Part shown: positions 1 through 64,000 of the stretch, piece by piece | How positions within the stretch are numbered: position 1 is the stretch's first letter | How the letters are laid out: each line of letters begins with the position of its first letter | Translations under genes and position numbers: made by a program | DNA from: an uncultured Cytophagia bacterium | Lineage (GTDB): Bacteria; Zhuqueibacterota; Zhuqueibacteria; Residuimicrobiales; Residuimicrobiaceae | Direction: 5' to 3' | NCBI GenBank assembly: GCA_964387285.1 | Contig: CAYLWO010000002.1 | Span: 4,070 to 68,069, forward strand | Length of the DNA stretch: 64,000 bases | Notes under the pieces: model-generated | Database searches by the model: none | What the model was told of the DNA's origin: nothing | The model's input: only the letters and a program-made list of their open reading frames with translations

Positions 1-1506
1 AAACAACCCAATGAAACCAACACCAACTATGCTCAGGGCGGCATAGCGGCCGTCTTTGACGAATCCGATTCGTTCGAGCGTCATGTACAGGACACGCTGC
101 AGGCCGGCGCCGGCTTGTGTCATGAGGACGCGGTGCGTCTGATTGTGGAGCAGGGACCCGGTCGTGTGCGCGAGTTGTTTGATCTCGGTGTGCAATTTAC
201 GCAAAAAGCAAACGGTCAATTTGACCTGGGTCGCGAAGGCGGTCACCACGGCAACCGCATTGTTCACGTCAAAGACCACACCGGCCGCGATGTAGAACAG
301 GCGTTGCTGGCCGCCGTCAAACAGAATCCCAGGATATCGTTATATGAAAATCACGTGGCGGTGGAACTCATAACCGAGCATCACATTTTTTCACCGCATC
401 CGCAGCAGGTGGACCTGCATTGCTGGGGCGCTTATGTACTGAATGTCAACGACAATCGCATCGAGCGCTTTTTAGCCAAGGCAACCATCCTGGCCACAGG
501 CGGTTGCGGCCAGGTTTATTTGCACACCACCAATCCATCCATTGCCACGGGCGACGGCGTGGCCTTGAGTTATCGCGCCGGCGCCCGTATCGCCAACATG
601 GAATTCATGCAGTTCCATCCCACCTCGCTGTATCACAGCGAAGCTAACTCGTTTCTCATCTCTGAAGCGGTGCGCGGCTTTGGCGGCATTCTCATTACTA
701 AATCCGGCGAATCGTTTATGGAAAAATATCATCAGATGGCCTCGCTGGCGCCGCGCGATGTGGTGGCCCGCGCCATTGACACCGAGATGAAAAAAAGCGG
801 TGAACCCTGTGTTTATCTGGACATCACGCACAAGGACAGCCAGGAAATCAGGAGCCATTTCCCGCATATTTATGAAAACTGTCTAAAGTACAAAATCGAC
901 ATCACCAGGGAACCCATTCCGGTGGTTCCGGCCGCCCATTACGCCTGCGGCGGCGTGGCCACCGACCTGCAGGCGCGCACCAGCATAGGCGGATTGTTTG
1001 CCGCCGGAGAGGTCGCATGCACCGGCGTGCACGGCGCCAATCGTCTGGCTTCCAACTCGTTGCTGGAAGCCGTTGTTTTCGGTCACATCGCCGGTGTTGG
1101 CGCTGCGCAACTTGTCCAGTCGCGCAAATATGAATTCCCGGCCATACCGCGCTGGGATGACAGCGCCACATTCAACAGCGAGGAGTGGGTGCTCATCTCC
1201 CACGACAAAATGGAAATTAAAAATATCATGTGGGATTATGTCGGCATTGTGCGCTCGACGCTGCGCCTGGAACGCGCCCTGAGCCGGGTCCGGCTGATCC
1301 GCCAGGAAATAGAAAACTTTTACCGCCGGACCAAAATCACCGAAGGGCTGATCGAACTCCGCAACCTGGCCACGGTCGCGCAACTGATCATTCAATCCGC
1401 CTTGCTGCGCAAAGAGAGCCGGGGATTGCACTTTACCACCGATTACACGAAAACGGATAATGAAAATTTTCTTCTGGATACCATATTACAGCGCATCGAT
1501 GTCTAG
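1..1506 (+). CDS. nadB: L-aspartate oxidase, 5'-truncated by window edge
   Basis: Frame 1 is open from base 1 ([21 protein letters not shown]...), so the ORF-track start at 115 is internal. Flavoprotein motifs [27 protein letters not shown] are typical of the NadB/succinate dehydrogenase family. Confidence 0.88.
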
Positions 1507-1572
1507 ACAAACGGTTTTTAGAATCGGCACAGCTACGTTATGGGCCAAAACCATTGAATCACAGGAGCTCCT

Positions 1573-2712
1573 ATGATCATTAAAAAAGTGATGGTGCGCG
1601 CTTTTAAATCACTGAATGAATTATCCCTGAACCTGGATCCCAAAATCAATGTCCTCATCGGCACCAATGAGAGCGGCAAATCCAACATTCTGAAATCCAT
1701 CGAAGCCTTTCGCCATGATGCGCTCTTTGACGCCACCCTGACTTGCCAGTATTCCAACCATTATTATATGGGCAAACCGCCGGAAATTATTGTCGAATGG
1801 AGCGGCCTGTCCAAAGAAAATCGCCGATACTTGCAGCAGATCTCCGATGTCTTTAAAGACGCTGAATCCTTTCAGGTCTGCCGGGACGGGATGGAGTATA
1901 AGGACTACCGTTTGTTCATCGGCGATAAGCAGATCGACAACATAGATATGCACAAATTGATTAAGGTGATGCCCAAAGTGCTCTATTTCGATGAAATCCG
2001 TTTGTTGAAAAATCGCGTCGACATGGATCAGCTTACATCCGGCAAAGCCGAATTCGCTACAGAAAAAAACCTGCTTAAAATCGGCGGCGTTGAAACCTAC
2101 GATCTCATCTTTGAAGACAGCGCTCGTGGAAGGCGCACGCTGGAAGAGGCGGGACGCATCATCTCTGAACAGATTCGTCGCGTATGGTCCCAGGAACCGA
2201 CCATTGAAGTCAAATTGAATGTGAACGGTAAATCGCTCTATATCGATTTCAGCGACAGCACCACGGTTTTCGATACGCCGGAATCGCGCAGTCTGGGATT
2301 CCGCTGGTATCTCTCGTTCTATGTAAATTTTCTTGCCCAGACTTTTGAAGGTCAGGCCAACGAATACATCTTTCTGATCGATGAGCCCGGCATTCACCTG
2401 CATCCGGCCGGACAAAAAGACCTGGTGCGCGTTCTAGAAGATCTGGCTTTAAAAAATCAGATCATTTACACGACCCATTCACCGTTTATGATCAATCGCG
2501 ATTATCCGGACCGGGTCACCCTGGTCATGAAGGATAAAAACGGCACCAAAATCGACCAGCTGTGCTATCGGGAAAACTGGAAACCGCTGCGCAACGAGAT
2601 CGGCCTCAAAGTCGGCGACCTTTTCTTTTTCAGCGACTCGAGCCTCATTTTAGAGTTACCCACAGGAAAAAAATTCAGTTTCCTGGACAAATTGCGCGGC
2701 GCTGCCGAATAA
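1573..2712 (+). CDS. OLD-family-like AAA ATPase (AAA_15/AAA_21 type), ATPase domain only, no Toprim
   Basis: Walker A LIGTNESGKSNILKS, ABC-signature-like SRSLGFRWYLSF, Walker B plus OLD-type IFLIDEPGIHLHPAGQ. RBS AGGAG lies 6 nt upstream of the ATG. Only 379 aa, and the convergent peptidase gene abuts at 2719, leaving no room for a nuclease domain. Confidence 0.6.
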   Translation: MIIKKVMVRAFKSLNELSLNLDPKINVLIGTNESGKSNILKSIEAFRHDALFDATLTCQYSNHYYMGKPPEIIVEWSGLSKENRRYLQQISDVFKDAESFQVCRDGMEYKDYRLFIGDKQIDNIDMHKLIKVMPKVLYFDEIRLLKNRVDMDQLTSGKAEFATEKNLLKIGGVETYDLIFEDSARGRRTLEEAGRIISEQIRRVWSQEPTIEVKLNVNGKSLYIDFSDSTTVFDTPESRSLGFRWYLSFYVNFLAQTFEGQANEYIFLIDEPGIHLHPAGQKDLVRVLEDLALKNQIIYTTHSPFMINRDYPDRVTLVMKDKNGTKIDQLCYRENWKPLRNEIGLKVGDLFFFSDSSLILELPTGKKFSFLDKLRGAAE

Positions 2713-2718
2713 TATCCG

Positions 2719-3948
2719 CTACAGCCCCATAAACACGTGCGCCAGCACACGGCTATCTGTCAACGTATTGGAAATCAACGATGATTCGTCCGGTTGATGG
2801 GCCGTATCTTCGATGGTAGACCACACGGCCGCCGGCAATCCTGCTGCGCGAAAAACCGCAGCTACGGTGCCGCCGCCGATACCGATCAATTTTGCTTCAA
2901 GGCCTTTGACCGTTTTAATGGCGCGCACCAGTGCCTGTACCACCGGCGCTTCCGCCGCTGTCGGCGGTGCAGCCTCAGCGCGCTGCCTGGATGACAGGGA
3001 AACCGTAACGCCGAATTGTTCTTGCACCTGTTTGCTGATTTCCGCTATTTTTTCTTCCACTTTATGCAAAGGGTATTGCGGCAACACCCGGCTGTCCAGA
3101 TAAAACACATCCTCGCCCGGAATACTGTTGATGTTGGGCACATTGCTCTCTTTTTTAGTCGGCTCAAACGTACTGATGGGCGGATCAAACAACTCATCGC
3201 TTTGATTGAACTGTTCATACAAACTGTCCAACTTGACGGCAAGGTGCGCAGCCGCCCGGTGCGCGTTAATGCCCAGGGCCGGCGTCGACGCATGACACTG
3301 TTTGCCCTGGACTTGCAACTGCAGCCAGAGAATGCTTTTTTCCGCGATTTCGATGGTCTGACCTACGGCATCGCCGGCGTCCGGAACAATGATGAGATCC
3401 TGATCGCTGAATTCTGCGCGATGCTTCTGCAGCAGATAATGCAAACCGTATTGGCTGCCGGTTTCTTCGTCCGCCACAATGGCCAGGCCGACGTTTAAAG
3501 CCGGCGTCATCGACAACTCTTTTAAAGCGGCCATGACAATCAATGCCGATACCAATCCCTGATGATTGTCCTCAACGCCACGACCAATCAAGCGGTCACC
3601 GTCGACTTTAAGCTGAAACGGATCACTGCTCCATAATTTGAGATCACCGGGCGGCACCACATCCAGATGCGCCAAAACCCACACCGTTTTGCTGCGATCC
3701 TGACCGTACCAACGTGCGAGCAAATTGGGACGGAATCCACAAGAAACCCGAGCATCCGGCGCCGGCAACTCTTTTAATTCATCGCACCCCAGGGTCGGTA
3801 ATAAACCTTTCACCCATTCCGCTTTTTCTTTCTCACCGTCGCCGCCGCTTTCCGGCGCCATGGCCGGAATGGCGGTCAGCGCCTGCTGCCAGGCAATGAC
3901 GCTAGCTGCTGATGCTTCGATGCGCGAATACAATTTTTCTAAGGACAT
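2719..3948 (-). CDS. M20 family metallopeptidase (ArgE/DapE-like)
   Basis: HLDVVP, GRGVEDNHQGL and ADEETGS metal-ligand motifs of M20 peptidases; 409 aa. Confidence 0.75.
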   Translation of the reverse strand: MSLEKLYSRIEASAASVIAWQQALTAIPAMAPESGGDGEKEKAEWVKGLLPTLGCDELKELPAPDARVSCGFRPNLLARWYGQDRSKTVWVLAHLDVVPPGDLKLWSSDPFQLKVDGDRLIGRGVEDNHQGLVSALIVMAALKELSMTPALNVGLAIVADEETGSQYGLHYLLQKHRAEFSDQDLIIVPDAGDAVGQTIEIAEKSILWLQLQVQGKQCHASTPALGINAHRAAAHLAVKLDSLYEQFNQSDELFDPPISTFEPTKKESNVPNINSIPGEDVFYLDSRVLPQYPLHKVEEKIAEISKQVQEQFGVTVSLSSRQRAEAAPPTAAEAPVVQALVRAIKTVKGLEAKLIGIGGGTVAAVFRAAGLPAAVWSTIEDTAHQPDESSLISNTLTDSRVLAHVFMGL

Positions 3949-3960
3949 ACAACTTCTCCT

Positions 3961-4659
3961 CTATAATTTTTTAATTTTTCCGGCTTGGCGCAACAGCCCA
4001 TGGCTGGCAGGACCATTATTACACATCAAATCCAGCACAGAAAGGTTTGGCATGAATTTCCCAAAAGACTGCTGATACTCTGGCGCATAAAAATCAAACG
4101 AATATAAAGCGATGCCCGCTTCCTGCAACCGGGAAACATCGATCAATGCTAGTTCGTGCGGCCACAAAAGATAACTGTCCGCATCAAGCTGACGCATCCA
4201 TGTCCGTATGCGTTCCGTTCGATCACTGCAAACGGTTAATTCGCCGGCTGCTTTTAATATGGCCAGCAAACGGGCAGGTGCGAAAATTTCAAACACCTGT
4301 AACAGCAGCGGATTCAGTTCAAACCAATTTTTTTGCCATACCCGGTCTAAAGAATCCTGATAAAAATCATAATACGGAGTAATGTGATAATTTATCTCTA
4401 TGGTTTTGCGATGTGTAGCCGGCCACTTCTCCTGCTGCAAAATTTTCGTTTGCGCTATACTTTGACCGCTTTTGCCGTGGCTGATAACCGGAACCGTTAA
4501 CCATTGCATGCCCTGTGCGCTCTTAATGGCAGCACGGTTTATGGTGCCATGCCGACGAAAATGAAAATTATCGGCCCACACCACGACATCGGCCTGCAGT
4601 GCTTTGGCAAAGTCACTTTGCGGGAAAAAATAGGATGGTTGCAGCACGGTCAGCAACAT
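3961..4659 (-). CDS. WbqC-like family protein (polysaccharide-associated)
   Basis: MLLTVLQPSYFFPQSDFAK...LTVPV...IAQTKI matches the WbqC-like architecture. The start was chosen at the internal ATG (4659) that abuts the GT4 stop codon. The longer ORF to 4692 would overlap the GT4 gene. Confidence 0.55.
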   Translation of the reverse strand: MLLTVLQPSYFFPQSDFAKALQADVVVWADNFHFRRHGTINRAAIKSAQGMQWLTVPVISHGKSGQSIAQTKILQQEKWPATHRKTIEINYHITPYYDFYQDSLDRVWQKNWFELNPLLLQVFEIFAPARLLAILKAAGELTVCSDRTERIRTWMRQLDADSYLLWPHELALIDVSRLQEAGIALYSFDFYAPEYQQSFGKFMPNLSVLDLMCNNGPASHGLLRQAGKIKKL

Positions 4660-4660
4660 G

Positions 4661-5803
4661 TCAATGCACACTCTTGTTTGCCAGACTGTCATAAAGTGCA
4701 GTCAATTTCATAGCCTCTGATTGCCAGTTGTGTTGTTCAAAAACAAATCGCCTGCCGTTTTCACCAAGCCGTTTCGCTTCCTCCGGCCGATCCAGCAAAC
4801 AACGAATAGCCTCACAGTGCGCCTGGCTATCCTGAGCAGCTACGACCAGGCCGGCCTGTGCTTTTTCTATGATATAGATCAGACTGGGCAAATCACTGGC
4901 AACCACCGGCAAACCGCAGGCCATATATTCAAACACCTTGTTCGGGTAAACCATTTTGGTGGTCTGCAAACTGGGTTGCCACGGAATTAATCCGATGCGG
5001 GAAGCTGTCAGGACTTTTGCCACCTGTTCATGAGGAATGGGTGGTCGATATTCAATGACATCCGCAACCAGGCATCTCTGCGCATATTGCTTCACCGCCG
5101 CTTCTACTGTTGGCTCATTAAAGGAACCCAGACAGAGCAAGCGAATATGCGGATGGGTTTTCTTTAATTCAACCATGATATCGACCAATGTAAAAGCGCC
5201 GCGCACCTCGCTTAAACCACCCAGGTAGATGATTTGCGGCAACGGTGTTGAACGCGACTGCCACGCTTTCTCAAAAACTTCCAAACGCGGAAGATTACGG
5301 ATTAAAACCGTATTGCATCCGGCTTGCTGCAATCGCGCCTGCTGATCAGGCACCACACAGACAACGGCATCCAACGTGCGCGCCAATGTCGGTTCCAACC
5401 AGGCAATAAAACGGGAAAACAGGGGACGAATCCAGGCCGGCAACCACACACGCTCATAGGCGGTTTCCGGATAATTCTCATGACAATCATAAATTACCGA
5501 CTTTTGTAATCGCTTCTTCAACAACCAGCCAATGAGCAATAATTCAAAGTCATGAAAATGGTAGACATCGCATTGTTCGTTTTTACAGAGTTGATAGAAT
5601 CTGAGCAAACCGGTGATCCGCTCAAAACGGCTTTTAGGCCGGGGAATGCCCTTGATGATGACGCCGTTTTTTTTATCCAAATTGAAATCGGCCGGCGCCA
5701 GTAAAGTCACATCATGGCCGGCTGCCGCCAATGTGACTGCTTCGCGGTGAAAAACCCGGACATCATCGGGCTTGTGTACAGAGGTAAAAATGCAAACTTT
5801 CAT
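4661..5803 (-). CDS. Glycosyltransferase family 4 (GT-B, WbuB-like)
   Basis: N-term MKVCIFTSVHKPDDVRVFHREA is typical of GT4 group enzymes. The C-terminal half has the EX7E-like region (VFEYMACGLPVVASD). Confidence 0.7.
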   Translation of the reverse strand: MKVCIFTSVHKPDDVRVFHREAVTLAAAGHDVTLLAPADFNLDKKNGVIIKGIPRPKSRFERITGLLRFYQLCKNEQCDVYHFHDFELLLIGWLLKKRLQKSVIYDCHENYPETAYERVWLPAWIRPLFSRFIAWLEPTLARTLDAVVCVVPDQQARLQQAGCNTVLIRNLPRLEVFEKAWQSRSTPLPQIIYLGGLSEVRGAFTLVDIMVELKKTHPHIRLLCLGSFNEPTVEAAVKQYAQRCLVADVIEYRPPIPHEQVAKVLTASRIGLIPWQPSLQTTKMVYPNKVFEYMACGLPVVASDLPSLIYIIEKAQAGLVVAAQDSQAHCEAIRCLLDRPEEAKRLGENGRRFVFEQHNWQSEAMKLTALYDSLANKSVH

Positions 5804-6148
5804 GGACCCGTGTTTTTGTTTAATGGAGATTGCAGATAATCCTGAATGGAGCGATCATTGCCCTCGCCAAGGTCCAAAAAGTATCGGAAGCGTTTCATTC
5901 CGAACCCGCTTTCGCGGGTGAGGAATCTATCAGCGAACTGTTATTACGTCAGTTACGAATTTTTCTACAAGGCCGCTTGCCAAATCAAAACTGCGAAAAT
6001 CTAACTTTTTGGACACCTAAAGGTTATTTTTCGAGCACATCTCGCTCAATTTAGGATAATATAAAAAATGGCAGAGTATTATACAAGCGGTTTAGCAGAG
6101 GGTGCTTATGGCAATGGTTCAAAGGTGTGACGTCAAAAAATCTAAACA

Positions 6149-8644
6149 TTAAAATCCGGTTCTGGCGCCGGACTGCGCATTGCTCAAAATCAACACGTAA
6201 TCATCGAGATCGATAAGCGCATCGGCATTTAGATCAGCGTCTTGATATCCGGTCGGTGTGGTACGCGCCGTGTTGAACCATAACACATAATCGCTGGTAG
6301 TTACATAACCATCCTGATTAATGTCTCCGGCTACAGAGGCCCATACCCCGGTGCTTACCTCAACCGCCGAATGGGCGCCAAAATAGCGGTCCGGATTTGT
6401 GGAAAAATCATAAGAGACAACGGTTCCTGGGGTAAAGGAAAGCATGGCGCTGCTTATAATTTTTAGGTGATTTCTGGTTGCAACAGAGATGTAATATACC
6501 CCAGTTGTCAGGCCGGTCAATGCAATGGCAGTATTGCCATTTTTATCCATAACCTGACCGTCCTGGCGAAGATAAAGATCATAGTAACCGGCCAGACTTG
6601 AACGGTCTGCCATATACAATTGCACTTGCAGGCTGTCAACACAATCCGCCGGTGGTGTGCCGGGCAATGCCGGATTGACGCGCATTTCCGGCCCAACATA
6701 TGGTCCCTGCAAATACAATTTAAGAAAGAGTGAACAGGTCGCAGTTTCCTGATATTCAAACGCACCCAGTTCCGGGGCTGAACCGGAATAGCCGTCATTA
6801 ATGCCGGGAATGTACTCGCCTTTGTTGAGCATGGCGCTCGAATTGAGTAATCCATAATCGCCGGCAGCAGGGTTAGCAAACCCGGGTTGCGCGTGAACGC
6901 CATGCACTTCATGTCCAGTGGCGGCTGTGAACGAAAGCAAATCCGTATAAATAGCCGGATACCAACGCACCAATGTCCCGACTGCAGGCGTCCAATAGCC
7001 GTTATAATCAAAATCGATCGGTTGACTGATGTTATAATCGTACAATGCATAACTGGTGCCCGACCAGATATTGTTTCTGGCATAAATCATTTCCCACTCT
7101 CCCGGTTGTTTGATATGCAGGCCATGGTTGCCGGACTCGGCAACATCACAGGTGTTGTGGAAAATATAGATAACGCCGGAGCGAGAGTAACCGCTGTTGA
7201 ATTTAAACGGCGTGCCTTCGTAGGAATTGCTGCCCTCGCCTGTTCGATAAATCAGATTGCGCAACAGATAGATCGGACCGACATAAACGGGCGCCACGGA
7301 AATACCGACCAACACTTCATGGATGGTGTTGTCCCAGATGCGCACGTTGCTGGCCATGCCGTCTGCTTCCATGCCGTCGTCGCCGCATCGGTACATGGTA
7401 TTGCCATACACATCGGTTTCATTGGTCGTTGTCGTTTCGCTTTCAGGACAGGCGGAAAATCCGTCAAAGCAATCATGAAACACATTATTGCGAATGACCG
7501 TGCCTCTTCCAGTGACCGGATCAAACGTAGTGATATTGCCGATGCTCAACGGCGAATCGTCATAAAAGTATTCCCAGGGCCAGTCATAAACGTCATCATA
7601 GAATTCATTGTCTTCAATGACATTGCGGTCGGAATTGCGCTTGATGCCAACGCCGATATTGTTCATCGCAAACGTGCAGTTTTTGATCAAACAATAGTCC
7701 GCATTGTTCAGATAAACGGCCTTGGGCGTGCCGCCGCTGCCATAAAATCTAAAGGTGATATCTTGCACACAAACATAATTCCGTGCCTCAATCAGCAAGG
7801 CATGATTGTAACGGGAAAGTATCATTGTCGCCAGATTGGGATCCTGCATGTCGGCCAAGCGGACATAGATCGTCGTGCCATCGGTAAAAGAGCCGGGGAT
7901 GCCCCATTTCAGATTTTGTAGATCAGTCAGGTTCTTATACGGCATGAGTCTTTTTCCATTGGCCGCAATAAACAAAACATCGCTGACTGAGACCGTTGTA
8001 CGATAGACGCCGCCGCCAGCCGCCGTCCAAGCGTACACGGCAGGATCGCTGCCGTCCATAATCGCAATCTCGTCATCATAACCTCTGATGACGATCGGCG
8101 CCGTGCTGCTGCCGGAACGCGGCCAGGCGATCTCGCCTTGACGATATACGCCGCCGCGTAAAACGATTTCATCGCCGGCCTGGGCGACCTGGGCCGCATG
8201 AGCCAATGTGGCAAACGGTTCCTCAATTGAGCCTGGATTGGCATCGAGTCCGGTTGTGCTGACATAGTAGGAATGCAGCGGCGCAGGAATGACAATTTCT
8301 GCCCGGGTAGTTTGCGAACCGCTAACGATCACGCCGTCCAAAGGATCCGAATCACTGTCGCTGAAGGAGACGCGAACTTCATAGGTTTGTCCGGGTTGCA
8401 GATAAAAAATACTGCCGACAAAACGAGTATCGCTGACGCGCGTCAAGGGAAAGCCGGTTCGATAACTCGCGCCGGTCAAACGACACTCCGGTATCGCGAC
8501 CGCATCACGATCCGGATCATCGCTGCTGGCGATGGTTACTATGACGCCCAGGGTGTGAAAATTGCCGTATAATTCCATGGTTGCGGGCAATACTGTATTG
8601 TGCGCCAAACAGACTACTAGGCAGGTAAATAGTATTCGTACCAT
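6149..8644 (-). CDS. Secreted right-handed parallel beta-helix (pectate-lyase-fold) protein with C-terminal dockerin repeats
   Basis: Signal peptide MVRILFTCLVVCLAHNTVLPA. The repetitive NN/G-rich beta-helix region includes IRNNVFHDCFDGF. Two dockerin type-I-like repeats sit at the C-terminus (DINQDGYVTTSDYVLWFN; DLNADALIDLDDYVLILSN). Confidence 0.65.
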   Translation of the reverse strand: MVRILFTCLVVCLAHNTVLPATMELYGNFHTLGVIVTIASSDDPDRDAVAIPECRLTGASYRTGFPLTRVSDTRFVGSIFYLQPGQTYEVRVSFSDSDSDPLDGVIVSGSQTTRAEIVIPAPLHSYYVSTTGLDANPGSIEEPFATLAHAAQVAQAGDEIVLRGGVYRQGEIAWPRSGSSTAPIVIRGYDDEIAIMDGSDPAVYAWTAAGGGVYRTTVSVSDVLFIAANGKRLMPYKNLTDLQNLKWGIPGSFTDGTTIYVRLADMQDPNLATMILSRYNHALLIEARNYVCVQDITFRFYGSGGTPKAVYLNNADYCLIKNCTFAMNNIGVGIKRNSDRNVIEDNEFYDDVYDWPWEYFYDDSPLSIGNITTFDPVTGRGTVIRNNVFHDCFDGFSACPESETTTTNETDVYGNTMYRCGDDGMEADGMASNVRIWDNTIHEVLVGISVAPVYVGPIYLLRNLIYRTGEGSNSYEGTPFKFNSGYSRSGVIYIFHNTCDVAESGNHGLHIKQPGEWEMIYARNNIWSGTSYALYDYNISQPIDFDYNGYWTPAVGTLVRWYPAIYTDLLSFTAATGHEVHGVHAQPGFANPAAGDYGLLNSSAMLNKGEYIPGINDGYSGSAPELGAFEYQETATCSLFLKLYLQGPYVGPEMRVNPALPGTPPADCVDSLQVQLYMADRSSLAGYYDLYLRQDGQVMDKNGNTAIALTGLTTGVYYISVATRNHLKIISSAMLSFTPGTVVSYDFSTNPDRYFGAHSAVEVSTGVWASVAGDINQDGYVTTSDYVLWFNTARTTPTGYQDADLNADALIDLDDYVLILSNAQSGARTGF

Positions 8645-8786
8645 CTATGCCTCCAAAACAAAGCTTTATTTATTTTGGATGTTCTATGCACCCAATATAA
8701 ATAATTTTTACATCAATTACGCTTTTTCAATCACGTTTTGTCCACAAATATATTTTCAAGCGCTTTTTACAGTGTCTTTCCGAGTA

Positions 8787-8846
8787 AATAATGGCACAAA
8801 TGCCATGATTACCAAAATGACAATGAAAATCGTGTCATTGCGAGCT
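8787..8846. repeat. Intergenic repeat family A/B copy 1 (contains hairpin ATGGCA-n4-TGCCAT and GTCATTGCGA core)
   Basis: aataatggcacaaatgccatgattacc-aaaatgacaatgaaaatcgtgtcattgcgagc aligns at about 80% identity with 50438-50498. Confidence 0.6.
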
Positions 8847-9017
8847 TGGGCGCGGTTGCTTACAAAGGGGAATATCTGCGCTGGAGTGAAGCAAACCCCT
8901 AGTACACCAAAATGTTTTTAGACAGGACTCATTAAATGAACTACTCCGAGATTCTCCTTGATTATTCGCCAGCGATTAAGTAATTTTTACCGAACATTTT
9001 TCCAGGGAGAGGCAAAA

Positions 9018-9413
9018 TTGAAAAAATTTTTGATCACAGGCAGCGTAATCATCCTGGCGGCACTGGCCGTCTTTTTATGGTGGCGTTACTATTTCGTATT
9101 CGGCGAAGGTATTAAAGCGGGCAATTTAAATTTTTTGGTAAAAAAGGGGTATGTGTTTAAAACCTGGGAAGGCCGCCTGATCCAGACCGGGTTTAAAACA
9201 CCGGCGCCCGGCGCCATGCAAAGCAACGAATTCGATTTCAGCATGGTCAACGACAGCCTGGCGCTAAAATTGGAACGTGCCGGCGGCCAATTCGTCGAAT
9301 TGCGCTACAAAGAGTATCTGCACACCCTGCCGTGGCGCGGCATGAGCAAATATGTGGTGATTGAAGTGCTGCGGGTGGAAAATGAACTCAGAGAGAACAC
9401 GGTGCCTTTTTAA
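9018..9413 (+). CDS. Hypothetical membrane-anchored protein
   Basis: TTG start after the GGGAGAGG RBS. One N-terminal TM helix (FLITGSVIILAALAVFLWW). No recognisable domain. Confidence 0.35.
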   Translation: MKKFLITGSVIILAALAVFLWWRYYFVFGEGIKAGNLNFLVKKGYVFKTWEGRLIQTGFKTPAPGAMQSNEFDFSMVNDSLALKLERAGGQFVELRYKEYLHTLPWRGMSKYVVIEVLRVENELRENTVPF

Positions 9414-9583
9414 AACACTATTCGGATCAAAATCCCCTTTTTTGAAATGGACCCTTTTGAATTTCCAGCGTGGATAATAACCAAGTTGCTTATCGGCTCG
9501 TTTTATCTGCGTTCATTTTTTCTTTTACTGGAACTGTGCAAAAGATACTGATCAATTAGGTCGACGCAGAGAGAACAAACGGC

Positions 9584-11749
9584 TCATTCATTCAGCACCA
9601 TGCTCAAGCCGATGCGATGCCGCTCCTTGTCAATGTTGATCACCCTGACCTCGATCACATCGCCAACCGACACCACCTCCAGCGGATTTTTCACATATTT
9701 CTTTGCCATGCGACTGAGATGCACCAGGCCATCCTCCTTGACGCCAATGTCCACAAACGCGCCAAAATCCACCACATTGCGCACCGTGCCTTTCAAGATC
9801 ATGCCCACGGCCAAATCATCTATGGAAAGCACATCGCTGCGTAAAATCGGTTTCGGCATTTCATCGCGCGGATCGCGATCCGGTTTTTCCAGGCAGGAGA
9901 TGATGTCCATCAGCGTTTCGCGACCGCAGCCGCATTTGTCGCTCAGCTGATCAATTGTTATTTTGCTTTTCTGCAGCTGTCGACTGATCAGCCGGCCATC
10001 GTCCTTAACGCCGGCCATATCCAATTCCAACTCGGTTAACAACCTCCTGGCAGCTTCATAGGATTCTGGGTGAACAGCCGTCGAATCTAGAAATTCCACT
10101 GCATCCGGTATGCGTAAAAATCCCGCCGACTGTACAAACGCATTCTCGCCCAGTCCTTTAATCTCGTGCAGCTGTTCACGCCTTTGAAACGCACCGTTCT
10201 CTTCGCGATACGTAACAATGTTCTCAGCCACGCGGCTGTTGATGCCGGATACGTATTTCAACAGGGAAGCGGAAGCGGTGTTGAGATTGACGCCTACCTG
10301 GTTCACGCAAGATTCTACGGCCTGATCCAGAGATTTCGCCAGGTTGACCTGATCCACATCGTGCTGATACAGGCCTACGCCGATGGATTTAGGATCGATC
10401 TTGACCAATTCGGATAACGGATCCAGCAACCGCCGGGCAATGGAGATGTTGCCGCGTTGTGAAGCTTCCAATTCCGGAAACTCTTTTTTCGCTATCGGCG
10501 AAGCAGAGTAGACCGATGCACCCGCCTCATTGACGATCGTATAACTGACATTTTTAAATTTTGTTATCACTTCTGCGACCAGTTTTTCAGTCTCTCGGCT
10601 GGCTGTGCCGTTGCCGATGGCGATGATTTCCAACCGATAATCCTGAATCAGCTCGAAAAGAATTTCAATGGCTTCCTGCCAGCGTTTTTGCGGTTCATGC
10701 GGAAAAATGGTATCGCCTTCCAGATATTTGCCGGTTTCATCAATAACCGCCACCTTGCAGCCGGTGCGAAAACCCGGATCAATGCCCATGATTTTTTTCC
10801 CGCGCATGGGGGGACCCATCAACAAGGCGCGCAGGTTGGCGCCAAATACCCGTATAGCATGTGCATCCGCCCGTTCGCGCATTTCGCTGCGAATTTCCCG
10901 TTCAATGGCCGGTGCAATCAGGCGATGATAAGCATCAGCGATGGCAACGCGCAACTCATCGGTAAAGATTGATCTGCTATTGGTGATATATTGTTGTTCT
11001 ATCGCCAGCACCATTTCCGATTCTGCGACATCGATCCAGACTTTGAGAAAATCTTCCCGCTCGCCGCGATTAACGGCGAGAATCCGATGCGGCGGGATCG
11101 TTTTCACCGGTTCGGAAAAAGCTTTGTACAACTCGTAATTGCCGGGATTTTCTTCGTCCTTCGCTTCAGATCGCAACACACCCTGGGCAAATGAGTTTTC
11201 ACGAATCATGCGGCGGATGTTGGCGTCGTCCGAAACGATTTCCGCTACAATGTCCCGGCCGCCGGCCAGAGCCTCTTTTGCCGATAAAACGCCCTTCTCC
11301 TCATTTATGTATAACGCGGCGATCTCCAGGGGGTCGCCCAGTTCCTGTTCCTGCTGCAAAATAATTTGTGCTAACGGTTCAAGTCCCTTTTCGCGGGCAA
11401 TCATAGCGCGCGTGCGCCGCTTGGGCTTGTATGGCAGATAGAGATCCTCCACCTCCTGCAACTTGATCGCAGCATTAATTTGCGCGGCCAGTTCCAGAGT
11501 CAGCTTGCCTTGTTCTTCAATGCTTTTGAGCACGGCTTGTTTGCGCTCTTCGAGGGTGCGCAGGTATTTGCTGCGTTCTTCAACAGCGCGGATCTGCTCC
11601 TCATCCAGACTGCCGGTGACCTCCTTCCGATAACGCGCGATAAACGGCACAGTATTGTCGCCATCCAACAACTCTATTGTATTTTTAACTTGATGCCATC
11701 GCAGGCCAAGTTCTTCTGCGATGAGTGTTATCATTTGTGACTCGTCCAA
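9584..11749 (-). CDS. tex: Transcription accessory protein Tex (YqgF/HhH/S1 domains)
   Basis: N-term MDESQMITLIAEELGLRWHQVKNTIELLDGDNTVPFIARYRKE is the Tex signature. A C-terminal S1 domain is present; 721 aa. Confidence 0.9.
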   Translation of the reverse strand: MDESQMITLIAEELGLRWHQVKNTIELLDGDNTVPFIARYRKEVTGSLDEEQIRAVEERSKYLRTLEERKQAVLKSIEEQGKLTLELAAQINAAIKLQEVEDLYLPYKPKRRTRAMIAREKGLEPLAQIILQQEQELGDPLEIAALYINEEKGVLSAKEALAGGRDIVAEIVSDDANIRRMIRENSFAQGVLRSEAKDEENPGNYELYKAFSEPVKTIPPHRILAVNRGEREDFLKVWIDVAESEMVLAIEQQYITNSRSIFTDELRVAIADAYHRLIAPAIEREIRSEMRERADAHAIRVFGANLRALLMGPPMRGKKIMGIDPGFRTGCKVAVIDETGKYLEGDTIFPHEPQKRWQEAIEILFELIQDYRLEIIAIGNGTASRETEKLVAEVITKFKNVSYTIVNEAGASVYSASPIAKKEFPELEASQRGNISIARRLLDPLSELVKIDPKSIGVGLYQHDVDQVNLAKSLDQAVESCVNQVGVNLNTASASLLKYVSGINSRVAENIVTYREENGAFQRREQLHEIKGLGENAFVQSAGFLRIPDAVEFLDSTAVHPESYEAARRLLTELELDMAGVKDDGRLISRQLQKSKITIDQLSDKCGCGRETLMDIISCLEKPDRDPRDEMPKPILRSDVLSIDDLAVGMILKGTVRNVVDFGAFVDIGVKEDGLVHLSRMAKKYVKNPLEVVSVGDVIEVRVINIDKERHRIGLSMVLNE

Positions 11750-11769
11750 TCCACTCCTCCTTTGTCAGC

Positions 11770-12534
11770 TCAACCCTTGAACTGTTTCATCTTTTCGTAC
11801 TGTTTTAATATTTCACCCATATAGGTCGGCACATCATCCGGCAAAATGCCGTTAGGGCGTCCTTCCTTGATCCATTGACTGGCCCGCCACTCGCCGACGC
11901 GACGTGCAGCCAAAGCGCCATCCACGCCATAAATATCGATAAGAGCTGCCAAATATCGCGTACCAATACGAATATTAAGGATGGGATTCAACAAAATCTC
12001 GTCCGGAGTCACCCAGTTCAAATTCATATTACGTGCAATGTAGGACCCGGTAATCGGCATTACCTGCATGAGACCCATGGCGCCTTCTCGCGAGATCATC
12101 TCCGGATTCCAGGTCCCGTTGGTTTCAAAGGTGATGATGGCGCAGACCAAATGTACGTCCAGGCTGGTGTATTGCAAGCTGGCGTCATATATTTCACGCG
12201 CCACGTCGTACTTTAACGGGCCGGGCATTGTTTGGTTATACTGCGAAATGAGGGCGCTAATCCGCGCAATATTAAACTGTCGCAAACTCTCGATATTCAT
12301 CGAGGCGCGTTGGCCTTTAATCACCTCTTCCAATTCGGTAATCTTTTTCAGATAGCGATTGTTATAGGTATATTTGATGCCGACTGCGACAATAATTAAC
12401 AACGCCAACGCCGACAACACCCAGATGGCATGGCGCAGATAATGCATGAATTTTTCTTCATTGAATAGCATTTTACGCTCCCATAAAAATTGAACTGCTG
12501 CCATAAAAATACAAAATTGCCGTGATTCTATCAA
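11770..12534 (-). CDS. Membrane-anchored lytic transglycosylase (SLT domain)
   Basis: N-terminal TM helix. SLT catalytic region EGAMGLMQVMPITGSYIA. Confidence 0.75.
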   Translation of the reverse strand: MIESRQFCIFMAAVQFLWERKMLFNEEKFMHYLRHAIWVLSALALLIIVAVGIKYTYNNRYLKKITELEEVIKGQRASMNIESLRQFNIARISALISQYNQTMPGPLKYDVAREIYDASLQYTSLDVHLVCAIITFETNGTWNPEMISREGAMGLMQVMPITGSYIARNMNLNWVTPDEILLNPILNIRIGTRYLAALIDIYGVDGALAARRVGEWRASQWIKEGRPNGILPDDVPTYMGEILKQYEKMKQFKG

Positions 12535-12607
12535 TCAATTTCCCATTTGTTTACCATCCACAAAAACCTTGCTTGTTATGGATATTTTAAATACTTTGCA
12601 AGGTTGA

Positions 12608-13708
12608 ATGGAAGCGTTAATGATCCTTGCATCTTTTATTGCTTTACTACTCTATGCCGGCATATTGCTCTGGCTGTACTTTGGCCTGGAGCGTCGTCAA
12701 CCACAGGCGCCTGTGCAGAAAGAAAAAATAACTGTTATCATTGCCGTGCGCAATCGCCGCGAAGAATTGCTGCGCTGTCTGCAAGCCTTGGCCAATCAGG
12801 AATATGACCGCCCTTACAACGTTATTATCGTAGACGATCATTCGACAGACGGTACGTTTGAAATCACAGAACAGTTTCTCCAACACCATTCAGACTGGCG
12901 AATCATTCATGCCGAGTCTTCATCCGCATGCGCCAGTTCGAAAAGAGCCGCTTTACATCAAGCTATTCTACAAGCAGAAGGCGAATGGCTAGTCTTTACG
13001 GATGCGGATTGTATTCCCCCAGTCACATGGTTGTCCGGCTTGAGCGGGTATTTTTCAGCAGAGACGGTTTTGGTGGCAGGATTTTCTCCGCAAGTCAGCG
13101 CCGGAAAAAGCGGGTGGAGCAACGTACTGCTTATCGATAGTCTATCCGCGGCACTGGTATCTGCAGCGACCATTGGCCGACAATACGGCGTTACCGGCGT
13201 TGGCCGCAACCTAGCCTATCGTCGCTCAGCTTGGAACAAAATTTCCGGATTTGACGCCTTGCCGGATACCTTGTCCGGGGATGATGATTTTATCATTCAG
13301 GAATTAAGTCGGCACGGTCGCGTACAGTATTGTCTGTCCCCGGAAGCGGTCGTCCCGGCACAAGGACCGTCTGACCTGCGTGAATTTTTGTGGCAAAAAC
13401 AGCGCCATCTTTCCAGCGGGCAATTTTATCCACTGCCGGCTAAAATTGCTTATAGCGCTTATCACAGTACAAACTTGCTGCTCTGGCCGCTCTTTTTCTT
13501 CGGTCTATGGAATCACTGGCTATTTTATCCTCTTTTGTGCAAATGGGTGCTCGACTTTTATGTTCTCCAGGACCTGGCAAAACGGTTGCAGCAGAAAATA
13601 CGCTGCCTGCCTTTTTTGATTTGGCAGGGAATTTTTGTATTTTATAACATCCGGGCAGGCTGGCAGCGATTTCGACCTCCGCCCACCTGGCAGGCAGATG
13701 GACCGTGA
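12608..13708 (+). CDS. Membrane GT2 glycosyltransferase, ceramide-glucosyltransferase/HpnI-like (GT21-like) paralog 1
   Basis: N-TM, VIIAVRNRREEL...VIIVDDHSTDGT (D1/D2), FTDADC, SGDDDF (D3), QKQRH (QxxRW-like) and C-terminal TM helices. Confidence 0.75.
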   Translation: MEALMILASFIALLLYAGILLWLYFGLERRQPQAPVQKEKITVIIAVRNRREELLRCLQALANQEYDRPYNVIIVDDHSTDGTFEITEQFLQHHSDWRIIHAESSSACASSKRAALHQAILQAEGEWLVFTDADCIPPVTWLSGLSGYFSAETVLVAGFSPQVSAGKSGWSNVLLIDSLSAALVSAATIGRQYGVTGVGRNLAYRRSAWNKISGFDALPDTLSGDDDFIIQELSRHGRVQYCLSPEAVVPAQGPSDLREFLWQKQRHLSSGQFYPLPAKIAYSAYHSTNLLLWPLFFFGLWNHWLFYPLLCKWVLDFYVLQDLAKRLQQKIRCLPFLIWQGIFVFYNIRAGWQRFRPPPTWQADGP

Positions 13709-14511
13709 GAAAAAAAATTAACGAAATACTGTGGTCCGAATATCAGGCTGCGATGCTGCATCGCGGCTGGTTAATTGCCGAAATTTTAGAAAAACGACTC
13801 GATTTAGCCGGCGCCCGAATAGCGGATTTGGGATGCGGCCATGGCGGCGCATCGCTGCAACTAGCCGAACGAGGGGCAGTTGTGGCCGCAGTCGATCGTC
13901 GAGCAGATACGGCAGCGCAACTCCAGGAGATGGCGCAAAAGAAAAAACTGACCGTTACCGTTCATGCTGCCGACATAGAAACCTGGCAGCCGCAAACTCC
14001 TGTGGATGCTGTTGTGCTGTGGGATGTACTGGAACATATTGCCCATCCCTTACTGCTGTTGCAGCATATCCGACGATTTCTCAAACCGAAAGGATTTTTA
14101 CTTTTGGCTACGCCGAATAAATGGTCACCGCTCAATCTGCTCTGCGATCCGCACTATAGTTTGCCCGGTATAGCTTGCTGCAAACGCACCCGTGTCTATA
14201 AAATCGTCGTGCAACGCTTGCATTGGTTTGCACCGGAGAAAACAGATATTGCACAATTAATTTCCTGGCGTGAATTACACGCCCTTTTACATGGCGCCGG
14301 TTTTAATTATGACTGGGTGGTTAAAGAGGTCTCAGAACTGGCTCTACAGAATCCGGCCAGCATATGGAACCGGCCTTGGCATTTACGATTGATTCACCTG
14401 ATAATGAACATGCGTCTGTCGCGCATCGTTCTCTCTGCGGCGCCGAAAAAACCGGGCTTGCTTAACCAAAGGCTTTTACCGACCTTTTATGTGCTGGCGA
14501 GTAAACGGTGA
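13705..14511 (+). CDS. Class I SAM-dependent methyltransferase
   Basis: Motif I DLGCGHGGASLQLA, post-I acidic VDRRAD, motif II VDAVVLWDVLEH. GTG start overlaps the upstream stop (GTGA). Confidence 0.75.
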   Translation: MRKKINEILWSEYQAAMLHRGWLIAEILEKRLDLAGARIADLGCGHGGASLQLAERGAVVAAVDRRADTAAQLQEMAQKKKLTVTVHAADIETWQPQTPVDAVVLWDVLEHIAHPLLLLQHIRRFLKPKGFLLLATPNKWSPLNLLCDPHYSLPGIACCKRTRVYKIVVQRLHWFAPEKTDIAQLISWRELHALLHGAGFNYDWVVKEVSELALQNPASIWNRPWHLRLIHLIMNMRLSRIVLSAAPKKPGLLNQRLLPTFYVLASKR

Positions 14512-15518
14512 AAGAACTTCCGATCAGAGCAATATTGAAAAGCATCACACGGTATCGCCTGAATAATGCGTTAAAACTGAGCGCCGGCTTTATTTTTTCA
14601 AAATTGCTGGGTTATCCATTTGTTTGGGGCCAGCCTTTTGTGGTGACGATAGAGCCAACCAATCTCTGCAATCTGGCCTGTCCACAGTGCGCGGTCGGCG
14701 CCGGAGTCTTGACGCGCCCTCGCGGCCAAATGCCGCTGGATCTCTATCGTGACATTTTAGAACAGATGCATCGTTCCCTCTGCTATTTACTGCTATACGA
14801 TCAGGGCGAACCGCTGTTGCATACGGACTATTGCGAAATGATTCGATTAGCAAAAGCCAAAAACATGGCCGTCACCTGCAGCAGCAACGGTCAATTGCTT
14901 GGCGATAAAGATATAGCCCGTTGCCTGGTCGCTTCCGGGCTGGACAACCTGATTATCTCCATCGACGGTTTGACGGAACAAACGTACCAAACCTATCGAA
15001 AAGGCGGGCAACTGTCTAAAGCAATCCAGGCAATCAAAAATGTTCAACAGGCTCGAAGCATTCTCAAAACAAAAACACCGCGAATTTGCGTTCAATTTCT
15101 GGTTACAAAACATAATGAAACCGAATTGCCGCACCTGGCTGAAGCGGTTCGCGACTGGGGGGCTGATCTACTGCTGATAAAAAGCATGCAGATTTGCACA
15201 CCGGCTGATGCTGAACAGTGGCTGCCGCGGCAGGAAAAATATCGCCGGTATCGAACCCGGAACAATCAACTGGTTACAAAAAAAAGAAACCGCATATGCC
15301 CCCGCTTGTGGTACAGCAGCGTCATACATCAGGACGGCAGCGTGGTGGCTTGTTGCTTTGACAAAGACAATCAATTCGTTCTCGGCCGCATGACCGAGAC
15401 GCCGTTTACACAACTCTGGCACGGTTCCGCTTTACAGGCATTGCGTACGGCTGTGCTGAATAAAACCAAACCAAATTTATGTAGAAATTGCACAAATGGA
15501 CTGGCGCTTTACAAATAA
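14508..15518 (+). CDS. Radical SAM protein, MoaA/HpnH-like with Cys-rich C-terminal (SPASM/twitch-like) domain, paralog 1
   Basis: EPTNLCNLACPQC (Cx3Cx2C) and GEPLLH. C-term CPRLW...VVACCFD...LCRNC. The GTGA overlap with the upstream gene indicates coupling. Confidence 0.7.
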   Translation: MKELPIRAILKSITRYRLNNALKLSAGFIFSKLLGYPFVWGQPFVVTIEPTNLCNLACPQCAVGAGVLTRPRGQMPLDLYRDILEQMHRSLCYLLLYDQGEPLLHTDYCEMIRLAKAKNMAVTCSSNGQLLGDKDIARCLVASGLDNLIISIDGLTEQTYQTYRKGGQLSKAIQAIKNVQQARSILKTKTPRICVQFLVTKHNETELPHLAEAVRDWGADLLLIKSMQICTPADAEQWLPRQEKYRRYRTRNNQLVTKKRNRICPRLWYSSVIHQDGSVVACCFDKDNQFVLGRMTETPFTQLWHGSALQALRTAVLNKTKPNLCRNCTNGLALYK

Positions 15519-16470
15519 AAAAACCGTCATCTTTTGGATCAAAGGCGTGATTGCCGTTTGCGTTCTCGCACTTTTGGTGCGGCGCATCAGTTGGCGCGCT
15601 CTGCTGGAGGCTGTATATCAGGCGCAGGCAGAATGGATTATCGCAGCGGCCCTTTTATTGATTCCCAATATTTTTTGTCAGTTTAAACGCTGGCAACTCA
15701 TCACCCGACAGCTCCATCCGGATACGTCGAATCCGGTGGTGGCGCGTTCTCTTTTTGCCGGCATCACTCTCGGTTTTATCACGCCCGGCCGCATCGGCGA
15801 TCTGGGGCGAACGATTTTTATTCCACAGGCCAATTGGCTTGGATTGGTCGGTTTGATGTTGGTGGAAAAATGGTATAGCCTGCTGATCATTTACTGGTTC
15901 GGCTTATTAGGCATCATTCCCATCCTGTCGACCGCGTTTAAACTGGAACTGTGGATCCCGGCCGTGCTGACCGGACTGATTATGATTTTGGCCGGCATCA
16001 GCCTGGTGTTGCATCCGGGATTTTTAAATTATATTCTCAAACGCTTCGACAAAGCGAGAAAAAGAAAACGACTGCATCAGGTCTTTGCCGGCATCAATGC
16101 CTTGACGCCAAAATTGTCCCTCCAGCTTTTGCTTTATACCCTGATACAGGTCCTCGTTTATTTCGGACAATTCTACCTTCTCGTGAGAGCATTTACCCCC
16201 TTGCCGCTCTTGCGGGGCTTGGCAGCCGTCGCGGCGATCATGTGGAGTAAAACCCTGCTGCCCATTTCTCTAGGCGATCTGGGCGTGCGTGAAAGCGCAG
16301 CCGTTTATTTCCTCGGCAAATTGCATACGCCCGCAGCCGTTGCGTTTGACAGCGCCTTACTCTTGTTCGCCATCAATATTTTACTGCCGGCCATTATCGG
16401 CTTTGTGGTATTGCTGCAGAGTCGAATCTTGCAAAATGGGCCCGGTAAAACCATGAGGTCACGGTGCTGA
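15496..16470 (+). CDS. Flippase-like integral membrane protein (lysylphosphatidylglycerol-synthase TM-region / UPF0104 family)
   Basis: About 8 predicted TM helices. Conserved FITPGRIGDLGRT motif. 23-nt overlap with the upstream gene. Confidence 0.6.
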   Translation: MDWRFTNKKTVIFWIKGVIAVCVLALLVRRISWRALLEAVYQAQAEWIIAAALLLIPNIFCQFKRWQLITRQLHPDTSNPVVARSLFAGITLGFITPGRIGDLGRTIFIPQANWLGLVGLMLVEKWYSLLIIYWFGLLGIIPILSTAFKLELWIPAVLTGLIMILAGISLVLHPGFLNYILKRFDKARKRKRLHQVFAGINALTPKLSLQLLLYTLIQVLVYFGQFYLLVRAFTPLPLLRGLAAVAAIMWSKTLLPISLGDLGVRESAAVYFLGKLHTPAAVAFDSALLLFAINILLPAIIGFVVLLQSRILQNGPGKTMRSRC

Positions 16471-17579
16471 TATATTATCTCGTTATTTCTCTAGTATACA
16501 TTTTATTTATCGCCTGGATATACAAGGGGATTCAGCAGTTAAATGAACAAAAGGTAAATTTTCAACAACCGATTGTCAATGTCATCGTTCCAGCGCGCAA
16601 TGAAGCCGCAAATCTTGCCGAATGTCTAACGCATTTAAAGCAACAGAGTTATCCGGCACATCGTTACGAAATCATCGTCGTCGATGACGGCTCTGTTGAT
16701 GAAACAGGCAGGATAGCAAAAGAGCAGGGCGTTCGCTGCCTGACTCTGGATGTTATTCCCAAGGGCTGGTCGCCCAAAAAGGCCGCCCTGGCCCTGGCGA
16801 TCCGCAACAGCAATGCAGAAATTATTCTAACCACCGATGCGGATTGCCGTGCGCCGCGGGAATGGATCGAATCCATGATCCGTCATTTCACGGCCGATGT
16901 CGGCGTTGTGGCTTCGTGGGTTGGGATTGCCGAAACAGGCTCCTTGCTGGCGCGTTTAGAAGCTCTGGATACGCTTTCGTATCAAATGATTGGCGCTGCG
17001 GCCATCGGACACGGAAAACCTTTTTTGGCTAACGGCGCCAATTGGGGGTACAGACGCGAGCTTTATGCTGAGGTCAACGGCTTTAGCGGCATCGAATCAT
17101 TGGCCTCCGGCGACGATGATCTGTTACTGCAAAAAATGGCGCAAAACGGCAAATGGCGCGCAGCCTTCAGCAACGAATCAAGCACGCGCCTTATCACCAA
17201 AAGCTGCACGTCCTGGTCCGGCTTTTTCATGCAGCGCCTGCGCTGGGCTTCCAAGAGCCATCGTTATCCGCTATCCGTTATTCTTTTGGAAGGATTTATT
17301 TTTATTTACCATTCTTCCCTGTGGTTGGTATTGGTCTTAAAAATTAACTCGCCGCTCTGGTTTTTATTTCTTCTGGTTAAACTGGTCAGCGATGCTCTAT
17401 TGGTTCGCACGGTGATGCAAAACATCAATTTTAAATTTCACTGCTTCGATATGCTGCTGGCCCAGATCGGACAGATGATTTACACGGTTATCCTCGGCTT
17501 GCTGGCGTGGCGCGGCCGCTTTGTCTGGAAAAATCGTGTTTATAATCGCGGTACGCTGGTTGAAGAAAAAAGGGTTTGA
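16464..17579 (+). CDS. Membrane GT2 glycosyltransferase, GT21-like paralog 2
   Basis: VNVIVPARNEAANL, IIVVDDGSVDET, TTDADC, SGDDDLL, QRLRWASK and C-terminal TMs. GTG start overlaps the upstream stop. Confidence 0.75.
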   Translation: MLIYYLVISLVYILFIAWIYKGIQQLNEQKVNFQQPIVNVIVPARNEAANLAECLTHLKQQSYPAHRYEIIVVDDGSVDETGRIAKEQGVRCLTLDVIPKGWSPKKAALALAIRNSNAEIILTTDADCRAPREWIESMIRHFTADVGVVASWVGIAETGSLLARLEALDTLSYQMIGAAAIGHGKPFLANGANWGYRRELYAEVNGFSGIESLASGDDDLLLQKMAQNGKWRAAFSNESSTRLITKSCTSWSGFFMQRLRWASKSHRYPLSVILLEGFIFIYHSSLWLVLVLKINSPLWFLFLLVKLVSDALLVRTVMQNINFKFHCFDMLLAQIGQMIYTVILGLLAWRGRFVWKNRVYNRGTLVEEKRV

Positions 17580-17638
17580 AAAAAAGCTCTTGTTTGATAT
17601 ATTTAGCTGAATGGCACGATAGGCGCCCGCAAAACAAC

Positions 17639-17666
17639 CTTGCGAAGGTTTAGAGCCTTCGCCAAG
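17639..17666. terminator. REP-like palindromic hairpin (family C/D copy 1), possible internal terminator/attenuator
   Basis: cttgcgaaggtttagagccttcgccaag is a near-perfect inverted repeat, about 60 nt after the GT2 paralog 2 stop. It is near-identical to 51447-51474. No strong T-run follows. Confidence 0.4.
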
Positions 17667-17725
17667 ATAATACAATCGTTCAGTTCTGGTAAATAATATT
17701 TTGACACCCGTTTTGGGATTATCGA

Positions 17726-19288
17726 ATGAAACACATTCTTGCCATAACCATCATTTCATATTCGCTGCTCTTTTCGGCCCCCCCCAGTTCCGTGAATGTG
17801 CCGAATGACTATTGGGGATATGGTTTTCTGGAACGTATGGAAACCAAGGGACTGTTGAAAAGTTACCAGCTTTGTACCCGCCCTGTTTCGCGTACGATCT
17901 TTGCCGAACTGTTGCGGCAGACGACAGAACAATTGCAGCGCAATGCCGCAATTCTGAGCAAAACGGATCAGCAATTGCTCGAGCAGCTCCAGGGCGATTT
18001 TTACGATGAACTGCATCCTGTCTCATCCGAGCGCGGTCCCGAACGCCATTTTACCAGTTGGAAAGAAGGGCAAAGCCGTTTGCATATCGATCTGTATGGC
18101 AAACAGTCCATCATCTCCAATCGTGGCCAGCAATATGAAACCAGCGAGTTGATCTCTGAAACCTCTCTCGGCGCCATCCTGCGCGGCTCGCTCAGCAACA
18201 CCATCGGATTTTATCTGGATGCGCGCAATGCACTCACCCGCGGCAAGGATGAAATATTGGAAGAAAATTTCGATCCGTCTCAGGGCTCGCCGGTGGTGAT
18301 TTCCGGTTCAAACGTTTTTCAGGATCGCGCGCTCGCTTACTGGACCTGGCAGAATGCCTGGCTGCGCCTGCAAATGGGCCGTGACGAATTGCAATGGGGA
18401 CCGGGATATCATGCCGGTCTTTCCATCTCCGGCAACATGCCGGCAACAGAAATGATCCGCCTCAGCGCCTCCTTTCGTCGTTTTAAATTCAGCTACATTC
18501 ACGCCTTTCTGCGCAGCAGTCTCGGCCCTAAATATCTGGCCGGTCATCGCCTGGATTACATGGTCAAACCCGGCCTCTATTTCGGCGCATCGGAAACGGT
18601 TATTTATGGCCAACGCGACGTCGAGTTCGCCTATCTCAATCCCATCATGCCGATTCATGTCGCGCAACACCATCTGGGCGACAAGGACAACAAGACCATG
18701 AGTTTGGATGCGACCTGCACGCTGGTCCGCAACTGCAAACTGTATCTGGAATATTTCATCGACGACATGACCAGCAGTGAGAGTTTGACCAAATTCTACG
18801 GCAACAAATTCGCCTTTCTGACCGGAATTCTTTGGACCGATCCGTTGCATATCGCCAATACCGATCTTCGCTGCGAATACTCGCACGTCGAGCCGTACGT
18901 CTATACACACTGGGATTCCATCAACATCTACACCAACTATGACCAGATCATCGGCCACTGGTTGGGGCCTAATGCAGACTGTCTCTTCATACAGGCCGGC
19001 TGGCAACCTTTGCGCGATTTTCGCGTCGAGTTTTTTTGGGAACAGCAGCGCAACGGCGCCGGCAACGCGGACACGCGCACCAGACCTGAACAAGGCATGA
19101 CCAAGCAATTTTTGGGCGGCGTGGTGGAAAAGAAAAAAATGATCGGTTTAAAACTGGTCGAACAGATACGTCGCGATATGTTTGCCTCAGTCAGTTATAC
19201 CTACTGTGATACCCGCAACCTGCATCGCCAGGCTGGTAAAACCTCCTTTGATCATCTGGCCCGCTTTGAATTCTGGTTAAATTATTGA
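17726..19288 (+). CDS. Outer-membrane beta-barrel protein, possibly Wzi-like capsule/glycan anchoring family
   Basis: Signal peptide MKHILAITIISYSLLFSA. N-terminal helical region PNDYWGYGFLERMETKGLL. Aromatic-rich amphipathic strands. C-terminal ...FEFWLNY. Confidence 0.45.
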   Translation: MKHILAITIISYSLLFSAPPSSVNVPNDYWGYGFLERMETKGLLKSYQLCTRPVSRTIFAELLRQTTEQLQRNAAILSKTDQQLLEQLQGDFYDELHPVSSERGPERHFTSWKEGQSRLHIDLYGKQSIISNRGQQYETSELISETSLGAILRGSLSNTIGFYLDARNALTRGKDEILEENFDPSQGSPVVISGSNVFQDRALAYWTWQNAWLRLQMGRDELQWGPGYHAGLSISGNMPATEMIRLSASFRRFKFSYIHAFLRSSLGPKYLAGHRLDYMVKPGLYFGASETVIYGQRDVEFAYLNPIMPIHVAQHHLGDKDNKTMSLDATCTLVRNCKLYLEYFIDDMTSSESLTKFYGNKFAFLTGILWTDPLHIANTDLRCEYSHVEPYVYTHWDSINIYTNYDQIIGHWLGPNADCLFIQAGWQPLRDFRVEFFWEQQRNGAGNADTRTRPEQGMTKQFLGGVVEKKKMIGLKLVEQIRRDMFASVSYTYCDTRNLHRQAGKTSFDHLARFEFWLNY

Positions 19289-19295
19289 TCCGGCC

Positions 19296-20411
19296 TTGAT
19301 AATAATTTTCTACATAACCTGCGGAATGACGGCCATTTACGGCTTGTGCCTCATACTGTTCTCCCTGGGATTGCTGCGCAGGCAGAACAAAAGTGTATTA
19401 CAACCCTTTGTTTCTGTAATTGTAGCTTGTCGCAATGAACAGGAAAATATTACACCCCTGTTGCATGCCTTGACCCGGCAAAATTACCCATCTACGCGCT
19501 TTGAAATTGTCCTGGCCAATGACGCCTCTACAGACGAAACAGGGCAACGGATCAGCGCTTTTTTTAAGACCAATCCCAGTGTTGCTATTAAAAAAATCTC
19601 CGTGCAGAACCGCGATCAGGCGGCTTCGCCCAAAAAAAATGCGCTGAGTCAGGCGATTGCATTTTCTACAGGAGAGGTGCTGCTTTTTACAGATGCCGAT
19701 TGTCGGCCAGGCCCGGACTGGATCGCAAGTATCGTCCAATATTTCTCGCCAGATGTTGGCATGGTTATCGGTTTCTCGCCGTATGAATTGCCTTCGCTGC
19801 AGGGCATTGGGCAACGATTGCTGGCCATAGAGTCCCTATCCCTCGCAGCTCTGGCTGCCGGCACAACCGGATGGGGACGGCCGGCCACCTGTACCGGTCG
19901 CAATCTCGCCTATCGCAGAAAAGTTTATGATGAATTGGGCGGATTCAAGGAAATTGCGCAATTTGTATCCGGCGACGACGATTTGTTTTTAAAACTGGTC
20001 GTGCAACGCACGCGCTATCGGGTAAGATACGCGTTGGACAGCCGCGCGGTTGTGCCGACTCTAATTTTGACAAATGGCCGGCATTTTTTTCAACAACGTT
20101 TGCGCCACGCTTCCAAAGGTTTTCACTATGGCTGGCGCATGACCTCTGTGCTGGCCGGCGCCTGGTTGTACAATTTTTTGTTGTTGGGATTGCTGTTAAC
20201 TCCGTGGCGCGGATATGCCATTATGCTTTTCCTGGTAAAAGCCTTTTCAGAATTACCGCTCCTGCTGGGTTTTGCAGCAAAAATGAACAGAGTATCCTAT
20301 TTTACCGTTTGGCCGTTGGCTGCTTTTTTGCATATTTGTTACGTCGTGGTCATTGGCGCATTGGGACCGTTCCTGAAATTCAATTGGAAAGAGATCAGGG
20401 TTCATTCATGA
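19296..20411 (+). CDS. Membrane GT2 glycosyltransferase, GT21-like paralog 3
   Basis: VSVIVACRNEQENI, FTDADC, SGDDDLF, QQRLRH and C-terminal TMs. Confidence 0.75.
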   Translation: MIIIFYITCGMTAIYGLCLILFSLGLLRRQNKSVLQPFVSVIVACRNEQENITPLLHALTRQNYPSTRFEIVLANDASTDETGQRISAFFKTNPSVAIKKISVQNRDQAASPKKNALSQAIAFSTGEVLLFTDADCRPGPDWIASIVQYFSPDVGMVIGFSPYELPSLQGIGQRLLAIESLSLAALAAGTTGWGRPATCTGRNLAYRRKVYDELGGFKEIAQFVSGDDDLFLKLVVQRTRYRVRYALDSRAVVPTLILTNGRHFFQQRLRHASKGFHYGWRMTSVLAGAWLYNFLLLGLLLTPWRGYAIMLFLVKAFSELPLLLGFAAKMNRVSYFTVWPLAAFLHICYVVVIGALGPFLKFNWKEIRVHS

Positions 20412-21556
20412 TTGGCTTGTCCTACATCGTCCTGGCGTTGACGATTGTTTACGGAATAATCCTTCTGGTCTTTATTGTTGCGCTACGCTTTCCGAGTAAG
20501 GCAAACAGCCCTTTGCAGCCGCGTGTTTCCATCATTGTTGCTGCGCGCAACGAAGAAGCCAACATTGCCGCGCTGCTGGAGGATTTGGTGCAGCAGGATT
20601 ATCCGGCTGAATATGAAATCATTATCGCCAACGACGGTTCAACCGATGGCACGGCTCATCTGGTCAACGGGTTTTGCACCCGCTTTGCCAATATCCATCT
20701 ACTCAATATCGATGAGGCGCCGGCAGGATTCAGTCCGAAAAAATATGCCTTACAATGCGCAGTGGAAAAATCAACCGGCGAGATCATTCTGGCCACGGAC
20801 GCAGATTGTCGCGTGGGACCGGGCTGGATTTCCGGCATGGTTGCTTATTTTGCGCCCGAGGTGGGTTTTGTTATCGGTTTTTCGCAATATGGCAGACCGG
20901 GGCAAAAACAAAAACTGGTGGAACGGTTTCAAGCGTTCGATTTTGTCACGCTCATGGCTGTGGCAGCGGCCAGTACGCATCTGCGCATTCCCATGGCAGC
21001 CTCGGGACAAAATCTGGGCTATCGTCGCGCCGCGTTCATTCAGGTGGACGGCTATCGTTCCATCAGCCATCGCATGTCCGGCGACGATGTCCTACTCATG
21101 CAATTGATTCGCCGTCGCACGGATTATCGTATTTTATACGCTTCGGACCCGCGCACGTATGCTGTGTCAGCGCCGCAACCCACCTGGCCCGCTTTTATCA
21201 ATCAACGCAACCGCTGGGCCTCTAATGGCGGCTATCAATTGCTGTTGAGCCCCTTGTTCTTTAGCTATCTGGTTTTCACCTTTTCCTATAATTTGGCGCT
21301 GCTGCTTGGCCTCTCACTTTACGGCGCCGGTGTTCTTGGCGGATGGGGCATGCCGCTCTGCTTTCTGGCCAAAGGATTTTTTGAATTTTGTGTGGCTTGT
21401 AGCGGTTGCAGATATTTTCAGCGATCTGATCTGCTGAAATATTTTCCTCTGTGGTTTCTACTGCAGATTCCCTATATTGTTCTGGTCGGCGCCATGGGTT
21501 CTTTGGGATTATTTCGCTGGAAGGGCCGCAAAGGCGCGACAAGGATCCGGGCATAG
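20408..21556 (+). CDS. Membrane GT2 glycosyltransferase, GT21-like paralog 4
   Basis: Start ATG overlaps the paralog 3 stop (ATGA). VSIIVAARNEEANI, ATDADC, SGDDVLL, NQRNRWAS. The longer ORF from 20204 was rejected because it overlaps the paralog 3 coding region. Confidence 0.7.
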   Translation: MIGLSYIVLALTIVYGIILLVFIVALRFPSKANSPLQPRVSIIVAARNEEANIAALLEDLVQQDYPAEYEIIIANDGSTDGTAHLVNGFCTRFANIHLLNIDEAPAGFSPKKYALQCAVEKSTGEIILATDADCRVGPGWISGMVAYFAPEVGFVIGFSQYGRPGQKQKLVERFQAFDFVTLMAVAAASTHLRIPMAASGQNLGYRRAAFIQVDGYRSISHRMSGDDVLLMQLIRRRTDYRILYASDPRTYAVSAPQPTWPAFINQRNRWASNGGYQLLLSPLFFSYLVFTFSYNLALLLGLSLYGAGVLGGWGMPLCFLAKGFFEFCVACSGCRYFQRSDLLKYFPLWFLLQIPYIVLVGAMGSLGLFRWKGRKGATRIRA

Positions 21557-22076
21557 CCAAAGGCTGTTTATTTTTTTTCGTTATAATAATAAATGACGTT
21601 CAATGATGCTGTAAGAAATTTATGATCTATTCCCCCATAGTCGCCCAGATGTTTGATGCGACCGGCGAAGTTCTTTTGCACCTGCATCTCGATGCCAATC
21701 TTGTTAAATCTATATCCTGCCGCTAAAATAAAACCGGTAAAGCAAGATAAGCTTCAGCCCAATCCGCATTTACAATCTGTGACCAGTTGCTATAATATGC
21801 CGTTCTATTTTCCACTCTGGCTCCGCGTAGTAGAATTTCCATCCCATAGACCAGCGAAAGGTATTTTTTTGCAAACTCTCGACGCCTATGCCCATGGAAT
21901 ACCTTAATAGTGGTTTGGAAGAGGTGTCGTAAAATTTGGAGCAATTAACGCTGCCGGAAATAAAAAGGGCGAGCCGGCTCGGGTTTCAGAAAAACGAAGC
22001 AACATCAGGAATAGAAACAAAATGCTTTCTAAAACCGTCTGAAAACCGTAAATTCTGCACTGATTTGAGGAAGAGC

Positions 22077-23132
22077 ATGAGCGCACCGATACAGCTGCTA
22101 AACAATCTGTTACATCGCCGGCCGGTCAACTCGAGCACGGAAATCCGTCTGACCCGCCTGTGCACGCAACGCTGCCGGCAGTGTCGCGTTTACGAACGGG
22201 AAACCCAGCCGGCCAGCATGAGTCTGGAACAATTTCAAATGATCCGGCGGCGGTTGCGTGAATACGGTGCCTGGCTCGGCTTTATCTCCGGCGGCGAAGC
22301 GTTGCTGGCGCCGGATCTGTTGCCCATCCTGGCAGAGGCGAAAAAGACCTTTCGCTGCGCCACCACCCTGGTCACAGGGCTTTACCATCAACGTCAACGG
22401 GTATTGGAAGCGGCCGAGTTTTGCCTGGCAAACAATATCAACATCCAGACCTCCATGGACGGCATCGGCCCTGTGGGTAATTACTTGCGCGGCGTCAAGA
22501 ATTTTAGCGATACCGTGCTGGAGCATATGGCCTTAATCAGCGCCATGAAAAAAAATTCTCAATCGCTGCTCTACGCAAACATTGTGCTCAACAACCTGAA
22601 TCGCAACCAGGTTCCGGATCTGATCCGGCGCTGCCGCGGCCTGGGTTGGCGCGTCACCATCGGCCTGTATCACAACCTTACCGAGACCACACGCAGAGAC
22701 GACGAGTTGCGTATTACACCGGATGAACAACTTGATCAACTGCTGGCTTTTCTGGATCACAATCCGGATATTTTGAATTTAAATTCATTCATTCGCGGCA
22801 TCGGCCCGTTTTTACGCAGCGGGAAAACGACACGTTGTCCCTTTGTCGCCGGCCGCATCTGGATGACGCGCACCACCATCATGGAAAACGGCGACCTGCA
22901 TCTGTGTTGGGGCGGCCCCATCGGCAATCTTTTCTCCTCTTCCCTGCGGGAAATATTCCACAGCTCCGTTTATACCGACCGCCTGGCTGCTTACGACCGC
23001 TGTGCCGGCTGTTGGACCACCTGCTACACGCAACGGCTGTTGCTCTTGCGTCCTCGCTCCCTGACCGAATTACGAGACAACATCGTCAAGATGATCCACC
23101 TGCGTCGTTATCAACAGGAGCGGCCGGCGTGA
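22077..23132 (+). CDS. Radical SAM protein with Cys-rich C-terminal domain, paralog 2
   Basis: RLCTQRCRQC (Cx3Cx2C), ISGGEALL. C-term CPFVAG...LHLCWGG...CAGCWTTC. Start chosen at the ATG preceded by GAGGAAGAG. The ORF-track start at 21936 lacks an RBS. Confidence 0.65.
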   Translation: MSAPIQLLNNLLHRRPVNSSTEIRLTRLCTQRCRQCRVYERETQPASMSLEQFQMIRRRLREYGAWLGFISGGEALLAPDLLPILAEAKKTFRCATTLVTGLYHQRQRVLEAAEFCLANNINIQTSMDGIGPVGNYLRGVKNFSDTVLEHMALISAMKKNSQSLLYANIVLNNLNRNQVPDLIRRCRGLGWRVTIGLYHNLTETTRRDDELRITPDEQLDQLLAFLDHNPDILNLNSFIRGIGPFLRSGKTTRCPFVAGRIWMTRTTIMENGDLHLCWGGPIGNLFSSSLREIFHSSVYTDRLAAYDRCAGCWTTCYTQRLLLLRPRSLTELRDNIVKMIHLRRYQQERPA

Positions 23133-23899
23133 AAAAATTTTTATTTCTTTTACTGATCGCCGGCGTAGCCGGCAGTGGTGAAAAAGTGCGATTCATCGGC
23201 CATGCTGATTTAAATCGATTTATTGGCGAACAACTGGATTTCTCCTTGTCCTTGCGCGGGGTCAGCGCAGCCAAGGCGCGCATGCTTTGCGACACCCTCG
23301 GTATCGACCGCTGGCTTATCTCAGCCGACATATCGACAAAATTCTGGGCTGATCTGGTTTTCCCAGTGCACAATATTTACCAGACCTTTCTCGATCGCCG
23401 CGACGGCCGCACTGCAGAGACCTATAAAAAAATCAAACAAAAAAATCTTGGCCAGGAGATGCATGTCGTTTTTGATTATAAACAAAAGCAGGCGACCGGT
23501 TATTCGGATGGCAGCCGCACCATTCGCGATTCCCTGCAAACCCTCTTTGCCATGCTCTATCACTTGCGCGCCATGGATTTGTCTTTACATGATTCTGTCT
23601 TCTGTTTATTGGAAATTGAATCACAGTGGTGGCAAGTAGCCGGGAAAGTCAGACAGGGAGAAAAAACCACCGGACCTTTTTCTCGTCTCGAGGTCCGCGA
23701 TGTGGTGCTTACTTTTTCCCCTCACGGCGCGGTTGTTGCCCGTCCCTGGAAAACCGATTTGCTGACCAATCGCATTGCCCGCAGCGGCCGGTTGCTCATC
23801 CGGCTGGGGCCTGCGCCGGAGAATTTGCCAATATGGATACAGATCGGCGAGGCCAAACAGACCGTGACGCTCAAATTGAACAGCTGTAAAAAGGTGTAA
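23129..23899 (+). CDS. Secreted hypothetical protein (possibly DUF3108-like)
   Basis: GTG start overlapping the upstream stop (GTGA). Signal peptide VKKFLFLLLIAGVAGSG. About 256 aa, no catalytic motif recognised. Confidence 0.4.
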   Translation: MKKFLFLLLIAGVAGSGEKVRFIGHADLNRFIGEQLDFSLSLRGVSAAKARMLCDTLGIDRWLISADISTKFWADLVFPVHNIYQTFLDRRDGRTAETYKKIKQKNLGQEMHVVFDYKQKQATGYSDGSRTIRDSLQTLFAMLYHLRAMDLSLHDSVFCLLEIESQWWQVAGKVRQGEKTTGPFSRLEVRDVVLTFSPHGAVVARPWKTDLLTNRIARSGRLLIRLGPAPENLPIWIQIGEAKQTVTLKLNSCKKV

Positions 23900-23902
23900 T
23901 GC

Positions 23903-25030
23903 ATGGTCACGCTCATCCATATATTTTGCGCCATCCTCTATCTTTTAGTAGGCATCGCTATCCTGTTGCTGCTGAAAAAAAGCTGGCCACAAAAAAAGTC
24001 TGTGGAACCGGTTCTGGCCTCTGTCATCATTGCCGGACGCAATGAAGCGCCGCATTGGCCGGCCTGTTTGGACGCTTTGGCAAATTTGGATTATCCGACG
24101 GACAAATTGGAAATCATCCTGGTTGACGATGCCTCCCGCGATCACTCCTTGTCGCTTTTGCGTGCGTTTGCGCAACAGCGTCCGTTTGTACGCGTCATCT
24201 CCCTTTCTGTGGAAGCGAAAGAATTGGCCGGCAAGGCCGGCGCGGTTTTGCCGGCCATCGAATCCAGCAAGGGCGAAATTATCTTTGTCACGGATGCCGA
24301 TTGTCAAGTTCCGCAAAACTGGATTTTAAGTCACCTTTCCTTCTTTACTGATGAGGTGGGATTGGTCGGCGGCCTGACTTTGCTGGATCAACCGCGTCAC
24401 AAGTATGGCGCTTTTCAGCGTATCCAATCCCTGGATTGGTTGTTCCTGCTGTCGGTCGCCTTTGCGGCCGGCCGTATCGGCAGACCCCTGAGTTGGATGG
24501 GCAACAACATGGCCTTTCGTCGCACAGCGTATCACGCGGTGGGCGGCTATCGTTCGCTGGCCAGCCATTTAATCGAAGATTTCAGTCTGATGGACGCGAT
24601 GGTCCGGCAGACTCCGTGGCGGGTTGTTTTACACACCCAGGCCTCGGCCATGGTGCTAAGCTGCGCTGAAAAAACCGTGACCGGGCTTTATCGACAGCGT
24701 CGGCGTTGGGCCCTGGGCGTACGACCGGTGCGCCTGTTGGGTAAAGGCTTGTTGTCGGTTTTTTATATCAGCCACATGCTGGTTTGGTTGGCGTTGGTTT
24801 GCAGCCAGACAACAGGATGGCTGCTATTTATCGTCATCCTCGCAACAGATGCAGCCATTCTGATCACAGCTGCCGGACCGATCAACCGGCATGATCTGTT
24901 GAAATGGCTGCCTAGCTTGCAATTGTATTATTTCCTGGCAATCTTGTTGCTGCCGCCGATTCTTTTATTCGATAAAAAAATCATCTGGAAGGACAAGGTC
25001 TACCATTCAATGGATCAAAGTGTCCGCTGA
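23903..25030 (+). CDS. Membrane GT2 glycosyltransferase, GT21-like paralog 5 (divergent D3 motif EDF)
   Basis: ASVIIAGRNEAPHW, IILVDDASRDH, VTDADC, LIEDFSLMDAM (resembles the AEDYF region of ceramide glucosyltransferase), RQRRRWALG, C-terminal TMs. Confidence 0.75.
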   Translation: MVTLIHIFCAILYLLVGIAILLLLKKSWPQKKSVEPVLASVIIAGRNEAPHWPACLDALANLDYPTDKLEIILVDDASRDHSLSLLRAFAQQRPFVRVISLSVEAKELAGKAGAVLPAIESSKGEIIFVTDADCQVPQNWILSHLSFFTDEVGLVGGLTLLDQPRHKYGAFQRIQSLDWLFLLSVAFAAGRIGRPLSWMGNNMAFRRTAYHAVGGYRSLASHLIEDFSLMDAMVRQTPWRVVLHTQASAMVLSCAEKTVTGLYRQRRRWALGVRPVRLLGKGLLSVFYISHMLVWLALVCSQTTGWLLFIVILATDAAILITAAGPINRHDLLKWLPSLQLYYFLAILLLPPILLFDKKIIWKDKVYHSMDQSVR

Positions 25031-25073
25031 TAACAACCTGGTTGTCTAGTGCGTATTTAAGCCGGAATCGATC

Positions 25074-26075
25074 ATGTCGCTTTTGCCGCCGCTTTTGCTG
25101 CATTATTATATTACTTATCGTTGCAATTGTCGCTGTCGTTTTTGCGAAATCTGGCAAATGAATGATCCCGCAGAAGCTGATCCGGCAGTTGTCCGGCTGC
25201 GCCTACGGCAGGCCAAACAGCTCGGCGTCCGCTTTGTGGATTTCACCGGCGGTGAACCGTTACTGCATCCTGATCTGCCGGATATGTTGAAAGCGGCCCA
25301 AGAGCTGGGCCTTAAAACCACCATCACCACCAACGCAGCGCTTTATCCACAACGGGCCGGCGAGTTGGCAGGTTTGGTGGATTTTTTGCATTTCTCCCTG
25401 GATGCTGCTGAGGCTGATATGCATAATCGCTTGCGCGGCGCTATCATTTTTGACACCGTTGTAGAGAGCCTGGATATTGCTCGAGCTCTGGGCGAACGAC
25501 CTGATATCACCTTTACCGCTAATGAAGAGAACCTCTCGCAACTTGCCTTGTTATCGCAAGTTGCAGAAGCGCTTGCGCTGGTGCTTGTGGTCAATCCGGT
25601 ATTTGGTCAAGAGGCACTTTCAGAGCAAGCTCTGAACTATATCGAGCAGTATAAACAACATCCTTACGTCTATATCAATCCAGCCTTTCACCGTTTGCGC
25701 AGAAGGGGCGGCAATCAAACAGATCATCCCCGTTGTCGCGTCATGGATGCGGTGATCGTCATTCTGCCGGATGATCAACTGGCTGTTCCCTGTTTTCATT
25801 TCAATCAGACGCGACGCCCCATTTCCCATTTAAAGGTCATGCAAGACGAAAAGTGGTTTAAAGATATCAAAAGGCAACAGGGAAAATTTCCGACTTGTCA
25901 GGGGTGTGTGCTGAACTGTTATTTTGATCCATCTTTTCTTTATGTTCCGGATTTACTGTTTTATGAAAGCATGCAAGCGAAATTACGCTACGCCTGGCTC
26001 AAATATCTGAAACCGGATCAGAAACCAACGCAATCGGCGGGCAAACTGTTTTCTCAACTGGTCAACAAACCATGA
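25074..26075 (+). CDS. Radical SAM protein with Cys-rich C-terminal domain, paralog 3
   Basis: YRCNCRCRFC (Cx3Cx2C), FTGGEPLLHPDL. C-term CRVMDAV...VPCFHF...CQGCVLNC. Confidence 0.7.
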   Translation: MSLLPPLLLHYYITYRCNCRCRFCEIWQMNDPAEADPAVVRLRLRQAKQLGVRFVDFTGGEPLLHPDLPDMLKAAQELGLKTTITTNAALYPQRAGELAGLVDFLHFSLDAAEADMHNRLRGAIIFDTVVESLDIARALGERPDITFTANEENLSQLALLSQVAEALALVLVVNPVFGQEALSEQALNYIEQYKQHPYVYINPAFHRLRRRGGNQTDHPRCRVMDAVIVILPDDQLAVPCFHFNQTRRPISHLKVMQDEKWFKDIKRQQGKFPTCQGCVLNCYFDPSFLYVPDLLFYESMQAKLRYAWLKYLKPDQKPTQSAGKLFSQLVNKP

Positions 26076-27661
26076 ATCCCTTCGCTCTCGCGGCCAACAT
26101 CGTTTTTCCGTTCCTGTTATACGCGGAAACCCATTATCGCATTCCGGGGATTCCCAGCCGTTTATTTAAACGGGAACCGGAAATTTTAATCGATGTGCCG
26201 CATCGCGTGCAAGAGGGGCGTGCTGTGCCGGTTTTATTGATCATCAAAGACAGCGACCGATTCCCTGTTTTGCTGGAGAAACTGCATATTTTTATTGATG
26301 GCCGCGAATTTGTCTTTAATGAAAACCAAAAAATTCAACAAAAGTTTTGGCATAAAATTTATTATATCCAACCGGGAAATAACCTGTCCGGTGAAATAAG
26401 CGTCAACGCCAAAATCGAACTCGTCATCAACCAAAGGCATTGCCTGGTCCACAATGACAATTTTCATACTGCCGGTCACAAGCCGTTTCAAGTAGCGTTG
26501 GATGATCAACCTTTGCCGGGATCAGAGTTTTGCAGCTGGGCTGATATGCATTGCCACAGTTGCTACACGAACGATCAGATGGAATTCGGTCCGCCCCTGA
26601 CCGGGATCAAAGCCATGTCCGACGCCATTGGCCTGCGCGCTGCGGCGGTCACGGACCACTCTTATGATCTGGACGATTTGCCGGATAATTATCTGATTAA
26701 TGATCCGCAGACAGTAAAGTGGTACGCGCTTCTACAGGAGGTTGAACGTCTGAACCAGGCGCCCGGCCCTGTATTGATTCCGGGAGAAGAGCTTTCTGTC
26801 GGCAATTGTAAAGAACGCAATGTACACCTGTTGATTCTGAACGACCCGGATTTTTATCACGGCACGGGCGATTCAGGAGAAAAATGGCTGAAAACGAAAC
26901 CGCAAACCTTCATCCCATATCTCTTAGCGCACCTGTCTCCGCAGGCAGCGGCGTTTGCCGCTCATCCCAAAGCTTTGCCGCCCTGGCCGCAACGCTGGTT
27001 GTTGGGCCGCGATCAATGGCATGATCAGGATTGTGCGCAGCCCGGATTACATGGACTGCAAATCTGGAACGGCGAAGGGGCTGCCGGTTTCGAGCAGGGT
27101 TTGGCGAGTTGGATTAGACAGCTGCTCGACGGCCGATCATTGACCATCATCGGCGGCAATGACAGTCATGGCGATTTCAATCGCGTACGGCACATCAAAA
27201 TTCCCTTCTGGTCAATTTTAGAAAGTACGCACCATGTTTTTGGCTGCGTGCGCACCGGCTTGTTGACCCGGACGGCAACAACTACGAACCAATTTGTGCA
27301 AGCACTGCGAAAAGGTCATTGCATCATCAGCAACGGCCCTTTTGCCCAACTCGTGATTGCCGGAAAAAGCAGCGGGGAAACGGTGCAGGAAAAGAATCCG
27401 CCGCTGTTACTCCGCGCCAGTTCAACCCCCAACTTTGGTTTTCTGCAGCACATGGATATTTATATCGGCGACCAGCAAAAAAAACAGGAGGTCAAACGGA
27501 CCATAGCCGCGCCTCCTGCATGTCTGCATTTCGAGCGAAATATAAACGACCTGTCTTTGCCGCAACAAGGGTATGTGCGTTTACAGGTTTTCACTGAAAA
27601 GGATGGTCGCTCCTACCAATGCCTCACCAATCCCGTTTATCTTTCTCTTAAAACAATTTGA
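26072..27661 (+). CDS. PHP-domain-like metal-dependent phosphoesterase (putative)
   Basis: ATGA overlap with the upstream radical SAM gene. Candidate PHP motifs DMHCHS, AVTDHS, HLLILND, GGNDSHGD. 529 aa. The assignment is tentative. Confidence 0.4.
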   Translation: MNPFALAANIVFPFLLYAETHYRIPGIPSRLFKREPEILIDVPHRVQEGRAVPVLLIIKDSDRFPVLLEKLHIFIDGREFVFNENQKIQQKFWHKIYYIQPGNNLSGEISVNAKIELVINQRHCLVHNDNFHTAGHKPFQVALDDQPLPGSEFCSWADMHCHSCYTNDQMEFGPPLTGIKAMSDAIGLRAAAVTDHSYDLDDLPDNYLINDPQTVKWYALLQEVERLNQAPGPVLIPGEELSVGNCKERNVHLLILNDPDFYHGTGDSGEKWLKTKPQTFIPYLLAHLSPQAAAFAAHPKALPPWPQRWLLGRDQWHDQDCAQPGLHGLQIWNGEGAAGFEQGLASWIRQLLDGRSLTIIGGNDSHGDFNRVRHIKIPFWSILESTHHVFGCVRTGLLTRTATTTNQFVQALRKGHCIISNGPFAQLVIAGKSSGETVQEKNPPLLLRASSTPNFGFLQHMDIYIGDQQKKQEVKRTIAAPPACLHFERNINDLSLPQQGYVRLQVFTEKDGRSYQCLTNPVYLSLKTI

Positions 27662-28133
27662 TTTTCTTCATGATTCTTTTCAAACCGCGACCGAAAATTT
27701 CCGGCTCGAGCTCAATATGCCGGTCGTCCCCTTCGCCGTAAGAGATGGCTTTGATCGCTTCATTGTCCTTCAGAGCCTCATGAATGATGAATCGTTCATA
27801 ACTGCTCATGTGCGGCAAGATCACTTTTTGTCCGCTCTGCATGGCCTCTTCGGCCTTTTTCTCGGCATACCTGCGCAAATTACCTACCGGATACAGACGC
27901 AATTCGTACTGATCCTCGCCGATGCGATAGGTTTTAGTAGCCACATTGGGGTCTTTGTCAAACTCGCGATGAATCTGTTTGCGTTCAAAAGCATTCAGCA
28001 GGGTCAGGGAAATGGGAACAATGGAATCGCACAAATCCTCACGCACTTTGGCGATCAATCGCACCATTTTACCGTCCATCTCTTTGCCACGCTCTCTTTT
28101 CTCATCAAAACGTCTGCGCGTTCTTTTTTCCAT
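27648..28133 (-). CDS. Jag/KhpB-like RNA-binding protein (KH + R3H domains)
   Basis: R3H motif ILPHMSSYERFIIHEAL. Confidence 0.6.
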   Translation of the reverse strand: MEKRTRRRFDEKRERGKEMDGKMVRLIAKVREDLCDSIVPISLTLLNAFERKQIHREFDKDPNVATKTYRIGEDQYELRLYPVGNLRRYAEKKAEEAMQSGQKVILPHMSSYERFIIHEALKDNEAIKAISYGEGDDRHIELEPEIFGRGLKRIMKKIKLF

Positions 28134-28167
28134 ACAAAACGACCTCTCTCATAGGGGTAAATTCATC

Positions 28168-28213
28168 ATCTTTTCTGTCAGGGGCGCGCTAAACGCGCCT
28201 CTGCAGAAAAGAT
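28168..28213. other. Long nested palindromic hairpin between jag-like and mpl
   Basis: atcttttctgtcaggggcgcgctaaacgcgcctctgcagaaaagat has outer arms atcttttctg(t)cag/ctgcagaaaagat and inner arms ggcgcg/cgcgcc. Confidence 0.4.
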
Positions 28214-28219
28214 GTTTTG

Positions 28220-29635
28220 TTATCGCACTGCTTTTAATAATTTTTCATGAATTCCGCCAAAAAAACCATTGCTGAAGGTTATCACAACATCGCCCGGATG
28301 CAGGCGCGGCTGCAAAAAATCAACCATGGCGTCAACCGTCTCAACATAAAACGCCTCTTTGTTCAAAATCCGCAAATCTTTAATCAATTGTTCGCAGGAA
28401 AAAACCTGACCGACCGGCGCTTTATCCGGACGATCCACTGCTGAGACTAAAATGCCGTCGGCATATTGCAGCGCTTCGGCCATCTCTTTCTGAAATACCG
28501 AGCGCCGCGTGGTGGCGGTTCTCGGTTCAAACAACGCCCAAATTTTCTTTTGCGGATGCAATCTGCGAAATCCGATCAACGTTTCGCGAATGGCTGTTGG
28601 ATGATGACCAAAATCATCAAAAATATGTATTCCGTTGACCTCGCCCTTGAGTTCCAGTCGTCGTTTGACATTGGCAAAGGTGGCCAAGCCGTGGCGCATG
28701 GTTTCCACATCCAATCCGACATGCCGGCCAACGGCAAACGCAGCCAGGCTGTTGCGGATGTTGTGATCGCCGAACATCGGAATAAAAACGCGGGTTATCC
28801 GCTTTTCTTCCGCCAGGATGTCAAAATTTTGCCCCTCAGCGGATTGTTCGATTCGATCCGCACGCCAGTAATTATCCATAGTTAAACCAAAAGAATGCAC
28901 CGGACAAAATGCCCGGGCGCACACTTCCCGCACCGTGGGAAAGTCATAGCAGGCAGCCAAAAGACCGTTCCGGGGTATCAGATTGACAAACCGGCGAAAC
29001 GCCAATTTTATTTCATCCAGAGAGGAATAAATATCCGCATGATCAAACTCTACATGGTTGATCACGCCGATATCCGGCATATAGCGCAAGAACTTGGCGG
29101 CTTTATCAAAGAAAGCCGAGTCGTATTCATCGCCTTCCAGGATGATGTCGTTGCCGCTGCCGATTTGGAAACCACGGCCAAAGTTATTGGGAATGCCGCC
29201 GATGAGAAAACTGGGGTTTTTCCCTGCGGTTTCGAACAACCAGGCCAGCAGGGCGCTGGTGGTCGTTTTACCGTGCGTGCCGGTGATCACAATGGAACGT
29301 CGCCCACGGATGCACAGCTCGCGCAACGCATCGGGCAAAGAAAGATAGGGTATATGCCGATCCAGTATTTCTTCAATCTCGACATTGCCGCGGGAAATGA
29401 CATTGCCGATCACCACCAAATCCGGACCGCTGTCCAAATGAGACGGATGAAAACCGTCAAAAACCGGAATGCCCTGTTGCTCCAAAAAAGTACTCATGGG
29501 CGGATAAACGCCGGAATCGGAACCATACACTTCATAGCCCATCTGTTTCAGCATGGCTGCGAGCGAGGCCATCGCCGTGCCGCAGATGGCCAAAAAATAA
29601 ATCTTGTGCGCTTTCTGCAGATCCCTGTTCATCAC
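28220..29635 (-). CDS. mpl: UDP-N-acetylmuramate:L-alanyl-gamma-D-glutamyl-meso-DAP ligase
   Basis: N-term ...IYFLAICGTAMASLAAML...YPPMSTFLEQQGI closely parallels Mpl. Mur ligase central and C-terminal domains are present. Confidence 0.85.
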   Translation of the reverse strand: MMNRDLQKAHKIYFLAICGTAMASLAAMLKQMGYEVYGSDSGVYPPMSTFLEQQGIPVFDGFHPSHLDSGPDLVVIGNVISRGNVEIEEILDRHIPYLSLPDALRELCIRGRRSIVITGTHGKTTTSALLAWLFETAGKNPSFLIGGIPNNFGRGFQIGSGNDIILEGDEYDSAFFDKAAKFLRYMPDIGVINHVEFDHADIYSSLDEIKLAFRRFVNLIPRNGLLAACYDFPTVREVCARAFCPVHSFGLTMDNYWRADRIEQSAEGQNFDILAEEKRITRVFIPMFGDHNIRNSLAAFAVGRHVGLDVETMRHGLATFANVKRRLELKGEVNGIHIFDDFGHHPTAIRETLIGFRRLHPQKKIWALFEPRTATTRRSVFQKEMAEALQYADGILVSAVDRPDKAPVGQVFSCEQLIKDLRILNKEAFYVETVDAMVDFLQPRLHPGDVVITFSNGFFGGIHEKLLKAVR

Positions 29636-30519
29636 GGGGCCGTAATCTGTTTCATCAGTGCCGGAAAATCCGCATCTGTTACTTTGGTCACACCCTGCTT
29701 ATCAACAAGCAGATTAGCCACGCGACCGCGATCACCGGCATTGCCCAAATCCTGGTTGTTCAAATACAACCGCACGCCGCCGGCATTGCCGATCTTTAAA
29801 TAAAAACGGGTGAACGAGGTCCAGGAACGTCCATCTCCCGGGGAAAACATGCCTTCATCCGCCAACGTATCTTGATAAACGATGCGCACCCAGGCGCTGT
29901 CGGAAACCTTGATGGTCAGGTTCAACGCATCAGCCGGCCGCTGTTCGACCTGGACCGATTCATTCAGGGGAATCAGGTTGCTGGTGTCTGCCGGAACGCC
30001 CGGTTCAATTTTTTCCACCACGGTGCCGGTATCCAACAACGGCGTTTCATCGGCGGATCGCAAGAAAAGAAAATAAACGGTGGCAACGAACACCGCTAAA
30101 ACCGCAAACACGCCGACAAGCAAAATCCTTTGATCCCGGGGATTGTCATGGGCACTGATCTCATTTTTACTGACGGATTCAAGAGGAATTTCTTTAACAT
30201 CAGCATCGGACAAATGCAATGGCGTTTCTTTTTTACTTTCGACCTGCGGTGATTCGGCCGGCTTGTCCACCGGTTTGGCGGCATCCAAAGTCAGAAATTG
30301 ACGGACCATTACATCCGGATCCAGACCCAGCTCCATTGACAGAGTACGGATAAAAGCGCGCACATAGACGCTTGGCAAAAATTTAAAATCCCCGTTTTCC
30401 ATTGCCTCGATAAAACGATCCGCAATTTTTGTTTTTGCGGACAACTGGGCAATGGTCAGCCCCTTCAACTCGCGCTGACGGATAAATTCCTGGGCGATAA
30501 AATTTGCTGTTTCTGTCAC
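29632..30519 (-). CDS. rodZ: RodZ-like cytoskeleton protein (HTH_25 + TM + DUF4115-like)
   Basis: N-terminal HTH LKGLTIAQLSAKTKIADRFIEAMENGDF. A central TM helix. C-terminal beta-rich domain. Confidence 0.65.
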   Translation of the reverse strand: MTETANFIAQEFIRQRELKGLTIAQLSAKTKIADRFIEAMENGDFKFLPSVYVRAFIRTLSMELGLDPDVMVRQFLTLDAAKPVDKPAESPQVESKKETPLHLSDADVKEIPLESVSKNEISAHDNPRDQRILLVGVFAVLAVFVATVYFLFLRSADETPLLDTGTVVEKIEPGVPADTSNLIPLNESVQVEQRPADALNLTIKVSDSAWVRIVYQDTLADEGMFSPGDGRSWTSFTRFYLKIGNAGGVRLYLNNQDLGNAGDRGRVANLLVDKQGVTKVTDADFPALMKQITAP

Positions 30520-31121
30520 AATCTTCCTAACTGATTTTTTAAGAATTCCAAAAGCGTAAGATAGAATTTGGTTAAAGGAAAACCCACAACGTTATAAAAA
30601 CACCCCTCGATGCGATCAGCGAAAACCGCGCTCTGATCCTGTATGCCGTAGGCGCCGGCTTTATCCATCGGACCGTCGCTGCTTGCATAGTTATTTATTT
30701 CCCAATCCTGCAAAGGCCGAAAATGCACGGCGGTAACCTCGTAATCCGACACCGACCGTCCGGACGGCTGATCGATCAGGGAAAACCCGGTAAATACATG
30801 GTGCGTGCGGCCGCTTAATCTGGTCAACATCTCTATAGCGTGCTCCGGATTGTCTGGCTTGCCGAGAATTTCCCCATCGAGCACAACGATCGTATCAGCG
30901 CCGATTATGATCCCCTTTTTCACCAATCCGGATACTTCTTGCGCCTTGGCCAGAGATTGGCGCAGCACGTGATTGATCGGATCAGGTTCATCCACCCCAT
31001 TTTCATCATGACCGCTGACCAGCACGGTAAACGGCAACTGCAACAAGGACAACAGCTGACGACGTCGCGGCGATTGCGACGCCAGCACATAATTGTACTG
31101 TTGCAATGAATGATACATCAC
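30516..31121 (-). CDS. maf: Maf-like nucleoside triphosphate pyrophosphatase
   Basis: VLASQSPRRRQLL...GADTIVVLDGEILGKP conserved Maf motifs. Confidence 0.85.
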   Translation of the reverse strand: MMYHSLQQYNYVLASQSPRRRQLLSLLQLPFTVLVSGHDENGVDEPDPINHVLRQSLAKAQEVSGLVKKGIIIGADTIVVLDGEILGKPDNPEHAIEMLTRLSGRTHHVFTGFSLIDQPSGRSVSDYEVTAVHFRPLQDWEINNYASSDGPMDKAGAYGIQDQSAVFADRIEGCFYNVVGFPLTKFYLTLLEFLKNQLGRL

Positions 31122-31576
31122 TCTTCCCGTCGTTTGTCGTCGCTGTCCAACCAGATTGTAAAAGGGCCGGCGTTGTGCAACTCTACCAACATGTCGGCGC
31201 CGAATTCACCTTCCTGAACATCGATTTGATAGGATCGTAAAAACTCTACAAAACGGTGATAGAGCGCTTCCGCCATTTCCGGTTTGCCTGCATAGGAAAA
31301 TCCCGGTCGCCGTCCCCGTGTACAATCAGCATATAAGGTGAACTGAGAAACAGCCAGAACAGCGCCTTTAACATCTAAAAGGGAAAGATTTGTTTTGCCG
31401 CCTGCATCCTCAAAAATTCTTAAATTCACGACGCGGTCGGCCAGATAACGCGCGACCGCTTCATCGTCGCCTTCTCGCACGCCTAAAAATACGGTCAATC
31501 CGAGATCAATCTTGCCGATGAGGTTGCCGTGAACGGTCACAGATGCTTTTTTTACCCGTTGTAAAAGAACTCGCAT
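31118..31576 (-). CDS. dtd: D-aminoacyl-tRNA deacylase
   Basis: MRVLLQRVKKASVTV...GLTVFLGV and C-terminal SQFTLYAD...GRRP motifs of Dtd. Confidence 0.9.
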   Translation of the reverse strand: MRVLLQRVKKASVTVHGNLIGKIDLGLTVFLGVREGDDEAVARYLADRVVNLRIFEDAGGKTNLSLLDVKGAVLAVSQFTLYADCTRGRRPGFSYAGKPEMAEALYHRFVEFLRSYQIDVQEGEFGADMLVELHNAGPFTIWLDSDDKRREE

Positions 31577-31596
31577 GCTTGTACTTTATTTTACTC

Positions 31597-32439
31597 TTAT
31601 CCCAAAACAATGGCCACCAGACCTAAAACCATCGCGGTTTTAAGCAACAGGCTGGTGCGCCGCAATCCGAGGCTATCGGGCATCGGCCACAGTTTTATTA
31701 TCAACCAAAAGAGCAATGGATTCACTAAAACCATCACAACAGCGAAATAGCCAGGACCATAAAAACCCAACGCAAACGCGAGTATGGTCACCGCCATCAG
31801 CGCCAGGAGAATGGCGGCGATCATGATTCGGGCCACCGGCACGCCATATACAATCGGCAAGGTCCGCGCCTGCAACTTTTTATCGCCGGGAATATCCTCA
31901 ATGTCCTTGACGATTTCTCTGGCCCAATTGATCAAGAAGGCAAATATCGCCGGCAGAACAGCGGGCGCCACATGCCCGGCAACCATACCGCCGAACAGAA
32001 AAGTCAGCCCCGTACTAAAACTTACCGTTATGTTGCCCCACACCGCTGTTTGTTTTAAAAACGCACTATATAGCACCAAGAGCCCCTGAGCGCCCAAAAC
32101 AATCAAAAAAACCACCAAACTGATCTGGACGGCAAAAAGCAACGCCAGTAAAAAAAAACAGATGGAAATCGTAATCGCCTGTTTCGAAGTCAATAATCCG
32201 GCAGGCAATGGCCGTTCCGGTCGGTTGATGCGATCAATTTCAACATCAAAAAAATCGTTAATGGCATTTGCACCGCCGGCCACCAGGCCGGTAATGCCGG
32301 CAGCCAGGACCAACCGCAGCCAGGCCGTTGTTGGATTACAAATCAACACCGCAATCACCGCCGAGAACATCGAAATCACGACATTGATCGGTCTGATAAT
32401 GGTCGATAAACCTTTAAGTGTTGCAGCACCGGTTCTCAT
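31597..32439 (-). CDS. UbiA-family prenyltransferase (about 280 aa, DGGGP-synthase-sized)
   Basis: Asp-rich motif NAINDFFDVEIDRINRPERPLPAG. About 8 TM helices. Confidence 0.75.
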   Translation of the reverse strand: MRTGAATLKGLSTIIRPINVVISMFSAVIAVLICNPTTAWLRLVLAAGITGLVAGGANAINDFFDVEIDRINRPERPLPAGLLTSKQAITISICFFLLALLFAVQISLVVFLIVLGAQGLLVLYSAFLKQTAVWGNITVSFSTGLTFLFGGMVAGHVAPAVLPAIFAFLINWAREIVKDIEDIPGDKKLQARTLPIVYGVPVARIMIAAILLALMAVTILAFALGFYGPGYFAVVMVLVNPLLFWLIIKLWPMPDSLGLRRTSLLLKTAMVLGLVAIVLG

Positions 32440-32564
32440 GGATGTAATCCGAGCATAATCATAAATATAAGATTCTTGGCCAAAAAATGCAACAGCAAAT
32501 TCTTTTAAATAATGATTGAATATTAGGATAAAAATTTATACCATTTAGAAAAACAAGGAGTGTT

Positions 32565-33650
32565 ATGAAATTGTTGCCTTTGCGCCAACCCCGACCCGAC
32601 CAACAGGCCTTTATCGACGCTTTGCTGCAGGCACAACCGGGGCAGCACGTTCCCCTGGTGGAATACATTATCGACGATGTGGTTCTCAGGCCCATTGTCA
32701 CAGATTTGCTTGACGGCGTCTGGCATCCTTTTGGCGCTGATCGCGCCTCGCAAAAAGCCTATTTGGACAACTTTATCCGTGTTTGGCATCGCCTCGGTTA
32801 TGATTGCGTGCGTTATGAAACAGGCCTGTGCTTTCAACCAAATGTGCTGCAAGCCGCGGATATCGGGCCGGATCCGCAAAAAATCAGGCAGTGGGATGAA
32901 CAGCATCAGGGCGTCATCTCCACATGGCAGGATTTCGAATCATTTTCCTGGCCGACTGTGGAACAGGTGGATTTATTCGCCATGGAATATCTCAATTCCC
33001 ATTTGCCGGAAGGTATGGGCCTGATAACCTGTCATGCTGCCGGCGTTTTTGAGCATGTCAGCAAAATTTTTTCTTATGAAGGTTTGTGCTATGCGCTGAT
33101 GGACCAACCGGATCTGGTGCAAGCCGTGGTTGATAAAGTGGGCGGTCTGCTGGAAGCTTATTATCGCGTCCTCCTGCAAATGCACAACGTGGTGGCCATT
33201 TTTCAGGGCGACGACATGGGCTTTCATTCGGCCACCCTTATCAGCCCAACGGATTTGCAGACCTATTTCTTACCCTGGCATAAACGATTAGCGCAATTGA
33301 CCCACGATCAGGGCCGACCCTATTTTCTGCACTCGTGCGGACGCATTACCGATATTATGGACAGCCTGATTCAGGACGTGCACATCGACGGAAAACATTC
33401 CTTTGAAGATTCCATCATTCCGGTCCAAGAATTCCAAAAACAGTATGGCGAGTACATCGCGGTACTTGGCGGCGTGGACATCAACATCCTCTCTGCCGGA
33501 ACGCCGGAACAGGTACGGCAGAAGACCAGACAACTCATCGAGCAGTGCGGCAGCCGCGGCCGTTACGCGATCGGATCCGGCAACTCGGTGCCCAGTTATG
33601 TGCCTGCGAAAAATTTTCTGACAATGGTTGAAGAAGCAAACCGGCAATAA
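32565..33650 (+). CDS. Uroporphyrinogen decarboxylase (URO-D) family protein, MtaA/CmuA-like
   Basis: URO-D fold motifs in the C-terminal half (DDMGFHSATLISP, YFLHSCG). 361 aa. Confidence 0.65.
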   Translation: MKLLPLRQPRPDQQAFIDALLQAQPGQHVPLVEYIIDDVVLRPIVTDLLDGVWHPFGADRASQKAYLDNFIRVWHRLGYDCVRYETGLCFQPNVLQAADIGPDPQKIRQWDEQHQGVISTWQDFESFSWPTVEQVDLFAMEYLNSHLPEGMGLITCHAAGVFEHVSKIFSYEGLCYALMDQPDLVQAVVDKVGGLLEAYYRVLLQMHNVVAIFQGDDMGFHSATLISPTDLQTYFLPWHKRLAQLTHDQGRPYFLHSCGRITDIMDSLIQDVHIDGKHSFEDSIIPVQEFQKQYGEYIAVLGGVDINILSAGTPEQVRQKTRQLIEQCGSRGRYAIGSGNSVPSYVPAKNFLTMVEEANRQ

Positions 33651-33748
33651 AAATTTCCGATTTGCTGATACTTCTCCCCATAAAAAAACGACGCCCGGAA
33701 TGGTGCGTCGTTTTTTTCTCTCACGCGGTTAAAAATCCACGTTACAGA

Positions 33749-35224
33749 TCAATAAGTTGTTGTGCTGGTGCTTGAAGCGTCCCTGTTCGGATCGATCCAG
33801 CGCGTCCATTCCGTATCGTATAGTTCTCCGCGCGCCGTAGAGTGCACCAGTTCGTAATCGCTCATTTCTCGTTTATCCACAAAGACAAAATCTACGCCGC
33901 CCTGCACCTGATAATAATGCCAAATCTCATAGGAACGGTTTTGATTGCTGAACGGGAAGCGTTCCGGTTCATCGGGGTGACCATAAATCAACAGCACGCG
34001 TCCCCGATCGGTGCGCCAACCGTCGCGAAATGTGCCGCGGTAATGTTGATTGGCATATTCCACGCGATTGAGATAACCGCGTTTGTATTCATTCTCCGGC
34101 GTACCCGGTGTTTGATCTCTACGGGACCAAAACTCTTTGATATAGTTCCGTTTGCCGTCCAGATTCAATTTTTTATAAGTATCGCGCTCCTCCTTGGTGG
34201 CGATATAGCGGACATATTCGAATTCCTGGTTGATCTCTTTCTCGGTCATGTTGTTGTAGCGTTCGGCGTCCGTGCCCGCACTGCCGACGTTTTGCACGTC
34301 TTCCTTCTTTTGAAATTTTTCACCGCCTTCGGCATAATCTTCCTGCCGGTAAACGAAAAATTTATGATTCGCTTTCGCGGCCTTGTTCGTTTCCAGGTCC
34401 GTCACTTCCACCTCAAGCAGGTAAGCGCCGGAAAGCAGCGTCACCACATTGGCAGCATTGACCTCAACAGCGGATGAGCCGGGTTTTTTGCGCTCGCGGA
34501 CGCCCATATTTTTGACGAGTTTGCCGTCACTGTTCAGTACTCTGTACTCGATGCGATACTTGCCGCCCGCTTCGGTTCTTGCCGGCGCCAGATTATAAAC
34601 TTCCATATAAGTATAGAGAATCGGCACGCCAATGCCGTAGAGCCCTGTCGGATTAGGCGTCACGCGAAAGCCGTTTTTACTAAAAGCGCTTTGCACCGTA
34701 TCGCGCTCAATGTTGCTGGATATCTGAATATCCGAAAGCAGCAACGAGTCCGGGCCGAAGGTTCGCGGCTTGACTGGCCACTCGAGCGCACTGGCGCTGG
34801 CCGGATTATGAGGATCCTGCAAGGTCAATCGGATTTTGTGCGGTTTCAGCGGCACGACAAAACTGTTCAGACAAAACAATCTTTGCCCTTCGCCAAGCTC
34901 CGCCAAACTGTCCACCTGGTTGACGTTTTTCCACATTTTCCGGTTGATGACAGAATCTTGCTCCAACAAATCGGCCGTGACCAGGAACTCTCCTTTGAAT
35001 TTTGCTTTATCTGCAACGTACTTGAGCTGTGAGCGGTCAAGGGAAGCTGCAAATTCGACAAACATCAAACTGTCGGAATAACGATAACGTGAGCAGTCAA
35101 CGGCAAAGCGCAACCGCTCGTTTGCATTTGCAGAATCGGATTGCGCTTGTGTCCAGGCTGGTTTTTCCGACAAACAAACCAACATCAGGATAACAGCCAG
35201 AATGGTTTTATCACGGCATTGCAT
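33749..35224 (-). CDS. Secreted GWxTD-domain protein
   Basis: C-terminal DGWRTDRGRVLLIYGHPDE (GWxTD). Start chosen at MQCRDKT..., preceded by GGAAGGAG. Signal peptide ILAVILMLVCLS. Confidence 0.7.
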   Translation of the reverse strand: MQCRDKTILAVILMLVCLSEKPAWTQAQSDSANANERLRFAVDCSRYRYSDSLMFVEFAASLDRSQLKYVADKAKFKGEFLVTADLLEQDSVINRKMWKNVNQVDSLAELGEGQRLFCLNSFVVPLKPHKIRLTLQDPHNPASASALEWPVKPRTFGPDSLLLSDIQISSNIERDTVQSAFSKNGFRVTPNPTGLYGIGVPILYTYMEVYNLAPARTEAGGKYRIEYRVLNSDGKLVKNMGVRERKKPGSSAVEVNAANVVTLLSGAYLLEVEVTDLETNKAAKANHKFFVYRQEDYAEGGEKFQKKEDVQNVGSAGTDAERYNNMTEKEINQEFEYVRYIATKEERDTYKKLNLDGKRNYIKEFWSRRDQTPGTPENEYKRGYLNRVEYANQHYRGTFRDGWRTDRGRVLLIYGHPDEPERFPFSNQNRSYEIWHYYQVQGGVDFVFVDKREMSDYELVHSTARGELYDTEWTRWIDPNRDASSTSTTTY

Positions 35225-35261
35225 GAGTACGGCTCCTTCCAGGATGCCCTTTTCCAAAAGA

Positions 35262-38200
35262 TTAATTGTTTGCGGCTGTGTTTTGAGCTGCGTCAAATTT
35301 AACGGACACAACCTTTGACACGCCCTTTTCTTCCATGGTGATGCCGTAAAGTTGATCCGCAGCGCGCATGGTCATCTTGTTATGCGTTACCACCATGAAT
35401 TGCGTGTTTTTCGAAAACTCTTTCAAGGCATTGGTGAAACGCGTTACATTACGATCATCCAACGGCGCGTCCACTTCATCAAATATGCAAAACGGGCTCG
35501 GTTTATACAGATAAATGGCAAACAACAACGAGATGGCGGTCAATGATTTTTCCCCGCCGGAGAGCAACGTCAGGGCCGTCATTTTTTTGCCGCCGGGGGT
35601 GGCGAGAATATCAATCTCCGCCTCCAGCGGATCTGCCGTTTCCTGCAAAGCCAGACTGGCGCGGCCGCCTTCAAAAAAAGTACCGAACACCTGGGAAAAA
35701 TTGACCTGCACCTTTTCAAAAGTCTCCATGAATTTTTGCCGTGCGGTCGAATTGATGATGTCGATGGTTTCCGTCAGATTCTTGCGCGCCTTGATCAAAT
35801 CATCGCGTTGCGCCTGCAAAAACTCCATGCGTTCCTTTTCCTGCTCAAACTCTTTCAACGAAAGCAGATTGACCGGTCCCACCTCTTTGATTTTTTCGCG
35901 CATCTCTTCAATGAGTTTCGTGGTTTCTTCCGCGTTAAAAGCCTCGTCCACCGCTCCTCGTTGCAGCGTGTATTCAAACTCTTCGCGCATGCGCGATTTC
36001 AAGTTCTCCAGCCGCAGCTTTAACTCGGACACCCGGAGTTCTATCTTGTGCACCGACTCGGCCAGTTCGTCCAGTTTGCCGCGCTCGGTGCGAATGGCTT
36101 TTTCCTGTTCTGCCACATGGGTGTTGGTTTGAAATTGCTGCTCCTCCAGCTGGGTCAACTCTGTCTGCAAGATCTCCTTTTTGCCGTCTAGTTCCTGAAC
36201 CCGGTTATTATACTCCTGATTGGCCTCATTTAGTTCCAAAATTTCCTTGTGCGCCCGGTCGGTTTCCTCGGTGCGCATGCGGATCAGACCCTGGGTCTCC
36301 TGCACCTGGCGCAGAATCGAATCGCTCTCCCGTTTAAGCGCTTCGAAATCACTCTGCAGCTTGGCCACCTGCACATTGATCTCCTGCAGACGAATAGATG
36401 CCTTCGCCATGGTCTGTTCCGCCTGCTTGATCTCCTCGCCCAATTGATTGGCCAGCTGTCCCAACTGTTGACGACGTGCGGTCAAATCATCGGCGCCCAG
36501 CGCCTGCATTTCCAGATTCTGGCCCAATTGACTAACTTCGCCCAACAGATGTTGTCGCTCTGAAATCTGCTTGTTGTGCGTATCTTGCAGACTGCCTTCT
36601 TCAAAAGACATCCTGCCCAACTCGACTTTGAGATTGGCCAGGTCTTCTTCCATTTTTTTGATTTCAGCCGTTTGCACTTCAACGTCGATTTTGCTGCGCT
36701 GAATATCCACTTCCTTTTGTGCCATCTGCGTGTGTCGGCTGTCAATGGCCAGCTTTAACTTGTCGATCTCCTGCACCAGCGCCTGCAACTGTTCCTGGCG
36801 TCCGACAAAATCAGACTGATTGCGATGATTAGCGCCGCCGCGAATGTACCCGGCATGACCCAACACCTCGCCGGCCAAGGTGACCACATTGATCTGTTGC
36901 GCTTTAACCTGATTATAGATGCGGTTGGCCGTTTGCAGGTCTTGAACGACAAGGTAATGACCCAAAACCGCACGGATCAATTCATTGAACGACTCTTCGT
37001 GACTGACCAGTTCGTCAGCATAACCGACCACTCCGAGATCGCCGATCACCGGCCGGCCGTTCACATTCCATTTGATGTCATGACGCGGAGCAAACGTAAC
37101 AACGCCCCGTTTCTCTTCTTTCAACAAACCGATGCCGTTAAAAGCGGCTGTGGCATCCTCCACCACCAACCAGGTCGCGGCCTCTCCGAGGCTGGCGGAA
37201 ATCGCCGTGCGAAAATTGGGTTGTACCTGAATGATGTTGGCCAGCGGACCAAAACTGGCGAAACCGATCTCTTTGTTTGTGGCCAGATAACGGACGCCGG
37301 AAGGATAGTCTTCATAATTGTCAATAAGGCGTTTGACCAACTCGGCCTGATGCGTCAACACCTCGACCCGGTTGCGGTCCTGGCTTTCCGCTTTCTGCAT
37401 CTGTTCAAAGGACCGCTTCATCTCCTCTTCACTGCGCGTCAGTTCCGCAACTTTTTTCTTTTTCTGTTCCAGACTTGCCGACAAGCCGAGCTCACGGCTG
37501 CGTGCAGCCTGCAGCACGCCGGTGAGTTCCAAGAGCCGATCATTGATCGTCTTTTCTTCTTCGTTGATCTGCGCAATGCGACGCGACAGATTCTCTTCCG
37601 TTGCCTTGAGACGTTCGCCTTCATTTTGTTTGCGGCTTAACTCTTCGGTGATGATCAACACCTGCGACTCGGATTCACGGAAACGCACGCGTTTTTCTTC
37701 ATATTCACGGCGGATATTTTCATATTCCCGTGTTGCCTGAATCTGCTCTGTTAAATTTCCGTTCAACACTCGCTCGGATTCAGCATTGCGAGTATCGATG
37801 ATCTGTTGCTGTTCCAGCAACGCCTGCAACTTGATTTCCAGCGATTCCCGTTCCTGTATATAACGCAAATTCGACTCTTCCAACGAGCGGATGCGTTCGC
37901 TGTTGACGAGAATGCGCTCTTCAAACTTTTGCATTTCACGCATATAGTCATTAACCAGGCGCTGCTTTTCGGACAACTGACGTTCGATTTCCAGCAAACG
38001 CATACGGGTGGTTTCATAATCCGCATCGCGATTGGCCAGAACACCGGACGAGGCCTCGCGCTCGTCTCTTGCCAATGCGAGATGTGTTTCCAGCGGTTCC
38101 AATTCCAGCGACAGCTTGTTGAACTCATGATCCGCCAGTTTGATCTCCAGCGCTTTAAGCTCTTCCGCCAATTCCTGATATCGCTGCGCCTTGGCCACCT

Positions 38201-38822
38201 GTCGCCGCAGGGTGCGTACATTTTTCTCCACCTCAGACATGATGTCCTCGATGCGGATCAAATCCTTTTCCGTGGATTCCAGTTTGCGGAAAGTGGCTTT
38301 ACGGCGCAATTTGTATTTGGTGATGCCCGCGGCTTCTTCAAAAATTTTTCGCCTTTCATCCTCTTTGCCGTTGAGAATGCGTTCTACCTGCGCCAATTCG
38401 ATGACCGAATAGGTGTGCGGTCCGGCGCCCGTGTCCAGAAACAGATCCAGGATATCCTTCAATCGACAGGTGTTGCCGTTGATGAGATATTGGCTCTCGC
38501 CGGAGCGGAACAACCGGCGGGTAATGAGCACTTCAGAATAGTCAATGGGCAAAATATTTTTAGTGTTCTCAATTTTCAAAGAGACTTCAGCCATGCCTAC
38601 CGGCTTGGCCGTGGCGGAACCGTTAAAGATAACGTTTTCCATGCGATCGCTGCGCAAGGCGCCGGTGCGCTGTTCTCCCATCACCCAGCGGATCGAGTCG
38701 ACGATGTTGCTCTTGCCGCAGCCGTTAGGGCCGACAATACCGGTTATACCGTCATGAAGAACGATGTTGGTCTTTTTCGCAAACGATTTAAACCCGACGA
38801 TTGTAAGTTCAGAAAGGTACAC
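35262..38822 (-). CDS. smc: Chromosome segregation protein SMC
   Basis: N-term Walker A GPNGCGKSNIVDSIRWVMGEQ. Long coiled coils, hinge, C-terminal LSGGEKSLTAISLLFAI signature and DEVDAPLD Walker B. 1186 aa. Confidence 0.9.
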   Translation of the reverse strand: MYLSELTIVGFKSFAKKTNIVLHDGITGIVGPNGCGKSNIVDSIRWVMGEQRTGALRSDRMENVIFNGSATAKPVGMAEVSLKIENTKNILPIDYSEVLITRRLFRSGESQYLINGNTCRLKDILDLFLDTGAGPHTYSVIELAQVERILNGKEDERRKIFEEAAGITKYKLRRKATFRKLESTEKDLIRIEDIMSEVEKNVRTLRRQVAKAQRYQELAEELKALEIKLADHEFNKLSLELEPLETHLALARDEREASSGVLANRDADYETTRMRLLEIERQLSEKQRLVNDYMREMQKFEERILVNSERIRSLEESNLRYIQERESLEIKLQALLEQQQIIDTRNAESERVLNGNLTEQIQATREYENIRREYEEKRVRFRESESQVLIITEELSRKQNEGERLKATEENLSRRIAQINEEEKTINDRLLELTGVLQAARSRELGLSASLEQKKKKVAELTRSEEEMKRSFEQMQKAESQDRNRVEVLTHQAELVKRLIDNYEDYPSGVRYLATNKEIGFASFGPLANIIQVQPNFRTAISASLGEAATWLVVEDATAAFNGIGLLKEEKRGVVTFAPRHDIKWNVNGRPVIGDLGVVGYADELVSHEESFNELIRAVLGHYLVVQDLQTANRIYNQVKAQQINVVTLAGEVLGHAGYIRGGANHRNQSDFVGRQEQLQALVQEIDKLKLAIDSRHTQMAQKEVDIQRSKIDVEVQTAEIKKMEEDLANLKVELGRMSFEEGSLQDTHNKQISERQHLLGEVSQLGQNLEMQALGADDLTARRQQLGQLANQLGEEIKQAEQTMAKASIRLQEINVQVAKLQSDFEALKRESDSILRQVQETQGLIRMRTEETDRAHKEILELNEANQEYNNRVQELDGKKEILQTELTQLEEQQFQTNTHVAEQEKAIRTERGKLDELAESVHKIELRVSELKLRLENLKSRMREEFEYTLQRGAVDEAFNAEETTKLIEEMREKIKEVGPVNLLSLKEFEQEKERMEFLQAQRDDLIKARKNLTETIDIINSTARQKFMETFEKVQVNFSQVFGTFFEGGRASLALQETADPLEAEIDILATPGGKKMTALTLLSGGEKSLTAISLLFAIYLYKPSPFCIFDEVDAPLDDRNVTRFTNALKEFSKNTQFMVVTHNKMTMRAADQLYGITMEEKGVSKVVSVKFDAAQNTAANN

Positions 38823-38950
38823 GAATGGGTCTGTTTCCTTCTTTAGTTAATAAAAAATATAAATACCCGGGCGTAGAAAATAACACAGCCAGCGGTAAAA
38901 AACAAGGGGTTTTTCACCCTAGAGGCTTTCATAATCGCTCTCTCACACAC

Positions 38951-41428
38951 TTAACGCGTTAAAAGTGAAGAATAGTATGAAATATAGGCCAATAAAGATC
39001 GACTCGGTTCAAAATATAAAATAAGAGCGAGCGCCGTAACTCCCAGTAGCATGGCAAGATACAGCAGGGCTTTGACAGCACCGGTCTGCAGAATCACCTT
39101 TAATCCGCGCAGCATGCGTATGAGAAACCAGCCGACGAGTACGAGCAAGATGAATAGCAGCGGTTGCACCAAATAATTTTTCTCAAGACTGCGATAAAGG
39201 ACAATCACGACCGGGATGGCAAACAAAAAGTTGGCCGGCACCCAGTGGACAAACGACAGTATCTGAGTAAAACGGAGATATCGGCGATGCCATAATACAC
39301 TAAGCTTGATTAATATTGCCTGGGCGATGGCCAGCATCTCGAGAAAAAGCGTCAGCAAGGCTATCAGAGCTGTCGGACGCCATATAAACCATATGGCATA
39401 GTATTTAATTTTAGCGCCGGGAAAAAGCCAAGTCAACCACTCATCTATATATGTGTTGCAGCGGTAATAATAGATTAAACTGGTCAATCCGGCGGCAATG
39501 GCTAAAAACGAAGCCATGCCGACCAATCCGGTGAGAAAAGGCGCCAATTGACGATTTTCAACCAAATCCGTGTAGAATCCATGTGGATAGAAAAATGCGC
39601 GGCGGACATAATGACTCATCCGTTTATCCTGTTTGATAAAAAACAAAACAAGCAAAAGCAAAACGATTCCCAAAGCCTGAAAGATGTACGGTTCCGGCGG
39701 AAACAACTCCCCGGGCAGCACTTCCGGCAAGGTGGTTCCGGAAAACAGACTTGTGATAACGCGATAGGCGCTGCGCGGCTGACCATGACTGTCGAGCAAC
39801 CCGGCAGTGAACAGATTGGTATTGCTGCGGTCTCCCCACATGAGGTGCGGGGTGTCGGACCAATAATCGCGTAATGGTGCAATCAGTACGCCCTGCAATT
39901 TTTCTGAATTCAAAGCAAGGGCAACGGCTTTCTTCATCTGAAAGGCCTGATACTGTTCCAGATTCGTTTCAGATGCCTGTATGGCGGGCATCGGTATGGT
40001 CAAGCGGTAGATAATCGGATAATAACTTTTATTTCGGGGCAAAGTCAAATCACCGATCCGCTCTGGCCGCGTCTCCCAGATAGCCAAATCTACCGGCAAA
40101 TTTTCCGGCAACAATCTTTCGCCGCGAAAGCCGGCATAAACCGGACGTGAATCCGTCTCTGCAATCCAGTGCCGCATCTCGGTGAGAAAAGATAGGGCTG
40201 TTACGTCGTACGCGTCATAACCGTTGCCCAGCCCCCAGCCGGCGATGCAAGGATGGTGCTGACCGAGAGGCAACAATTCCTTTAAAATGCTTTGGCCGGA
40301 CTTTATCAGATCGGCATTCAGGTGACGCGAAGGGATATTGATCAACGGCGCTTCAATAAAAACGGCCAATCCCAATCGGTCGCAAACAGAAAGCAGATAT
40401 TCCGGAGGGGCGCCGCCCAGAACGCGAACCGCATTGGCGCCGGATTTAAAAATCGCCTGCATCTCCTGATCAATGCTTCTCCTCAGTTCGCTCTCGGAAA
40501 GCACTTTCAAGCGATAATCTTCCACCCACTCGATCGCCCGCCAGCGAACCGTCTTGAGTGACTCGTTAAAACCGAATTGCAATTCAGCCCGATCCACAAC
40601 AGAATCGGCCCTTAAAATCGTTGCCTCGATGCGATACAATGCCGGGGAGCGCGGCAGCCAAATGACCGGCGCAGGTAACGTCACGCTGGTTTGAATATCA
40701 GCCGCGCTAGCTGTAAACGCAGCAACCGGTTGTTGTGCCGTGTACATCGGTAGAGAATCTTTGGGAGCGAAGACCGTGATCCGGCATTGAATTTTCTTCT
40801 GATCGGAAAACGCCAATGAATCAGCGGCAGATTTCGCCATCGCCAGACGGATATTTAATACGCCGACGCCCGGATCAACGGTCATGGATTTTATGCCCCA
40901 TGGGCGAACATACAGCAGTTTGATGGGACGCGTCAAACCGCCGACCACGGCGGGCAGGCCGCGACTGCGCACGCTATGCGGCAGCGTGGTTTTATAATTT
41001 ACCCGTGTATCTAAATCTACTACCAGCTCATTGTGCTCATTAAAAAACAGATCCTGTTTTGCAATATCAAACACGACCGGTGTTGAGGTGCGCAGCCGGC
41101 TGCCTAACAATTTTTTATTAAGATATACGGCGCTGGAGCCTTCCAGACTTTCAAACACCAATCTGTATGCGTGGCTGCAATGGATGGAATCCAGGTCGAA
41201 ATACCGGCGGAACGTATATACGCCCTGACTGCGCAACACATGGGGCGCCTGAATCGGATGCCAGCTGTCTTTCAAACTAACGCGATATTGCCAGGCGCCA
41301 TTCAGCAAAATTTCTCCGGGCTTGTTCAGACTGTCCGGTCGAAACAACCGATCAAAAAAGATCGTGGTCTCTGCACTCAAAACAGTAATCATCGACAAGA
41401 AAAAAATGATGAAGAAAACCCGTTTCAT
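38951..41428 (-). CDS. GH2-like glycoside-hydrolase ectodomain fused to C-terminal polytopic membrane domain
   Basis: Signal/TM at the N-terminus. GH2 sugar-binding (LNGAWQY) and TIM-barrel (GANAVRVLGGAPPEYLLSVCDRLGLAVFIEAPL) regions. About 260 C-terminal residues form roughly 6-7 TM helices. Confidence 0.55.
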   Translation of the reverse strand: MKRVFFIIFFLSMITVLSAETTIFFDRLFRPDSLNKPGEILLNGAWQYRVSLKDSWHPIQAPHVLRSQGVYTFRRYFDLDSIHCSHAYRLVFESLEGSSAVYLNKKLLGSRLRTSTPVVFDIAKQDLFFNEHNELVVDLDTRVNYKTTLPHSVRSRGLPAVVGGLTRPIKLLYVRPWGIKSMTVDPGVGVLNIRLAMAKSAADSLAFSDQKKIQCRITVFAPKDSLPMYTAQQPVAAFTASAADIQTSVTLPAPVIWLPRSPALYRIEATILRADSVVDRAELQFGFNESLKTVRWRAIEWVEDYRLKVLSESELRRSIDQEMQAIFKSGANAVRVLGGAPPEYLLSVCDRLGLAVFIEAPLINIPSRHLNADLIKSGQSILKELLPLGQHHPCIAGWGLGNGYDAYDVTALSFLTEMRHWIAETDSRPVYAGFRGERLLPENLPVDLAIWETRPERIGDLTLPRNKSYYPIIYRLTIPMPAIQASETNLEQYQAFQMKKAVALALNSEKLQGVLIAPLRDYWSDTPHLMWGDRSNTNLFTAGLLDSHGQPRSAYRVITSLFSGTTLPEVLPGELFPPEPYIFQALGIVLLLLVLFFIKQDKRMSHYVRRAFFYPHGFYTDLVENRQLAPFLTGLVGMASFLAIAAGLTSLIYYYRCNTYIDEWLTWLFPGAKIKYYAIWFIWRPTALIALLTLFLEMLAIAQAILIKLSVLWHRRYLRFTQILSFVHWVPANFLFAIPVVIVLYRSLEKNYLVQPLLFILLVLVGWFLIRMLRGLKVILQTGAVKALLYLAMLLGVTALALILYFEPSRSLLAYISYYSSLLTR

Positions 41429-41474
41429 AAAACTATTCCAGTTATAAAATGTTAGCTGTTAAATTTGCTTCTTA

Positions 41475-43487
41475 TTATTGTTTGACTGCCAGCACCGCCT
41501 GACGCGTCGCCTGCAACAACGGTTCTGCCGATACCGGGCTGCCAACGGCCAGGCGCATCCAGGCGTCTGGAGTGATGGCGCCAAGCCTGCACATGCGTTC
41601 CATTTCGGCGCCGAGATTTTTGTTCTGCAAATATTGCTCGATTTGGAACATGATGATATGACCGAGAGAGTAATCGGGCAAATACAAGCCGGAATCGATC
41701 ATATGCGAATAGATGGCCAACAAGTAAGTATCCTTGACGCCCAACAAAGGCTGCCAATATTTATTCCACAGTTCGCGGGAAATTTCCAGCACCGCAGCTT
41801 TCAACTCGGCCGGGCCTGCTTGCGGATGATCATACATCCAATGCCACACCTTCATATCGAGCAATCCTACCGAAGCGATTTCACAAGTAGCCCAGTAGGT
41901 ATCCAGTGCGGCCAGGTGCTCCGCCTGTGGATCGCTTTGCACTAAGCCCAAGAGTTCCAGATCACGCGATTGGAAAACGAAAGCAAAAGCTTCGGTAAAA
42001 GCGGTATTGGGCACGCCGGCCAGAAGCGAATGATCGATGCGATTAAGGGAAAACACCTGCTCAACGCAATGACCCAATTCATGAATGGCAATATTATAGC
42101 CTTTATAACGCATGCCGTCGCCGGGGATGCGCGTGCGTAAATGCGCCTGATCTTCGCGACGGCCCGCGCCCATCGCATGGCCGGCGCCGCGCGAAGGATC
42201 TACGACAATCTTTTCGGATAAAAACTGCGACGTATCCCGGTTAAAATCCAGCTTGGTTAATATATTAATCAGATCCGCCTGAAACGCCGCTGTGGTGGGA
42301 TAAAGCGATTTTGTCCGACGATCCAGTTCCTCTTCGTTGTAATGGGCGGCCGGCTTGAAACCGTTATACCAAATATCAAAGGATTCCAGTTTGCGACCCA
42401 ATCGCCTGGCGATAAGCCGGCTAACTTGTTTAGCCACCGGATCCGTAAGCACCGAAATCAACAGTTGTTCAAACTGGGCTTCGGGAATTTCACGATCTCT
42501 TTCAAAGCGACGCGCTGGTTTACTCGGCAGTTGCGGGAAATAGACGTCCGCCTGTCGTTCCGCGTGAAAAATATTGAGTAAAAATTGATACCGTGTATCC
42601 GGCTCTGATTTGAAAGGAACCGGCGGCAAAAGGGCATTCTTGAATGGATTCCAAACCAGGCTGTCGTTATCGATCACGGCTTGCGGAATTTCCTGTGCAA
42701 TGATTCGCTCCATCACCGCGCGGATCATGCGTTGCCGGGCCAGACCGTTGGCATTGGCGTACTGGGCTTTCAACTCGTCGCGCAATCCCCAGTGGGTGAT
42801 CAGTTTTAATCCTGCCGGAAAAAGCCGCTGACCGCTATCATCAACAAGCTGATGCATATGGATGTTATAATTAGCAATATAATCATCAGCCTGAACATAG
42901 GCTGTGGACAAAGCCTGGTTCACATCTGCAGGCACGCGATCCAGGAACCGTTGCGCCAATCGCGCTTGTGCCCACTGTTCGCGACTCCATTGCAGCCCCT
43001 GCTGCAACCGCTCCGCCAGCGTGGTATTGGCAAAATTAAGCAGCACCACAAAGGCAATTTTTGTTTTAAACAAATCTTCGGTAACATGTGCAGACGGATT
43101 ATATTGAGCAAACAGATAATCTACAGGTAAAATCGATCCCATCTCCAATTGCATCGGCCGCGACAAATCACGTCCAACCTCAACGTTATGCCCGCCGATG
43201 ATCTCGAGATTGGTCTCCGTCCTTGCCAGGGTATTTTGCAGATCCTGCGGCGAGGCGATGAAATGATCCAGACAAAAATGCTGAAAAGCCTGTTCATTCC
43301 CGTCCTGTGTTCGCCATAATGCAGCGGCCTGGCGCACGCCCTGAACCATGCGCAAATGATTACCTGCGCCGTAACGGGTTTGCAGGTCCTGAATGGTTTG
43401 TTGAATGATGCGCTCTTCCATACTCCTGGATTGAGTTGATAAAAGCAAACAGAGTACTATGAGAATAGCCAGGCGTAAGCGATGCAT
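41475..43487 (-). CDS. Secreted putative zinc metallopeptidase (HExxH)
   Basis: Start at MHRLRLAILIVLCLLLS after the GGGAGG RBS. HELGHCVEQ zincin motif. 670 aa, no closer family assignment. Confidence 0.4.
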   Translation of the reverse strand: MHRLRLAILIVLCLLLSTQSRSMEERIIQQTIQDLQTRYGAGNHLRMVQGVRQAAALWRTQDGNEQAFQHFCLDHFIASPQDLQNTLARTETNLEIIGGHNVEVGRDLSRPMQLEMGSILPVDYLFAQYNPSAHVTEDLFKTKIAFVVLLNFANTTLAERLQQGLQWSREQWAQARLAQRFLDRVPADVNQALSTAYVQADDYIANYNIHMHQLVDDSGQRLFPAGLKLITHWGLRDELKAQYANANGLARQRMIRAVMERIIAQEIPQAVIDNDSLVWNPFKNALLPPVPFKSEPDTRYQFLLNIFHAERQADVYFPQLPSKPARRFERDREIPEAQFEQLLISVLTDPVAKQVSRLIARRLGRKLESFDIWYNGFKPAAHYNEEELDRRTKSLYPTTAAFQADLINILTKLDFNRDTSQFLSEKIVVDPSRGAGHAMGAGRREDQAHLRTRIPGDGMRYKGYNIAIHELGHCVEQVFSLNRIDHSLLAGVPNTAFTEAFAFVFQSRDLELLGLVQSDPQAEHLAALDTYWATCEIASVGLLDMKVWHWMYDHPQAGPAELKAAVLEISRELWNKYWQPLLGVKDTYLLAIYSHMIDSGLYLPDYSLGHIIMFQIEQYLQNKNLGAEMERMCRLGAITPDAWMRLAVGSPVSAEPLLQATRQAVLAVKQ

Positions 43488-43692
43488 AGCCGCCTCCCTA
43501 TCTGAGTAATGGATAATTACAATCACTATTTTATTCATTTTTCCGCACAAATCAAAACAAAATGATCACAGTATCCGTGTAATTTATATTAAAGACACCT
43601 AAATCCTGTGTAATACTTATTATAAAAACCCCTTGAATTTAAAGAAAATATCCGTTATTTTTTGAATCAAAAGAACTCTCCGGGAGCCCATC

Positions 43693-44037
43693 ATGACGGA
43701 AAAATATTCTGAATTGGTCTACTCGACCGCCAAAGCACAACCAGATCAGGAGCACAATGCCATCGCTTCTCAGCCGCAGCCAGGCGGCGGTAAATCACCG
43801 CAAACGGCGCGCATTTCGTTGGATCGTAAAGGCCGGCAAGGCAAATCAATGACCATCATTGACGGTCTGTCCGCATGCCCCAGTCATATGGCAACTTTAT
43901 GCAAAACATTAAAAACAAACCTGGGAGCTGGGGGCACAGTGAAAGAGGGTCATATCGAAATTCAGGGAGATCATCGCAGCAAAGTGGTTGCGCTATTGCA
44001 AAAGTTGAATTATAAAACAAAATTGATCGGCGGATAA
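43693..44037 (+). CDS. yciH: Translation initiation factor SUI1/YciH
   Basis: KGRQGKSMTIIDGL...LCKTLKTNLGAGGTVKEGHIEIQGDHR SUI1 fold motifs. Confidence 0.85.
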   Translation: MTEKYSELVYSTAKAQPDQEHNAIASQPQPGGGKSPQTARISLDRKGRQGKSMTIIDGLSACPSHMATLCKTLKTNLGAGGTVKEGHIEIQGDHRSKVVALLQKLNYKTKLIGG

Positions 44038-44054
44038 CCAAAAGCCAAAAGGAG

Positions 44055-44756
44055 ATGACCATGAAAAAGCAGTCTCTTTTTTTTACCGTGGTATTGTTGA
44101 TCGGGTTGCTTGCCGGTTGCGGACAAGCTCAAACCAGGTTTCAGGCCGGCGTACATCTGGCAGCCGGATTATTGCAGGGAGAATTTAAGCAAAACACCGG
44201 CAATGATGGGTATGGTCTGACCGGAGAATTTCTGTATGCGCCCCCCCGTTCCATTTTCAGCGTCGGCGTGGATATCGGTTTTTTAATCTATGGCATGGAA
44301 ACGCGCCACCAGCCGTTAAGCAGCGAATTCCCGGATATCGATGTAGACGTCACTACCGATAATTCAATGGTCTTGTCCCACCTGCTCTTGCGCATTCAAA
44401 ACAGAGAGGGCCGGTTTCGGCCTTATGTTGAAGGGGTCGTGGGGTTGAACTATCTTTTTACACAAACCAGAATCGAAGACGCCGATGATTGGAATGATGA
44501 CTGGGACAATGACTCGTTCAGTACCACCAATTTTGACGATACCGCTTTCAATTACGGCGCCGGCGGCGGACTGCAATGGCTGGTGCATAAAAACACGGTG
44601 GCGCTGGATCTGCGCGCCCGATATCTCGCTGGCGGCGAAGCTCGTTATCTGAAAAAAGGCTCCATTCACCGCGAAAAAGGCAAAGTAACCTATGACGTCA
44701 AAGAATCGACCACGGATATGGTGCTGATCCAATTAGGCGTGTGTTTTAACTTTTAA
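44055..44756 (+). CDS. Outer-membrane beta-barrel lipoprotein (OmpA/OmpW-like barrel)
   Basis: Lipobox LLAGCGQ. Alternating hydrophobic strands. C-terminal ...LGVCFNF. Confidence 0.5.
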   Translation: MTMKKQSLFFTVVLLIGLLAGCGQAQTRFQAGVHLAAGLLQGEFKQNTGNDGYGLTGEFLYAPPRSIFSVGVDIGFLIYGMETRHQPLSSEFPDIDVDVTTDNSMVLSHLLLRIQNREGRFRPYVEGVVGLNYLFTQTRIEDADDWNDDWDNDSFSTTNFDDTAFNYGAGGGLQWLVHKNTVALDLRARYLAGGEARYLKKGSIHREKGKVTYDVKESTTDMVLIQLGVCFNF

Positions 44757-44974
44757 GCATCTTTGTTGCGATACAGTCCTGCCATAAGATCCGGCAGGAC
44801 CTCACCGGTGTATTTGCCGGTCTATTGGACTGAAACACGTTATGGCCTCAGCGCATCATATGGCAACCATTGTGACCCGGTAAAATGCAGGAAAGAACCC
44901 GGAAATAGCTCCGTTTATTCAATCGCTGGTCCACTATTTACGACGCGCGCAATATCCCGTTCAAGTCCGAATCG

Positions 44975-45298
44975 ATGAACTATATCGAAACAGACGCACT
45001 GTTAAATTTCCTGAATGACCGGGATATGGTCAGGGTTTTTCTCGAATGGAAACACAGCCTGAGTCATGACGGTTTTGTCACGACCCGAGTGCTGGCCAGT
45101 GATAATATTCTAAAAAGATGCTACCACATGGTCTTGTTGACAATAGGCGATATCGTGCTCGGCGTCCGGTACAAAAGCCATTCCCTTCGTTCGGTGATCA
45201 ACGATATTGAAAACGCCCGATTATCCTATATCTATGGCGGCAAAGCTCATTTTTTCCACTTTAGAAGATTCTCTATGATAAAAAACCCTGCCTTGTGA
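44975..45298 (+). CDS. Hypothetical protein
   Basis: 107-aa ORF with no recognisable motif. Weak call. Confidence 0.2.
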   Translation: MNYIETDALLNFLNDRDMVRVFLEWKHSLSHDGFVTTRVLASDNILKRCYHMVLLTIGDIVLGVRYKSHSLRSVINDIENARLSYIYGGKAHFFHFRRFSMIKNPAL

Positions 45299-45302
45299 TA
45301 TT

Positions 45303-45932
45303 TCACGCCTCCATGGCGCCCTGACTTTTGCGCTTTTGCAGGCGTGAATAGACAAACCACCCCAGCAATGCAACAAGAAACACGACCACCCCGATATCGA
45401 TCTGGTGGGAATACTTTTGCACTACCGGCCAATTTTCACGCAACTTGATTCCCAAAAACAGCAAAAAACTGTTCCAGATCGTGGCGCCCAGCAAGGTGAC
45501 GAGGATAAAGGGGCCAATGGGCATTTTACCCATGCCGGCCGGAATGGATACAAAATGGCGGATCACCGGAATAAAGCGGCTGATGAACAGGGTCCAGACG
45601 CCGCTGCGTTTGTTAAAAAATTTTTCCGTCATTTCCAGATCGTGTTTATCCAGCAACAGATATTTCCCCACGCGCAACACCAGCGGCTTGCCGCCGTACA
45701 ATCCCAGATAATAGGAAATCAACGAGCCGATAATGGAACCAAGGGAGGTTGCCAAAACGGCAACCGGTAAATTCCATTTGCCGTCAGCTACCAAAAATCC
45801 CACAAACGGCATCACCGCTTCGCTCGGCACCGGAGCGATCATGCTCTCCAACGCCATCAACAAACCCGCGCCCCAATAGCCCATCATTTCTAAAATTTTT
45901 ACGGCATATTGAGAAATAATCTCTGTAATCAT
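45303..45932 (-). CDS. DedA/VTT-domain membrane protein
   Basis: YWGAGLLMALESMIAPVPSE...FISRFIPVIR DedA signature. Confidence 0.8.
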   Translation of the reverse strand: MITEIISQYAVKILEMMGYWGAGLLMALESMIAPVPSEAVMPFVGFLVADGKWNLPVAVLATSLGSIIGSLISYYLGLYGGKPLVLRVGKYLLLDKHDLEMTEKFFNKRSGVWTLFISRFIPVIRHFVSIPAGMGKMPIGPFILVTLLGATIWNSFLLFLGIKLRENWPVVQKYSHQIDIGVVVFLVALLGWFVYSRLQKRKSQGAMEA

Positions 45933-46037
45933 GCTACCTCATCGTTAAATGAACAATATCGCTTCCTGTAAAACGAATTTTTAAGAGGTCGAGTATACGA
46001 ATTTTTTTTACAAAATGCAAGGACTGTTGGGAGCGGG

Positions 46038-47126
46038 TCATCTTACGCGATTGTCCAGAATTTTTTTCAATCCCGCACTGGCGCCCGGCGACCAGCCGAA
46101 TGCCCGTTGCCAGACTTCGTCGCTTTCCATGCAAAGATACAACCCATCGTCGAATCCATAACGATTGATCCATTGCTTCATCCTGCTGAACATCTCGATG
46201 CGCTGCGGTTTGAAATAGCGCAGTTTTTTGTCAACACCCGGCAACAATTCGCCCAAAACAATTTGCGAGTGCGGATGGGCCTGACGAATGATGTCGTCCA
46301 TGGCTGAGGGATAACGCAAGGCGCCCAGACTGATCCAGGCGATGTTTTCCGGCCGGGCAAAAGAAAAAATGCGGTCAACCGTCTCTCGATAATAATCCTG
46401 CCAACCCGCAAAATAGATCATGGGGTCGAAATGAAAACCCAACCGGTATCCCGCCTTTTGCACCTCCTTGGCCGCAGCCAGGCGATCTGCCAACGTAGGC
46501 GCATCCGGTTCTTCACTGCGACAGATCGGCTCTGCATTGACCGACCAGGAGACTATGGTCCGCCGTCCATGATCAAGCGTCAACAAGTTGTCGATGTGTA
46601 CGTTTTTCGATTTCAGTTCAATGACCGCATTGTGTTGTGGTCTGAACCAGTTCACCAGGTCCACAGACAATCCGGTGAGATGATCAAAGGTCATGCTGTC
46701 CGACAGTTCGCCGGTGCCGATGCGAAAAAAACGGTCGGCCGAACGCTGCAACGCTTCCGCCAACTCGCAAAACATATCACCGGCATTCACGTACAAAGTG
46801 GTGCACGGCGTATTGAGATAACCCTGCAGAATGCAATAACTGCAGCCCAGATCACATCCGGCTGCCACATCCAGGTTTTGATATAAACAGCAAATATGCT
46901 TGGGCGTGCCGGGACAATAGCGCAGAAACGGCCCGCGCTGTTTTGCCAACAACAAAGTTCCTGACGGACTCGTCCGCGACCACAAAGATTCCGCGTCAGC
47001 AATCGTTTCCAGCGGAGTGTGCGGCAAACGAGACAGGATCCGTTGCGTCAGCGGCTCTTTCGCTACCGATTCTTCAATGTAGATGCGCAGCGGTTGAAAA
47101 TTTTTCTGTGAGGGAAAAGAGATCAT
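46038..47126 (-). CDS. Radical SAM protein, spore-photoproduct-lyase-like (COG1533/SplB family)
   Basis: CDLGCSYC (Cx3Cx2C) near the N-terminus. 362 aa. ATGA overlap with the upstream ParB-like gene. Confidence 0.6.
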   Translation of the reverse strand: MISFPSQKNFQPLRIYIEESVAKEPLTQRILSRLPHTPLETIADAESLWSRTSPSGTLLLAKQRGPFLRYCPGTPKHICCLYQNLDVAAGCDLGCSYCILQGYLNTPCTTLYVNAGDMFCELAEALQRSADRFFRIGTGELSDSMTFDHLTGLSVDLVNWFRPQHNAVIELKSKNVHIDNLLTLDHGRRTIVSWSVNAEPICRSEEPDAPTLADRLAAAKEVQKAGYRLGFHFDPMIYFAGWQDYYRETVDRIFSFARPENIAWISLGALRYPSAMDDIIRQAHPHSQIVLGELLPGVDKKLRYFKPQRIEMFSRMKQWINRYGFDDGLYLCMESDEVWQRAFGWSPGASAGLKKILDNRVR

Positions 47127-48106
47127 GCCAATCCAACCATGTTTTCGATAATGCCGTCATCGGCCAGGCGCTGCAATTCATGCACCTGCTGTTGAAATTC
47201 CCTGCTGTCCTTGAAGGTAAAAGAGACGGAAAACTCATCATGAGAAAAAAACAAGGGCGCCTGCAATCGGCACGTTGGTGGCAGGTGCGCGGCTTTGAGC
47301 AAATCATTAAATTTTTTTTGCACCACACTATACTGCGGATAACGCAAACGAATCAGTTCTGCTTTAACGCGTTCCACTTTTTGCGAAGGCGTGAGCGTGG
47401 TTTCCGACAAAACATCAGTCAAAGCCGGTTGCTGTAATAACGTGCAGAGGTCCCTGTTTAACATGCGACTCACATCGCACGCCAATTGACAAAATTCCTT
47501 CTGCCTGTTTTTGCCCAACCGGAGGGACTTGAAAAGATGCAGCAGGCCATGACGTTCCGGAATCGACAACGCGACCAGTGTCGGCAACAAATCCAGCGAC
47601 AGCCAATCCTGTGCAAGCTCGGCTTTGCTAACGTCGTCCAATTCGTACAGCGGCCGATATAACTCGAACAACTTTACATTTTTCCCCAATCCCAATAACG
47701 GTAAAAAATGCTCCACGATTCTATTGCGGGCAACCGCTTTTTGTTCCAACTTGAACAGCACGGTAGCAATCTCTAAAGGATTCAACATACTGGACCGATC
47801 AGACAGGGCTAACGTGTACAGTTCTTCCTCCGGGCAGCGTTCGGCAATCAATAAAACCGGGACCTGCGGCCAAAGCAATTCGCGCGCTAGTTGCAGACGT
47901 TTAAAACCCATTACCGGTTGATATCTGTTATCCGGCAATTTACGCACCAGCAACGGCTGCAGCATGCCCAGGGTCGCCAGACTGGCGCGCAAGGATTCCT
48001 CCGGTGCAGCTAACGAAATGCGAAACTCTTCATCCTGGCTGATAAGCGCGGTTTCGAGGTTTAAAAACTGGAATTTTCTCATCTTTCTCTCTGAAATCGG
48101 TTTCAT
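47123..48106 (-). CDS. ParB/Srx-like nuclease-domain protein
   Basis: ParB N-domain motifs LGMLQPLLVR and YQPVMGFKRLQLAREL...VPVLL. The helical C-terminal region is uncharacterised. Confidence 0.6.
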   Translation of the reverse strand: MKPISERKMRKFQFLNLETALISQDEEFRISLAAPEESLRASLATLGMLQPLLVRKLPDNRYQPVMGFKRLQLARELLWPQVPVLLIAERCPEEELYTLALSDRSSMLNPLEIATVLFKLEQKAVARNRIVEHFLPLLGLGKNVKLFELYRPLYELDDVSKAELAQDWLSLDLLPTLVALSIPERHGLLHLFKSLRLGKNRQKEFCQLACDVSRMLNRDLCTLLQQPALTDVLSETTLTPSQKVERVKAELIRLRYPQYSVVQKKFNDLLKAAHLPPTCRLQAPLFFSHDEFSVSFTFKDSREFQQQVHELQRLADDGIIENMVGLA

Positions 48107-48178
48107 ATTTCATTAAATTTACGTATCTTTTCGCTTAGAAAAAATGTTTTTGTCATTCCCGGGTGTGGAAATTGTCCC

Positions 48179-48207
48179 TTGACAAAATTGCTTTTATTTT
48201 GTAGAAT
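48179..48207 (+). promoter_or_regulatory. Sigma70-like promoter for ssb
   Basis: TTGACA (48179-48184), 17-nt spacer, TAGAAT (48202-48207). Lies about 52 nt upstream of the ssb ATG, whose RBS is AGGAGG. Confidence 0.5.
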
Positions 48208-48259
48208 TCTTTCGAGGTACCATTTTAGATGATCCGTAAAACATATAAGGAGGTGTATC

Positions 48260-48706
48260 ATGGCGTATGATAGTAAAGGCACCCTGAACAAGGTCATGTT
48301 GATCGGCCGACTGGGCCAGGATCCGGAGGTCAAATACACGCCCTCCGGCGCAGCAGTGGTCACCCTGAGCGTGGCAACCAACACCTCCTATAAGGATCAG
48401 GAGGGTAAAATGCAGGAGCAAACGGAATGGAATCGCGTGGTGGCCTGGCGCAAGACGGCTGAAAACATCGGCCAATATTGTAAAAAGGGTCACCGTATTT
48501 ATGTGGAAGGCAAACTCACTACCCGCTCCTGGAACGACAAGGACGGCAACAAACGCTACACCACCGAAATCACTGCTGATTCCGTGCAATTTCTGGAAGG
48601 CAAATCCGATCGAGAACCGGCAGGGCCGGCAGAACCGCCGCCGCATCCTGCTGAAGCGGATTTCAGCGCACCCATGCCGGCCGAAGCAGATGATCTGCCC
48701 TTCTAG
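48260..48706 (+). CDS. ssb: Single-stranded DNA-binding protein
   Basis: OB fold LNKVMLIGRLGQDPEVKYTPSGAAV...TEWNRVVAW. Acidic tail DDLPF. Confidence 0.9.
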   Translation: MAYDSKGTLNKVMLIGRLGQDPEVKYTPSGAAVVTLSVATNTSYKDQEGKMQEQTEWNRVVAWRKTAENIGQYCKKGHRIYVEGKLTTRSWNDKDGNKRYTTEITADSVQFLEGKSDREPAGPAEPPPHPAEADFSAPMPAEADDLPF

Positions 48707-48761
48707 GGGCTGTCGGCTGATAAAATCGTTTACTTTGTCCGACAATTTTCTTACTTTACAT

Positions 48762-48789
48762 CCAGGTCCTTCAGACCTGGATTTTTTTT
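48762..48789 (+). terminator. Rho-independent terminator after ssb
   Basis: ccaggtccttcagacctgg hairpin followed by tttttttt. Confidence 0.7.
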
Positions 48790-48802
48790 GCAGGAGATTG
48801 AA

Positions 48803-49195
48803 ATGCACGCGTATTCAGAACTTGCCGCCAAAGCGCGACATTCTCTGAAATTTTCCCAGGCCATTTATTCCGGCTTTGCGGTCGGCGCCGCATTGCTGGC
48901 TAAAGACGGAACCATCTTTACCGGATGCAATGTCGAATCCAGTTCGTATGGACTCACCATTTGTGCAGAACGGGTGGCTTTGGTTAAAGCTCTGTCGGAA
49001 GGCGTGACCGAATTCACCGCCATTGCCGTTGTCACGCCGAAGAAGCCCTTGTGTCCGCCCTGCGGCGCCTGTCGGCAGCTGTTATGGGATTATACGAAAA
49101 ATATTGTTGTGATTATGGCGACAGAAGACGAACAACAAACAACGACCCTGGCTGAGTTGCTGCCGTTTGCTTTTGATAACCGGTTTCTGTTATGA
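48803..49195 (+). CDS. cdd: Cytidine deaminase
   Basis: CAERVALVKA...PCGACRQ zinc-binding motifs. ATG chosen after the AGGAG RBS. Confidence 0.85.
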   Translation: MHAYSELAAKARHSLKFSQAIYSGFAVGAALLAKDGTIFTGCNVESSSYGLTICAERVALVKALSEGVTEFTAIAVVTPKKPLCPPCGACRQLLWDYTKNIVVIMATEDEQQTTTLAELLPFAFDNRFLL

Positions 49196-49833
49196 TGCAT
49201 AAACCTCTGGTGATTGCCGTTGCCGGCGGCTCTGGTTCCGGCAAAACCTATTTGACGGAAGAGTTGGCCAAGGTTCTGGCTGATTATCATCCCTTGTTGC
49301 TTTCACAGGACTATTATTATCGCGATCGTTCGGAGCTGACTTTAGCGCAACGACAGACCATCAATTATGATCATCCGGACGCCATAGAATTTTCTCTTTT
49401 AATCGCGCAACTGCGGGATTTGTGCGAGCGCAAAAGCATCACGCATCCGTTGTACGATTTTAGCCAACACAATCGCCGTCCGGAATGCATAGCCGTTGCA
49501 CCGGCAGACATCATCCTGCTGGACGGCATCCTGTTGTTGGCCGTTGCGGAATTGGCGCCGCTGCTGGATGTGAAAATATTCGTCGATACGGCCAAGGATA
49601 TTTGTTTTATCCGCAGGCTGCAGCGCGATACGGCTGAACGCGGCCGTTCGATGCAATCGGTCATCGATCAGTATACCGCCACGGTTCGTCCCATGTATTT
49701 GCAGTACGTTTATCCCAGTCGCCATAACGCCGATATCATTGTCTCCGGCGAGGAGGAAGTCGGCTCTTTGGTTAAAAAAATTCTCGCCGAGATTGGCAAA
49801 CGATATCCGTCTCTCTTGCATCAGATCAAATAA
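49192..49833 (+). CDS. udk: Uridine kinase
   Basis: P-loop VIAVAGGSGSGKT. ATGA overlap with cdd. Confidence 0.88.
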   Translation: MMHKPLVIAVAGGSGSGKTYLTEELAKVLADYHPLLLSQDYYYRDRSELTLAQRQTINYDHPDAIEFSLLIAQLRDLCERKSITHPLYDFSQHNRRPECIAVAPADIILLDGILLLAVAELAPLLDVKIFVDTAKDICFIRRLQRDTAERGRSMQSVIDQYTATVRPMYLQYVYPSRHNADIIVSGEEEVGSLVKKILAEIGKRYPSLLHQIK

Positions 49834-49848
49834 TCGGGAAAGGTTTTT

Positions 49849-50409
49849 ATGCTCAATGTCGTACCCAAAGGCGTCGGTTGGATCGAGGTAATCTGCGGCA
49901 GCATGTTCAGTGGAAAAACCGAAGAGTTGATCCGGAGATTGAAACGTGCGGAAATCGCCAAGTTGAAAACCGCTATTTTCAAACCAAAGATTGATGATCG
50001 CTACTCGGTCGAACATATTGTTTCACACAACGCGTTGAAACTGCCTTCCATTGCCGTGAGTTCGGCCCAGGACATTCTGGCGCAGGCCGGCGATGCAGCG
50101 GTCATCGGCATTGACGAAGCGCAGTTCTTTGGTCTGGATTTGGTAGAGGTGTGTCAAAAGCTGGCTAACATGGGCAAGCGCGTCATTGTCGCCGGACTGG
50201 ACCAGGATTATACCGGCAAACCTTTTGAACCCATTCCGCAGTTGTTGGCCGTAGCGGAAGACATCCATAAAACACTGGCCATCTGTGTGAAATGCGGCAA
50301 TCCGGCCAATCGCACGCAAAGATTGAGTCGCGATGCAGAGCGCGTGGTGGTGGGCGCCGCCGATATCTATGAAGCGCGCTGCCGGTTTTGCCATGAAGTG
50401 TATGAGTAG
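49849..50409 (+). CDS. tdk: Thymidine kinase
   Basis: [21 protein letters not shown]-loop. C-terminal zinc ribbon CVKCG...CRFC. Confidence 0.9.
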
Positions 50410-50437
50410 CTTTGTCTTTTGTGCCAAGTAGTCAAGA

Positions 50438-50498
50438 ATAGTAATGGCATAAATGCCATGATTATCCAAATAACACGAAAACCATGTCATTGCGAACG
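50438..50498. repeat. Intergenic repeat family A/B copy 2
   Basis: agtaatggcataaatgccatgattatccaaataacacgaaaaccatgtcattgcgaacgc is homologous to 8787-8846. It shares the ATGGCA-n4-TGCCAT hairpin. Confidence 0.6.
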
Positions 50499-50567
50499 CA
50501 GGTAATTCCCGTTTATCCAGGTTAGGACCAGGGTGATTGTTCCTTTCTCTCGGAATGGTTTTAAAAA

Positions 50568-51407
50568 ATGCTGCTTAAAGAAAAAATCAAGGAATCTCTG
50601 GCTGTGCTCCAGGCTCGGCTGCATGCGCCGGCGCCGAAAACAGCTTTGGTTTTGGGCTCGGGTTTGGGTCGATTTGCTGATTCCATCGAGGATGCTACTG
50701 TCATTCCCACTGCGGATATTCCACATTATCCCCGTTCCACGGTTCCTGGACATGCCGGCCGTTGGTATATCGGTAGAATTCGTAATGTGCCCATCATAGC
50801 CCTGCAGGGCCGGGTGCATTATTATGAGGGATATTCTCTGCAAGAGGTTGCCTTTCCCATTCATGTATTAGCCGGCCTGGGCGTCAACACCTTGCTGGTA
50901 ACAACCGCCAGCGGCGGTTTGAACCCTCATTACTCCAGCGGTGATTTGATGGTCATTACGGATCATATCAAATTCATACCCGGCAATCCGTTGCGCGGCA
51001 AGCCGGACGATTTACTCGGCCCGCGTTTTCCTGATCTATCGACCTGTTACGATAAAAGATTAATCCAACTGGCCCTGGCCGCCGCTGCGGATATGGGCAT
51101 CCCCTTGCATCGGGGTGTGTTCTGTTGTATGACCGGCCCGGCCTATGAAACAGCGGCCGAAGTGCGCATGCTGCAAAGATTGGGCGGCGATGCCGTCTCC
51201 ATGTCCACCGCGCCGGAAGTGATTGCTGCGCGGCAGCGGCATATGCGGGTTCTGGGCATTGCGCTTATTACCAATGCCGCTACAGGCATCTCCCCCGATC
51301 CGTTATCGCATCAAGAAGTAACAGAGGCGGCCGACAAAGCCGGAGATAAACTGGGCCGGTTGTTGATGGAAATCATTGTGCGAATGCAAAACATGGATAA
51401 AAAATAA
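50568..51407 (+). CDS. punA: Purine nucleoside phosphorylase (PNP/MTAP family I)
   Basis: LVLGSGLG...HAGRW...ASGGLNP...STAPE motifs. Confidence 0.85.
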   Translation: MLLKEKIKESLAVLQARLHAPAPKTALVLGSGLGRFADSIEDATVIPTADIPHYPRSTVPGHAGRWYIGRIRNVPIIALQGRVHYYEGYSLQEVAFPIHVLAGLGVNTLLVTTASGGLNPHYSSGDLMVITDHIKFIPGNPLRGKPDDLLGPRFPDLSTCYDKRLIQLALAAAADMGIPLHRGVFCCMTGPAYETAAEVRMLQRLGGDAVSMSTAPEVIAARQRHMRVLGIALITNAATGISPDPLSHQEVTEAADKAGDKLGRLLMEIIVRMQNMDKK

Positions 51408-51446
51408 ATCTGATCTTGCGAAGGTTTAAAACCTTCGCAAAGTTGT

Positions 51447-51474
51447 ATTTCGAGTACAAAACGCTCAATTAAGG
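51447..51474. terminator. REP-like palindromic hairpin (family C/D copy 2), likely punA terminator
   Basis: cttgcgaaggtttaaaaccttcgcaaag is a perfect inverted repeat 40 nt after the punA stop. A T-containing tail follows. Confidence 0.5.
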
Positions 51475-51595
51475 AAAAAGTAAAACATGACTTTAACATT
51501 CGTGTAAATTCGCGCCATTCGTGGTTAATTCTTTTTAATAACCTTTTTATTAGTGATACACAAACTGTACCTCTTCCATCAAACAAGGAGTTCCT

Positions 51596-52915
51596 ATGGA
51601 TCGCAGAACCTTTATTAAAAACACCTCGCTGGCCACAGCCGGCGGATTGACGATTTTAAATTTTCCGGTGTTCGGTAAAAACGCACCCAGCAACAAAGTG
51701 GTGGTCGCGGTCATGGGCGTCAACAGCCGCGGCGCTTATCTGGCCGACTGTTTTAAAAAGCTAGAGAACGTGCAAGTGGCTTATATCTGCGACGTGGAAG
51801 AGGCCGCCATCCAAAAAGGTCTCAAGCCCTTTGCCAATGATGAAAAAAAACCGACGGTTGAAAAAGACATCCGCAAGTTGGTGGAAAAAACCGATTTTGA
51901 CGCGCTGATCATTGCCGCGCCGGATCACTGGCATGCTCCGGCCTCACTGCTGGGTGTCAGCCATGGCAAACATGTTTATGTGGAAAAGCCGTGCGGCCAC
52001 AATCCACGCGAGAGCGAAATCCTCATTCAGGCTTCGGAAAAATATAAAAAGATCATTCAGATCGGCAGCCAGCGCCGCTCCATGCCCGCTTTGATCGAGG
52101 CGGTCAAATTGGTGCGCGAAGGCATCATTGGCGCTCCCTACATGGGCAAGGCGTGGTACGCCAATAACCGCAAGCCCATTGGTTTTGGTAAAAAAGTTCC
52201 GGCGCCGGCCACTTTGGATTTTGAACTGTGGCAGGGACCGGCGCCGCGACGGCCCTATCAGGACAATCTGGTGCATTACAACTGGCACTGGTTCTGGAAC
52301 TGGGGCACTGCGGAAACCTGCAACAACGGCAATCATGAACTGGATTGCTGTCGCTGGTTTTTGGGCGTGGATTATCCCACCAAGGTCACCTCTGCCGGCG
52401 GACGATATGCCTATCGTGATGATTGGGAAACCCCGGATACTCAGGTGGTTGCTTATGAATTCGGCGACCAAAAGTGCATTACCTGGGAAGGCCGCAGCTG
52501 CAACCACTTTCCGGTTGAAGGCGGATCGCGCGGATTCGTGATCTATGGAGAAAAAGGCACGTTGGTCAATATCGGCGGTGATGATTTCAAGATTTATGAC
52601 GACAACAATAAACTGGTCAAAGAGGGCGGCAGCAAGATAAAAACAGAGGGCACGAATACGGTCAGTGCTACGGGCAATCTCGATATGTATCATTTTACCA
52701 ATTTCGTGGAAAGCGTACGCGGCAATGCGCAACCGACCACGCCGGTAGCGGATGCACACAAGAGCGTACTGCTCTGTCATCTGGCCAACATTGCGCAGCG
52801 CACCGGAACCACCTTGCATTGCGATCCCAGCAACGGCTATATCAAAGACAACAAAAAGGCCATGAAACTGTGGAAACGCGAGTATCAAAAAGGATGGGAG
52901 ATGAAGCTGGCATAA
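51596..52915 (+). CDS. Gfo/Idh/MocA-family oxidoreductase with TAT signal
   Basis: Twin-arginine MDRRTFIKNTSLATAGG. Rossmann GVNSRG. 439 aa. Confidence 0.8.
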   Translation: MDRRTFIKNTSLATAGGLTILNFPVFGKNAPSNKVVVAVMGVNSRGAYLADCFKKLENVQVAYICDVEEAAIQKGLKPFANDEKKPTVEKDIRKLVEKTDFDALIIAAPDHWHAPASLLGVSHGKHVYVEKPCGHNPRESEILIQASEKYKKIIQIGSQRRSMPALIEAVKLVREGIIGAPYMGKAWYANNRKPIGFGKKVPAPATLDFELWQGPAPRRPYQDNLVHYNWHWFWNWGTAETCNNGNHELDCCRWFLGVDYPTKVTSAGGRYAYRDDWETPDTQVVAYEFGDQKCITWEGRSCNHFPVEGGSRGFVIYGEKGTLVNIGGDDFKIYDDNNKLVKEGGSKIKTEGTNTVSATGNLDMYHFTNFVESVRGNAQPTTPVADAHKSVLLCHLANIAQRTGTTLHCDPSNGYIKDNKKAMKLWKREYQKGWEMKLA

Positions 52916-52944
52916 TCTCCCTGTTGAATTAACGATGTTTGAAA

Positions 52945-52978
52945 ATAAAGGCGAGAGATCTCTCGCCTTTATTTTTTA
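52945..52978 (+). terminator. Rho-independent terminator
   Basis: aaaggcgagagatctctcgccttt is a perfect hairpin followed by attttttat. Confidence 0.8.
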
Positions 52979-53306
52979 TGTCGACATCGCGGTTAGCCTC
53001 ATTAATTCAGGCTTTGACAATTGCAGCCATTTCAGTGAAGCCTTGATTTGGTCATGGGGCAGGCGCTGTTGCTGCAAGAACGCGGTATAAGGATTTTTAA
53101 TTTTGTCAGAAAACGGTTGCATAATATCTCACAGCTTCTGTATAATATGGATAGTAGACATATTATACTAAAAAAAATCAACCAATTTTCTTGACACCGG
53201 AAAGTATAAAAGTTAAATTTCAGAGATTACTAGACCTTTGCAATTACTGGTTAACAGCCTTAAACCATTTCGTATCTAAAGTACTTGCATTCTGCCAAGA
53301 CCGTAT

Positions 53307-53325
53307 GTATCTTCTATGTAGATAC
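53307..53325. promoter_or_regulatory. Inverted repeat (candidate MazE operator) in AT-rich leader
   Basis: gtatct-n7-agatac about 20 nt upstream of the mazE start. The AT-rich 53100-53340 leader carries TATAAT-like boxes. Confidence 0.35.
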
Positions 53326-53347
53326 AATAGTAATTATAGGGACTGAA

Positions 53348-53590
53348 ATGGAAACAAAAATTCAAAAATGGGGAAATAGTCTCGCTGTACGGTTGCCAAA
53401 AGCATTTGCAGAACAGACTGGAATTGAGAATGGCTCGGATGTCCAAATCTCGATACAGGATGGGAAAATAATTCTCGTTCCAGTCAAAGATCGCGCTAAA
53501 TTGCTTGATGCTTTGTTAGAACAAATCGACGAATCCACAGTTCACAGTGAAATCAGTTTTGGCAAACCAGTTGGAAAAGAATTGTTATGA
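53348..53590 (+). CDS. mazE: MazE/AbrB-family antitoxin
   Basis: METKIQKWGNSLAVRLPKAFAE is the SpoVT/AbrB swapped-hairpin motif. 80 aa. Confidence 0.7.
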   Translation: METKIQKWGNSLAVRLPKAFAEQTGIENGSDVQISIQDGKIILVPVKDRAKLLDALLEQIDESTVHSEISFGKPVGKELL

Positions 53591-53874
53591 GCTATGAACC
53601 TGATCGTGGCGATATTATCTGGATAATGCTAAATCCTCAAAGCGGTCACGAACAAGCAGGTCGCCGTCCTGCAATCGTTCTTTCCTCGTTAAAGTATAAT
53701 TCTAAAACAGGTCTTTTAATCTGTTGTACAATAACTTCTCAGGAAAAAAAATATCCTTTTGAAGTCAAAATCCCAAATGGCTACCCTGTTTCCGGGGTTA
53801 TCCTTGCGGATCGATATAAAAGTTTTCCAAACCGCTCCCGAAAGGTTTTACTTCGGGAAAAAGCAGGAATTTAA
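53587..53874 (+). CDS. mazF: MazF/PemK-family endoribonuclease toxin
   Basis: DRGDIIWIMLNPQSGHEQAGRRPAIVLS. ATGA overlap with mazE. Confidence 0.8.
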   Translation: MSYEPDRGDIIWIMLNPQSGHEQAGRRPAIVLSSLKYNSKTGLLICCTITSQEKKYPFEVKIPNGYPVSGVILADRYKSFPNRSRKVLLREKAGI

Positions 53875-54332
53875 AATCTCGTCCCAGAGGTGTCACAGAA
53901 CTCTCAAAAGGATGATAATCAAACGGGAAAAAACCTTGCAAAAAAACGGCATACCCTTCGGTATGTATTCCTTTCAAGCTTTCTATTGAATTGCATTGAT
54001 TGCGATAAAGATGAAATCACAATAAACGGCGGTTCATTCATTGAACCTGAACTGTACTATGTGATCAATGTTTTCTCTCTGGGCCTGGGCTATAAACAAT
54101 ATATCAATAATGAAACAGCAACGCGACAAGCAACAAACGGGGTCCTCTTCGGCCGGGTGTTTATTGCTGCAGTGTTTCCTGTTGGTGCCTTTTAAACGTT
54201 TTCGTCGCGCTCCGCGCGCCTGCCATCAAAACACTTTGTTTGAGGCTTATTAAAATTCGGCAGGTACAGCCGATTTTATCACACAGCATAAAAATATCAT
54301 GGACCTGATTCTGTGACGAACGGATCGACCGC

Positions 54333-55856
54333 ATGCATGTCAGTCTAAAACATATTTCCAAATCATACTCCGGGAACCGCGTGTTGAACCGGGTATGCAT
54401 GACCGTGGACCAAGGGCAAATCCATGCGCTGATTGGTGAAAACGGCGCCGGGAAATCGACGCTGATGAAAATTCTGCTTGGCGTGGAGCAGGCGGACAGC
54501 GGGGATATCGTGATCGATGGTGAAAACAAACGATGGCAACACCCGAGCAAAGCTCGCGAGGCCGGCATTGCCATGGTTTATCAGGAGCTGTCATTGATCC
54601 CGTCGCTCACAGTCGTTGAAAATGTTTTTCTGGGCCGGCTCCTGACAGGCCGTACACGACTTGTCAATTGGGCGGAGATGAAGCGGCAGGCGGAGCGGAT
54701 ATTTCACGAACTTTTATTTCCGATTGACCCGGGGGAAATGGTCGATGAACTATCTGTCGCTGAAAAGCAGATGGTGGAGATTGCCCGGGCACTGGCACAG
54801 AATGCCGAGCTGATTATCCTTGATGAACCGACATCACCGCTGACCGAACAGGATGCAAACAGATTGTTCAGCCGAATCAAAATTCTGGCGGAAAAAGGCG
54901 TGAGCGTTGTTTATATCACGCATCGGTTGGAAGAGGTTTTTCACATCGCTCATCATATCTCCATTTTACGCGATGGTGAGCTGGTCCGTTCATGCCCGAT
55001 TAACGAGGTGGACATGGCTGCGATGGTCCGGGATATGGTTGGCCGGGAGTTGGCGGAGCAATTTCCGCCGAGAACGAAAATGCGTGCAGACGTGTCAAAG
55101 CATATTGCGCTTAAGGTCGATCAGGCGACTCGAAAGAATGAATTTTATGATATCAGCTTTTCTGCCCGGGAAGGTGAAATACTGGGCTTTGCAGGATTGG
55201 TCGGCGCCGGCCGCACGGAATTGGTGGAAGCGATTTTTGGCGTGCATAAACTCGACCGGGGGAACATCGAGATCAGGAAAAGAGCCGTTAAAATTCATTC
55301 GCCGGCGCAGGCCGTAAAGAGCGGAATAGGATTGATTCCGGATGATCGCAAAGTCAAGGGGCTGGTTCCGGATGCGGCTGTCGATTTTAATTTGAGCATG
55401 GCAACCGGACAAAAATATGCGACGCGTTGGGGCTGGCGCCTGCAAAACCGCGAAAGGACTGCCGCAAAGCATCTTGTTGCGAATTTGCGCATCAAACTCT
55501 CTTCCCTGAGCCGGCATGTGGCGCGATTAAGCGGCGGAAACCAGCAAAAAGTCGCCATCGGCAAATCGTTGAACAGCGATTCCTCAATTCTGATTTTTGA
55601 TGAGCCAACCCGGGGCATCGATGTCGCAGCCAAGCGCGAAATATACCATCTGTTGCGTAAATTGGCGGATGACGGGGCTGCGATCATTCTGGTATCTTCC
55701 GAACTGGAGGAAATTTTAGGATTATCGGATCGAATTTTAGTCATGTGTCAGGGTCGGCTCGCTGGTGAACTTGCATCGGCAGAAGCAACCCAGGAAAAGA
55801 TTATGTATATGGCGTTAGGAGCCGGTCAATCATTTGAAAATGGAACCAGGTTATGA
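54333..55856 (+). CDS. Sugar ABC transporter ATP-binding protein (tandem ABC domains, RbsA/MglA-like)
   Basis: Two Walker A motifs (GENGAGKST; GLVGAGRTE) and two LSGG signatures. 507 aa. Confidence 0.85.
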   Translation: MHVSLKHISKSYSGNRVLNRVCMTVDQGQIHALIGENGAGKSTLMKILLGVEQADSGDIVIDGENKRWQHPSKAREAGIAMVYQELSLIPSLTVVENVFLGRLLTGRTRLVNWAEMKRQAERIFHELLFPIDPGEMVDELSVAEKQMVEIARALAQNAELIILDEPTSPLTEQDANRLFSRIKILAEKGVSVVYITHRLEEVFHIAHHISILRDGELVRSCPINEVDMAAMVRDMVGRELAEQFPPRTKMRADVSKHIALKVDQATRKNEFYDISFSAREGEILGFAGLVGAGRTELVEAIFGVHKLDRGNIEIRKRAVKIHSPAQAVKSGIGLIPDDRKVKGLVPDAAVDFNLSMATGQKYATRWGWRLQNRERTAAKHLVANLRIKLSSLSRHVARLSGGNQQKVAIGKSLNSDSSILIFDEPTRGIDVAAKREIYHLLRKLADDGAAIILVSSELEEILGLSDRILVMCQGRLAGELASAEATQEKIMYMALGAGQSFENGTRL

Positions 55857-56794
55857 AATGGCTGCGACAACTCGGACCTTTGCTGGCATTGTTCGTCATG
55901 ATCGTGCTGCTCAGTCTGTCATCACCGTATTTTTTTACTGCTGACAATCTTCTCAACATTTTCAGGCAGTCATCCGTGAACGCGTTATTGGCGTTGGGGC
56001 AACTCTTGGTTATTATCACGGCCGGAATCGATCTTTCGGTCGGGTCGATTGTCGGTTTGTGTGCTGTGATGGCGGCGATGTTTTTAAAGGCAGGCTGGCC
56101 GGTGATGGTGAGTATCCTGGGTTGTCTGGTTGTCGGCGCCGCGGTCGGATGGTTGAATGGCGCCATGCTCACCAAACTGAAACTGCCGCATCCGTTCATT
56201 TCCACACTTGCCACCATGAATATCGCCCGTGGATTGGCGCTGATCATTTCGGGCGGTTTCCCGATCTCGGATTTGCCGGCCGGTTATCGGATTTTGGGCG
56301 CCTCATCGGCCGGTATTATTCCGATACCTGTGATTGTCGTTTTGCTTGTCTATGTCGTTTTTCATATCTTTCTCACTAAAACCATTGTCGGTCGTGACAT
56401 CTATGCCATTGGCGGTAATAAGACGGCCGCGTATTATTCCGGGATTCCGACCCATCGACGTCTGGTGATGGTGTACATGCTGAGCGGCGTTTTAGCCGGA
56501 CTCGCGGCCGTCATCCTTACCGGACGGATGAATTCCGGATTTCCGCTGGCAGGTGTGGGGGCTGAACTGGACAGCATTGCAGCGGTGATCATTGGCGGCG
56601 CGAGTTTTTTTGGCGGCGTCGGCACCGTATGGGGAACCCTGATCGGTGCGCTGCTGATGGGAGTGTTGCGCAATGGATTAAATCTGTTGGATGTATCGGC
56701 AAATTGGCAGACCGTCGTAATCGGGACCGTGATTGTCTGGGCCGTATGGATGGATGTGGTGCGGCTGCGGATGATGAAGAGACGTGATCAATAA
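55853..56794 (+). CDS. Sugar ABC transporter permease (RbsC-like)
   Basis: About 10 TM helices. ATGA coupling with the ATPase gene. Confidence 0.85.
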   Translation: MKWLRQLGPLLALFVMIVLLSLSSPYFFTADNLLNIFRQSSVNALLALGQLLVIITAGIDLSVGSIVGLCAVMAAMFLKAGWPVMVSILGCLVVGAAVGWLNGAMLTKLKLPHPFISTLATMNIARGLALIISGGFPISDLPAGYRILGASSAGIIPIPVIVVLLVYVVFHIFLTKTIVGRDIYAIGGNKTAAYYSGIPTHRRLVMVYMLSGVLAGLAAVILTGRMNSGFPLAGVGAELDSIAAVIIGGASFFGGVGTVWGTLIGALLMGVLRNGLNLLDVSANWQTVVIGTVIVWAVWMDVVRLRMMKRRDQ

Positions 56795-56820
56795 GATTCC
56801 CTGGATGAAAGGATTGATAA

Positions 56821-57780
56821 ATGCACCGGCAAAAAATTTATTTTCGTTTGCTAATCATGATGACGGCACTCGTCTCACTCATGTGCCCCGGTTCAGGTAA
56901 AAAAGAGTATCGCGTGACGCTGGTGGCCAAAGCAATGGACAGTGAGTTCTGGCAGAATGTGAAACAGGGGGCAACGGATGCTGCCGCACAGTTGCCGGAT
57001 GTTAGGTTGACGGTGCTTGCCCCGGCGCGTGAGATCAATATCGACCAGCAGGTGAACATTCTGGAAGACCAGATATTGAAACAGGTTTCGGCCATCGCCA
57101 TTGCTCCATGTGGATCGGCTGAAATCATTCCCATGCTCAACAAAGCGCACGTGAATAATATTCCTGTGATAAGTTTTGGCTCGGATATCGAGTGGGAACA
57201 TAAATCGAGTTATGTCGGCACCGATAATCGGTTAGGAGGGCGACTGGCCGGCCATTACATTGTCAACGTATTGAATGGGAAGGGGAAGGTCGCTGTCATT
57301 CGCGGTATTTTAGGCATTCATGATCATGAAGAACGGGTTGGCGGATTTCTGGATGCTGTTCAGGGTTTTACGGGCATCAAAATCGTTGCGTTGCAGCCGG
57401 CAAACAGCGAGCGGGAATTAGCCTTGACCGTTATGGAGAATATCCTGACCTCGCACCCGGAATTAAACGCCGTCTTTATCACCAGTGATCAAATGGCGCT
57501 TGGCGCCCTGGAAGCAATAGACGCCCATCGATTGACCGGCAAATTAATCACTGTTGGGTTCGATGGCGGCCGGGAAGCCATTCAAGCCATTCGGGAAGGA
57601 CGACTCACGGCGGAAGTCGCTCAAAATCCCCATAACATGGGACGGTTGGCCTTTTTGACGGCTTATCAAGCTGCCAAAGGGAAAGTGGTGGAAAAACGGA
57701 TTGATACCGGGACTGCCCTCATCAACAAATCCAATGTGGATGAGTATTATTCAGCGGATAACAATCGAATTCAACAGTGA
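56821..57780 (+). CDS. Periplasmic sugar-binding protein (RbsB-like) paralog 1
   Basis: Signal peptide, then the LacI/RbsB-type PBP fold. Confidence 0.8.
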   Translation: MHRQKIYFRLLIMMTALVSLMCPGSGKKEYRVTLVAKAMDSEFWQNVKQGATDAAAQLPDVRLTVLAPAREINIDQQVNILEDQILKQVSAIAIAPCGSAEIIPMLNKAHVNNIPVISFGSDIEWEHKSSYVGTDNRLGGRLAGHYIVNVLNGKGKVAVIRGILGIHDHEERVGGFLDAVQGFTGIKIVALQPANSERELALTVMENILTSHPELNAVFITSDQMALGALEAIDAHRLTGKLITVGFDGGREAIQAIREGRLTAEVAQNPHNMGRLAFLTAYQAAKGKVVEKRIDTGTALINKSNVDEYYSADNNRIQQ

Positions 57781-57821
57781 ATTGCGCACAGGTTGTCGGT
57801 ATGTGAAAGGAAGACATCCGT

Positions 57822-58748
57822 ATGAGACGCTGCTACAAGAGGGTTCTCATGACCGTCATAATGCCCTGCTTTCTGTGGTTGACGTGCCATGATGCATCGA
57901 AGCAGAAAATACGCATTACTGTCGTCACCCAGTCGATGGATAGTGAATTTTGGCAAAAAGTAAAACTAGGCGCTGAAGACGCTGCCAAAGAATTCCCGGA
58001 AGTTAAATTATCGGTGCTGGCGCCTGCACGGGAAATCAATATCGATCAGCAGGTAAATATTATTGAAGATCAAATATTAAAGCATGTTTCTGCATTGGCT
58101 GTCTCACCCTGCGGCACAGCTGAAATTTTACCCGTTCTTGAAAAGGCGCGCGCCCTGTCGATTCCGGTCGTTATCTTCAATTCGGACATTGAATGGCAAC
58201 ACAAATTGACTTTTGTCGGAACCGACAATCGAATGGGGGGGCGATTGGCCGGCGAGCGCATTATCGACGCTTTGCATGGCAAAGGAAAAGTCGCTGTCAT
58301 TCGGGGCATCATGGGGATTCGCGGCCATGAGGAGCGTGTCGCAGGCTTTTTAGATGCCGTAAAAATCGCTTCCGGAATCGAGGTGGTCGCCATACAACCG
58401 GCAAATAGTGAACGGGAATTGGCACTGACCGTCATGGAGAATATTCTCACACTCCATCCTGATCTGGATGCGGCATTCATAACAAATGATGGCATGGCGC
58501 TCGGCGCACTGGAAGCCGTGGATAGTCATCGACTCTCCGGCAGGCTCATCATGATCGGATTCGATGCCGGACACGAGGCCGTTAATGCCGTTCGCGCAGG
58601 CCGGTTAACCGCCGTAATAGCCCAGGATCCCTACAATATGGGCAGGCAATCCTTTTGGGCAGCGTTGAAAGCAGCACAAAATGAAACCATCCCAAAACGC
58701 ATCGATACGGGTACACGGTTGATTGATAGAGAAAACGTGGATCGGTAG
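57822..58748 (+). CDS. Periplasmic sugar-binding protein (RbsB-like) paralog 2
   Basis: Roughly 60% identical to paralog 1 (e.g. VLAPAREINIDQQVNI shared). Confidence 0.8.
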   Translation: MRRCYKRVLMTVIMPCFLWLTCHDASKQKIRITVVTQSMDSEFWQKVKLGAEDAAKEFPEVKLSVLAPAREINIDQQVNIIEDQILKHVSALAVSPCGTAEILPVLEKARALSIPVVIFNSDIEWQHKLTFVGTDNRMGGRLAGERIIDALHGKGKVAVIRGIMGIRGHEERVAGFLDAVKIASGIEVVAIQPANSERELALTVMENILTLHPDLDAAFITNDGMALGALEAVDSHRLSGRLIMIGFDAGHEAVNAVRAGRLTAVIAQDPYNMGRQSFWAALKAAQNETIPKRIDTGTRLIDRENVDR

Positions 58749-58902
58749 GGAGGATTTTGTCAATGTGCGCGCTGAGCCAAGAGCCGAGAGTTAAAAATCA
58801 ACGTTGTGCAAAAATCTTCGTAAGCGTAACAATTCGGCATTCCCGTTCATTTGCAGAAAAAGGACTTTCTGTACAAATCCGGCAACCAGGCCGGAGGATG
58901 AT

Positions 58903-59664
58903 CTATTGATCCAACATAACGTGGGCATCCGATATATAGGACATATCTTTCTGGTTTCTAAAAAAGTCCATCCAGATATAATGCAGATGCCGTTCATGGC
59001 TTACGCGTACACCATGGTTTGAGCCGAGAGGAATGTGCAGCAATGTATCCTCTTCAAATAGTGCCTCGTGTCCATCCGCAGTAACATAACAGGAATTTTC
59101 CGGCAAGCCATAGAATAATTGTTCCAGCATCGGGTGGCTATGGGGCGCCACCTCATCCGGTCCTATTGTTTGCACCGAACCCATGGACATCCGCGGAACG
59201 AGATTATTCGGGATCAGCATGCGGCTGACTGTTTTTTTACTCTTAATGTCTTCTTTGTAAGGGTGACAGTCTGCATAATTGGCAAAATAGGGATATTTAT
59301 TCGCTACGGTTTTCAAATAGACCTGATCCGGTTTGCTCAATTCCAGGATAATTTCGAGAAACGCAATGTCAGGATCATGCGCTTCTACAGCAAACGATCT
59401 TTGTGCATCCGGCACAAAAACTGAAAGCCTGTGAAAGGGAAAAGTCCTGACCCCGTGCCTGATCACGCCTTTTCCGCTGAAGAAAAGAAAGACCAAACTC
59501 CTTTGTTCACTCGGATATGCTTCATACACGGCGCCACGATGAACGATTACATGATTTGTAGTGACGCCTTCAATCTCGCCCTTGAGTAATTCATGTTTCA
59601 GGACTCCTGTCTGCCCGGATGATAAATTGTGGCGGGTCTTTTCAATCTTGATACAGTCAGCCAT
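58903..59664 (-). CDS. Cupin-fold protein (possible sugar isomerase)
   Basis: Cupin motif APHSHPMLEQLFYG...LHIPLGSNHG. Confidence 0.4.
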   Translation of the reverse strand: MADCIKIEKTRHNLSSGQTGVLKHELLKGEIEGVTTNHVIVHRGAVYEAYPSEQRSLVFLFFSGKGVIRHGVRTFPFHRLSVFVPDAQRSFAVEAHDPDIAFLEIILELSKPDQVYLKTVANKYPYFANYADCHPYKEDIKSKKTVSRMLIPNNLVPRMSMGSVQTIGPDEVAPHSHPMLEQLFYGLPENSCYVTADGHEALFEEDTLLHIPLGSNHGVRVSHERHLHYIWMDFFRNQKDMSYISDAHVMLDQ

Positions 59665-59666
59665 TG

Positions 59667-61151
59667 CTATTCTTCATTCAAATATAATTTATCTATCAGC
59701 TTGTGTGCGGTAGCGACGATTATTTCTGATGATTCCGGATTTACGATGCAGACGCTGGGTTCATAGCCTCCTTCCTCCATTTGATCGCCTGGCGGAATAT
59801 AGGAAATGTATTCATTGGCGATGCCCACGGTCATGGGATTTGCCGACGCGACCGGCTGGATCATCTGCATACCTGTTGTATGGTACAGTTCTCCGGGACT
59901 CATGATCAGGACGCTATCATTCAACTTTAGGCCGTACTCGAAGGTGTTGATGAATCCCTGCTTCCGATACTCCGGTCGCAGGCAATGGACCACCTCTTTG
60001 CTGCGATAATAGAACCAGAAATCATTCTGCAACTTTCGTCGCTGTTCCGGTTCATGCGTCTCATCATAAATTTTTTCAATGCGATTCATGTGCTGTTCGC
60101 CGCTTTCCAGGCTGTCTGGCAGGTCTGTTCGCAACGGAAGGGAAAGGGGCTCTGCACAAAATTTCATGCTGGTTAATGGCTTCCAGATGTTTTCGGAAAG
60201 ATTGGCGATGAGAATCTCCGCCAACCCTTCTCCATACTCTTTTGCACAGGCATGGGAATACTCTCGATTCAATGGTCGCAAATCACCCGAGGGTCCCTGC
60301 CCGAACAGGGAAATTCCACCTAACCGATTTTCGATGCGTTTTTTAAGATAGCCGGGGTAATCGGCCGAAATATCGCCATTCACTTTCTTTTCCGACACGA
60401 TCACGGCGTGAGCGGCAAAGCGGATAAAGCTGCCGGTCACTTTTTTCGTGTTCGCATCCCTGAAGAAGAGGGCTTGCAAGCGGTCATCCACATCGCGATG
60501 CGTGATGAAACGGTTGTTTTCGGCGATATAATCATCCGGCTTTGCGCCAAGATTTCGAATCCATTCCTTAACCTGCTCTGTCGCATCCAGATGATCTTCA
60601 TGGACCTCGCAAAAGTCATTGAACATGATGGTCCGTGTTCCGATTCCCGGTACATGGATGTGCCGGTTGATGACGTATTTTTTTCCGTCAATTTTTGCAT
60701 GTACGGCGCTGATTTCAGTTTCAGCTATGTCCCGTTTCGCCTGCCGAACAGCGTCGGCGATAAGCCTTTGCAATTTTTTCGCATCATAGGCCAGTGTGAC
60801 GTGACAATGGGAAGGCATAAAAACGACCCGGTCGCCGGCAATACGGCATTCGGCCAGAACCGGATCACGCATTACATCCAGATCATGATATTCGAGATCG
60901 CAGTGGTCAATCGCGACCAGGACGAATGGGCCGTGATCATCTTCTCCATACATCATGGAAATATGCAGCGGTTCAATCACGGCACGTTGTCCGCCTTCTT
61001 CGGGACGCCACATTCCAACAACACGATCGGAAATGTCAAATTTTTTCTCCCGCGCATAGTTCTTTTCAGCAGATCCGGCTGCAGACCCAATTGTGGTCGC
61101 CCGCCAATCGACGGCGTCCATCAGGTTCATTTTACTAAATCCTACTTTCAC
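59667..61151 (-). CDS. Hypothetical protein (494 aa)
   Basis: Long ORF with good codon usage, coupled to the cupin gene. No confident family assignment. Confidence 0.3.
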   Translation of the reverse strand: MKVGFSKMNLMDAVDWRATTIGSAAGSAEKNYAREKKFDISDRVVGMWRPEEGGQRAVIEPLHISMMYGEDDHGPFVLVAIDHCDLEYHDLDVMRDPVLAECRIAGDRVVFMPSHCHVTLAYDAKKLQRLIADAVRQAKRDIAETEISAVHAKIDGKKYVINRHIHVPGIGTRTIMFNDFCEVHEDHLDATEQVKEWIRNLGAKPDDYIAENNRFITHRDVDDRLQALFFRDANTKKVTGSFIRFAAHAVIVSEKKVNGDISADYPGYLKKRIENRLGGISLFGQGPSGDLRPLNREYSHACAKEYGEGLAEILIANLSENIWKPLTSMKFCAEPLSLPLRTDLPDSLESGEQHMNRIEKIYDETHEPEQRRKLQNDFWFYYRSKEVVHCLRPEYRKQGFINTFEYGLKLNDSVLIMSPGELYHTTGMQMIQPVASANPMTVGIANEYISYIPPGDQMEEGGYEPSVCIVNPESSEIIVATAHKLIDKLYLNEE

Positions 61152-61167
61152 GGTGCTTTTGCCTTAT

Positions 61168-62307
61168 TTATTGCTTCGGTTTTGGAAACACAGCTCCAGG
61201 GATACATTTCCCGGCTAACGCCAGGAAAGCAAAGGTTGTCGTTTGTGTATGAAGACCGGTCAGAATTTCAAGTTCTGCCGTGTCTGAAAAAGTATAGTTC
61301 AATATTTTGTTTGCTGCCTGCTCAATTCGAGGATCGCGCTCCATGTTGTGATAATACCAGTTCAGCACAACCGATAAGGCAGGCAACTTTTGCCGCCACC
61401 AAGAGACACGACAATCCATGCCGCCATCTTTTCGCTGATTCTCTAAAACAATATCAACCAGTGAGCGCAGTTTCTTTTGGATTCTCGGATAATACGCCTC
61501 CTGGTCACGCAAATGCTCGGCATTGACAATTAATCCTTCTCCAAGATACATGACAAACGTGGTGATGCCGTCCTTAAAACTGGTTCCAACCGTCACGTCA
61601 GCTTTAGTGTAATCGAACGCCAGCAACCAATCGCACGCTTCCATGGCAACGGTTTTGTATTTTTCGATTTTCGTCACATCGTACAGATGCCACGCCAATG
61701 CGCTGAAAAGCGAAGTCCCGATCCAGAATTCCCGGATGGGATTCAACTCGCCGTTTCGCCACCCGCTCGGCAGCGAGCCGTTGGGATTGCGCCAGTTATC
61801 AATGATATAGTCCACGAACATTTTCACGGAATTGATATACCGATCACGTTGAGCGCCTACGATCTGTGGATTGGTGGCCACGGCCAATACCGCCAATCCG
61901 ATGCAGCAACAATCCGCCGGATACCAGCCCAGCGGGCGTTCGTAACCGGTATCATCATACCCCATGGCGTATGCGCCCGGATGCAGCGTTTTCCCCTGCA
62001 ACGAAAGCATGCGGTCCGTCCAACGAACGGCATAATTCAGATCATAATTATCATTAGTATAATGGTCGTAGGCAATGAGAATGGCGCGCACGGCATAGGA
62101 TTCGATATAATGCTGAATGGCGTAATTGCCGTTCGTTCTGTCAAACTGATGCTCGATATTGCGCAGGTACTGGATGAATTGTCGCTGCCGGATCAGGGTA
62201 TCCTGATTTTCTTTTCCTGAGCAAGGCTGAATGCCGAAACCGATCAGCACTACTAGCAATAGAATGCTTTTAATTAATGGAAGGAATCTATTTGCCTGCA
62301 TGGTCAC
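61168..62307 (-). CDS. Secreted protein, possibly (alpha/alpha)6 six-hairpin glycosidase-like
   Basis: Signal peptide. Trp/Tyr-rich repeated helical hairpins. Tentative call. Confidence 0.3.
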   Translation of the reverse strand: MTMQANRFLPLIKSILLLVVLIGFGIQPCSGKENQDTLIRQRQFIQYLRNIEHQFDRTNGNYAIQHYIESYAVRAILIAYDHYTNDNYDLNYAVRWTDRMLSLQGKTLHPGAYAMGYDDTGYERPLGWYPADCCCIGLAVLAVATNPQIVGAQRDRYINSVKMFVDYIIDNWRNPNGSLPSGWRNGELNPIREFWIGTSLFSALAWHLYDVTKIEKYKTVAMEACDWLLAFDYTKADVTVGTSFKDGITTFVMYLGEGLIVNAEHLRDQEAYYPRIQKKLRSLVDIVLENQRKDGGMDCRVSWWRQKLPALSVVLNWYYHNMERDPRIEQAANKILNYTFSDTAELEILTGLHTQTTTFAFLALAGKCIPGAVFPKPKQ

Positions 62308-62364
62308 TCCTTATTTTTGATCTGCGCAGCCCCTGGCCATGTCGAACGCAAGAGCTAAAAATTT

Positions 62365-64000
62365 TTACCGGTTGCTCGGCTTGTACAGGAGCACACTCCC
62401 GATGCCAATTAAACCGATACTGCTGAGAAAATTAGGCCAAAAACCGCCATCCGCTTTTGTCAGGATACCGGCCAGCAGCAGAAAGGCCCCAAAAATGACA
62501 CAGCCGGAGCCGATGACGCCGTTAATATTGGGAATATTTTTTTTTGTGAACCGTTCTGTGCCGGCAACACGATCTTGTATTTCCGGCCTGGACCTGGTTG
62601 TCAGTCTGGCAAAAAGGATTTGAACCTCTTCTTTGCGTTTACCCTTTACCGGATCAATGATTCCGGCGATAAAGAAAGTCACCATCGTGACGCCGGAATT
62701 GATCAGCACTGTTTCCAACAAAGGCAGTTTAAACCAAAACTGAGTGACCAGGCCGGAAACGAATCCGACCGCGAAGGCCAGATTGGCTCCCCAAGCCGGG
62801 GTTCGTTTGTTGTAAAGACCCAGCAGTGGCGGCAAATAGGTCGGTGAACTCGTCAATCCCAGGGCCAGATAGCAAAACTTGAATGCACCGCCCAGATTTT
62901 CCACCTGCGATCCGATCAACGTACAGAGCAGGGCAATTCCCAGTGTTGAGAAACGTCCGATCCAGAGCAATTTCTGCTCCCGGATTTCACGGGATTTTTT
63001 AAGCAGATCGTGATAAATGTCCCTTGTGCAAACCGCAGACAGAATGTTATATTCGGCGGACAAGGCGCTCATGGTAGCCGAAAAACCGGCCACGATAATA
63101 AAGCCCATCAGTCCGGCAGGGAGCAGTTTCAGGCACACCAACACATAGCTTCTCTCTGCAGCCAGGTGCATGGGGAGACCTCCGGCTACCAGTTGATTGA
63201 TCTCTTTGGCGATGATTTGCGGGCCCAAAGCGCCGGGCAGAAACAGTATAGGCATCACTACTAGCGTTGCCAGGGCTGAAATATAGCAGACCTTTTTCGC
63301 TTCCCACTCGCTGGGAGTGGTGGTATAGCGCTGAACAAGCGACCAGAATCCATTATTATTAATAAAATTAAGCAGTGCAATCGCGATTAAATACCCAATA
63401 GTAAACTCGCTGTCCGGACTAACACTCCAGAAACCTTCCGCTGAATTGGAAATAAAGGCAGAAAAACCGCCAATGGATGCCAAGCCAAGCACAGCGACTA
63501 GCATCACCGCAAAACTCATCAGGAAAAACTGGATCACATCGGTGGAAATGACCGCCCACAGGCCGCCGAGAAAGGTATAGATCACGATAATAAAACTAGA
63601 TCCCCACAATCCCAAACCCTTGCCGATGCCCAGCCCCATACCAACAAATACCGCCGTGGCATAAATCCGGTTGCCATTGTCCAGAATTCGTGATGGAATG
63701 CCCACAAAACTGAACAGGTATCGTGTGGAATTGCCGAACCGCTTGCTGAGAAATTCGGGAACAGTTGTAATGCTTGCCCGGTGCCATCGGGCGGCGATAG
63801 GAGCGCTCAGGATCAAGCCCAACGCCCACAACGGTGCATTGGCCATGACCCATCCCGCATGTCGATAGGCAACAGAAGCCTGGCCGACAAACACCATCAC
63901 CGAAAAGCCGCCCATAAAGTACGATAACCCGGAGATCCAACCGGGAACAATCCGGCCGCCGGTAAAATAATCAGCGGTGTTTTTTGTTTTAAAGAAATAG
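62365..64000 (-). CDS. Sodium:solute symporter (SSS family), N-terminus beyond window edge
   Basis: At least 13 TM helices. The reading frame stays open upstream of the annotated Met through the 3' window end (…TADYFTGGRIVPGWISGLSYFMGG…), matching the SSS N-terminal region. Confidence 0.8.
   Translation of the reverse strand, partial: YFFKTKNTADYFTGGRIVPGWISGLSYFMGGFSVMVFVGQASVAYRHAGWVMANAPLWALGLILSAPIAARWHRASITTVPEFLSKRFGNSTRYLFSFVGIPSRILDNGNRIYATAVFVGMGLGIGKGLGLWGSSFIIVIYTFLGGLWAVISTDVIQFFLMSFAVMLVAVLGLASIGGFSAFISNSAEGFWSVSPDSEFTIGYLIAIALLNFINNNGFWSLVQRYTTTPSEWEAKKVCYISALATLVVMPILFLPGALGPQIIAKEINQLVAGGLPMHLAAERSYVLVCLKLLPAGLMGFIIVAGFSATMSALSAEYNILSAVCTRDIYHDLLKKSREIREQKLLWIGRFSTLGIALLCTLIGSQVENLGGAFKFCYLALGLTSSPTYLPPLLGLYNKRTPAWGANLAFAVGFVSGLVTQFWFKLPLLETVLINSGVTMVTFFIAGIIDPVKGKRKEEVQILFARLTTRSRPEIQDRVAGTERFTKKNIPNINGVIGSGCVIFGAFLLLAGILTKADGGFWPNFLSSIGLIGIGSVLLYKPSNR

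Follow-up and report, generated by a model that had tools for sequence, protein, structure and literature searches.

A conserved KSB1 gene locus that pairs radical SAM enzymes, candidate sugar-tailoring enzymes of an envelope glycoconjugate, with membrane glycosyltransferases

A run of 13 genes (12608–27661, plus strand) in the genome of a KSB1 (Zhuqueibacterota) bacterium, a member of an uncultured phylum, contains three radical SAM genes (rA, rB and rC), each paired with a particular gene for a membrane GT2 glycosyltransferase. We favor, with moderate confidence, the explanation that this locus, conserved in KSB1 and neighboring members of the FCB group, functions in glycoconjugate assembly, and that each radical SAM enzyme tailors a sugar by radical chemistry. 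Besides the three radical SAM genes, the run comprises five GT2 genes and genes for a methyltransferase, an MprF-type flippase-like protein, a Wzi-like protein, a DUF3108 protein and a PHP-type hydrolase. Within the searchable literature, no paper describes this locus.

Organization and conservation of the locus

The genes lie in a window of 64,000 nt and most are tightly packed, with junctions of −4, −4, −23, −7, +7, −4, −4, +3 and −4 nt (negative values denote overlaps). An initial annotation of the window placed the radical SAM genes in one operon. The 13 same-strand genes and the overlaps of 4–23 nt at most junctions agree with this assignment, but a 520-nt non-coding gap (21557–22076) separates the fourth GT2 gene from rB, and contains a terminator-like hairpin (21553–21567) followed by a T run, as well as a promoter-like site (TTTACA-16-TATAAT, 21769–21796). 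The gap is also found in an independent assembly and is specific to the lineage of the window; in most relatives, unlike in the window, the GT2 gene and rB are adjacent, and in two loci (L001 and L066) the junction is occupied by a gene for a 706-aa secreted protein.

The gene order is shared by KSB1, Calditrichota, Zixibacteria and Gemmatimonadota. Because it recurs across dozens of species-level genomes of these four phyla, the cluster represents more than a chance arrangement. More distant relatives of rA adjoin a Wzi-GT21-GT21 group, and one archaeal relative of rA is located among genes for a UDP-glucose dehydrogenase, an epimerase, an aminotransferase and glycosyltransferases. Two sets of contexts argue against sugar tailoring: orthologues of rB (47–53% identity) in MAGs labelled Bacteroidota are found in variable, unrelated contexts devoid of GT2 genes, and homologues of rC in Latescibacteria and on one JGI contig lie outside such clusters. 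The homologue matches of the three radical SAM families include no cultured organism.

The methyltransferase gene (13705–14511) encodes a class I SAM-dependent enzyme (Pfam Methyltransf_23, 80 bits) and overlaps both the first GT2 gene and rA by 4 nt. The flippase-like protein (15496–16470) matches the MprF-type TM domain LPG_synthase_TM over its full length (PF03706, 80.8 bits) and has about six or more TM segments in a hydropathy scan; it reaches no NCBIfam cutoff, with faint matches to TIGR00374 (16.9 bits versus a cutoff of 43.2) and MprF (14.8 versus 600). The Wzi-like outer-membrane protein (17726–19288; Caps_assemb_Wzi, 70.1 bits versus a Pfam cutoff of 30.1) and the DUF3108 protein (23129–23899; PF11306, 31.9 bits versus a cutoff of 26) both carry a signal-peptide-like N-terminus. 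In most KSB1 loci, a Wzi-like gene precedes the GT2-GT2-rB group. The DUF3108 gene overlaps rB by 4 nt; the order DUF3108-GT2-rC recurs in L078 and L079, and in L077 an unannotated 253-aa ORF takes the DUF3108 position. The PHP-type (CehA/McbA-like) metallohydrolase (26072–27661) scores 73.9 bits with NCBIfam NF038032, whose cutoff is 80, and has no Pfam match and no PDB sequence match. Its gene overlaps rC by 4 nt and is kept at the cluster end in KSB1, Zixibacteria and Gemmatimonadota. Genes for nucleotide-sugar synthesis, a priming phosphoglycosyltransferase, Wzx/Wzy, an ABC exporter or a ligase are absent from the 13-gene locus.

Membrane GT2 enzymes and their radical SAM partners

The five GT2 genes are the true paralogue set of the locus, with 26–38% identity over 266–376 residues (BLASTP, E 1e-23 to 1e-70). 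Their products are membrane-bound, GT21-like GT2 enzymes, a type that glycosylates lipids, in line with their earlier description as lipid glycosyltransferases; TM-like segments number one at the N-terminus and up to three at the C-terminus. Specifically, GT2-1 (12608–13708; Pfam Glycos_transf_2 83 bits, Glyco_transf_21 36 bits), in which only the N-terminal TM helix is detected, reaches no NCBIfam cutoff (MftF 85 versus 280, HpnB 57 versus 379). GT2-2 (16464–17579; 88.6 and 53.9 bits with the same two Pfam models) carries a QxxRW motif and four TM segments, of which one is N-terminal and three are C-terminal, and its top NCBIfam match is PgaC/IcaA (84 versus 422). GT2-3 (19296–20411; 79.8 and 52.1 bits) is 38% identical to GT2-4 (20408–21556; 76.6 and 55.6 bits), which starts at an ATG at 20408, is 382 aa long in an independent gene call, and has the membrane mannosyltransferase 6yv7 as its top PDB match (E 3e-12). 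GT2-5 (23903–25030; 73 and 58.4 bits) scores 84 versus 422 with PgaC and 81 versus 310 with HpnI.

Each radical SAM gene is paired with a particular GT2 gene, giving the groups GT2-1–methyltransferase–rA, GT2-4–rB and GT2-5–rC. A GT2 gene of the GT2-4 type lies directly upstream of rB, within 300 nt, in 48 of 71 loci, and one of the GT2-5 type immediately precedes rC in 14 of 15; the methyltransferase gene directly precedes rA in 13 of 23.

The radical SAM enzymes belong to a twitch/short-SPASM class

All three radical SAM genes are on the plus strand and contain the Cys boxes initially reported for them. The product of rA (14508–15518; 336 aa, GTG start) matches Pfam Radical_SAM at 52.9 bits (cutoff 29.5) and SPASM at 51.4 bits. 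Its Cys box, CNLACPQC, spans residues 54–61 (core cysteines C54, C58 and C61), and the cysteines of its C-terminal twitch/short-SPASM domain (C264, C282, C283, C325 and C328) are invariant in 21 homologues. Among PDB sequences it matches BlsE (E 3e-11) and the twitch region of BtrN (E 3e-6), and it reaches no NCBIfam cutoff, the top model being W_rSAM_matur (122 versus 380).

The product of rB (22077–23132; 351 aa; Radical_SAM 32.2 bits) also has a Pfam SPASM match. The mechanical ORF extends back to a TTG at 21936, and the start at 22077 is supported by homologues and by a gene call made independently on a different assembly. The Cys box, CTQRCRQC, spans residues 29–36 (C29, C33 and C36), and the family-invariant cysteines of the C-terminal twitch-like domain are C254, C277, C309, C312 and C316. 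The protein is a member of a small, sharply bounded orphan family. The product of rC (25074–26075; 333 aa; Radical_SAM 77.5 bits) has the Cys box CNCRCRFC at residues 17–24 (C17, C21 and C24) and a twitch-like domain with family-invariant cysteines C221, C240, C275, C278 and C282; its top PDB sequence match is BlsE (E 2e-13).

Each family has five invariant C-terminal cysteines, which profile-profile alignments place in register across the three families, and the initial description of the proteins as alike in architecture but divergent is therefore correct. The C-terminal pattern given there, CxxW...G...C...CxxC, is approximate: rA reads CxxxW and rC lacks the W. The three genes are paralogous at the superfamily level only, with 21–30% identity over 69–149 core residues (BLASTP, E 6e-3 to 2e-9). 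In all three proteins, Pfam reports no domain beyond Radical_SAM and SPASM, the radical SAM core starts at about residue 6–45, and a hydropathy scan finds no TM segment, as in soluble proteins. They are distantly related enzymes of the twitch/short-SPASM class, each with one predicted extra iron-sulfur cluster, and not HpnH-like. Their fold neighbors include SkfB, SuiB, ChlB, PqqE, CteB and anSME, with MqnE, taken as a structural stand-in for HpnH, a distant neighbor. Since the closest of these include the peptide maturases SkfB, SuiB and PqqE, the fold by itself does not point to a sugar substrate.

Comparison with characterized systems

The best solved sequence relative of rA and rC is BlsE, the cytosylglucuronate decarboxylase of blasticidin S biosynthesis (PDB 7vob). 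It, too, is a small member of the superfamily whose C-terminus carries a Cys motif (CxCxxC), and it takes hydrogen from a sugar ring (PMC3715490). The motifs here, in contrast, are C...C...CxxCxxxC and C...CC...CxxC, identity is 17–20%, and rA and rC reach 49.6 and 59.4 bits, respectively, with the NCBIfam BlsE model, versus a cutoff of 400. Furthermore, the BlsE substrate is a soluble nucleoside of an antibiotic pathway, and BlsE is not encoded beside membrane GT2 genes. BtrN, the twitch-domain dehydrogenase of butirosin biosynthesis (PDB 4m7s and 4m7t), contains one auxiliary-cluster domain and acts on an aminocyclitol/sugar. Its twitch region aligns with residues 259–330 of rA, and the aligned part takes in the ...PC... 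strand as well as the CxxC at the end, although the match is limited to the C-terminal domain and the BtrN chains are shorter (269–270 residues).

Precedents for the remodelling of a lipid-bound sugar by a glycosyltransferase and a radical SAM enzyme are HpnI/HpnK/HpnJ(/HpnL) and the Sulfolobus calditol synthase Cds, in which a hexose is put on a membrane lipid and then ring-contracted to a cyclitol by the radical SAM enzyme (review, PMC13459092). Here, similarly, a GT21-like GT2 gene is followed directly by a radical SAM gene, and a flippase-like TM protein is encoded; however, the GT2 enzymes score 39–81 bits versus the HpnI cutoff of 310, and there is no HpnK-type deacetylase gene and no hopanoid core gene. 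HpnJ has a B12-binding domain, for which the radical SAM proteins here have no Pfam match. The systems are alike in the logic of the pathway and not as members of one family. The mycofactocin system also combines a SPASM radical SAM enzyme, a GT2 enzyme and a methyltransferase, with weak matches here to MftC (72 versus 265), MftF (85 versus 280) and MftM (34 versus 200), but the locus lacks MftA, B, D and E, its GT2 enzymes are integral membrane proteins, and it encodes outer-membrane components.

Alternative explanations

The initial annotation took the three proteins for HpnH/MqnE-type adenosyl transferases that attach the 5′-deoxyadenosyl radical to an olefin in some isoprenoid or lipid other than a hopanoid, with C–C bond formation occurring three times, a reading to which we give hardly any credence. 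The proteins share with HpnH the radical SAM superfamily and a similar length, and HpnH (TIGR03470) is among the many weak NCBIfam matches of rA (42.2 bits) and rC (45.8 bits), but the cutoff of 225 is about five times as high. Its rank is 20th for rA and 14th for rC (19 and 13 families score higher), and it is not within the 25 best matches of rB; on membership of an HpnH/MqnE-like clade, the profile scores thus go against the adenosylation claim. The C-terminal cysteines, for which auxiliary sites had been anticipated, are indeed invariant and align to the auxiliary-cluster region of BtrN, but an auxiliary cluster marks the SPASM/twitch class, not adenosylation, and this cysteine set indicates a subclass different from HpnH. 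To our knowledge, the characterized twitch/SPASM enzymes abstract hydrogen. Hopanoid loci carry a flippase-like gene, HpnL, and the flippase-like gene here, together with the weak HpnI and HpnB matches of the GT2 genes (39–81 bits) and a DGGGP-synthase-like UbiA prenyltransferase gene 4 kb downstream, would fit adenosylation. The locus nevertheless has no HpnG-, SHC- or squalene-synthase-type gene; as initially noted, no squalene-hopene cyclase occurs among the window ORFs scanned, and the sole PNP-family gene (50568–51407) passes purine nucleoside phosphorylase cutoffs and adjoins nucleoside kinase genes. The radical SAM enzymes could instead modify the anchor lipid in the manner of Tes, Mss, Gms and Grs, for example by C–C coupling between alkyl or isoprenoid chains or by cyclising or methylating such chains, with the GT2 enzymes making the head group only. 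We regard this as quite unlikely: rB reaches 22.5 bits with the Tes model, whose cutoff is 450, and the proteins have 333–351 residues versus 526 in the solved GDGT-MAS chain and 486 positions in the Tes model. They also have only five conserved C-terminal cysteines, whereas Tes and Gms are described as having complete SPASM domains that hold two auxiliary clusters (PMC13459092). Lipid-modifying SPASM radical SAM enzymes are, however, a growing class (PMC13459092), and FCB-group bacteria carry DGGGP-synthase-like UbiA genes (PMC7852524), as nearby in the window; that gene, though, is part of an other-strand housekeeping block (MurC-RodZ-Maf-Dtd-UbiA) whose linkage to the cluster is confined to close relatives.

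A maturase role, in a RiPP-type pathway, in a mycofactocin-like pathway for a glycosylated cofactor or on a cluster-encoded protein, would agree with the fold neighbors, with the match of the rB profile to SkfB (E 4e-13), with the weak Mft matches and with the "metalloenzyme maturase" models that top the rA matches (122 and 110 bits). We judge it decidedly improbable, as there is no space for a conserved precursor-peptide ORF (GT2-4 and rB abut in most loci, and the 520-nt gap is lineage-specific), no N-terminal RRE (peptide-recognition) extension is evident in the three proteins, the locus has no peptidase, MftA/B/D/E or transporter gene, and the Mft scores are far under their cutoffs. Finally, the enzymes might modify soluble nucleotide-sugar donors ahead of the transfer step and thereby supply the partner GT2 enzymes with unusual sugars, instead of remodelling a lipid-bound product. 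BlsE, DesII and viperin have nucleoside- or nucleotide-linked substrates, the N-terminal half of rC matches a prokaryotic viperin (62 bits), and the radical SAM proteins are soluble. In addition, a UDP-glucose dehydrogenase gene is located near homologues in L074 and L077, and sugar diversity needs some source, as no further gene for modifying sugar nucleotides is present in the locus. We still consider action on donors unlikely, because the matches, including those to the BlsE model, are far under family cutoffs; the strict order from GT2 to radical SAM gene is compatible with either pathway direction.

Proposed function of the locus

The evidence favors sugar tailoring, close to an option that the initial annotation had listed second, namely SPASM-type enzymes that modify sugars or lipids, for example epimerases or dehydratases; the neighboring GT2 enzymes are membrane-bound and GT21-like. 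According to the proposed mechanism, the five membrane GT2 enzymes would add sugars on the cytoplasmic face, and each radical SAM enzyme would use a canonical CX3CX2C SAM cluster and a twitch domain in which the five invariant cysteines hold one auxiliary [4Fe-4S] cluster. The 5′-deoxyadenosyl radical would take a hydrogen atom off a carbon of the sugar residue installed by the partner GT2 enzyme, or of the activated precursor of that residue, with oxidation, epimerisation, decarboxylation, deoxygenation or ring contraction as candidate outcomes. The class I methyltransferase may O-methylate the product, the MprF-type flippase-like protein may carry it across the inner membrane, and its handling in the outer envelope may fall to the Wzi-like and DUF3108 proteins, perhaps joined by the PHP-type hydrolase. 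The product of the locus is most likely a glycoconjugate anchored in the membrane and directed to the surface, probably either a glycolipid or a lipid-linked oligosaccharide.

A 13-gene run with five membrane glycosyltransferases and three radical SAM proteins

A run of 13 genes, annotated with Pfam and NCBIfam, occupies positions 12608–27661 on the + strand. It encodes, in order, a GT2 glycosyltransferase (GT2 no. 1, 12608–13708), a class I SAM methyltransferase (13705–14511), radical SAM protein A (rA, 14508–15518), an LPG_synthase_TM (MprF-type) flippase-like membrane protein (15496–16470), GT2 no. 2 (16464–17579), a Wzi-like protein (17726–19288), GT2 no. 3 (19296–20411), GT2 no. 4 (20408–21556), radical SAM protein B (rB, 22077–23132), a DUF3108 protein (23129–23899), GT2 no. 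5 (23903–25030), radical SAM protein C (rC, 25074–26075) and a PHP-type CehA/McbA-like metallohydrolase (26072–27661). Most neighbouring genes overlap or almost abut, the successive junctions measuring −4, −4, −23, −7, +146, +7, −4, +520, −4, +3, +43 and −4 nt. The run is bounded on the GT2 no. 1 side by a divergent SLT lytic transglycosylase gene (11770–12534, − strand), and on the PHP side by a convergent MurC-RodZ-Maf-Dtd-UbiA block (28220–32439, − strand), an arrangement shared only by the closer relatives within KSB1. The UbiA-family prenyltransferase of this block (31597–32439, − strand) finds its best matches, over its full length, in archaeal-type DGGGP-synthase models (NF009523, 218 bits against a cutoff of 269; NF009521, 206 against 296); DGGGP-synthase-like UbiA homologues are known in FCB-group bacteria (PMC7852524).

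The 520-nt non-coding gap between GT2 no. 4 and rB (21557–22076) contains a terminator-like hairpin with a T run (21553–21567) and a promoter-like TTTACA-16-TATAAT (21769–21796), so the run may form two transcription units in this organism. The gap and the gene calls are identical in an independent assembly. Comparison of 52 loci showed that this junction is variable, with no gap in most other loci and a gap of 2.7 kb in the two closest species-level relatives (L001 and L066); in L001 the gap holds a gene (7675–9795) for a 706-aa secreted protein, the C-terminus of which resembles a secretion-sorting tail. Rfam and tRNA scans of the window gave no matches.

All five GT2 proteins match PF00535 (73–89 bits) and PF13506 (Glyco_transf_21, 36–58 bits). 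A QRLRW, QRNRW or QRRRW motif is visible in nos. 2, 4 and 5, and QxxRH in nos. 1 and 3; all five have one N-terminal TM-like segment and four have two or three C-terminal ones. Pfam scores, (Q/R)xxRW-type motif and flanking TM helices together identify them as GT2/GT21-like membrane glycosyltransferases, and none reaches a specific NCBIfam cutoff. Among solved structures, the minimal membrane mannosyltransferase 6yv7 is closest to them, and ceramide glucosyltransferase ranks lower in the list. Such a build is typical of enzymes that glycosylate membrane-embedded acceptors, including ceramide, hopanoids, carotenoids, diacylglycerol and polyprenyl-linked glycans.

Among the envelope components, the Wzi-like protein exceeds the PF14052 cutoff (70.1 against 30.1 bits, residues 207–506), and both it and the DUF3108 protein have signal-peptide-like N-termini. 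PDB sequence searches with the Wzi-like protein and the PHP hydrolase gave nothing useful. The locus is without genes for sugar-nucleotide synthesis, a priming transferase, Wzx/Wzy or an ABC exporter.

Other parts of the window contain further genes. Upstream (3961–8644, − strand), a second set of glycan-related genes encodes a WbqC-like protein, a glycosyltransferase of the GT4 family (Glycos_transf_1) and a right-handed beta-helix protein of 831 aa. The window also has a fourth radical SAM gene (46038–47126, − strand), which is of the spore-photoproduct-lyase type (PF20903, 104 bits; TIGR04070, 104 bits, cutoff 400) and shares 4 nt with a neighbouring gene whose product has a ParB N-terminal domain (47123–48106, − strand). 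No Pfam match at E ≤ 1e-3 was obtained for a 691-aa ORF (41475–43550, − strand) or for three consecutive ORFs of 253, 494 and 379 aa (58903–62307, − strand).

rA, rB and rC are predicted SPASM/twitch proteins

All three proteins contain the CX3CX2C motif and exceed the Pfam Radical_SAM cutoff (PF04055; 52.9, 32.2 and 77.5 bits for rA, rB and rC, against 29.5), and the Cys boxes quoted in the initial annotation are exact. We aligned each family, using 21 sequences for rA (identity down to 33%), 17 for rB (down to 55%) and 20 for rC (down to 46%). Within each alignment, all CX3CX2C cysteines are fully conserved, as are five C-terminal ones, which form the patterns C264...C282 C283...C325xxC328 in rA, C254...C277...C309xxC312xxxC316 in rB and C221...C240...C275xxC278xxxC282 in rC. 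A Pfam SPASM domain is detected in rA at 51 bits and in rB at 22.5 bits; the scan of the three proteins shows no domains beyond Radical_SAM and SPASM.

Profile-profile comparison aligns the core and the C-terminal domain of the three families (probabilities 97.9–99.5%, E 5e-13 to 1e-22) with the C-terminal cysteines in register, and the initial description of the proteins as sharing one architecture while being divergent is therefore correct. The term "paralogous", in contrast, was too strong. Direct BLASTP gives 21–30% identity over 69–149 core residues (E 6e-3 to 2e-9), which rules out recent paralogy and leaves homology at the profile level only. The five GT2 genes share 26–38% mutual identity over nearly their full length and, judged by these identities, constitute the genuine paralogues of the locus.

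The defining feature of the SPASM/twitch branch is a domain, C-terminal to the radical SAM core, in which conserved cysteines are available for one or more auxiliary [4Fe-4S] clusters. rA, rB and rC each have such a domain, with a putative auxiliary cluster, and by sequence all three are placed in this branch. A full SPASM domain, with two auxiliary clusters, carries the seven-cysteine motif CX9-15GX4C...CX2CX5CX3C...C. Because each family conserves only five C-terminal cysteines, and the CX2CX5CX3C block occurs in none of the three alignments, a one-cluster twitch or twitch-like domain fits better than full SPASM.

None of the three proteins reaches a curated NCBIfam family cutoff. The best match of rA is a "tungsten cofactor oxidoreductase maturase" model (122 bits against 380) and that of rB is the archaeal PTO1314 family (41.7 against 306), while rC matches StsB (86 against 625) and then PTO1314 (81.4 against 306). 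In the PDB, the closest sequence relative of rA and rC is the sugar decarboxylase BlsE (E 3e-11 and 2e-13), and the rA C-terminus, including its final CxxC, matches the twitch region of BtrN; the closest match to the rB profile is SkfB. Despite high fold similarity, rA and rC are only 17–20% identical to BlsE and score 49.6 and 59.4 bits on its family model (TIGR04466, cutoff 400). An exhaustive profile search of 1.84 billion proteins defines rB as a small family with a sharp limit, 24 representatives in all at E ≤ 1e-30, beyond which scores drop to generic levels and the next neighbours are likewise unnamed.

Each radical SAM gene is associated with a membrane GT2

The closest homologues are labelled KSB1 or "Candidatus Zhuqueibacterota", and none of the matches comes from a cultured organism. 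The rB profile, run against a single genome of each species, yielded 72 loci. In KSB1 the recurring order is (methyltransferase, rA, flippase-like) GT2, Wzi, GT2, GT2, rB (DUF3108, GT2, rC, PHP). Zixibacteria loci have the order GT2-rB-rA-flippase-DUF3108-PHP, and one Gemmatimonadota chromosome has GT2-GT2-rB-flippase-DUF3108-PHP. In 48 of 71 loci, a GT2 of the no. 4 type ends at most 300 nt 5′ of rB. The gene immediately upstream of rC is a GT2 of the no. 5 type in 14 of 15 loci, and the one immediately upstream of rA is a methyltransferase gene in 13 of 23. In addition, three sub-modules occur on their own: rA-Wzi-GT21-GT21; Wzi-GT-(253-aa ORF, no Pfam match)-GT-rC; and DUF3108-GT21-rC, followed by a 538-aa protein. 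The recurring order, the pairing counts and the stand-alone sub-modules indicate that chance does not explain why each radical SAM gene is found with a membrane GT2, and the locus behaves as three GT2-radical SAM modules plus envelope components.

There are exceptions to this pairing. rB orthologues (47–53% identity) occur in unrelated contexts in MAGs labelled Bacteroidota, and two rC homologues lie outside GT2-type clusters. In the Bacteroidota-labelled MAGs, rB has no GT2 neighbours and often follows the gene for a conserved protein, about 195 aa long (L049, 9234–9818; L052, 9212–9802; L054, 9234–9821; L061, 9261–9671), which has a signal-peptide-like N-terminus and is 61–71% identical among three loci; the L049 protein, the one scanned, has no Pfam match. 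In a Latescibacteria locus (L076), the genes flanking the rC homologue comprise two URO-D-like genes and a further radical SAM gene. The window has a URO-D/MtaA-like gene 5 kb downstream of the cluster (32565–33650, + strand), and the presence of URO-D-like genes in both places may be a coincidence.

Alternative functions of rA, rB and rC

The initial annotation proposed that three HpnH-like enzymes carry out repeated C-C bond-forming adenosylation of a non-hopanoid isoprenoid or lipid. In HpnH- and MqnE-type adenosylation, the 5′-deoxyadenosyl radical adds to a substrate double bond, giving an adenosylated product and no 5′-dA. Against the curated HpnH equivalog cutoff of 225 bits (TIGR03470), rA and rC score 42.2 and 45.8 bits, far down both lists, and HpnH is not among the best 25 families for rB, the weakest of which scores 18.5 bits. 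The genomic context of HpnH, squalene-hopene cyclase plus hpnG, is likewise missing from the locus. In agreement with the initial remark that no hopanoid cyclase lies nearby, five Pfam scans found no hopanoid or isoprenoid cyclase domain in any scanned window ORF, and the PNP family is represented only by a gene 25 kb away that matches purine nucleoside phosphorylase at equivalog level. Membership of the HpnH family is thus essentially excluded and the mechanism gains no positive support, making HpnH-type adenosylation by these proteins highly improbable. The label "MoaA-like" holds in the broad COG sense only (the JGI label is "MoaA/NifB/PqqE/SkfB family"), since scores on the GTP 3′,8-cyclase model (TIGR02666, cutoff 284) are 62.2, 19.1 and 57.9 bits for rA, rB and rC.

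The fold neighbours of rA, rB and rC would also be compatible with peptide maturases, but the locus has no precursor gene, peptidase or exporter, the proteins have no evident N-terminal recognition extension, and GT2 and rB normally abut. We looked for a precursor ORF within the 520-nt gap 5′ of rB and examined this junction across the 52 loci; the gap is lineage-specific, and a RiPP reading for rB is unsupported. A mycofactocin-like system was rejected as well, with scores far under the cutoffs (MftC 72 bits against 265, MftF 85 against 280, MftM 34 against 200) and the remaining Mft genes absent; the locus encodes neither a small precursor nor an RRE protein or peptidase. Modification of lipid chains, in the manner of Tes, Gms or Grs, is a further rival, for which moderate similarity to GDGT-MAS and the DGGGP-synthase-like UbiA gene 4 kb downstream can be cited. 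However, the three proteins are far shorter than Tes and are apparently without a second auxiliary cluster, and UbiA is part of a housekeeping block encoded on the opposite strand. On the tetraether synthase model itself (NF045702, cutoff 450), rB scores 22.5 bits, and the family is not in the best 25 for rA or rC.

A proposed envelope glycoconjugate pathway

We are left with a conserved, uncharacterised locus for a probable envelope glycoconjugate, comprising three GT2/twitch-radical SAM pairs, and our literature search found no paper describing it. The flippase-like protein and the two signal-peptide-like proteins, together with the missing nucleotide-sugar, priming, Wzx/Wzy and ABC genes, lead us to propose that the locus specifies a membrane-anchored glycoconjugate that would be flipped and presented in the outer envelope. 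Each soluble radical SAM enzyme, following one GT2, is then most plausibly a hydrogen-abstracting tailoring enzyme for sugars, close to the alternative of sugar-modifying SPASM enzymes that the initial annotation had also offered. The conservation, the pairing, the fold class, the motifs and the gene content are observations, and the substrate class, the chemistry and the binding of an auxiliary cluster are inferred. Its target could be either the lipid-bound product or the activated donor. The lipid-bound case would resemble the successive action of HpnI, HpnK and HpnJ, or the Cds route in which hexosyl-GDGT is converted to calditol (PMC13459092), and the donor case would resemble BlsE (PMC3715490).

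A more specific proposal, which we regard as unlikely, is that the three pairs make a multiply radical-remodelled head group on a KSB1 envelope membrane lipid, with sugars that are possibly carbocyclic (cyclitol- or calditol-like), decarboxylated or deoxygenated, and a lipid that is possibly an isoprenoid ether supplied by the nearby DGGGP-synthase-like enzyme. If true, the system would represent a three-fold bacterial equivalent of HpnI/HpnJ and of the calditol synthase of archaea, and would establish a new outer-envelope glycolipid class in FCB-group candidate phyla.

If the general reading of a glycoconjugate locus is right, the cluster encodes an undescribed envelope pathway conserved across the uncultured phyla KSB1/Zhuqueibacterota, Calditrichota, Zixibacteria and Gemmatimonadota, and includes three uncharacterised twitch-type radical SAM families, of which rB is a sharply bounded orphan. 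Sugar-remodelling radical SAM enzymes form a small group with uncommon chemistry. Three additional members, each with a clear glycosyltransferase partner, would lend themselves to reconstitution in a heterologous host, and the product may be a lipid biomarker for these sediment bacteria.

What the first reader, a model, noticed from the sequence alone, without database searches (positions are those of the whole stretch)
15496..19288. Flippase-like membrane protein and Wzi-like outer-membrane barrel embedded in the GT/radical SAM locus suggest an envelope export route
A UPF0104 / lysyl-PG-synthase-TM-type protein (motif PGRIGDLGRT) overlaps the first radical SAM gene by 23 nt. A 520-aa signal-peptide protein ending in FEFWLNY, with an N-terminal helical PNDYWGYGFLERMETKGLL region, sits between GT paralogs 2 and 3. 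Together they would provide inner-membrane translocation and outer-membrane display of the product, which is unusual for purely cytoplasmic-membrane glycolipids.
Basis: partly seen in the sequence, partly recalled or inferred. Interest (0 to 1): 0.5.

Follow-up and report, generated by a model that had tools for sequence, protein, structure and literature searches.

The report
Envelope glycan cluster with Wzi-like barrel
Two real envelope genes, an MprF-type lipid flippase homologue and a Wzi-type outer-membrane barrel, sit in a sugar-transferase cluster conserved across the uncultured phylum KSB1; the barrel is more likely a sugar-binding anchor than an export pore, and its inner domain resembles the cell-wall-binding SLH domain.

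Summary

Both lie in a 13-gene, co-directional cluster of candidate division KSB1. A GT2 gene follows the Wzi-like gene in 59 of 62 related loci. The flippase-like gene lies upstream in 28 of 41, and a GT2 gene follows it in all seven annotated loci inspected, including three without Wzi.

Wzi is a sealed lectin, not a conduit, and the window holds no Wza, Wzc, Wzx or Wzy. The two genes belong to separable modules.

One new point emerged. The N-terminal helical region is homologous at profile level to the SLH domain and stalk of OmpM (hhalign 95%, z about 17 over shuffles). It keeps the SLH ligand-binding Trp and Arg invariant, which canonical Wzi has lost.

The most likely mechanism is that membrane GT2s build a lipid-linked glycan, the MprF-type protein flips it, and the barrel binds and retains it. 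The product is unknown.

The parts
11770..12534 (-). Divergent SLT lytic transglycosylase gene; conserved left border of the cluster
   Evidence: PF01464 E 2.3e-15. An SLT homologue holds the same position in most loci that carry the full cluster.
12608..13708 (+). GT2_A, a membrane GT2/GT21-type glycosyltransferase (module 1)
   Evidence: PF00535 E 2.8e-23, PF13506 E 5e-9. N-terminal TM segment, DAD and DDD motifs, QKQRH.
13705..14511 (+). SAM-dependent methyltransferase (module 1)
   Evidence: PF13489 E 2e-22. 4-nt overlaps with both neighbours. Conserved in relatives.
14508..15518 (+). Radical SAM/SPASM enzyme rSAM1; a variable member, absent from some relatives
   Evidence: PF04055 E 6.4e-14, PF13186 E 1.4e-13. 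Absent in L002, L013, L016, L017 and L046.
15496..16470 (+). Stand-alone UPF0104/PplT protein, an MprF flippase-domain homologue and the predicted lipid translocator
   Evidence: PF03706 E 1.6e-22, full length. The model matches only MprF structures. The conserved motif is TPGRIGExGR. It overlaps rSAM1 by 23 nt and GT2_B by 7 nt.
16464..17579 (+). GT2_B, the membrane GT2/GT21-type glycosyltransferase always paired with the flippase-like gene
   Evidence: PF00535 E 5.8e-25, PF13506 E 2e-14. QRLRW, one N-terminal and about four C-terminal TM segments. The pairing is seen.
17576..17676 (+). Promoter-like sites in the 146-nt gap before the Wzi-like gene; a possible separate transcription start for module 2
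   Evidence: TTGAAA-16-TATATT with an upstream TG (17576-17603), and a second site at 17649-17676. These are consensus matches only.
17726..19288 (+). Wzi-family outer-membrane protein (520 aa)
17726..17782 (+). Signal peptide (about aa 1-19; no lipobox Cys)
   Evidence: By inspection: K2, then the hydrophobic ILAITIISYSLLF. This is the least conserved segment of the family. No signal-peptide predictor was available.
17795..18013 (+). SLH-like periplasmic helical domain (aa 24-96) with invariant W30, Y32, P53 and R56
   Evidence: Family profile against the PDB: OmpM1 SLH/stalk E 2.5e-4, plus Sap and SlpA SLH. hhalign 95%, score 43.5 against a maximum of 16 in 200 shuffles. A profile search of 1.84e9 proteins returns Pfam-validated SLH proteins.
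18053..19285 (+). 18-stranded beta-barrel (aa 110-520) ending in an aromatic residue. Loops L5 (aa 296-321) and L7 (aa 389-416) are the most conserved segments.
   Evidence: DSSP of the model. Conservation by segment: L5 0.83 and L7 0.82 mean top-residue frequency, 10 invariant residues each.
19296..20411 (+). GT2_C, which follows the Wzi-like gene in 59 of 62 relatives (module 2). Public gene calls start at 19326.
   Evidence: PF00535 E 2.9e-22, PF13506 E 6.9e-14. Synteny. Gene call.
20408..21556 (+). GT2_D (module 2)
   Evidence: PF00535 E 4.1e-21, PF13506 E 8.3e-15 (on the longer ORF 20204-21556). 38% identical to GT2_C. Terminator-like hairpin at 21553-21567.
22077..23132 (+). Radical SAM/SPASM enzyme rSAM2 (variable; module 3). 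The ORF is open from 21936.
   Evidence: PF04055 E 2e-7, PF13186 E 1.7e-4. Gene call. Promoter-like site at 21769-21796, 11 of 12 matches.
23129..23899 (+). DUF3108 protein with an N-terminal signal-peptide-like segment; a candidate periplasmic component
   Evidence: PF11306 E 3.3e-7, 30.8 bits against a cut-off of 26. Conserved in the cluster. The literature assigns DUF3108 a YmcC/GfcB-like fold (PMC4364669), which was not tested here (one search found no PDB sequence match).
23903..25030 (+). GT2_E (module 3)
   Evidence: PF00535 E 3.6e-20, PF13506 E 8.3e-16. QRRRW.
25074..26075 (+). Radical SAM enzyme rSAM3, the radical SAM gene most often retained with module 3
   Evidence: PF04055 E 1.7e-21. 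Present in L002 and L013-L017, which lack rSAM1 and rSAM2.
26072..27661 (+). 529-aa CehA/McbA-like (PHP-type) metallohydrolase, the last gene of the cluster
   Evidence: NF038032 E 1.5e-20, 73.9 bits, just under the cut-off of 80. No Pfam hit. Conserved with rSAM3.

Best explanation
The two genes are genuine members of their families and are parts of a 13-gene envelope glycoconjugate cluster conserved in candidate division KSB1. The cluster is built from three modules:
1. GT2_A, methyltransferase, (rSAM1), UPF0104 protein, GT2_B.
2. Wzi-like protein, GT2_C, GT2_D.
3. (rSAM2), DUF3108, GT2_E, rSAM3, metallohydrolase.

Proposed mechanism:
- Five paralogous membrane-embedded GT2/GT21-type transferases assemble a lipid-linked glycan at the cytoplasmic face of the inner membrane. 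The methyltransferase and the radical SAM enzymes modify it. Deeper KSB1 lineages add a CE4 deacetylase, which suggests a hexosamine-containing product.
- The stand-alone MprF-type protein, always paired with GT2_B, moves a lipid-linked intermediate or product to the periplasmic leaflet, as proposed for HexF and GpgF.
- The Wzi-type 18-strand barrel is not a conduit. It is a carbohydrate-binding anchor embedded in the outer membrane. Its unusually conserved loops L5 and L7, and its SLH-like periplasmic domain with invariant Trp and Arg, bind the glycan and hold it at the outer membrane, or equivalently couple the outer membrane to it.

Shown here: family membership, predicted folds, gene order and its conservation, and the SLH homology.
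Inferred: the lipid nature and chemistry of the product, flipping, glycan binding, and the side of the outer membrane on which binding happens.
How the product crosses the periplasm is not encoded by these two genes. The secreted DUF3108 protein is the only candidate in the cluster.
For: Family and fold.

Operon-like packing: 4- to 23-nt overlaps within modules, with promoter-like or terminator-like sites only at the two module borders.

Synteny across 65 species-level genomes: GT2 directly after Wzi in 59 of 62; the flippase-like gene upstream in 28 of 41.

Flippase-GT2 pairing holds in all seven annotated contexts inspected. These include the Wzi-free loci L072 (flippase-GT2-CE4-GT2), the P0152 locus (GT2-rSAM-flippase-GT2-CE4-GT2) and L075.

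A CE4 deacetylase lies between the GT2_B-like gene and Wzi in L036, L037, L048, L050, L065 and L074. L074 also has GlmS upstream.

Precedent: HexSDF and GpgSDF are GT + deacetylase + MprF-like flippase operons that make aminoglycolipids (PMC10128005, PMC12713373). UPF0104 is often fused to GT domains (bioRxiv 10.1101/2022.03.11.483950).

The five GT2s are 26-38% identical, each with an N-terminal TM segment; four of the five also have C-terminal TM segments, and all carry DAD and QxxR(W/H) motifs.

Wzi is a sealed lectin whose loops L3, L6 and L7 bind polymer (PMC3791409). Here L5 and L7 are the most conserved parts of the protein.

SLH homology with retained W and R. The roles of W34 and R64 in SLH ligand binding are given in PMC10628300.
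Against: - No experiment exists for any KSB1 protein, and the product is unknown. No NCBIfam equivalog model reached its cut-off for any gene of the cluster.
- Flipping by stand-alone UPF0104 proteins has not been demonstrated. HexF is dispensable for HNHDRG synthesis and GpgF is untested (PMC10128005, PMC12713373).
- 13 of 41 loci have Wzi-GT2-GT2 without a flippase gene within 7-10 kb.
- The GT2s carry QxxRW and their best NCBIfam match is PgaC, though far below the cut-off. A self-translocating polysaccharide synthase is therefore not excluded.
- The SLH-like domain is a single copy, lacks the conserved Gly (OmpM1 G58), and lies only about 13 residues from strand 1. E. coli Wzi is a monomer whose equivalent bundle plugs the barrel (PMC3791409). 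The domain may therefore be a structural plug and not a ligand binder.
- The window protein itself has SRTI in place of TRAE.
- The structures are predictions, and their coordinates could not be inspected for pore occlusion.
Confidence: 0.45

Rival explanations
1. The flippase-like protein and the Wzi-like barrel together form the export route: the lipid is flipped at the inner membrane, and the barrel carries the product across the outer membrane or inserts it there for surface display.
Against: The barrel is about 10 Z units closer to Wzi than to any channel. [quoted passage not shown] The conserved long loops L5 and L7 fit lumen-filling loops. No OPX, Lpt-like or TPR partner is present. The DUF3108 fold was not verified.
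Confidence: 0.17
2. A synthase-dependent exopolysaccharide or oligosaccharide system of the PNAG (PgaABCD) or Nod-factor type. One or more GT2s are processive synthases that polymerise and translocate a hexosamine polymer themselves, CE4 partly deacetylates it, the methyltransferase modifies it, and the Wzi-like barrel is the outer-membrane porin. The UPF0104 protein is accessory.
For: QxxRW in GT2_B, D and E and multi-TM architecture. The best NCBIfam hits are PgaC_IcaA (E about 1e-23) and, more weakly, NodC. CE4 deacetylase and GlmS occur in deeper clades, and one locus has a weak PilZ hit. The NodB/NodS analogy rests on my own knowledge.
Confidence: 0.15
3. The Wzi-like protein is mainly an outer-membrane-to-cell-wall tether, and perhaps also a porin, of the OmpM kind. 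Its SLH-like domain binds peptidoglycan or a secondary cell-wall polymer. Its position in the GT cluster reflects a general cell-envelope neighbourhood (SLT, MurC, RodZ, Maf) and not use of the cluster's product.
For: SLH homology extends into the OmpM stalk motif. W30 and R56 are invariant, as is Y32, which aligns with OmpM1 Y36 (PMC10628300). The flanking cell-wall genes are conserved. The homologues in L001 and L067 have no GT2 neighbours.
Against: GT2_C follows in 59 of 62 loci at a gap of 7 to about 40 nt, which is much tighter than neighbourhood-level linkage. There is no long coiled-coil stalk to reach the wall: about 13 residues separate helix 3 from strand 1. The domain is a single SLH copy on a barrel whose closest relative is monomeric (PMC3791409). 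No CsaB-type pyruvyltransferase is in the window.
Confidence: 0.13
4. The co-location is incidental. The two genes have unrelated functions and were noticed only because the families have suggestive names.
For: The modules are separable. There is no functional evidence.
Against: Conserved order, overlapping reading frames and co-orientation across genomes as divergent as 40-45% protein identity.
Confidence: 0.03

Closest known systems
E. coli / Klebsiella Wzi (PDB 2YNK), the outer-membrane lectin of group 1 capsule
   Different: About 14-17% identity, and no direct sequence hit to 2ynk with either the protein or the family profile. It is not next to wza-wzb-wzc or a Wzx/Wzy locus but between membrane GT2 genes. 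It keeps the SLH Trp and Arg, where canonical Wzi has Asp and Gln (SQEE). It comes from an FCB-group candidate phylum.
HexF (C. difficile hexSDF) and GpgF (P. aeruginosa gpgSDF), stand-alone MprF-like flippases of aminoglycolipid operons
   Same: A stand-alone UPF0104/PF03706 protein encoded next to a lipid glycosyltransferase. Deeper KSB1 clades and the Wzi-free relatives also have a polysaccharide deacetylase (PMC10128005, PMC12713373).
   Different: The partner transferase is a membrane GT2/GT21 type, not GT4/GT28. The cluster adds four more GT2s, a methyltransferase, radical SAM enzymes and outer-membrane and periplasmic proteins. The window's own clade has no deacetylase. The product is unknown.
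MprF flippase domain (PDB 7DUW, 9GOE, 7F47)
   Same: The same fold: only MprF structures match, with query-normalised TM-score 0.61-0.64. Full-length PF03706 match.
   Different: No C-terminal aminoacyl-PG synthase domain. 12-17% identity. No sequence-level PDB hit even with a profile. The NCBIfam MprF model scores 14.8 bits against a cut-off of 600.
OmpM / SlpA class: an SLH domain, a coiled-coil stalk and an outer-membrane barrel that tether the outer membrane to the wall in diderm Terrabacteria (PDB 8BZ2, 8BYM, 7ZGX)
   Same: An N-terminal single SLH-type module followed by a helix with the L..L...F..EL motif, then an outer-membrane barrel. The ligand-binding Trp and the TRAE Arg are conserved (PMC10628300).
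PgaABCD (PNAG) and NodABC/NodS systems
   Same: A GT2 with TM segments and QxxRW, a CE4 deacetylase (in relatives), a methyltransferase and an outer-membrane barrel. The composition of the Pga and Nod systems is from my own knowledge.
   Different: All model scores are far below the cut-offs. There are five GT2 paralogues. There is no PgaA-like TPR porin, no NodA acyltransferase and no NodIJ exporter. A UPF0104 flippase-like gene is always paired with a GT2.
GfcB/YmcC (group 4 capsule lipoprotein with a LolA-like fold), as a possible analogue of the cluster's DUF3108 protein
   Same: A secreted accessory protein encoded beside an outer-membrane barrel in a glycan locus. The literature assigns DUF3108 the YmcC fold (PMC4364669), and GfcB is LolA-like (PMC8592465).
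   Different: Not verified here.

Membership tests
Wzi (Caps_assemb_Wzi, PF14052) | Match to the family HMM above the curated threshold | tested here: met
   70.1 bits against a cut-off of 30.1, E 2.3e-19. All 120 listed homologues carry PF14052.
Wzi (Caps_assemb_Wzi, PF14052) | 18-stranded outer-membrane beta-barrel, closest in fold to 2YNK | tested here: met
Wzi (Caps_assemb_Wzi, PF14052) | N-terminal periplasmic helical bundle preceding strand 1 | tested here: met
   Helices 31-40, 56-72 and 79-96. They align with the canonical Wzi N-terminus at 79% hhalign probability.
Wzi (Caps_assemb_Wzi, PF14052) | Encoded with wza-wzb-wzc in a Wzy-dependent group 1 capsule locus | tested here: not met
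   No Poly_export/Wza, Wzc, Wzx or Wzy family was found in any sizeable ORF of the 64-kb window. The neighbours are GT2 genes.
Wzi (Caps_assemb_Wzi, PF14052) | Binds its cognate surface polysaccharide (lectin); barrel sealed | not testable with these tools
   This needs binding assays or coordinates. The only indirect hint is the high conservation of L5 and L7.
UPF0104 / PplT / MprF flippase domain (PF03706) | Full-length match to PF03706 above threshold | tested here: met
   80.8 bits against 33.4, profile positions 2-302 of 302.
UPF0104 / PplT / MprF flippase domain (PF03706) | Multi-helix membrane fold of the MprF N-terminal domain | tested here: met
   The model has pLDDT 88.8. The only credible PDB matches are five MprF entries.
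MprF proper (bifunctional Lys/Ala-PG synthase-flippase) | C-terminal aminoacyl-phosphatidylglycerol synthase domain | tested here: not met
   The protein is 324 aa with PF03706 only. NF033480 scores 14.8 bits against a cut-off of 600.
HexSDF / GpgSDF-type glycolipid operons | Stand-alone MprF-like gene adjacent to a lipid glycosyltransferase gene | tested here: met
   GT2_B overlaps it by 7 nt. The same pairing is seen in seven of seven annotated contexts.
HexSDF / GpgSDF-type glycolipid operons | Polysaccharide deacetylase in the operon | tested here: not met
   Absent from the window cluster. Present in deeper KSB1 clades and in Wzi-free relatives.
HexSDF / GpgSDF-type glycolipid operons | Product is a membrane aminoglycolipid; the protein flips it | not testable with these tools
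   This needs lipidomics and a flipping assay. Flipping is unproven even for HexF and GpgF (PMC10128005, PMC12713373).
SLH domain (PF00395) / OmpM-type tether | Match to the Pfam SLH model above threshold | tested here: not met
   No hit for the window protein at E <= 10. 1 of 33 family members hit at E 0.045.
SLH domain (PF00395) / OmpM-type tether | Profile-level homology to bona fide SLH domains | tested here: met
   Against the PDB: OmpM1 E 2.5e-4, plus Sap and SlpA; 8 of 16 hits are SLH proteins. hhalign 95%, score 43.5 against shuffles at 9.7 +/- 2.0. 7 of the top 147 hits in 1.84e9 proteins are Pfam-validated SLH proteins, and the only other recurrent family is Wzi. The best single-domain E-values are modest, 0.004-0.03.
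SLH domain (PF00395) / OmpM-type tether | Ligand-binding Trp, Gly and TRAE Arg conserved | tested here: inconclusive
   W30 and R56 are invariant in 40 of 40 sequences, and the Arg is the only invariant column across the 147 hits. The Gly58 equivalent is not conserved. The window protein has SRTI, while many relatives have S/T-R-x-E/D.
SLH domain (PF00395) / OmpM-type tether | Long coiled-coil stalk and trimeric assembly that reach peptidoglycan | tested here: not met
   Only about 13 residues separate helix 3 from strand 1 in the monomer model. The oligomeric state was not testable.
Synthase-dependent exopolysaccharide systems (Pga, Bcs, Alg) | Processive GT2 synthase reaching the family model cut-off, with a TPR-linked or dedicated outer-membrane porin | tested here: not met

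The most novel reading that the evidence does not exclude
The 'unique' N-terminal helical bundle of the Wzi family is a diverged SLH domain. In KSB1 it is still a working glycan-binding module, with invariant Trp and Arg. The protein would then be a previously unrecognised kind of SLH-barrel outer-membrane protein outside the Terrabacteria. It would couple the outer membrane to a periplasmic or cell-wall-associated glycopolymer or glycolipid made by the adjacent five-GT2 cluster and delivered by the MprF-type flippase. That would be a phylum-wide envelope-tethering or glycan-retention system with an unknown ligand.
Probability: 0.25. Interest if true: 0.75.

Novelty: new variant of a known kind. 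Interest (0 to 1): 0.55.

Why it matters
If the mechanism holds, three things follow.

1. It would extend the 'glycosyltransferase plus stand-alone MprF-like flippase' logic to a diderm candidate phylum and to a much larger pathway. That logic has so far been shown only for small aminoglycolipids in C. difficile and P. aeruginosa.

2. It gives Wzi-family proteins a context outside Wzy-dependent capsules. The family is common in environmental bacteria, where its role is unknown.

3. It links the unexplained N-terminal bundle of Wzi to the SLH domain. That gives a concrete, testable idea of what the bundle once did and may still do in KSB1. It also touches the question of how outer membranes are tied to the underlying wall in lineages outside the well-studied Proteobacteria.

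The cluster was found in at least 65 species-level genomes, so it is likely a core envelope trait of the phylum.

Tried and rejected
- Direct sequence searches of both proteins and their family profiles against PDB sequences found neither Wzi nor MprF. Fold comparison was needed.
- NCBIfam gave no model above its cut-off for any cluster gene. The weak HpnI, HpnB, HpnH, PgaC, NodC, MftF and Tes hits were considered as clues to a hopanoid, PNAG, Nod or tetraether product and rejected as non-diagnostic.
- The Pfam SLH model on single N-terminal sequences was not significant. Only profiles detect the relationship.
- The canonical Wzi N-terminus compared directly with OmpM SLH was not significant (score 14.2, within the shuffle range). 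The link is transitive, through the KSB1 family.
- A marginal match of the N-terminal profile to the J-type co-chaperone JAC1 (E 0.022) echoes the DnaJ-like resemblance noted for Wzi (PMC3791409). I treated it as helical-repeat noise, because it misses the Trp-to-Arg segment.
- A DUF3108 profile against the PDB gave nothing useful.
- My first adjacency counts with tight distance thresholds under-counted, because stop-to-stop ORFs overlap and some loci carry 1-4 kb insertions. I recounted.
- Rfam and tRNA scans of the window were empty.
- Pore occlusion and docking of the N-terminal domain could not be examined, because model coordinates are not exposed.

Full report
OBSERVATION

ORF 15496-16470 (324 aa, ATG) overlaps the upstream radical SAM/SPASM ORF 14508-15518 by 23 nt and the downstream GT2 ORF 16464-17579 by 7 nt, and it contains ITPGRIGDLGRTIF. 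ORF 17726-19288 (520 aa) begins with a signal-peptide-like MKHILAITIISYSLLFS, contains PNDYWGYGFLERMETKGLL and ends FEFWLNY.

Pfam confirms both family guesses well above the curated thresholds. PF03706 scores E 1.6e-22 over the whole profile, and PF14052 scores E 2.3e-19 over residues 207-506. Identical proteins are already called in public assemblies (P0001, P0121). The named homologues are almost all 'candidate division KSB1' or Candidatus Zhuqueibacterota.

THE TWO PROTEINS

An AlphaFold2 model of the 520-aa protein, built on 40 homologues, has pLDDT 88.4 and pTM 0.86. It shows three N-terminal helices (31-40, 56-72, 79-96) followed by 18 strands. The even-numbered connections are 2-7-residue turns, and the odd-numbered connections are loops of up to 28 residues, which is the classical outer-membrane topology.

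Within the family, the most conserved segments are the predicted outward-facing loops L5 (aa 296-321, 10 invariant residues, including the conserved family motif HVA(E/Q)HHLGDxDN) and L7 (aa 389-416, 10 invariant residues). The strands are less conserved. In E. coli Wzi the long loops fold into and seal the barrel, and loops L3, L6 and L7 bind the K30 polymer (PMC3791409).

The model of the 324-aa protein (pLDDT 88.8) matches five MprF cryo-EM structures (query-normalised TM-score 0.61-0.64) and nothing else credible. It lacks the aminoacyl-PG synthase domain, so it is a stand-alone UPF0104/PplT protein and not MprF itself.

THE CLUSTER AND ITS CONSERVATION

The two genes belong to a co-directional run of 13 genes (12608-27661), in this order:
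- GT2_A, methyltransferase, rSAM1
- UPF0104 protein, GT2_B
- Wzi-like protein, GT2_C, GT2_D
- rSAM2, DUF3108, GT2_E, rSAM3
- a CehA/McbA-like metallohydrolase

Within blocks the genes overlap or abut. Only two gaps exist, 146 nt before the Wzi-like gene and about 520 nt before rSAM2. Both gaps carry promoter-like matches, and the second is preceded by a terminator-like hairpin (consensus matches only).

The five GT2s are 26-38% identical paralogues, each with an N-terminal TM segment; four of the five (all but GT2_A) also have C-terminal TM segments, and all carry DAD and Q-x-x-R-W/H.

A scan of one genome per species returned 65 loci encoding a relative of the Wzi-like protein at 34-67% identity. 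I searched their six-frame ORFs with the window's proteins and recounted with corrected thresholds:
- A GT2 gene directly follows the Wzi-like gene in 59 of 62 loci with enough flank.
- The flippase-like gene lies upstream in 28 of 41 loci with at least 7 kb of upstream flank.
- rSAM1 and rSAM2 come and go.

Approached from the flippase side, a GT2/GT21 gene follows the flippase-like gene in every annotated context inspected. That includes loci with no Wzi: L072 (flippase-GT2-CE4-GT2), the P0152 locus (GT2-rSAM-flippase-GT2-CE4-GT2-536 aa) and L075.

The data do show two separable units, flippase-GT2 and Wzi-GT2-GT2.

Deeper KSB1 lineages insert a roughly 215-aa CE4 deacetylase between the GT2_B-like gene and Wzi. 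One of them has GlmS just upstream, which hints at hexosamine chemistry.

No Wza/OPX, Wzc, Wzx, Wzy, CsaB or dedicated ABC exporter is encoded anywhere in the window's sizeable ORFs.

A NEW POINT: THE N-TERMINAL REGION IS SLH-LIKE

The full-length family profile found only three PDB sequences, all the SLH/stalk region of Veillonella OmpM1 (E 0.002-0.11).

A profile of the N-terminal 93 residues alone (A3) gives the following:
- It hits OmpM1 at E 2.5e-4 and also B. anthracis Sap and D. radiodurans SlpA. Eight of the 16 listed PDB hits are SLH proteins.
- hhalign gives 95% probability over 73 columns. The score of 43.5 compares with 9.7 +/- 2.0 (maximum 16.0) for 200 shuffles of the OmpM sequence.
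- Searched against 1.84 billion representatives, it finds 877 proteins at E <= 1e-3. Of the top 147, 67 carry PF14052 and 7 carry PF00395 (SLH, up to E 1.9e-31). No other family recurs.
- The single-domain E-values for SLH proteins are modest (0.004-0.03). The Pfam SLH model does not detect single family members. The claim therefore rests on profile-level homology.

The alignment places invariant W30 on OmpM1 W34, invariant Y32 on Y36, and invariant R56 on R64 of the TRYE/TRAE motif. According to PMC10628300 the Trp contacts the sugar and the Arg binds the ketal-pyruvate of the wall polymer. The equivalent of Gly58 is not conserved. The Arg is the only invariant column across all 147 retrieved proteins.

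I recovered the 2ynk sequence and 1,889 canonical Wzi homologues. The enterobacterial Wzi N-terminus aligns with the KSB1 domain at 79% probability, but it has Asp and Gln (SQEE) at the Trp and Arg positions. It is not detectably similar to OmpM directly.

The KSB1 family is thus an intermediate that links the 'unique' Wzi helical bundle to SLH. No paper in the searchable library mentions both Wzi and S-layer homology.

There are caveats. The domain is a single copy. It lies about 13 residues from strand 1 and has no long stalk. The E. coli equivalent plugs a monomeric barrel.

MECHANISM

Best-supported reading (confidence about 0.45):
- Membrane GT2s assemble a lipid-linked glycan on the cytoplasmic face, and the methyltransferase and radical SAM enzymes modify it.
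- The MprF-type protein paired with GT2_B flips a lipid-linked species, as proposed but not proven for HexF and GpgF (PMC10128005, PMC12713373).
- The Wzi-type barrel acts as a binding and retaining anchor at the outer membrane and not as a pore. Possible binding surfaces are L5 and L7 and the SLH-like domain.
- Transit across the periplasm is not explained by these two genes. The secreted DUF3108 protein is the only candidate. The literature assigns that family a YmcC/GfcB fold, and GfcB is LolA-like (PMC4364669, PMC8592465).

Rivals: a literal export route through the barrel (0.17), a PNAG- or Nod-like synthase-dependent system (0.15), an OmpM-like wall tether unrelated to the product (0.13), and coincidence (0.03).

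COMPARISON AND NOVELTY

Each protein is a member of a known family (PF14052, PF03706). The combination is not a member of any described system:
- It lacks the Wza-Wzb-Wzc/Wzy context that defines Wzi's known role.
- It lacks MprF's synthase domain.
- It differs from HexSDF and GpgSDF in transferase class and in scale.
- It fails the cut-offs of every curated pathway model.

I rate it a new variant of known kinds, with one potentially new insight, the SLH ancestry and retained binding residues of the Wzi N-terminal domain.

LIMITS

All structures are predictions, and their coordinates could not be inspected. Synteny counts rest on phmmer assignments of stop-to-stop ORFs. The product, the flipping and the binding are inferred. 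The statements on QxxRW in non-processive GT21 enzymes, on Pga and Nod system composition, and on the FCB placement of KSB1 come from my own knowledge.

Noticed in passing
L036:5792-6430, L037:9002-9670, L048:7729-8436, L050:7793-8434, L065:6199-6843, L074:9284-9916: Deeper KSB1 lineages carry a roughly 215-aa CE4 (NodB-type, FLTFDDGP...) polysaccharide deacetylase between the GT2_B-like gene and the Wzi-like gene. The window's clade lacks it. L074 also has GlmS and an LppC/TPR protein upstream, and a weak PilZ hit downstream.
   Followed up: partly
L016:7248-9881; L036:6582-9769; L048:8556-9830; L050:8510-9820: Some relatives have 1-4 kb insertions between module 1 and the Wzi-like gene. L016 has a 368-aa minus-strand ORF. 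L036 has a RecQ-like helicase and a DprA-like ORF. L048 and L050 have a class-V aminotransferase-like ORF. These assignments are by inspection of motifs only. The insertions show that the module boundary is a recombination-tolerant point.
   Followed up: no
window 14508-15518 and 21936-23132: Two of the three radical SAM/SPASM genes are accessory. Both are absent from otherwise complete clusters (for example L002/L021, L013, L016, L017 and L046), while rSAM3 (25074-26075) and the 529-aa hydrolase stay together.
   Followed up: partly
P0282 (618 aa) and P0296 (615 aa): These proteins have an N-terminal SLH domain above the Pfam threshold and the same stalk-like L..L..FA.EL helix, but no Pfam Wzi hit in the roughly 500-residue remainder. 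They may be evolutionary intermediates between OmpM-type and Wzi-type proteins.
   Followed up: no
L001 (CP070762.1, 10001-11578) and L067 (Neomarinimicrobiota, 9199-10716): These Wzi-like homologues (45% and 34% identity) are not followed by GT2 genes. In L001 the gene sits after a methyltransferase and a methylmalonyl-CoA mutase, with an Omp85 gene nearby. The family therefore also exists outside the GT2 cluster.
   Followed up: partly
window 26072-27661: The terminal 529-aa protein has no Pfam hit. It matches the CehA/McbA (PHP-type) metallohydrolase domain model just under its cut-off (73.9 against 80 bits). A protein of similar size and unknown function ends the Wzi-free cluster that encodes P0152.
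   Followed up: partly
window 3961-8644 (minus strand): A second glycan-related group lies upstream: a WbqC-like protein (3961-4692), a GT4 glycosyltransferase (4661-5803) and an 831-aa right-handed beta-helix protein (6149-8644).
   Followed up: no
window 46038-48106 (minus strand): A spore-photoproduct-lyase-family radical SAM gene (PF20903, E 8e-30) overlaps a gene for a protein with a ParB N-terminal domain. This is an odd pairing in a phylum not known to sporulate.
   Followed up: no
window 18308-19108 (minus strand): A 266-aa TTG ORF lies antisense inside the Wzi-like gene. It is very likely spurious, because the plus-strand gene is conserved and modelled with confidence.
   Followed up: no
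window 33749-35311 (minus strand) and 41475-43550, 59667-62307: A GWxTD-domain protein and several large ORFs (691, 494 and 379 aa) with no Pfam match.
   Followed up: no
PDB 3uo2/3uo3: The N-terminal profile also hits the J-type co-chaperone JAC1 marginally (E 0.022, profile positions 23-88). The authors of the 2013 Wzi structure noted a DnaJ-like arrangement of the Wzi bundle. The coincidence is unexplained.
   Followed up: no

What the first reader, a model, noticed from the sequence alone, without database searches (positions are those of the whole stretch)
46038..48106. Translationally coupled ParB/Srx-like protein and SPL-like radical SAM pair, divergent from ssb
A 327-aa protein with a ParB N-terminal nuclease/CTPase-like domain (LGMLQPLLVR, VPVLL) ends in an ATGA overlap with a 362-aa COG1533 (spore-photoproduct-lyase/SplB family) radical SAM gene with CDLGCSYC. 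The pair sits beside ssb and nucleoside salvage genes. A DNA-binding or DNA-nicking ParB-like module coupled to a DNA-lesion-type radical SAM enzyme suggests an uncharacterised DNA repair or DNA modification two-gene module.
Basis: inference. Interest (0 to 1): 0.55.

Follow-up and report, generated by a model that had tools for sequence, protein, structure and literature searches.

The report
ParB-like partner of SPL-like radical-SAM enzyme

Summary
ORF 47123-48106(-) is a ParB-family protein, and its stop overlaps (ATGA) the start of ORF 46038-47126(-), an SPL-fold radical SAM protein with CDLGCSYC.

The pairing is not chance. Of 77 species-level loci that could be judged, from KSB1, Calditrichota, Zixibacteria, Desulfobacterota, Acidobacteriota and others, 63 (82%) have the same gene order, and 40 of those have overlapping stop and start codons. 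Four of four ParB-like genes found independently have the SPL-like gene downstream.

The partner is a complete ParB paralogue (nucleotide-binding domain, HTH, dimerisation domain) with a family-specific helical insert. Short variants and one apparent fusion keep that insert region, which suggests it docks the enzyme.

The enzyme is not an SPL orthologue. SPL's Cys140 is an invariant Glu, Tyr98 is Ile/Val, and four extra invariant cysteines are present.

A conserved GT2 glycosyltransferase precedes the pair in about a quarter to a third of loci, though not in this window. The ssb and nucleoside-salvage context is mostly KSB1 synteny, although ssb is also linked in a second arrangement in Desulfobacterota.

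There are no links to defence systems, phages or plasmids, and I found no literature.

My best reading is a ParB-tethered, DNA-directed radical SAM enzyme (repair or modification). This is unproven. A small-molecule or glycoconjugate pathway is the main rival.

The parts
47123..48106 (-). ParB-paralogue gene (327-aa ORF; the likely true start is Met9 at 48082, giving 319 aa)
47837..48073 (-). ParB N-terminal (nucleotide-binding, ParB/Srx-fold) domain, residues ~12-90
   Evidence: Pfam match at residues 37-86. Across 159 representatives Box I is G-x-L-[N/Q]-P, Box II is G-F-R-R (the Glu of GERR is replaced by Phe) and Box III is D-N-L-x-x-R. In the window protein Box III is degenerate, reading SDRSSM.
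47522..47830 (-). Helical region homologous to the ParB/KorB HTH DNA-binding domain, residues ~93-195
47288..47518 (-). Family-specific helical insert, residues ~197-273 (motifs LRLGKNRQKE and RLRYP)
   Evidence: Absent from canonical ParB in the hhalign comparison. Retained in the ~185-aa short partners (HMM positions ~155-325) and in the L054 N-terminal extension (positions 156-255). R255 is invariant and P257 nearly so.
47126..47278 (-). C-terminal beta-beta-alpha domain resembling the ParB dimerisation domain, residues ~277-327
   Evidence: hhalign of the C-terminal module against canonical ParBs gives probability 86%, E 4.7e-6, collinear with the end of the HTH plus ParB_C. Secondary structure from the AF2 model.
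47123..47126 (-). ATGA stop/start overlap (translational coupling)
   Evidence: Sequence. The same 4-nt overlap occurs in 26 of 63 adjacent loci, and 40 of 63 overlap in some way.
46038..47126 (-). SPL-fold radical SAM gene (362 aa), a distinct orthologous family that is not an SPL equivalog
   Evidence: PF20903 104 bits; TIGR04070 103.7 bits against a cut-off of 400. SPL is the only PDB sequence hit, E 1e-36. AF2 pLDDT 85.9. Foldseek gives SPL TM 0.69-0.75 over ~350 columns, with the next fold at ~0.4. At least 579 species-level genomes encode a relative.
46833..46856 (-). Radical SAM cluster motif C91-x3-C95-x2-C98 (CDLGCSYC)
   Evidence: Invariant in 78 of 78 orthologues and aligned with SPL C90/C94/C97.
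46887..46916 (-). Family-specific Cys-rich segment C71-P-G-T-x-x-H-I-C79-C80, including a 6-7 residue insertion absent from SPL; C332 is also invariant
   Evidence: C71 78/78, C79 77/78, C80 78/78, C332 78/78. The insertion relative to SPL is seen. C71, C79 and C80 are absent from SPL and from the divergent SPL-like proteins of L143 and L136.
48260..48706 (+). ssb, divergently transcribed; a linked neighbour whose membership of the module is uncertain
   Evidence: Pfam SSB 1.4e-40. Divergent ssb is found in 15 KSB1-lineage loci, and ssb lies directly downstream of the rSAM gene in L067 and L077 (Desulfobacterota).
45303..45932 (-). DedA/UptA-like membrane protein gene 105 nt downstream on the same strand; possibly co-transcribed, probably not part of the module
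   Evidence: VTT domain and NF052604 at 152.6 bits against a cut-off of 250. Conserved downstream only in the 7 closest loci plus the window.

Best explanation
This is a two-subunit, DNA-directed radical SAM system.

The upstream gene encodes a complete ParB paralogue: a nucleotide-binding N-domain, a ParB/KorB-type HTH and a dimerisation domain. It binds DNA, possibly as an NTP-gated clamp that binds but hardly hydrolyses nucleotide, because the Glu of GERR is replaced by Phe. Through its family-specific helical insert and C-terminal domain it docks the downstream enzyme.

The enzyme has the whole spore-photoproduct-lyase fold. It uses its CxxxCxxC [4Fe-4S] cluster and SAM to make a 5'-deoxyadenosyl radical that attacks a nucleotide flipped out of DNA, most plausibly a pyrimidine.

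It is not a classical spore-photoproduct lyase. The Cys140/Tyr98 hydrogen-return relay is replaced (Glu140, Ile/Val99), and four additional invariant cysteines suggest an auxiliary metal site. The reaction is therefore more likely a different lesion reversal or a base modification, and SAM is probably consumed. In many lineages a co-transcribed GT2 glycosyltransferase may act on the same substrate.

Shown: gene order, coupling, conservation, folds and residue patterns. Inferred: DNA as the substrate, formation of a complex, and the chemistry.
For: Conservation: the pair is adjacent and co-directional in 63 of 77 judgeable loci spanning several phyla, and 40 of those 63 overlap. The reciprocal look-ups gave 4 of 4, with the flanking genes otherwise different.

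Enzyme: SPL is the only close relative by sequence (E 1e-36) and by fold (TM 0.69-0.75 over the full length, next best ~0.4). SPL's SAM and phosphate contacts K174, S195 and R273 are conserved as K174, S195 and R271, which are invariant.

Physical coupling: short partners keep the insert plus C-terminal domain, and the L054 extension carries the insert fused to the enzyme.

Context: ssb is linked in two different arrangements, in KSB1 and in Desulfobacterota. UvrC and DciA lie nearby in L086.

Precedent: a ParB-like protein activates a DNA thymine dioxygenase on dsDNA (PMC13229309).
Against: No experiment or direct structural evidence shows DNA binding or a complex.

SPL's catalytic Cys140 and Tyr98 are absent, so the chemistry differs. 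The hairpin region that flips the lesion in SPL aligns poorly and is modelled with low confidence.

In the window protein itself Box III of the ParB nucleotide pocket is degenerate. The short partners lack the ParB N-domain and most of the HTH. No parS-like site was found near the operon.

The recurrent GT2, and the occasional PNP-type nucleosidase and aldo/keto reductase neighbours, look like small-molecule or glycan metabolism.

Twelve of 77 loci have the enzyme without an adjacent partner.
Confidence: 0.45

Rival explanations
1. Small-molecule or glycoconjugate pathway. The SPL-like enzyme acts on a non-DNA substrate such as a nucleoside-, sugar- or lipid-derived compound. It may add the 5'-deoxyadenosyl radical to the substrate, as HpnH and MqnE do, after which a nucleosidase, a reductase and the GT2 process the product. 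In this reading the ParB paralogue is the operon's transcription factor, or a ParB/Srx-fold kinase-regulator like SbnI.
Against: The nucleosidase and reductase neighbours are rare, at 2-3 loci each among about 100. The GT2 is absent from most pair loci and from this 64-kb window. A regulator role does not explain the 4-nt translational coupling, the short partners that lack the HTH but stay with the enzyme, or the fusion in L054. ParB hits are stronger than SbnI or SerK hits and include the HTH and C-terminal domain. No member of the SPL fold is known to act on a small molecule.
Confidence: 0.25
2. A genuine spore-photoproduct (or closely related pyrimidine-dimer) lyase of non-sporulating bacteria, with the ParB paralogue helping to scan DNA. 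This would be ordinary direct-reversal repair.
For: The full-length SPL fold and the conserved SAM and phosphate contacts. Invariant C71 falls within one residue of the position (Ser76 in Geobacillus, Cys77 in Clostridium) that supplies the H-donor cysteine in clostridial SPL and in the active C140A/S76C mutant 4rh0. Sources name these proteins 'DNA photolyase' or 'spore photoproduct lyase'.
Against: The score is a quarter of the equivalog cut-off. Tyr98 is Ile/Val in 74 of 78 orthologues and Cys140 is an invariant Glu. There are extra invariant cysteines, a 6-7 residue insertion and a ~30-aa C-terminal extension. The hosts are non-sporulating, and judging by the record titles they come mostly from dark anoxic habitats such as groundwater, hydrothermal and marine sediments and peat, where UV photoproducts should be rare (inference). 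The GT2 link is left unexplained.
Confidence: 0.1
3. Protein-directed chemistry: the radical SAM enzyme modifies or activates its partner, or another protein presented by it, on the conserved insert or C-terminal domain.
For: The constant partner module is a protein domain with an invariant Arg255 and a near-invariant Pro257 (the RYP motif), and it is translationally coupled to the enzyme. PFL-activating enzyme appears among the distant fold hits.
Against: SPL is much closer than any protein-modifying radical SAM enzyme (TM 0.7 against 0.4). There is no glycyl-radical or RiPP-type signature. It does not explain why most partners keep a full ParB DNA-binding architecture.
Confidence: 0.07

Closest known systems
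Spore photoproduct lyase (SplB; PF20903/TIGR04070; PDB 4FHC)
   Same: Radical SAM CxxxCxxC at the same position; the same fold over the whole length (TM 0.69-0.75); conserved SAM and phosphate contacts (K174, S195, R273 equivalents) and the Tyr96 equivalent.
   Different: About 22% identity; 103.7 bits against a 400-bit equivalog cut-off; Cys140 is Glu and Tyr98 is Ile/Val; four extra invariant Cys (71, 79, 80, 332); a 6-7 residue insertion and a C-terminal extension. The hosts are non-sporulating. The upstream partner is a ParB paralogue rather than SplA (the SplA point is from my own knowledge).
Chromosomal ParB/Spo0J, Noc and KorB (ParB-CTPase-fold DNA clamps)
   Same: N-domain, HTH and a C-terminal dimerisation-like domain in the same order. 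Box I, II and III are recognisable in the family consensus.
   Different: No parA neighbour; no parS found; the Glu of GERR is replaced by Phe; a ~75-residue family-specific insert lies between the HTH and the C-terminal domain. Scores are far below the ParB family cut-offs (24.7 against 58.45). The gene is always paired with a radical SAM enzyme.
Phage ParB-dependent thymine dioxygenases (5mYOX/ParB; PMC13229309)
   Same: A ParB-like protein encoded next to a DNA-base-modifying enzyme and needed for its activity on dsDNA. Those systems are often accompanied by hypermodification genes, including glycosyltransferases.
   Different: The enzyme there is an Fe/2OG dioxygenase that needs O2, the ParB lacks a DNA-binding domain, and the context is phage. 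Here the enzyme is radical SAM (anaerobic chemistry), the ParB has an HTH, and the context is chromosomal with no viral or defence signal.
DndB and DpdB (ParB-superfamily components of DNA phosphorothioation and 7-deazaguanine systems)
   Same: ParB-superfamily proteins embedded in DNA-modification gene clusters (DndB: PMC10853773; DpdB: my own knowledge).
   Different: Those belong to defence and modification islands with restriction partners. No PADLOC model matches here, and the partner enzymes are unrelated.
HpnH/HpnG/HpnI (hopanoid side chain) and MqnE/MqnB (futalosine) pathway logic
   Same: Some related loci (L164, L143, L136) combine a radical SAM enzyme, a PNP_UDP_1-type nucleosidase and a GT2.
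   Different: The radical SAM enzymes belong to unrelated subfamilies. These extra genes are rare around the pair and absent from the window, and a ParB paralogue has no place in those pathways. The comparison rests on my own knowledge.

Membership tests
Spore photoproduct lyase (SPL, TIGR04070) | Radical SAM CxxxCxxC cluster motif | tested here: met
   C91/C95/C98 are invariant in 78/78 and aligned to SPL C90/C94/C97.
Spore photoproduct lyase (SPL, TIGR04070) | SPL fold over the whole protein | tested here: met
   Foldseek TM 0.69-0.75 over ~350 columns; the next fold is ~0.4.
Spore photoproduct lyase (SPL, TIGR04070) | Equivalog-level score (at least 400 bits) | tested here: not met
   103.7 bits. 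TIGR03886 (SPL-family) gives 53.4 bits against 437.55.
Spore photoproduct lyase (SPL, TIGR04070) | H-atom donor cysteine (Cys140/141, Bacillus type) | tested here: not met
   Aligned residue is Glu140, invariant in 78/78.
Spore photoproduct lyase (SPL, TIGR04070) | Alternative donor cysteine at the clostridial position (Ser76 in Geobacillus) | tested here: inconclusive
   Invariant C71 aligns onto S76C in the HMMER alignment of 4rh0, but is one residue off in the MAFFT alignment and in the second HMMER alignment.
Spore photoproduct lyase (SPL, TIGR04070) | Tyr98/99 of the radical relay | tested here: not met
   Ile in 60, Val in 14 and Tyr in 1 of 78. Tyr is present in the enzymes that have short partners.
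Spore photoproduct lyase (SPL, TIGR04070) | SAM and lesion-phosphate contacts K174, S195, R273 | tested here: met
   K174, S195 and R271 are invariant. Their roles are taken from PMC3467042.
Spore photoproduct lyase (SPL, TIGR04070) | Beta-hairpin with Arg304-Tyr305 and Lys309 for lesion flipping | tested here: inconclusive
   The family has invariant K301, R303, Y304 and R309, but the alignment is ambiguous (MAFFT pairs K309 with K301) and the model has pLDDT 50-66 there.
Spore photoproduct lyase (SPL, TIGR04070) | Repair of 5-thyminyl-5,6-dihydrothymine | not testable with these tools
   Needs an enzyme assay.
Canonical ParB/Spo0J (ParABS) | ParB N-terminal (ParB/Srx) fold | tested here: met
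Canonical ParB/Spo0J (ParABS) | CTP-binding Boxes I-III, including GERR | tested here: inconclusive
   The family consensus is GxL[NQ]P / GFRR / DNLxxR, so both arginines are kept and the Glu is lost. The window protein has GMLQP / GFKR / SDRSSM. Nucleotide binding was not tested.
Canonical ParB/Spo0J (ParABS) | HTH DNA-binding domain | tested here: met
Canonical ParB/Spo0J (ParABS) | C-terminal dimerisation domain | tested here: inconclusive
   hhalign probability 86%, E 4.7e-6, collinear. No Pfam hit.
Canonical ParB/Spo0J (ParABS) | Adjacent parA and nearby parS | tested here: not met
   The neighbours are the rSAM gene, ssb or GT2. The only conserved intergenic block is the ssb -35 box.
Canonical ParB/Spo0J (ParABS) | Family-level score (TIGR00180, at least 58.45 bits) | tested here: not met
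   24.7 bits. A clear score gap separates the family (at least 180 bits) from canonical ParBs (90 bits or less).
ParB-like activators of DNA-modifying enzymes (5mYOX-ParB type) | Encoded next to, and specific for, a DNA-acting enzyme | tested here: inconclusive
   Adjacency is met (82%). Whether the enzyme acts on DNA is an inference.
ParB-like activators of DNA-modifying enzymes (5mYOX-ParB type) | Partner required for enzyme activity on dsDNA | not testable with these tools
   Needs co-expression and in vitro assays.
Anti-phage defence or mobile-element system | Match to known defence models, or carriage on phage or plasmid | tested here: not met
   No PADLOC hit. No viral contig encodes a relative. 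The plasmid hits are only true SPL or SPL-family genes at 30% identity or less.

The most novel reading that the evidence does not exclude
The GT2, ParB paralogue and SPL-like enzyme together form an oxygen-independent DNA base hypermodification pathway on bacterial chromosomes. The ParB clamp loads the radical SAM enzyme onto DNA, the enzyme activates a pyrimidine by radical chemistry, and the glycosyltransferase then decorates it. This would be an anaerobic counterpart of the base J and phage 5hmU/5hmC glycosylation pathways, present in hundreds of sediment and groundwater bacterial species.
Probability: 0.12. Interest if true: 0.9.

Novelty: new variant of a known kind. Interest (0 to 1): 0.6.

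Why it matters
SPL is so far the only characterised member of its radical SAM fold, and it is a textbook case of radical DNA repair. This family is large: at least 579 species encode the enzyme and about 2,000 clusters at 50% identity contain the partner. It is uniform, spans several phyla, keeps the SPL fold but rewires the active site, and is tied to a dedicated ParB paralogue.

If the DNA reading is right, it would extend two current themes. One is ParB-CTPase-fold proteins as loaders or activators of DNA-modifying enzymes. The other is radical SAM chemistry on DNA. Both would reach the chromosomes of abundant, poorly studied anaerobes, and the result could reveal a new lesion-repair route or a new DNA modification.

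If the rival is right, it would be the first SPL-fold enzyme with a non-DNA substrate.

Either way the system is compact, at two or three genes, and can be tested directly by heterologous expression.

Tried and rejected
1. Chance or lineage synteny as the explanation for the pairing. Rejected by 82% adjacency across phyla and 4 of 4 reciprocal look-ups.

2. Defence, phage or plasmid origin. No PADLOC hits, no viral relatives and no plasmid orthologues. PHROGs gave only generic ParB and GT hits.

3. A parS-like or operator site in the ssb/parB-like intergenic region. The only conserved block, TTGTCAAG, is the -35 box (TTGACA) of the ssb promoter.

4. Nucleoside-salvage genes as functional partners. 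They are confined to KSB1 relatives.

5. DedA as an operon member. It is found only in the closest relatives.

6. Scanning metagenomes from the ParB side. The family is too divergent for pattern design.

7. Sequence alignment of the enzyme's C-terminal 100 residues to SPL. No hit, so the hairpin homology remains unresolved.

9. The middle protein of L143 and L136 as a divergent ParB. Rejected (hhalign probability 2%); it is PNP_UDP_1-like.

10. AFDB50 fold search. The library was unavailable.

11. Literature. Five searches and targeted reading of four papers, including the 2025 ParB-CTPase survey, found no description of this pair. Iyer et al. 2013 was not held.

12. Names for the window proteins. 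The sources give none.
Full report
**Observation.** The upstream stop TGA shares bases with the downstream ATG, giving an ATGA overlap at 47123-47126. Pfam assigns ParB_N to the first protein (31.6 bits, cut-off 26.3, residues 37-86) and PF20903 SPL to the second (104.3 bits, residues 85-293). The neighbours are ssb (divergent), cdd, udk, tdk and a PNP-family phosphorylase on one side, and a DedA/UptA-like gene on the other. The source record starts the ParB-like protein at Met9 (319 aa), and orthologues agree with that start. The window comes from a 248-kb contig whose relatives are candidate division KSB1.

**Is the pairing real?** A scan of one genome per species with an alignment of the enzyme found at least 579 genomes encoding a relative. 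The best 80 loci (41-72% identity) come from KSB1, Calditrichota, Zixibacteria, Thermodesulfobacteriota/'Deltaproteobacteria', Acidobacteriota and Auribacterota.
- An HMM of the ParB-like protein finds it directly upstream on the same strand in 63 of the 77 loci with enough upstream sequence.
- In 40 of those 63 the two genes overlap, 26 of them by the same 4 nt.
- In the reverse direction, four ParB-like proteins recovered by their own profile all have a PF20903 gene immediately downstream. The flanking genes differ from locus to locus: SAICAR synthase, DUF2058, DciA/UvrC, or the KSB1 ssb cluster.
- In the 12 loci without the partner, the neighbours are unrelated genes.

This is a conserved operon.

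**The partner.** It evolves fast, at 20-41% identity where the enzyme keeps 41-72%, but it forms a sharply separated family. Members score 180-400 bits and canonical ParBs score 90 or less. An exhaustive search found about 2,010 clusters at 50% identity at E<=1e-30, and the 150 best listed are nearly all about 320 aa.
- Its profile aligns with Myxococcus ParB, Noc and Spo0J through the N-domain and the HTH (E 9e-20 to 1e-11).
- The C-terminal ~170 residues have no PDB match. hhalign places them collinear with the end of the ParB HTH and the ParB dimerisation domain (probability 86%, E 4.7e-6), with a ~75-residue insert in between.
- Across 159 representatives the nucleotide-pocket motifs persist as GxL[N/Q]P, GFRR and DNLxxR, so the catalytic Glu of GERR is replaced by Phe. 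The window protein has a degenerate Box III.

There is no parA neighbour, no canonical parB in the window and no parS-like site. The only conserved intergenic block is the ssb -35 box.

**Which part of the partner matters.** In metagenome loci reached from the GT2 side, seven loci have a partner ORF of about 180-260 aa whose match covers only profile positions ~155-325, that is, the insert plus the C-terminal domain. It still sits directly before an orthologous enzyme. In L054 the enzyme carries an N-terminal extension matching positions 156-255. The insert region is therefore the constant companion of the enzyme, which, together with the translational coupling, argues for a physical complex. 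The ParB N-domain and HTH are an addition present in most lineages.

**The enzyme.** SPL is the only solved relative by sequence (E 1e-36) and by fold (TM 0.69-0.75 over ~350 columns, 21-23% identity; the next folds are at ~0.4; model pLDDT 85.9). It is not an SPL orthologue: TIGR04070 gives 103.7 bits against a cut-off of 400.

I reassembled the Geobacillus SPL sequence from two printed PDB alignments and aligned it to 78 orthologues. The roles of the SPL residues come from PMC3467042.
- *Kept:* the cluster cysteines, the Tyr96 equivalent, K174, S195 and the R273 equivalent are invariant.
- *Lost:* Cys140 is an invariant Glu, and Tyr98 is Ile or Val in 74 of 78.
- *Unresolved:* invariant C71 lies within one residue of the clostridial donor-cysteine position (Ser76), so an SPL-like hydrogen donor cannot be excluded. 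The lesion-flipping hairpin (R304/Y305/K309) falls in a poorly aligned, low-confidence region, although K301, R303, Y304 and R309 are invariant.
- *Family-specific:* C71, C79, C80 and C332, a 6-7 residue insertion (HICCLY), and about 30 extra C-terminal residues. This signature is shared by enzymes with short partners or with no adjacent partner. C71, C79 and C80 are absent from SPL and from a divergent SPL-like group.

**Wider context.**
- *GT2.* A soluble GT2 glycosyltransferase that is very well conserved (413-487 bits across phyla) and unnamed by NCBIfam lies directly upstream of the pair in 16 loci from both FCB-group and Desulfobacterota genomes, and directly upstream of the enzyme alone in two more. 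Starting from the GT2, 14 of 44 metagenome loci with enough downstream sequence have the ParB-like gene, 12 have the enzyme and 10 have both. No other neighbour of the GT2 is as frequent. The window has no orthologue of this GT2 within its 64 kb.
- *ssb.* Divergent ssb occurs in 15 KSB1-lineage loci besides the window. In two Desulfobacterota loci ssb lies 119-242 nt downstream of the enzyme on the same strand, which is a second, independent arrangement.
- *Rarer neighbours.* An aldo/keto reductase abuts the enzyme in L024, L029 and L164. PNP_UDP_1-type genes appear in L141 and L164. A PNP-like protein follows the GT2 in seven loci, two of which continue with a divergent SPL-like enzyme.
- *Mobility.* There is no defence, viral or plasmid signal.

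**Interpretation.** The SPL fold, a full ParB architecture with an HTH, evidence for a stoichiometric complex, and the repeated ssb linkage make a DNA-directed radical SAM enzyme tethered or activated by a ParB paralogue the best-supported model (about 0.45). A ParB-like activator has recently been shown to be needed for a phage thymine dioxygenase on dsDNA (PMC13229309), which is a functional precedent. The 2025 survey of the ParB-CTPase fold does not mention radical SAM partners.

The altered active site, the non-sporulating hosts from mostly dark anoxic habitats (titles; inference) and the GT2 link argue against plain spore-photoproduct repair (about 0.1). They favour a different lesion or a base modification.

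The main rival (about 0.25) is a small-molecule or glycoconjugate pathway suggested by the GT2, nucleosidase and reductase neighbours, with the ParB paralogue acting as a regulator. That reading explains neither the coupling nor the HTH-less short partners. Protein-directed chemistry is a minor possibility.

**Novelty.** Five literature searches and targeted reading found no description of this pair. I rate it a new variant of a known kind: a ParB-superfamily accessory protein with a nucleic-acid enzyme, here joined to an SPL-fold radical SAM enzyme. I put a 12% chance on it being part of an anaerobic DNA glycosyl-hypermodification pathway, which would be categorically new.

Noticed in passing
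L023, L025, L028, L031, L033, L034, L047, L049, L053, L055, L057, L062, L068, L070, L075, L079 (e.g. L034:3998-4987); L069:243-1091 and L077:5045-5953: A highly conserved, soluble GT2 glycosyltransferase (413-487 bits across phyla, unnamed in NCBIfam) lies directly upstream of the ParB-like/rSAM pair in 16 loci. In two more loci it lies directly upstream of the rSAM gene without a ParB-like gene. The window has no orthologue of it.
   Followed up: yes
L103:1431-1997, L108:3429-3986, L127:1595-2164, L128:1580-2128, L129:5785-6354, L146:5587-6381, L165:4406-4981: Short partner ORFs whose match covers only the C-terminal insert plus the dimerisation-like domain of the ParB paralogue. They have no ParB N-domain and lack most of the HTH, and they sit between the GT2 and an orthologous rSAM gene.
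   Followed up: partly
L054:3795-5210: The rSAM ORF has a ~110-aa N-terminal extension matching positions 156-255 of the ParB-like profile. This could be a natural fusion or an assembly or frameshift artefact in a MAG.
   Followed up: partly
L077:7190-7672 and L067:7385-7792: ssb lies directly downstream of the rSAM gene on the same strand in two Desulfobacterota loci that lack an adjacent ParB-like gene. This ssb linkage is independent of the KSB1 divergent arrangement.
   Followed up: yes
L143:2404-5070; L136:2759-6195; also L114, L130, L131, L135, L148: The same GT2 family is followed by a ~275-aa PNP_UDP_1-like protein in seven loci. In L143 and L136 a divergent SPL-like radical SAM gene (153-181 bits to the family HMM) follows; it lacks C71, C79, C80 and E140.
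   Followed up: partly
L164:1150-8921: A tight operon of unknown, sulfatase-like, PNP_UDP_1, GT2, ParB-like, rSAM and aldo/keto reductase genes, in which the last five overlap by 4 nt. An aldo/keto reductase also abuts the rSAM gene in L024 and L029.
   Followed up: partly
L078:4816-5991: A lysine-2,3-aminomutase-like radical SAM gene (LAM_C domain) ends one base before the SPL-like gene in an Auribacterota MAG. There is no ParB-like gene there.
   Followed up: no
window 12608-25027 (+): Five ORFs with weak-to-moderate GT2-type matches (12608-13705, 16449-17576, 19281-20408, 19934-21553, 23900-25027), probably a polysaccharide biosynthesis locus. None is an orthologue of the module-associated GT2 (best 37 bits).
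   Followed up: no
window 48260-51407 (+); L083:179-4819: The ssb-cdd-udk-tdk-PNP cluster is conserved next to the pair in another KSB1 genome, where it also contains a hemerythrin and a concentrative nucleoside transporter. It is an unusual tight grouping of ssb with pyrimidine salvage genes.
   Followed up: partly
window 41475-43550 (-): A 691-aa ORF with an HELGH zinc-metallopeptidase-like motif and an N-terminal signal-like segment. Not analysed.
   Followed up: no
NCBIfam result for L068:4030-4863: The GT2 weakly matches TIGR04440 (42.6 bits, cut-off 70). The library describes that model as 'TIGR00180 family glycosyltransferase', and TIGR00180 is the ParB/partition model. This may be a naming glitch, or it may hint at a curated link between a glycosyltransferase domain and ParB-family proteins.
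   Followed up: no
L137:2465-3328, L139:7371-8234, L152:7142-8002: A canonical ParB (ParB_N + HTH_ParB + ParB_C) lies 1.3-2 kb from the GT2 orthologue, on the opposite strand, in three metagenome loci.
   Followed up: no
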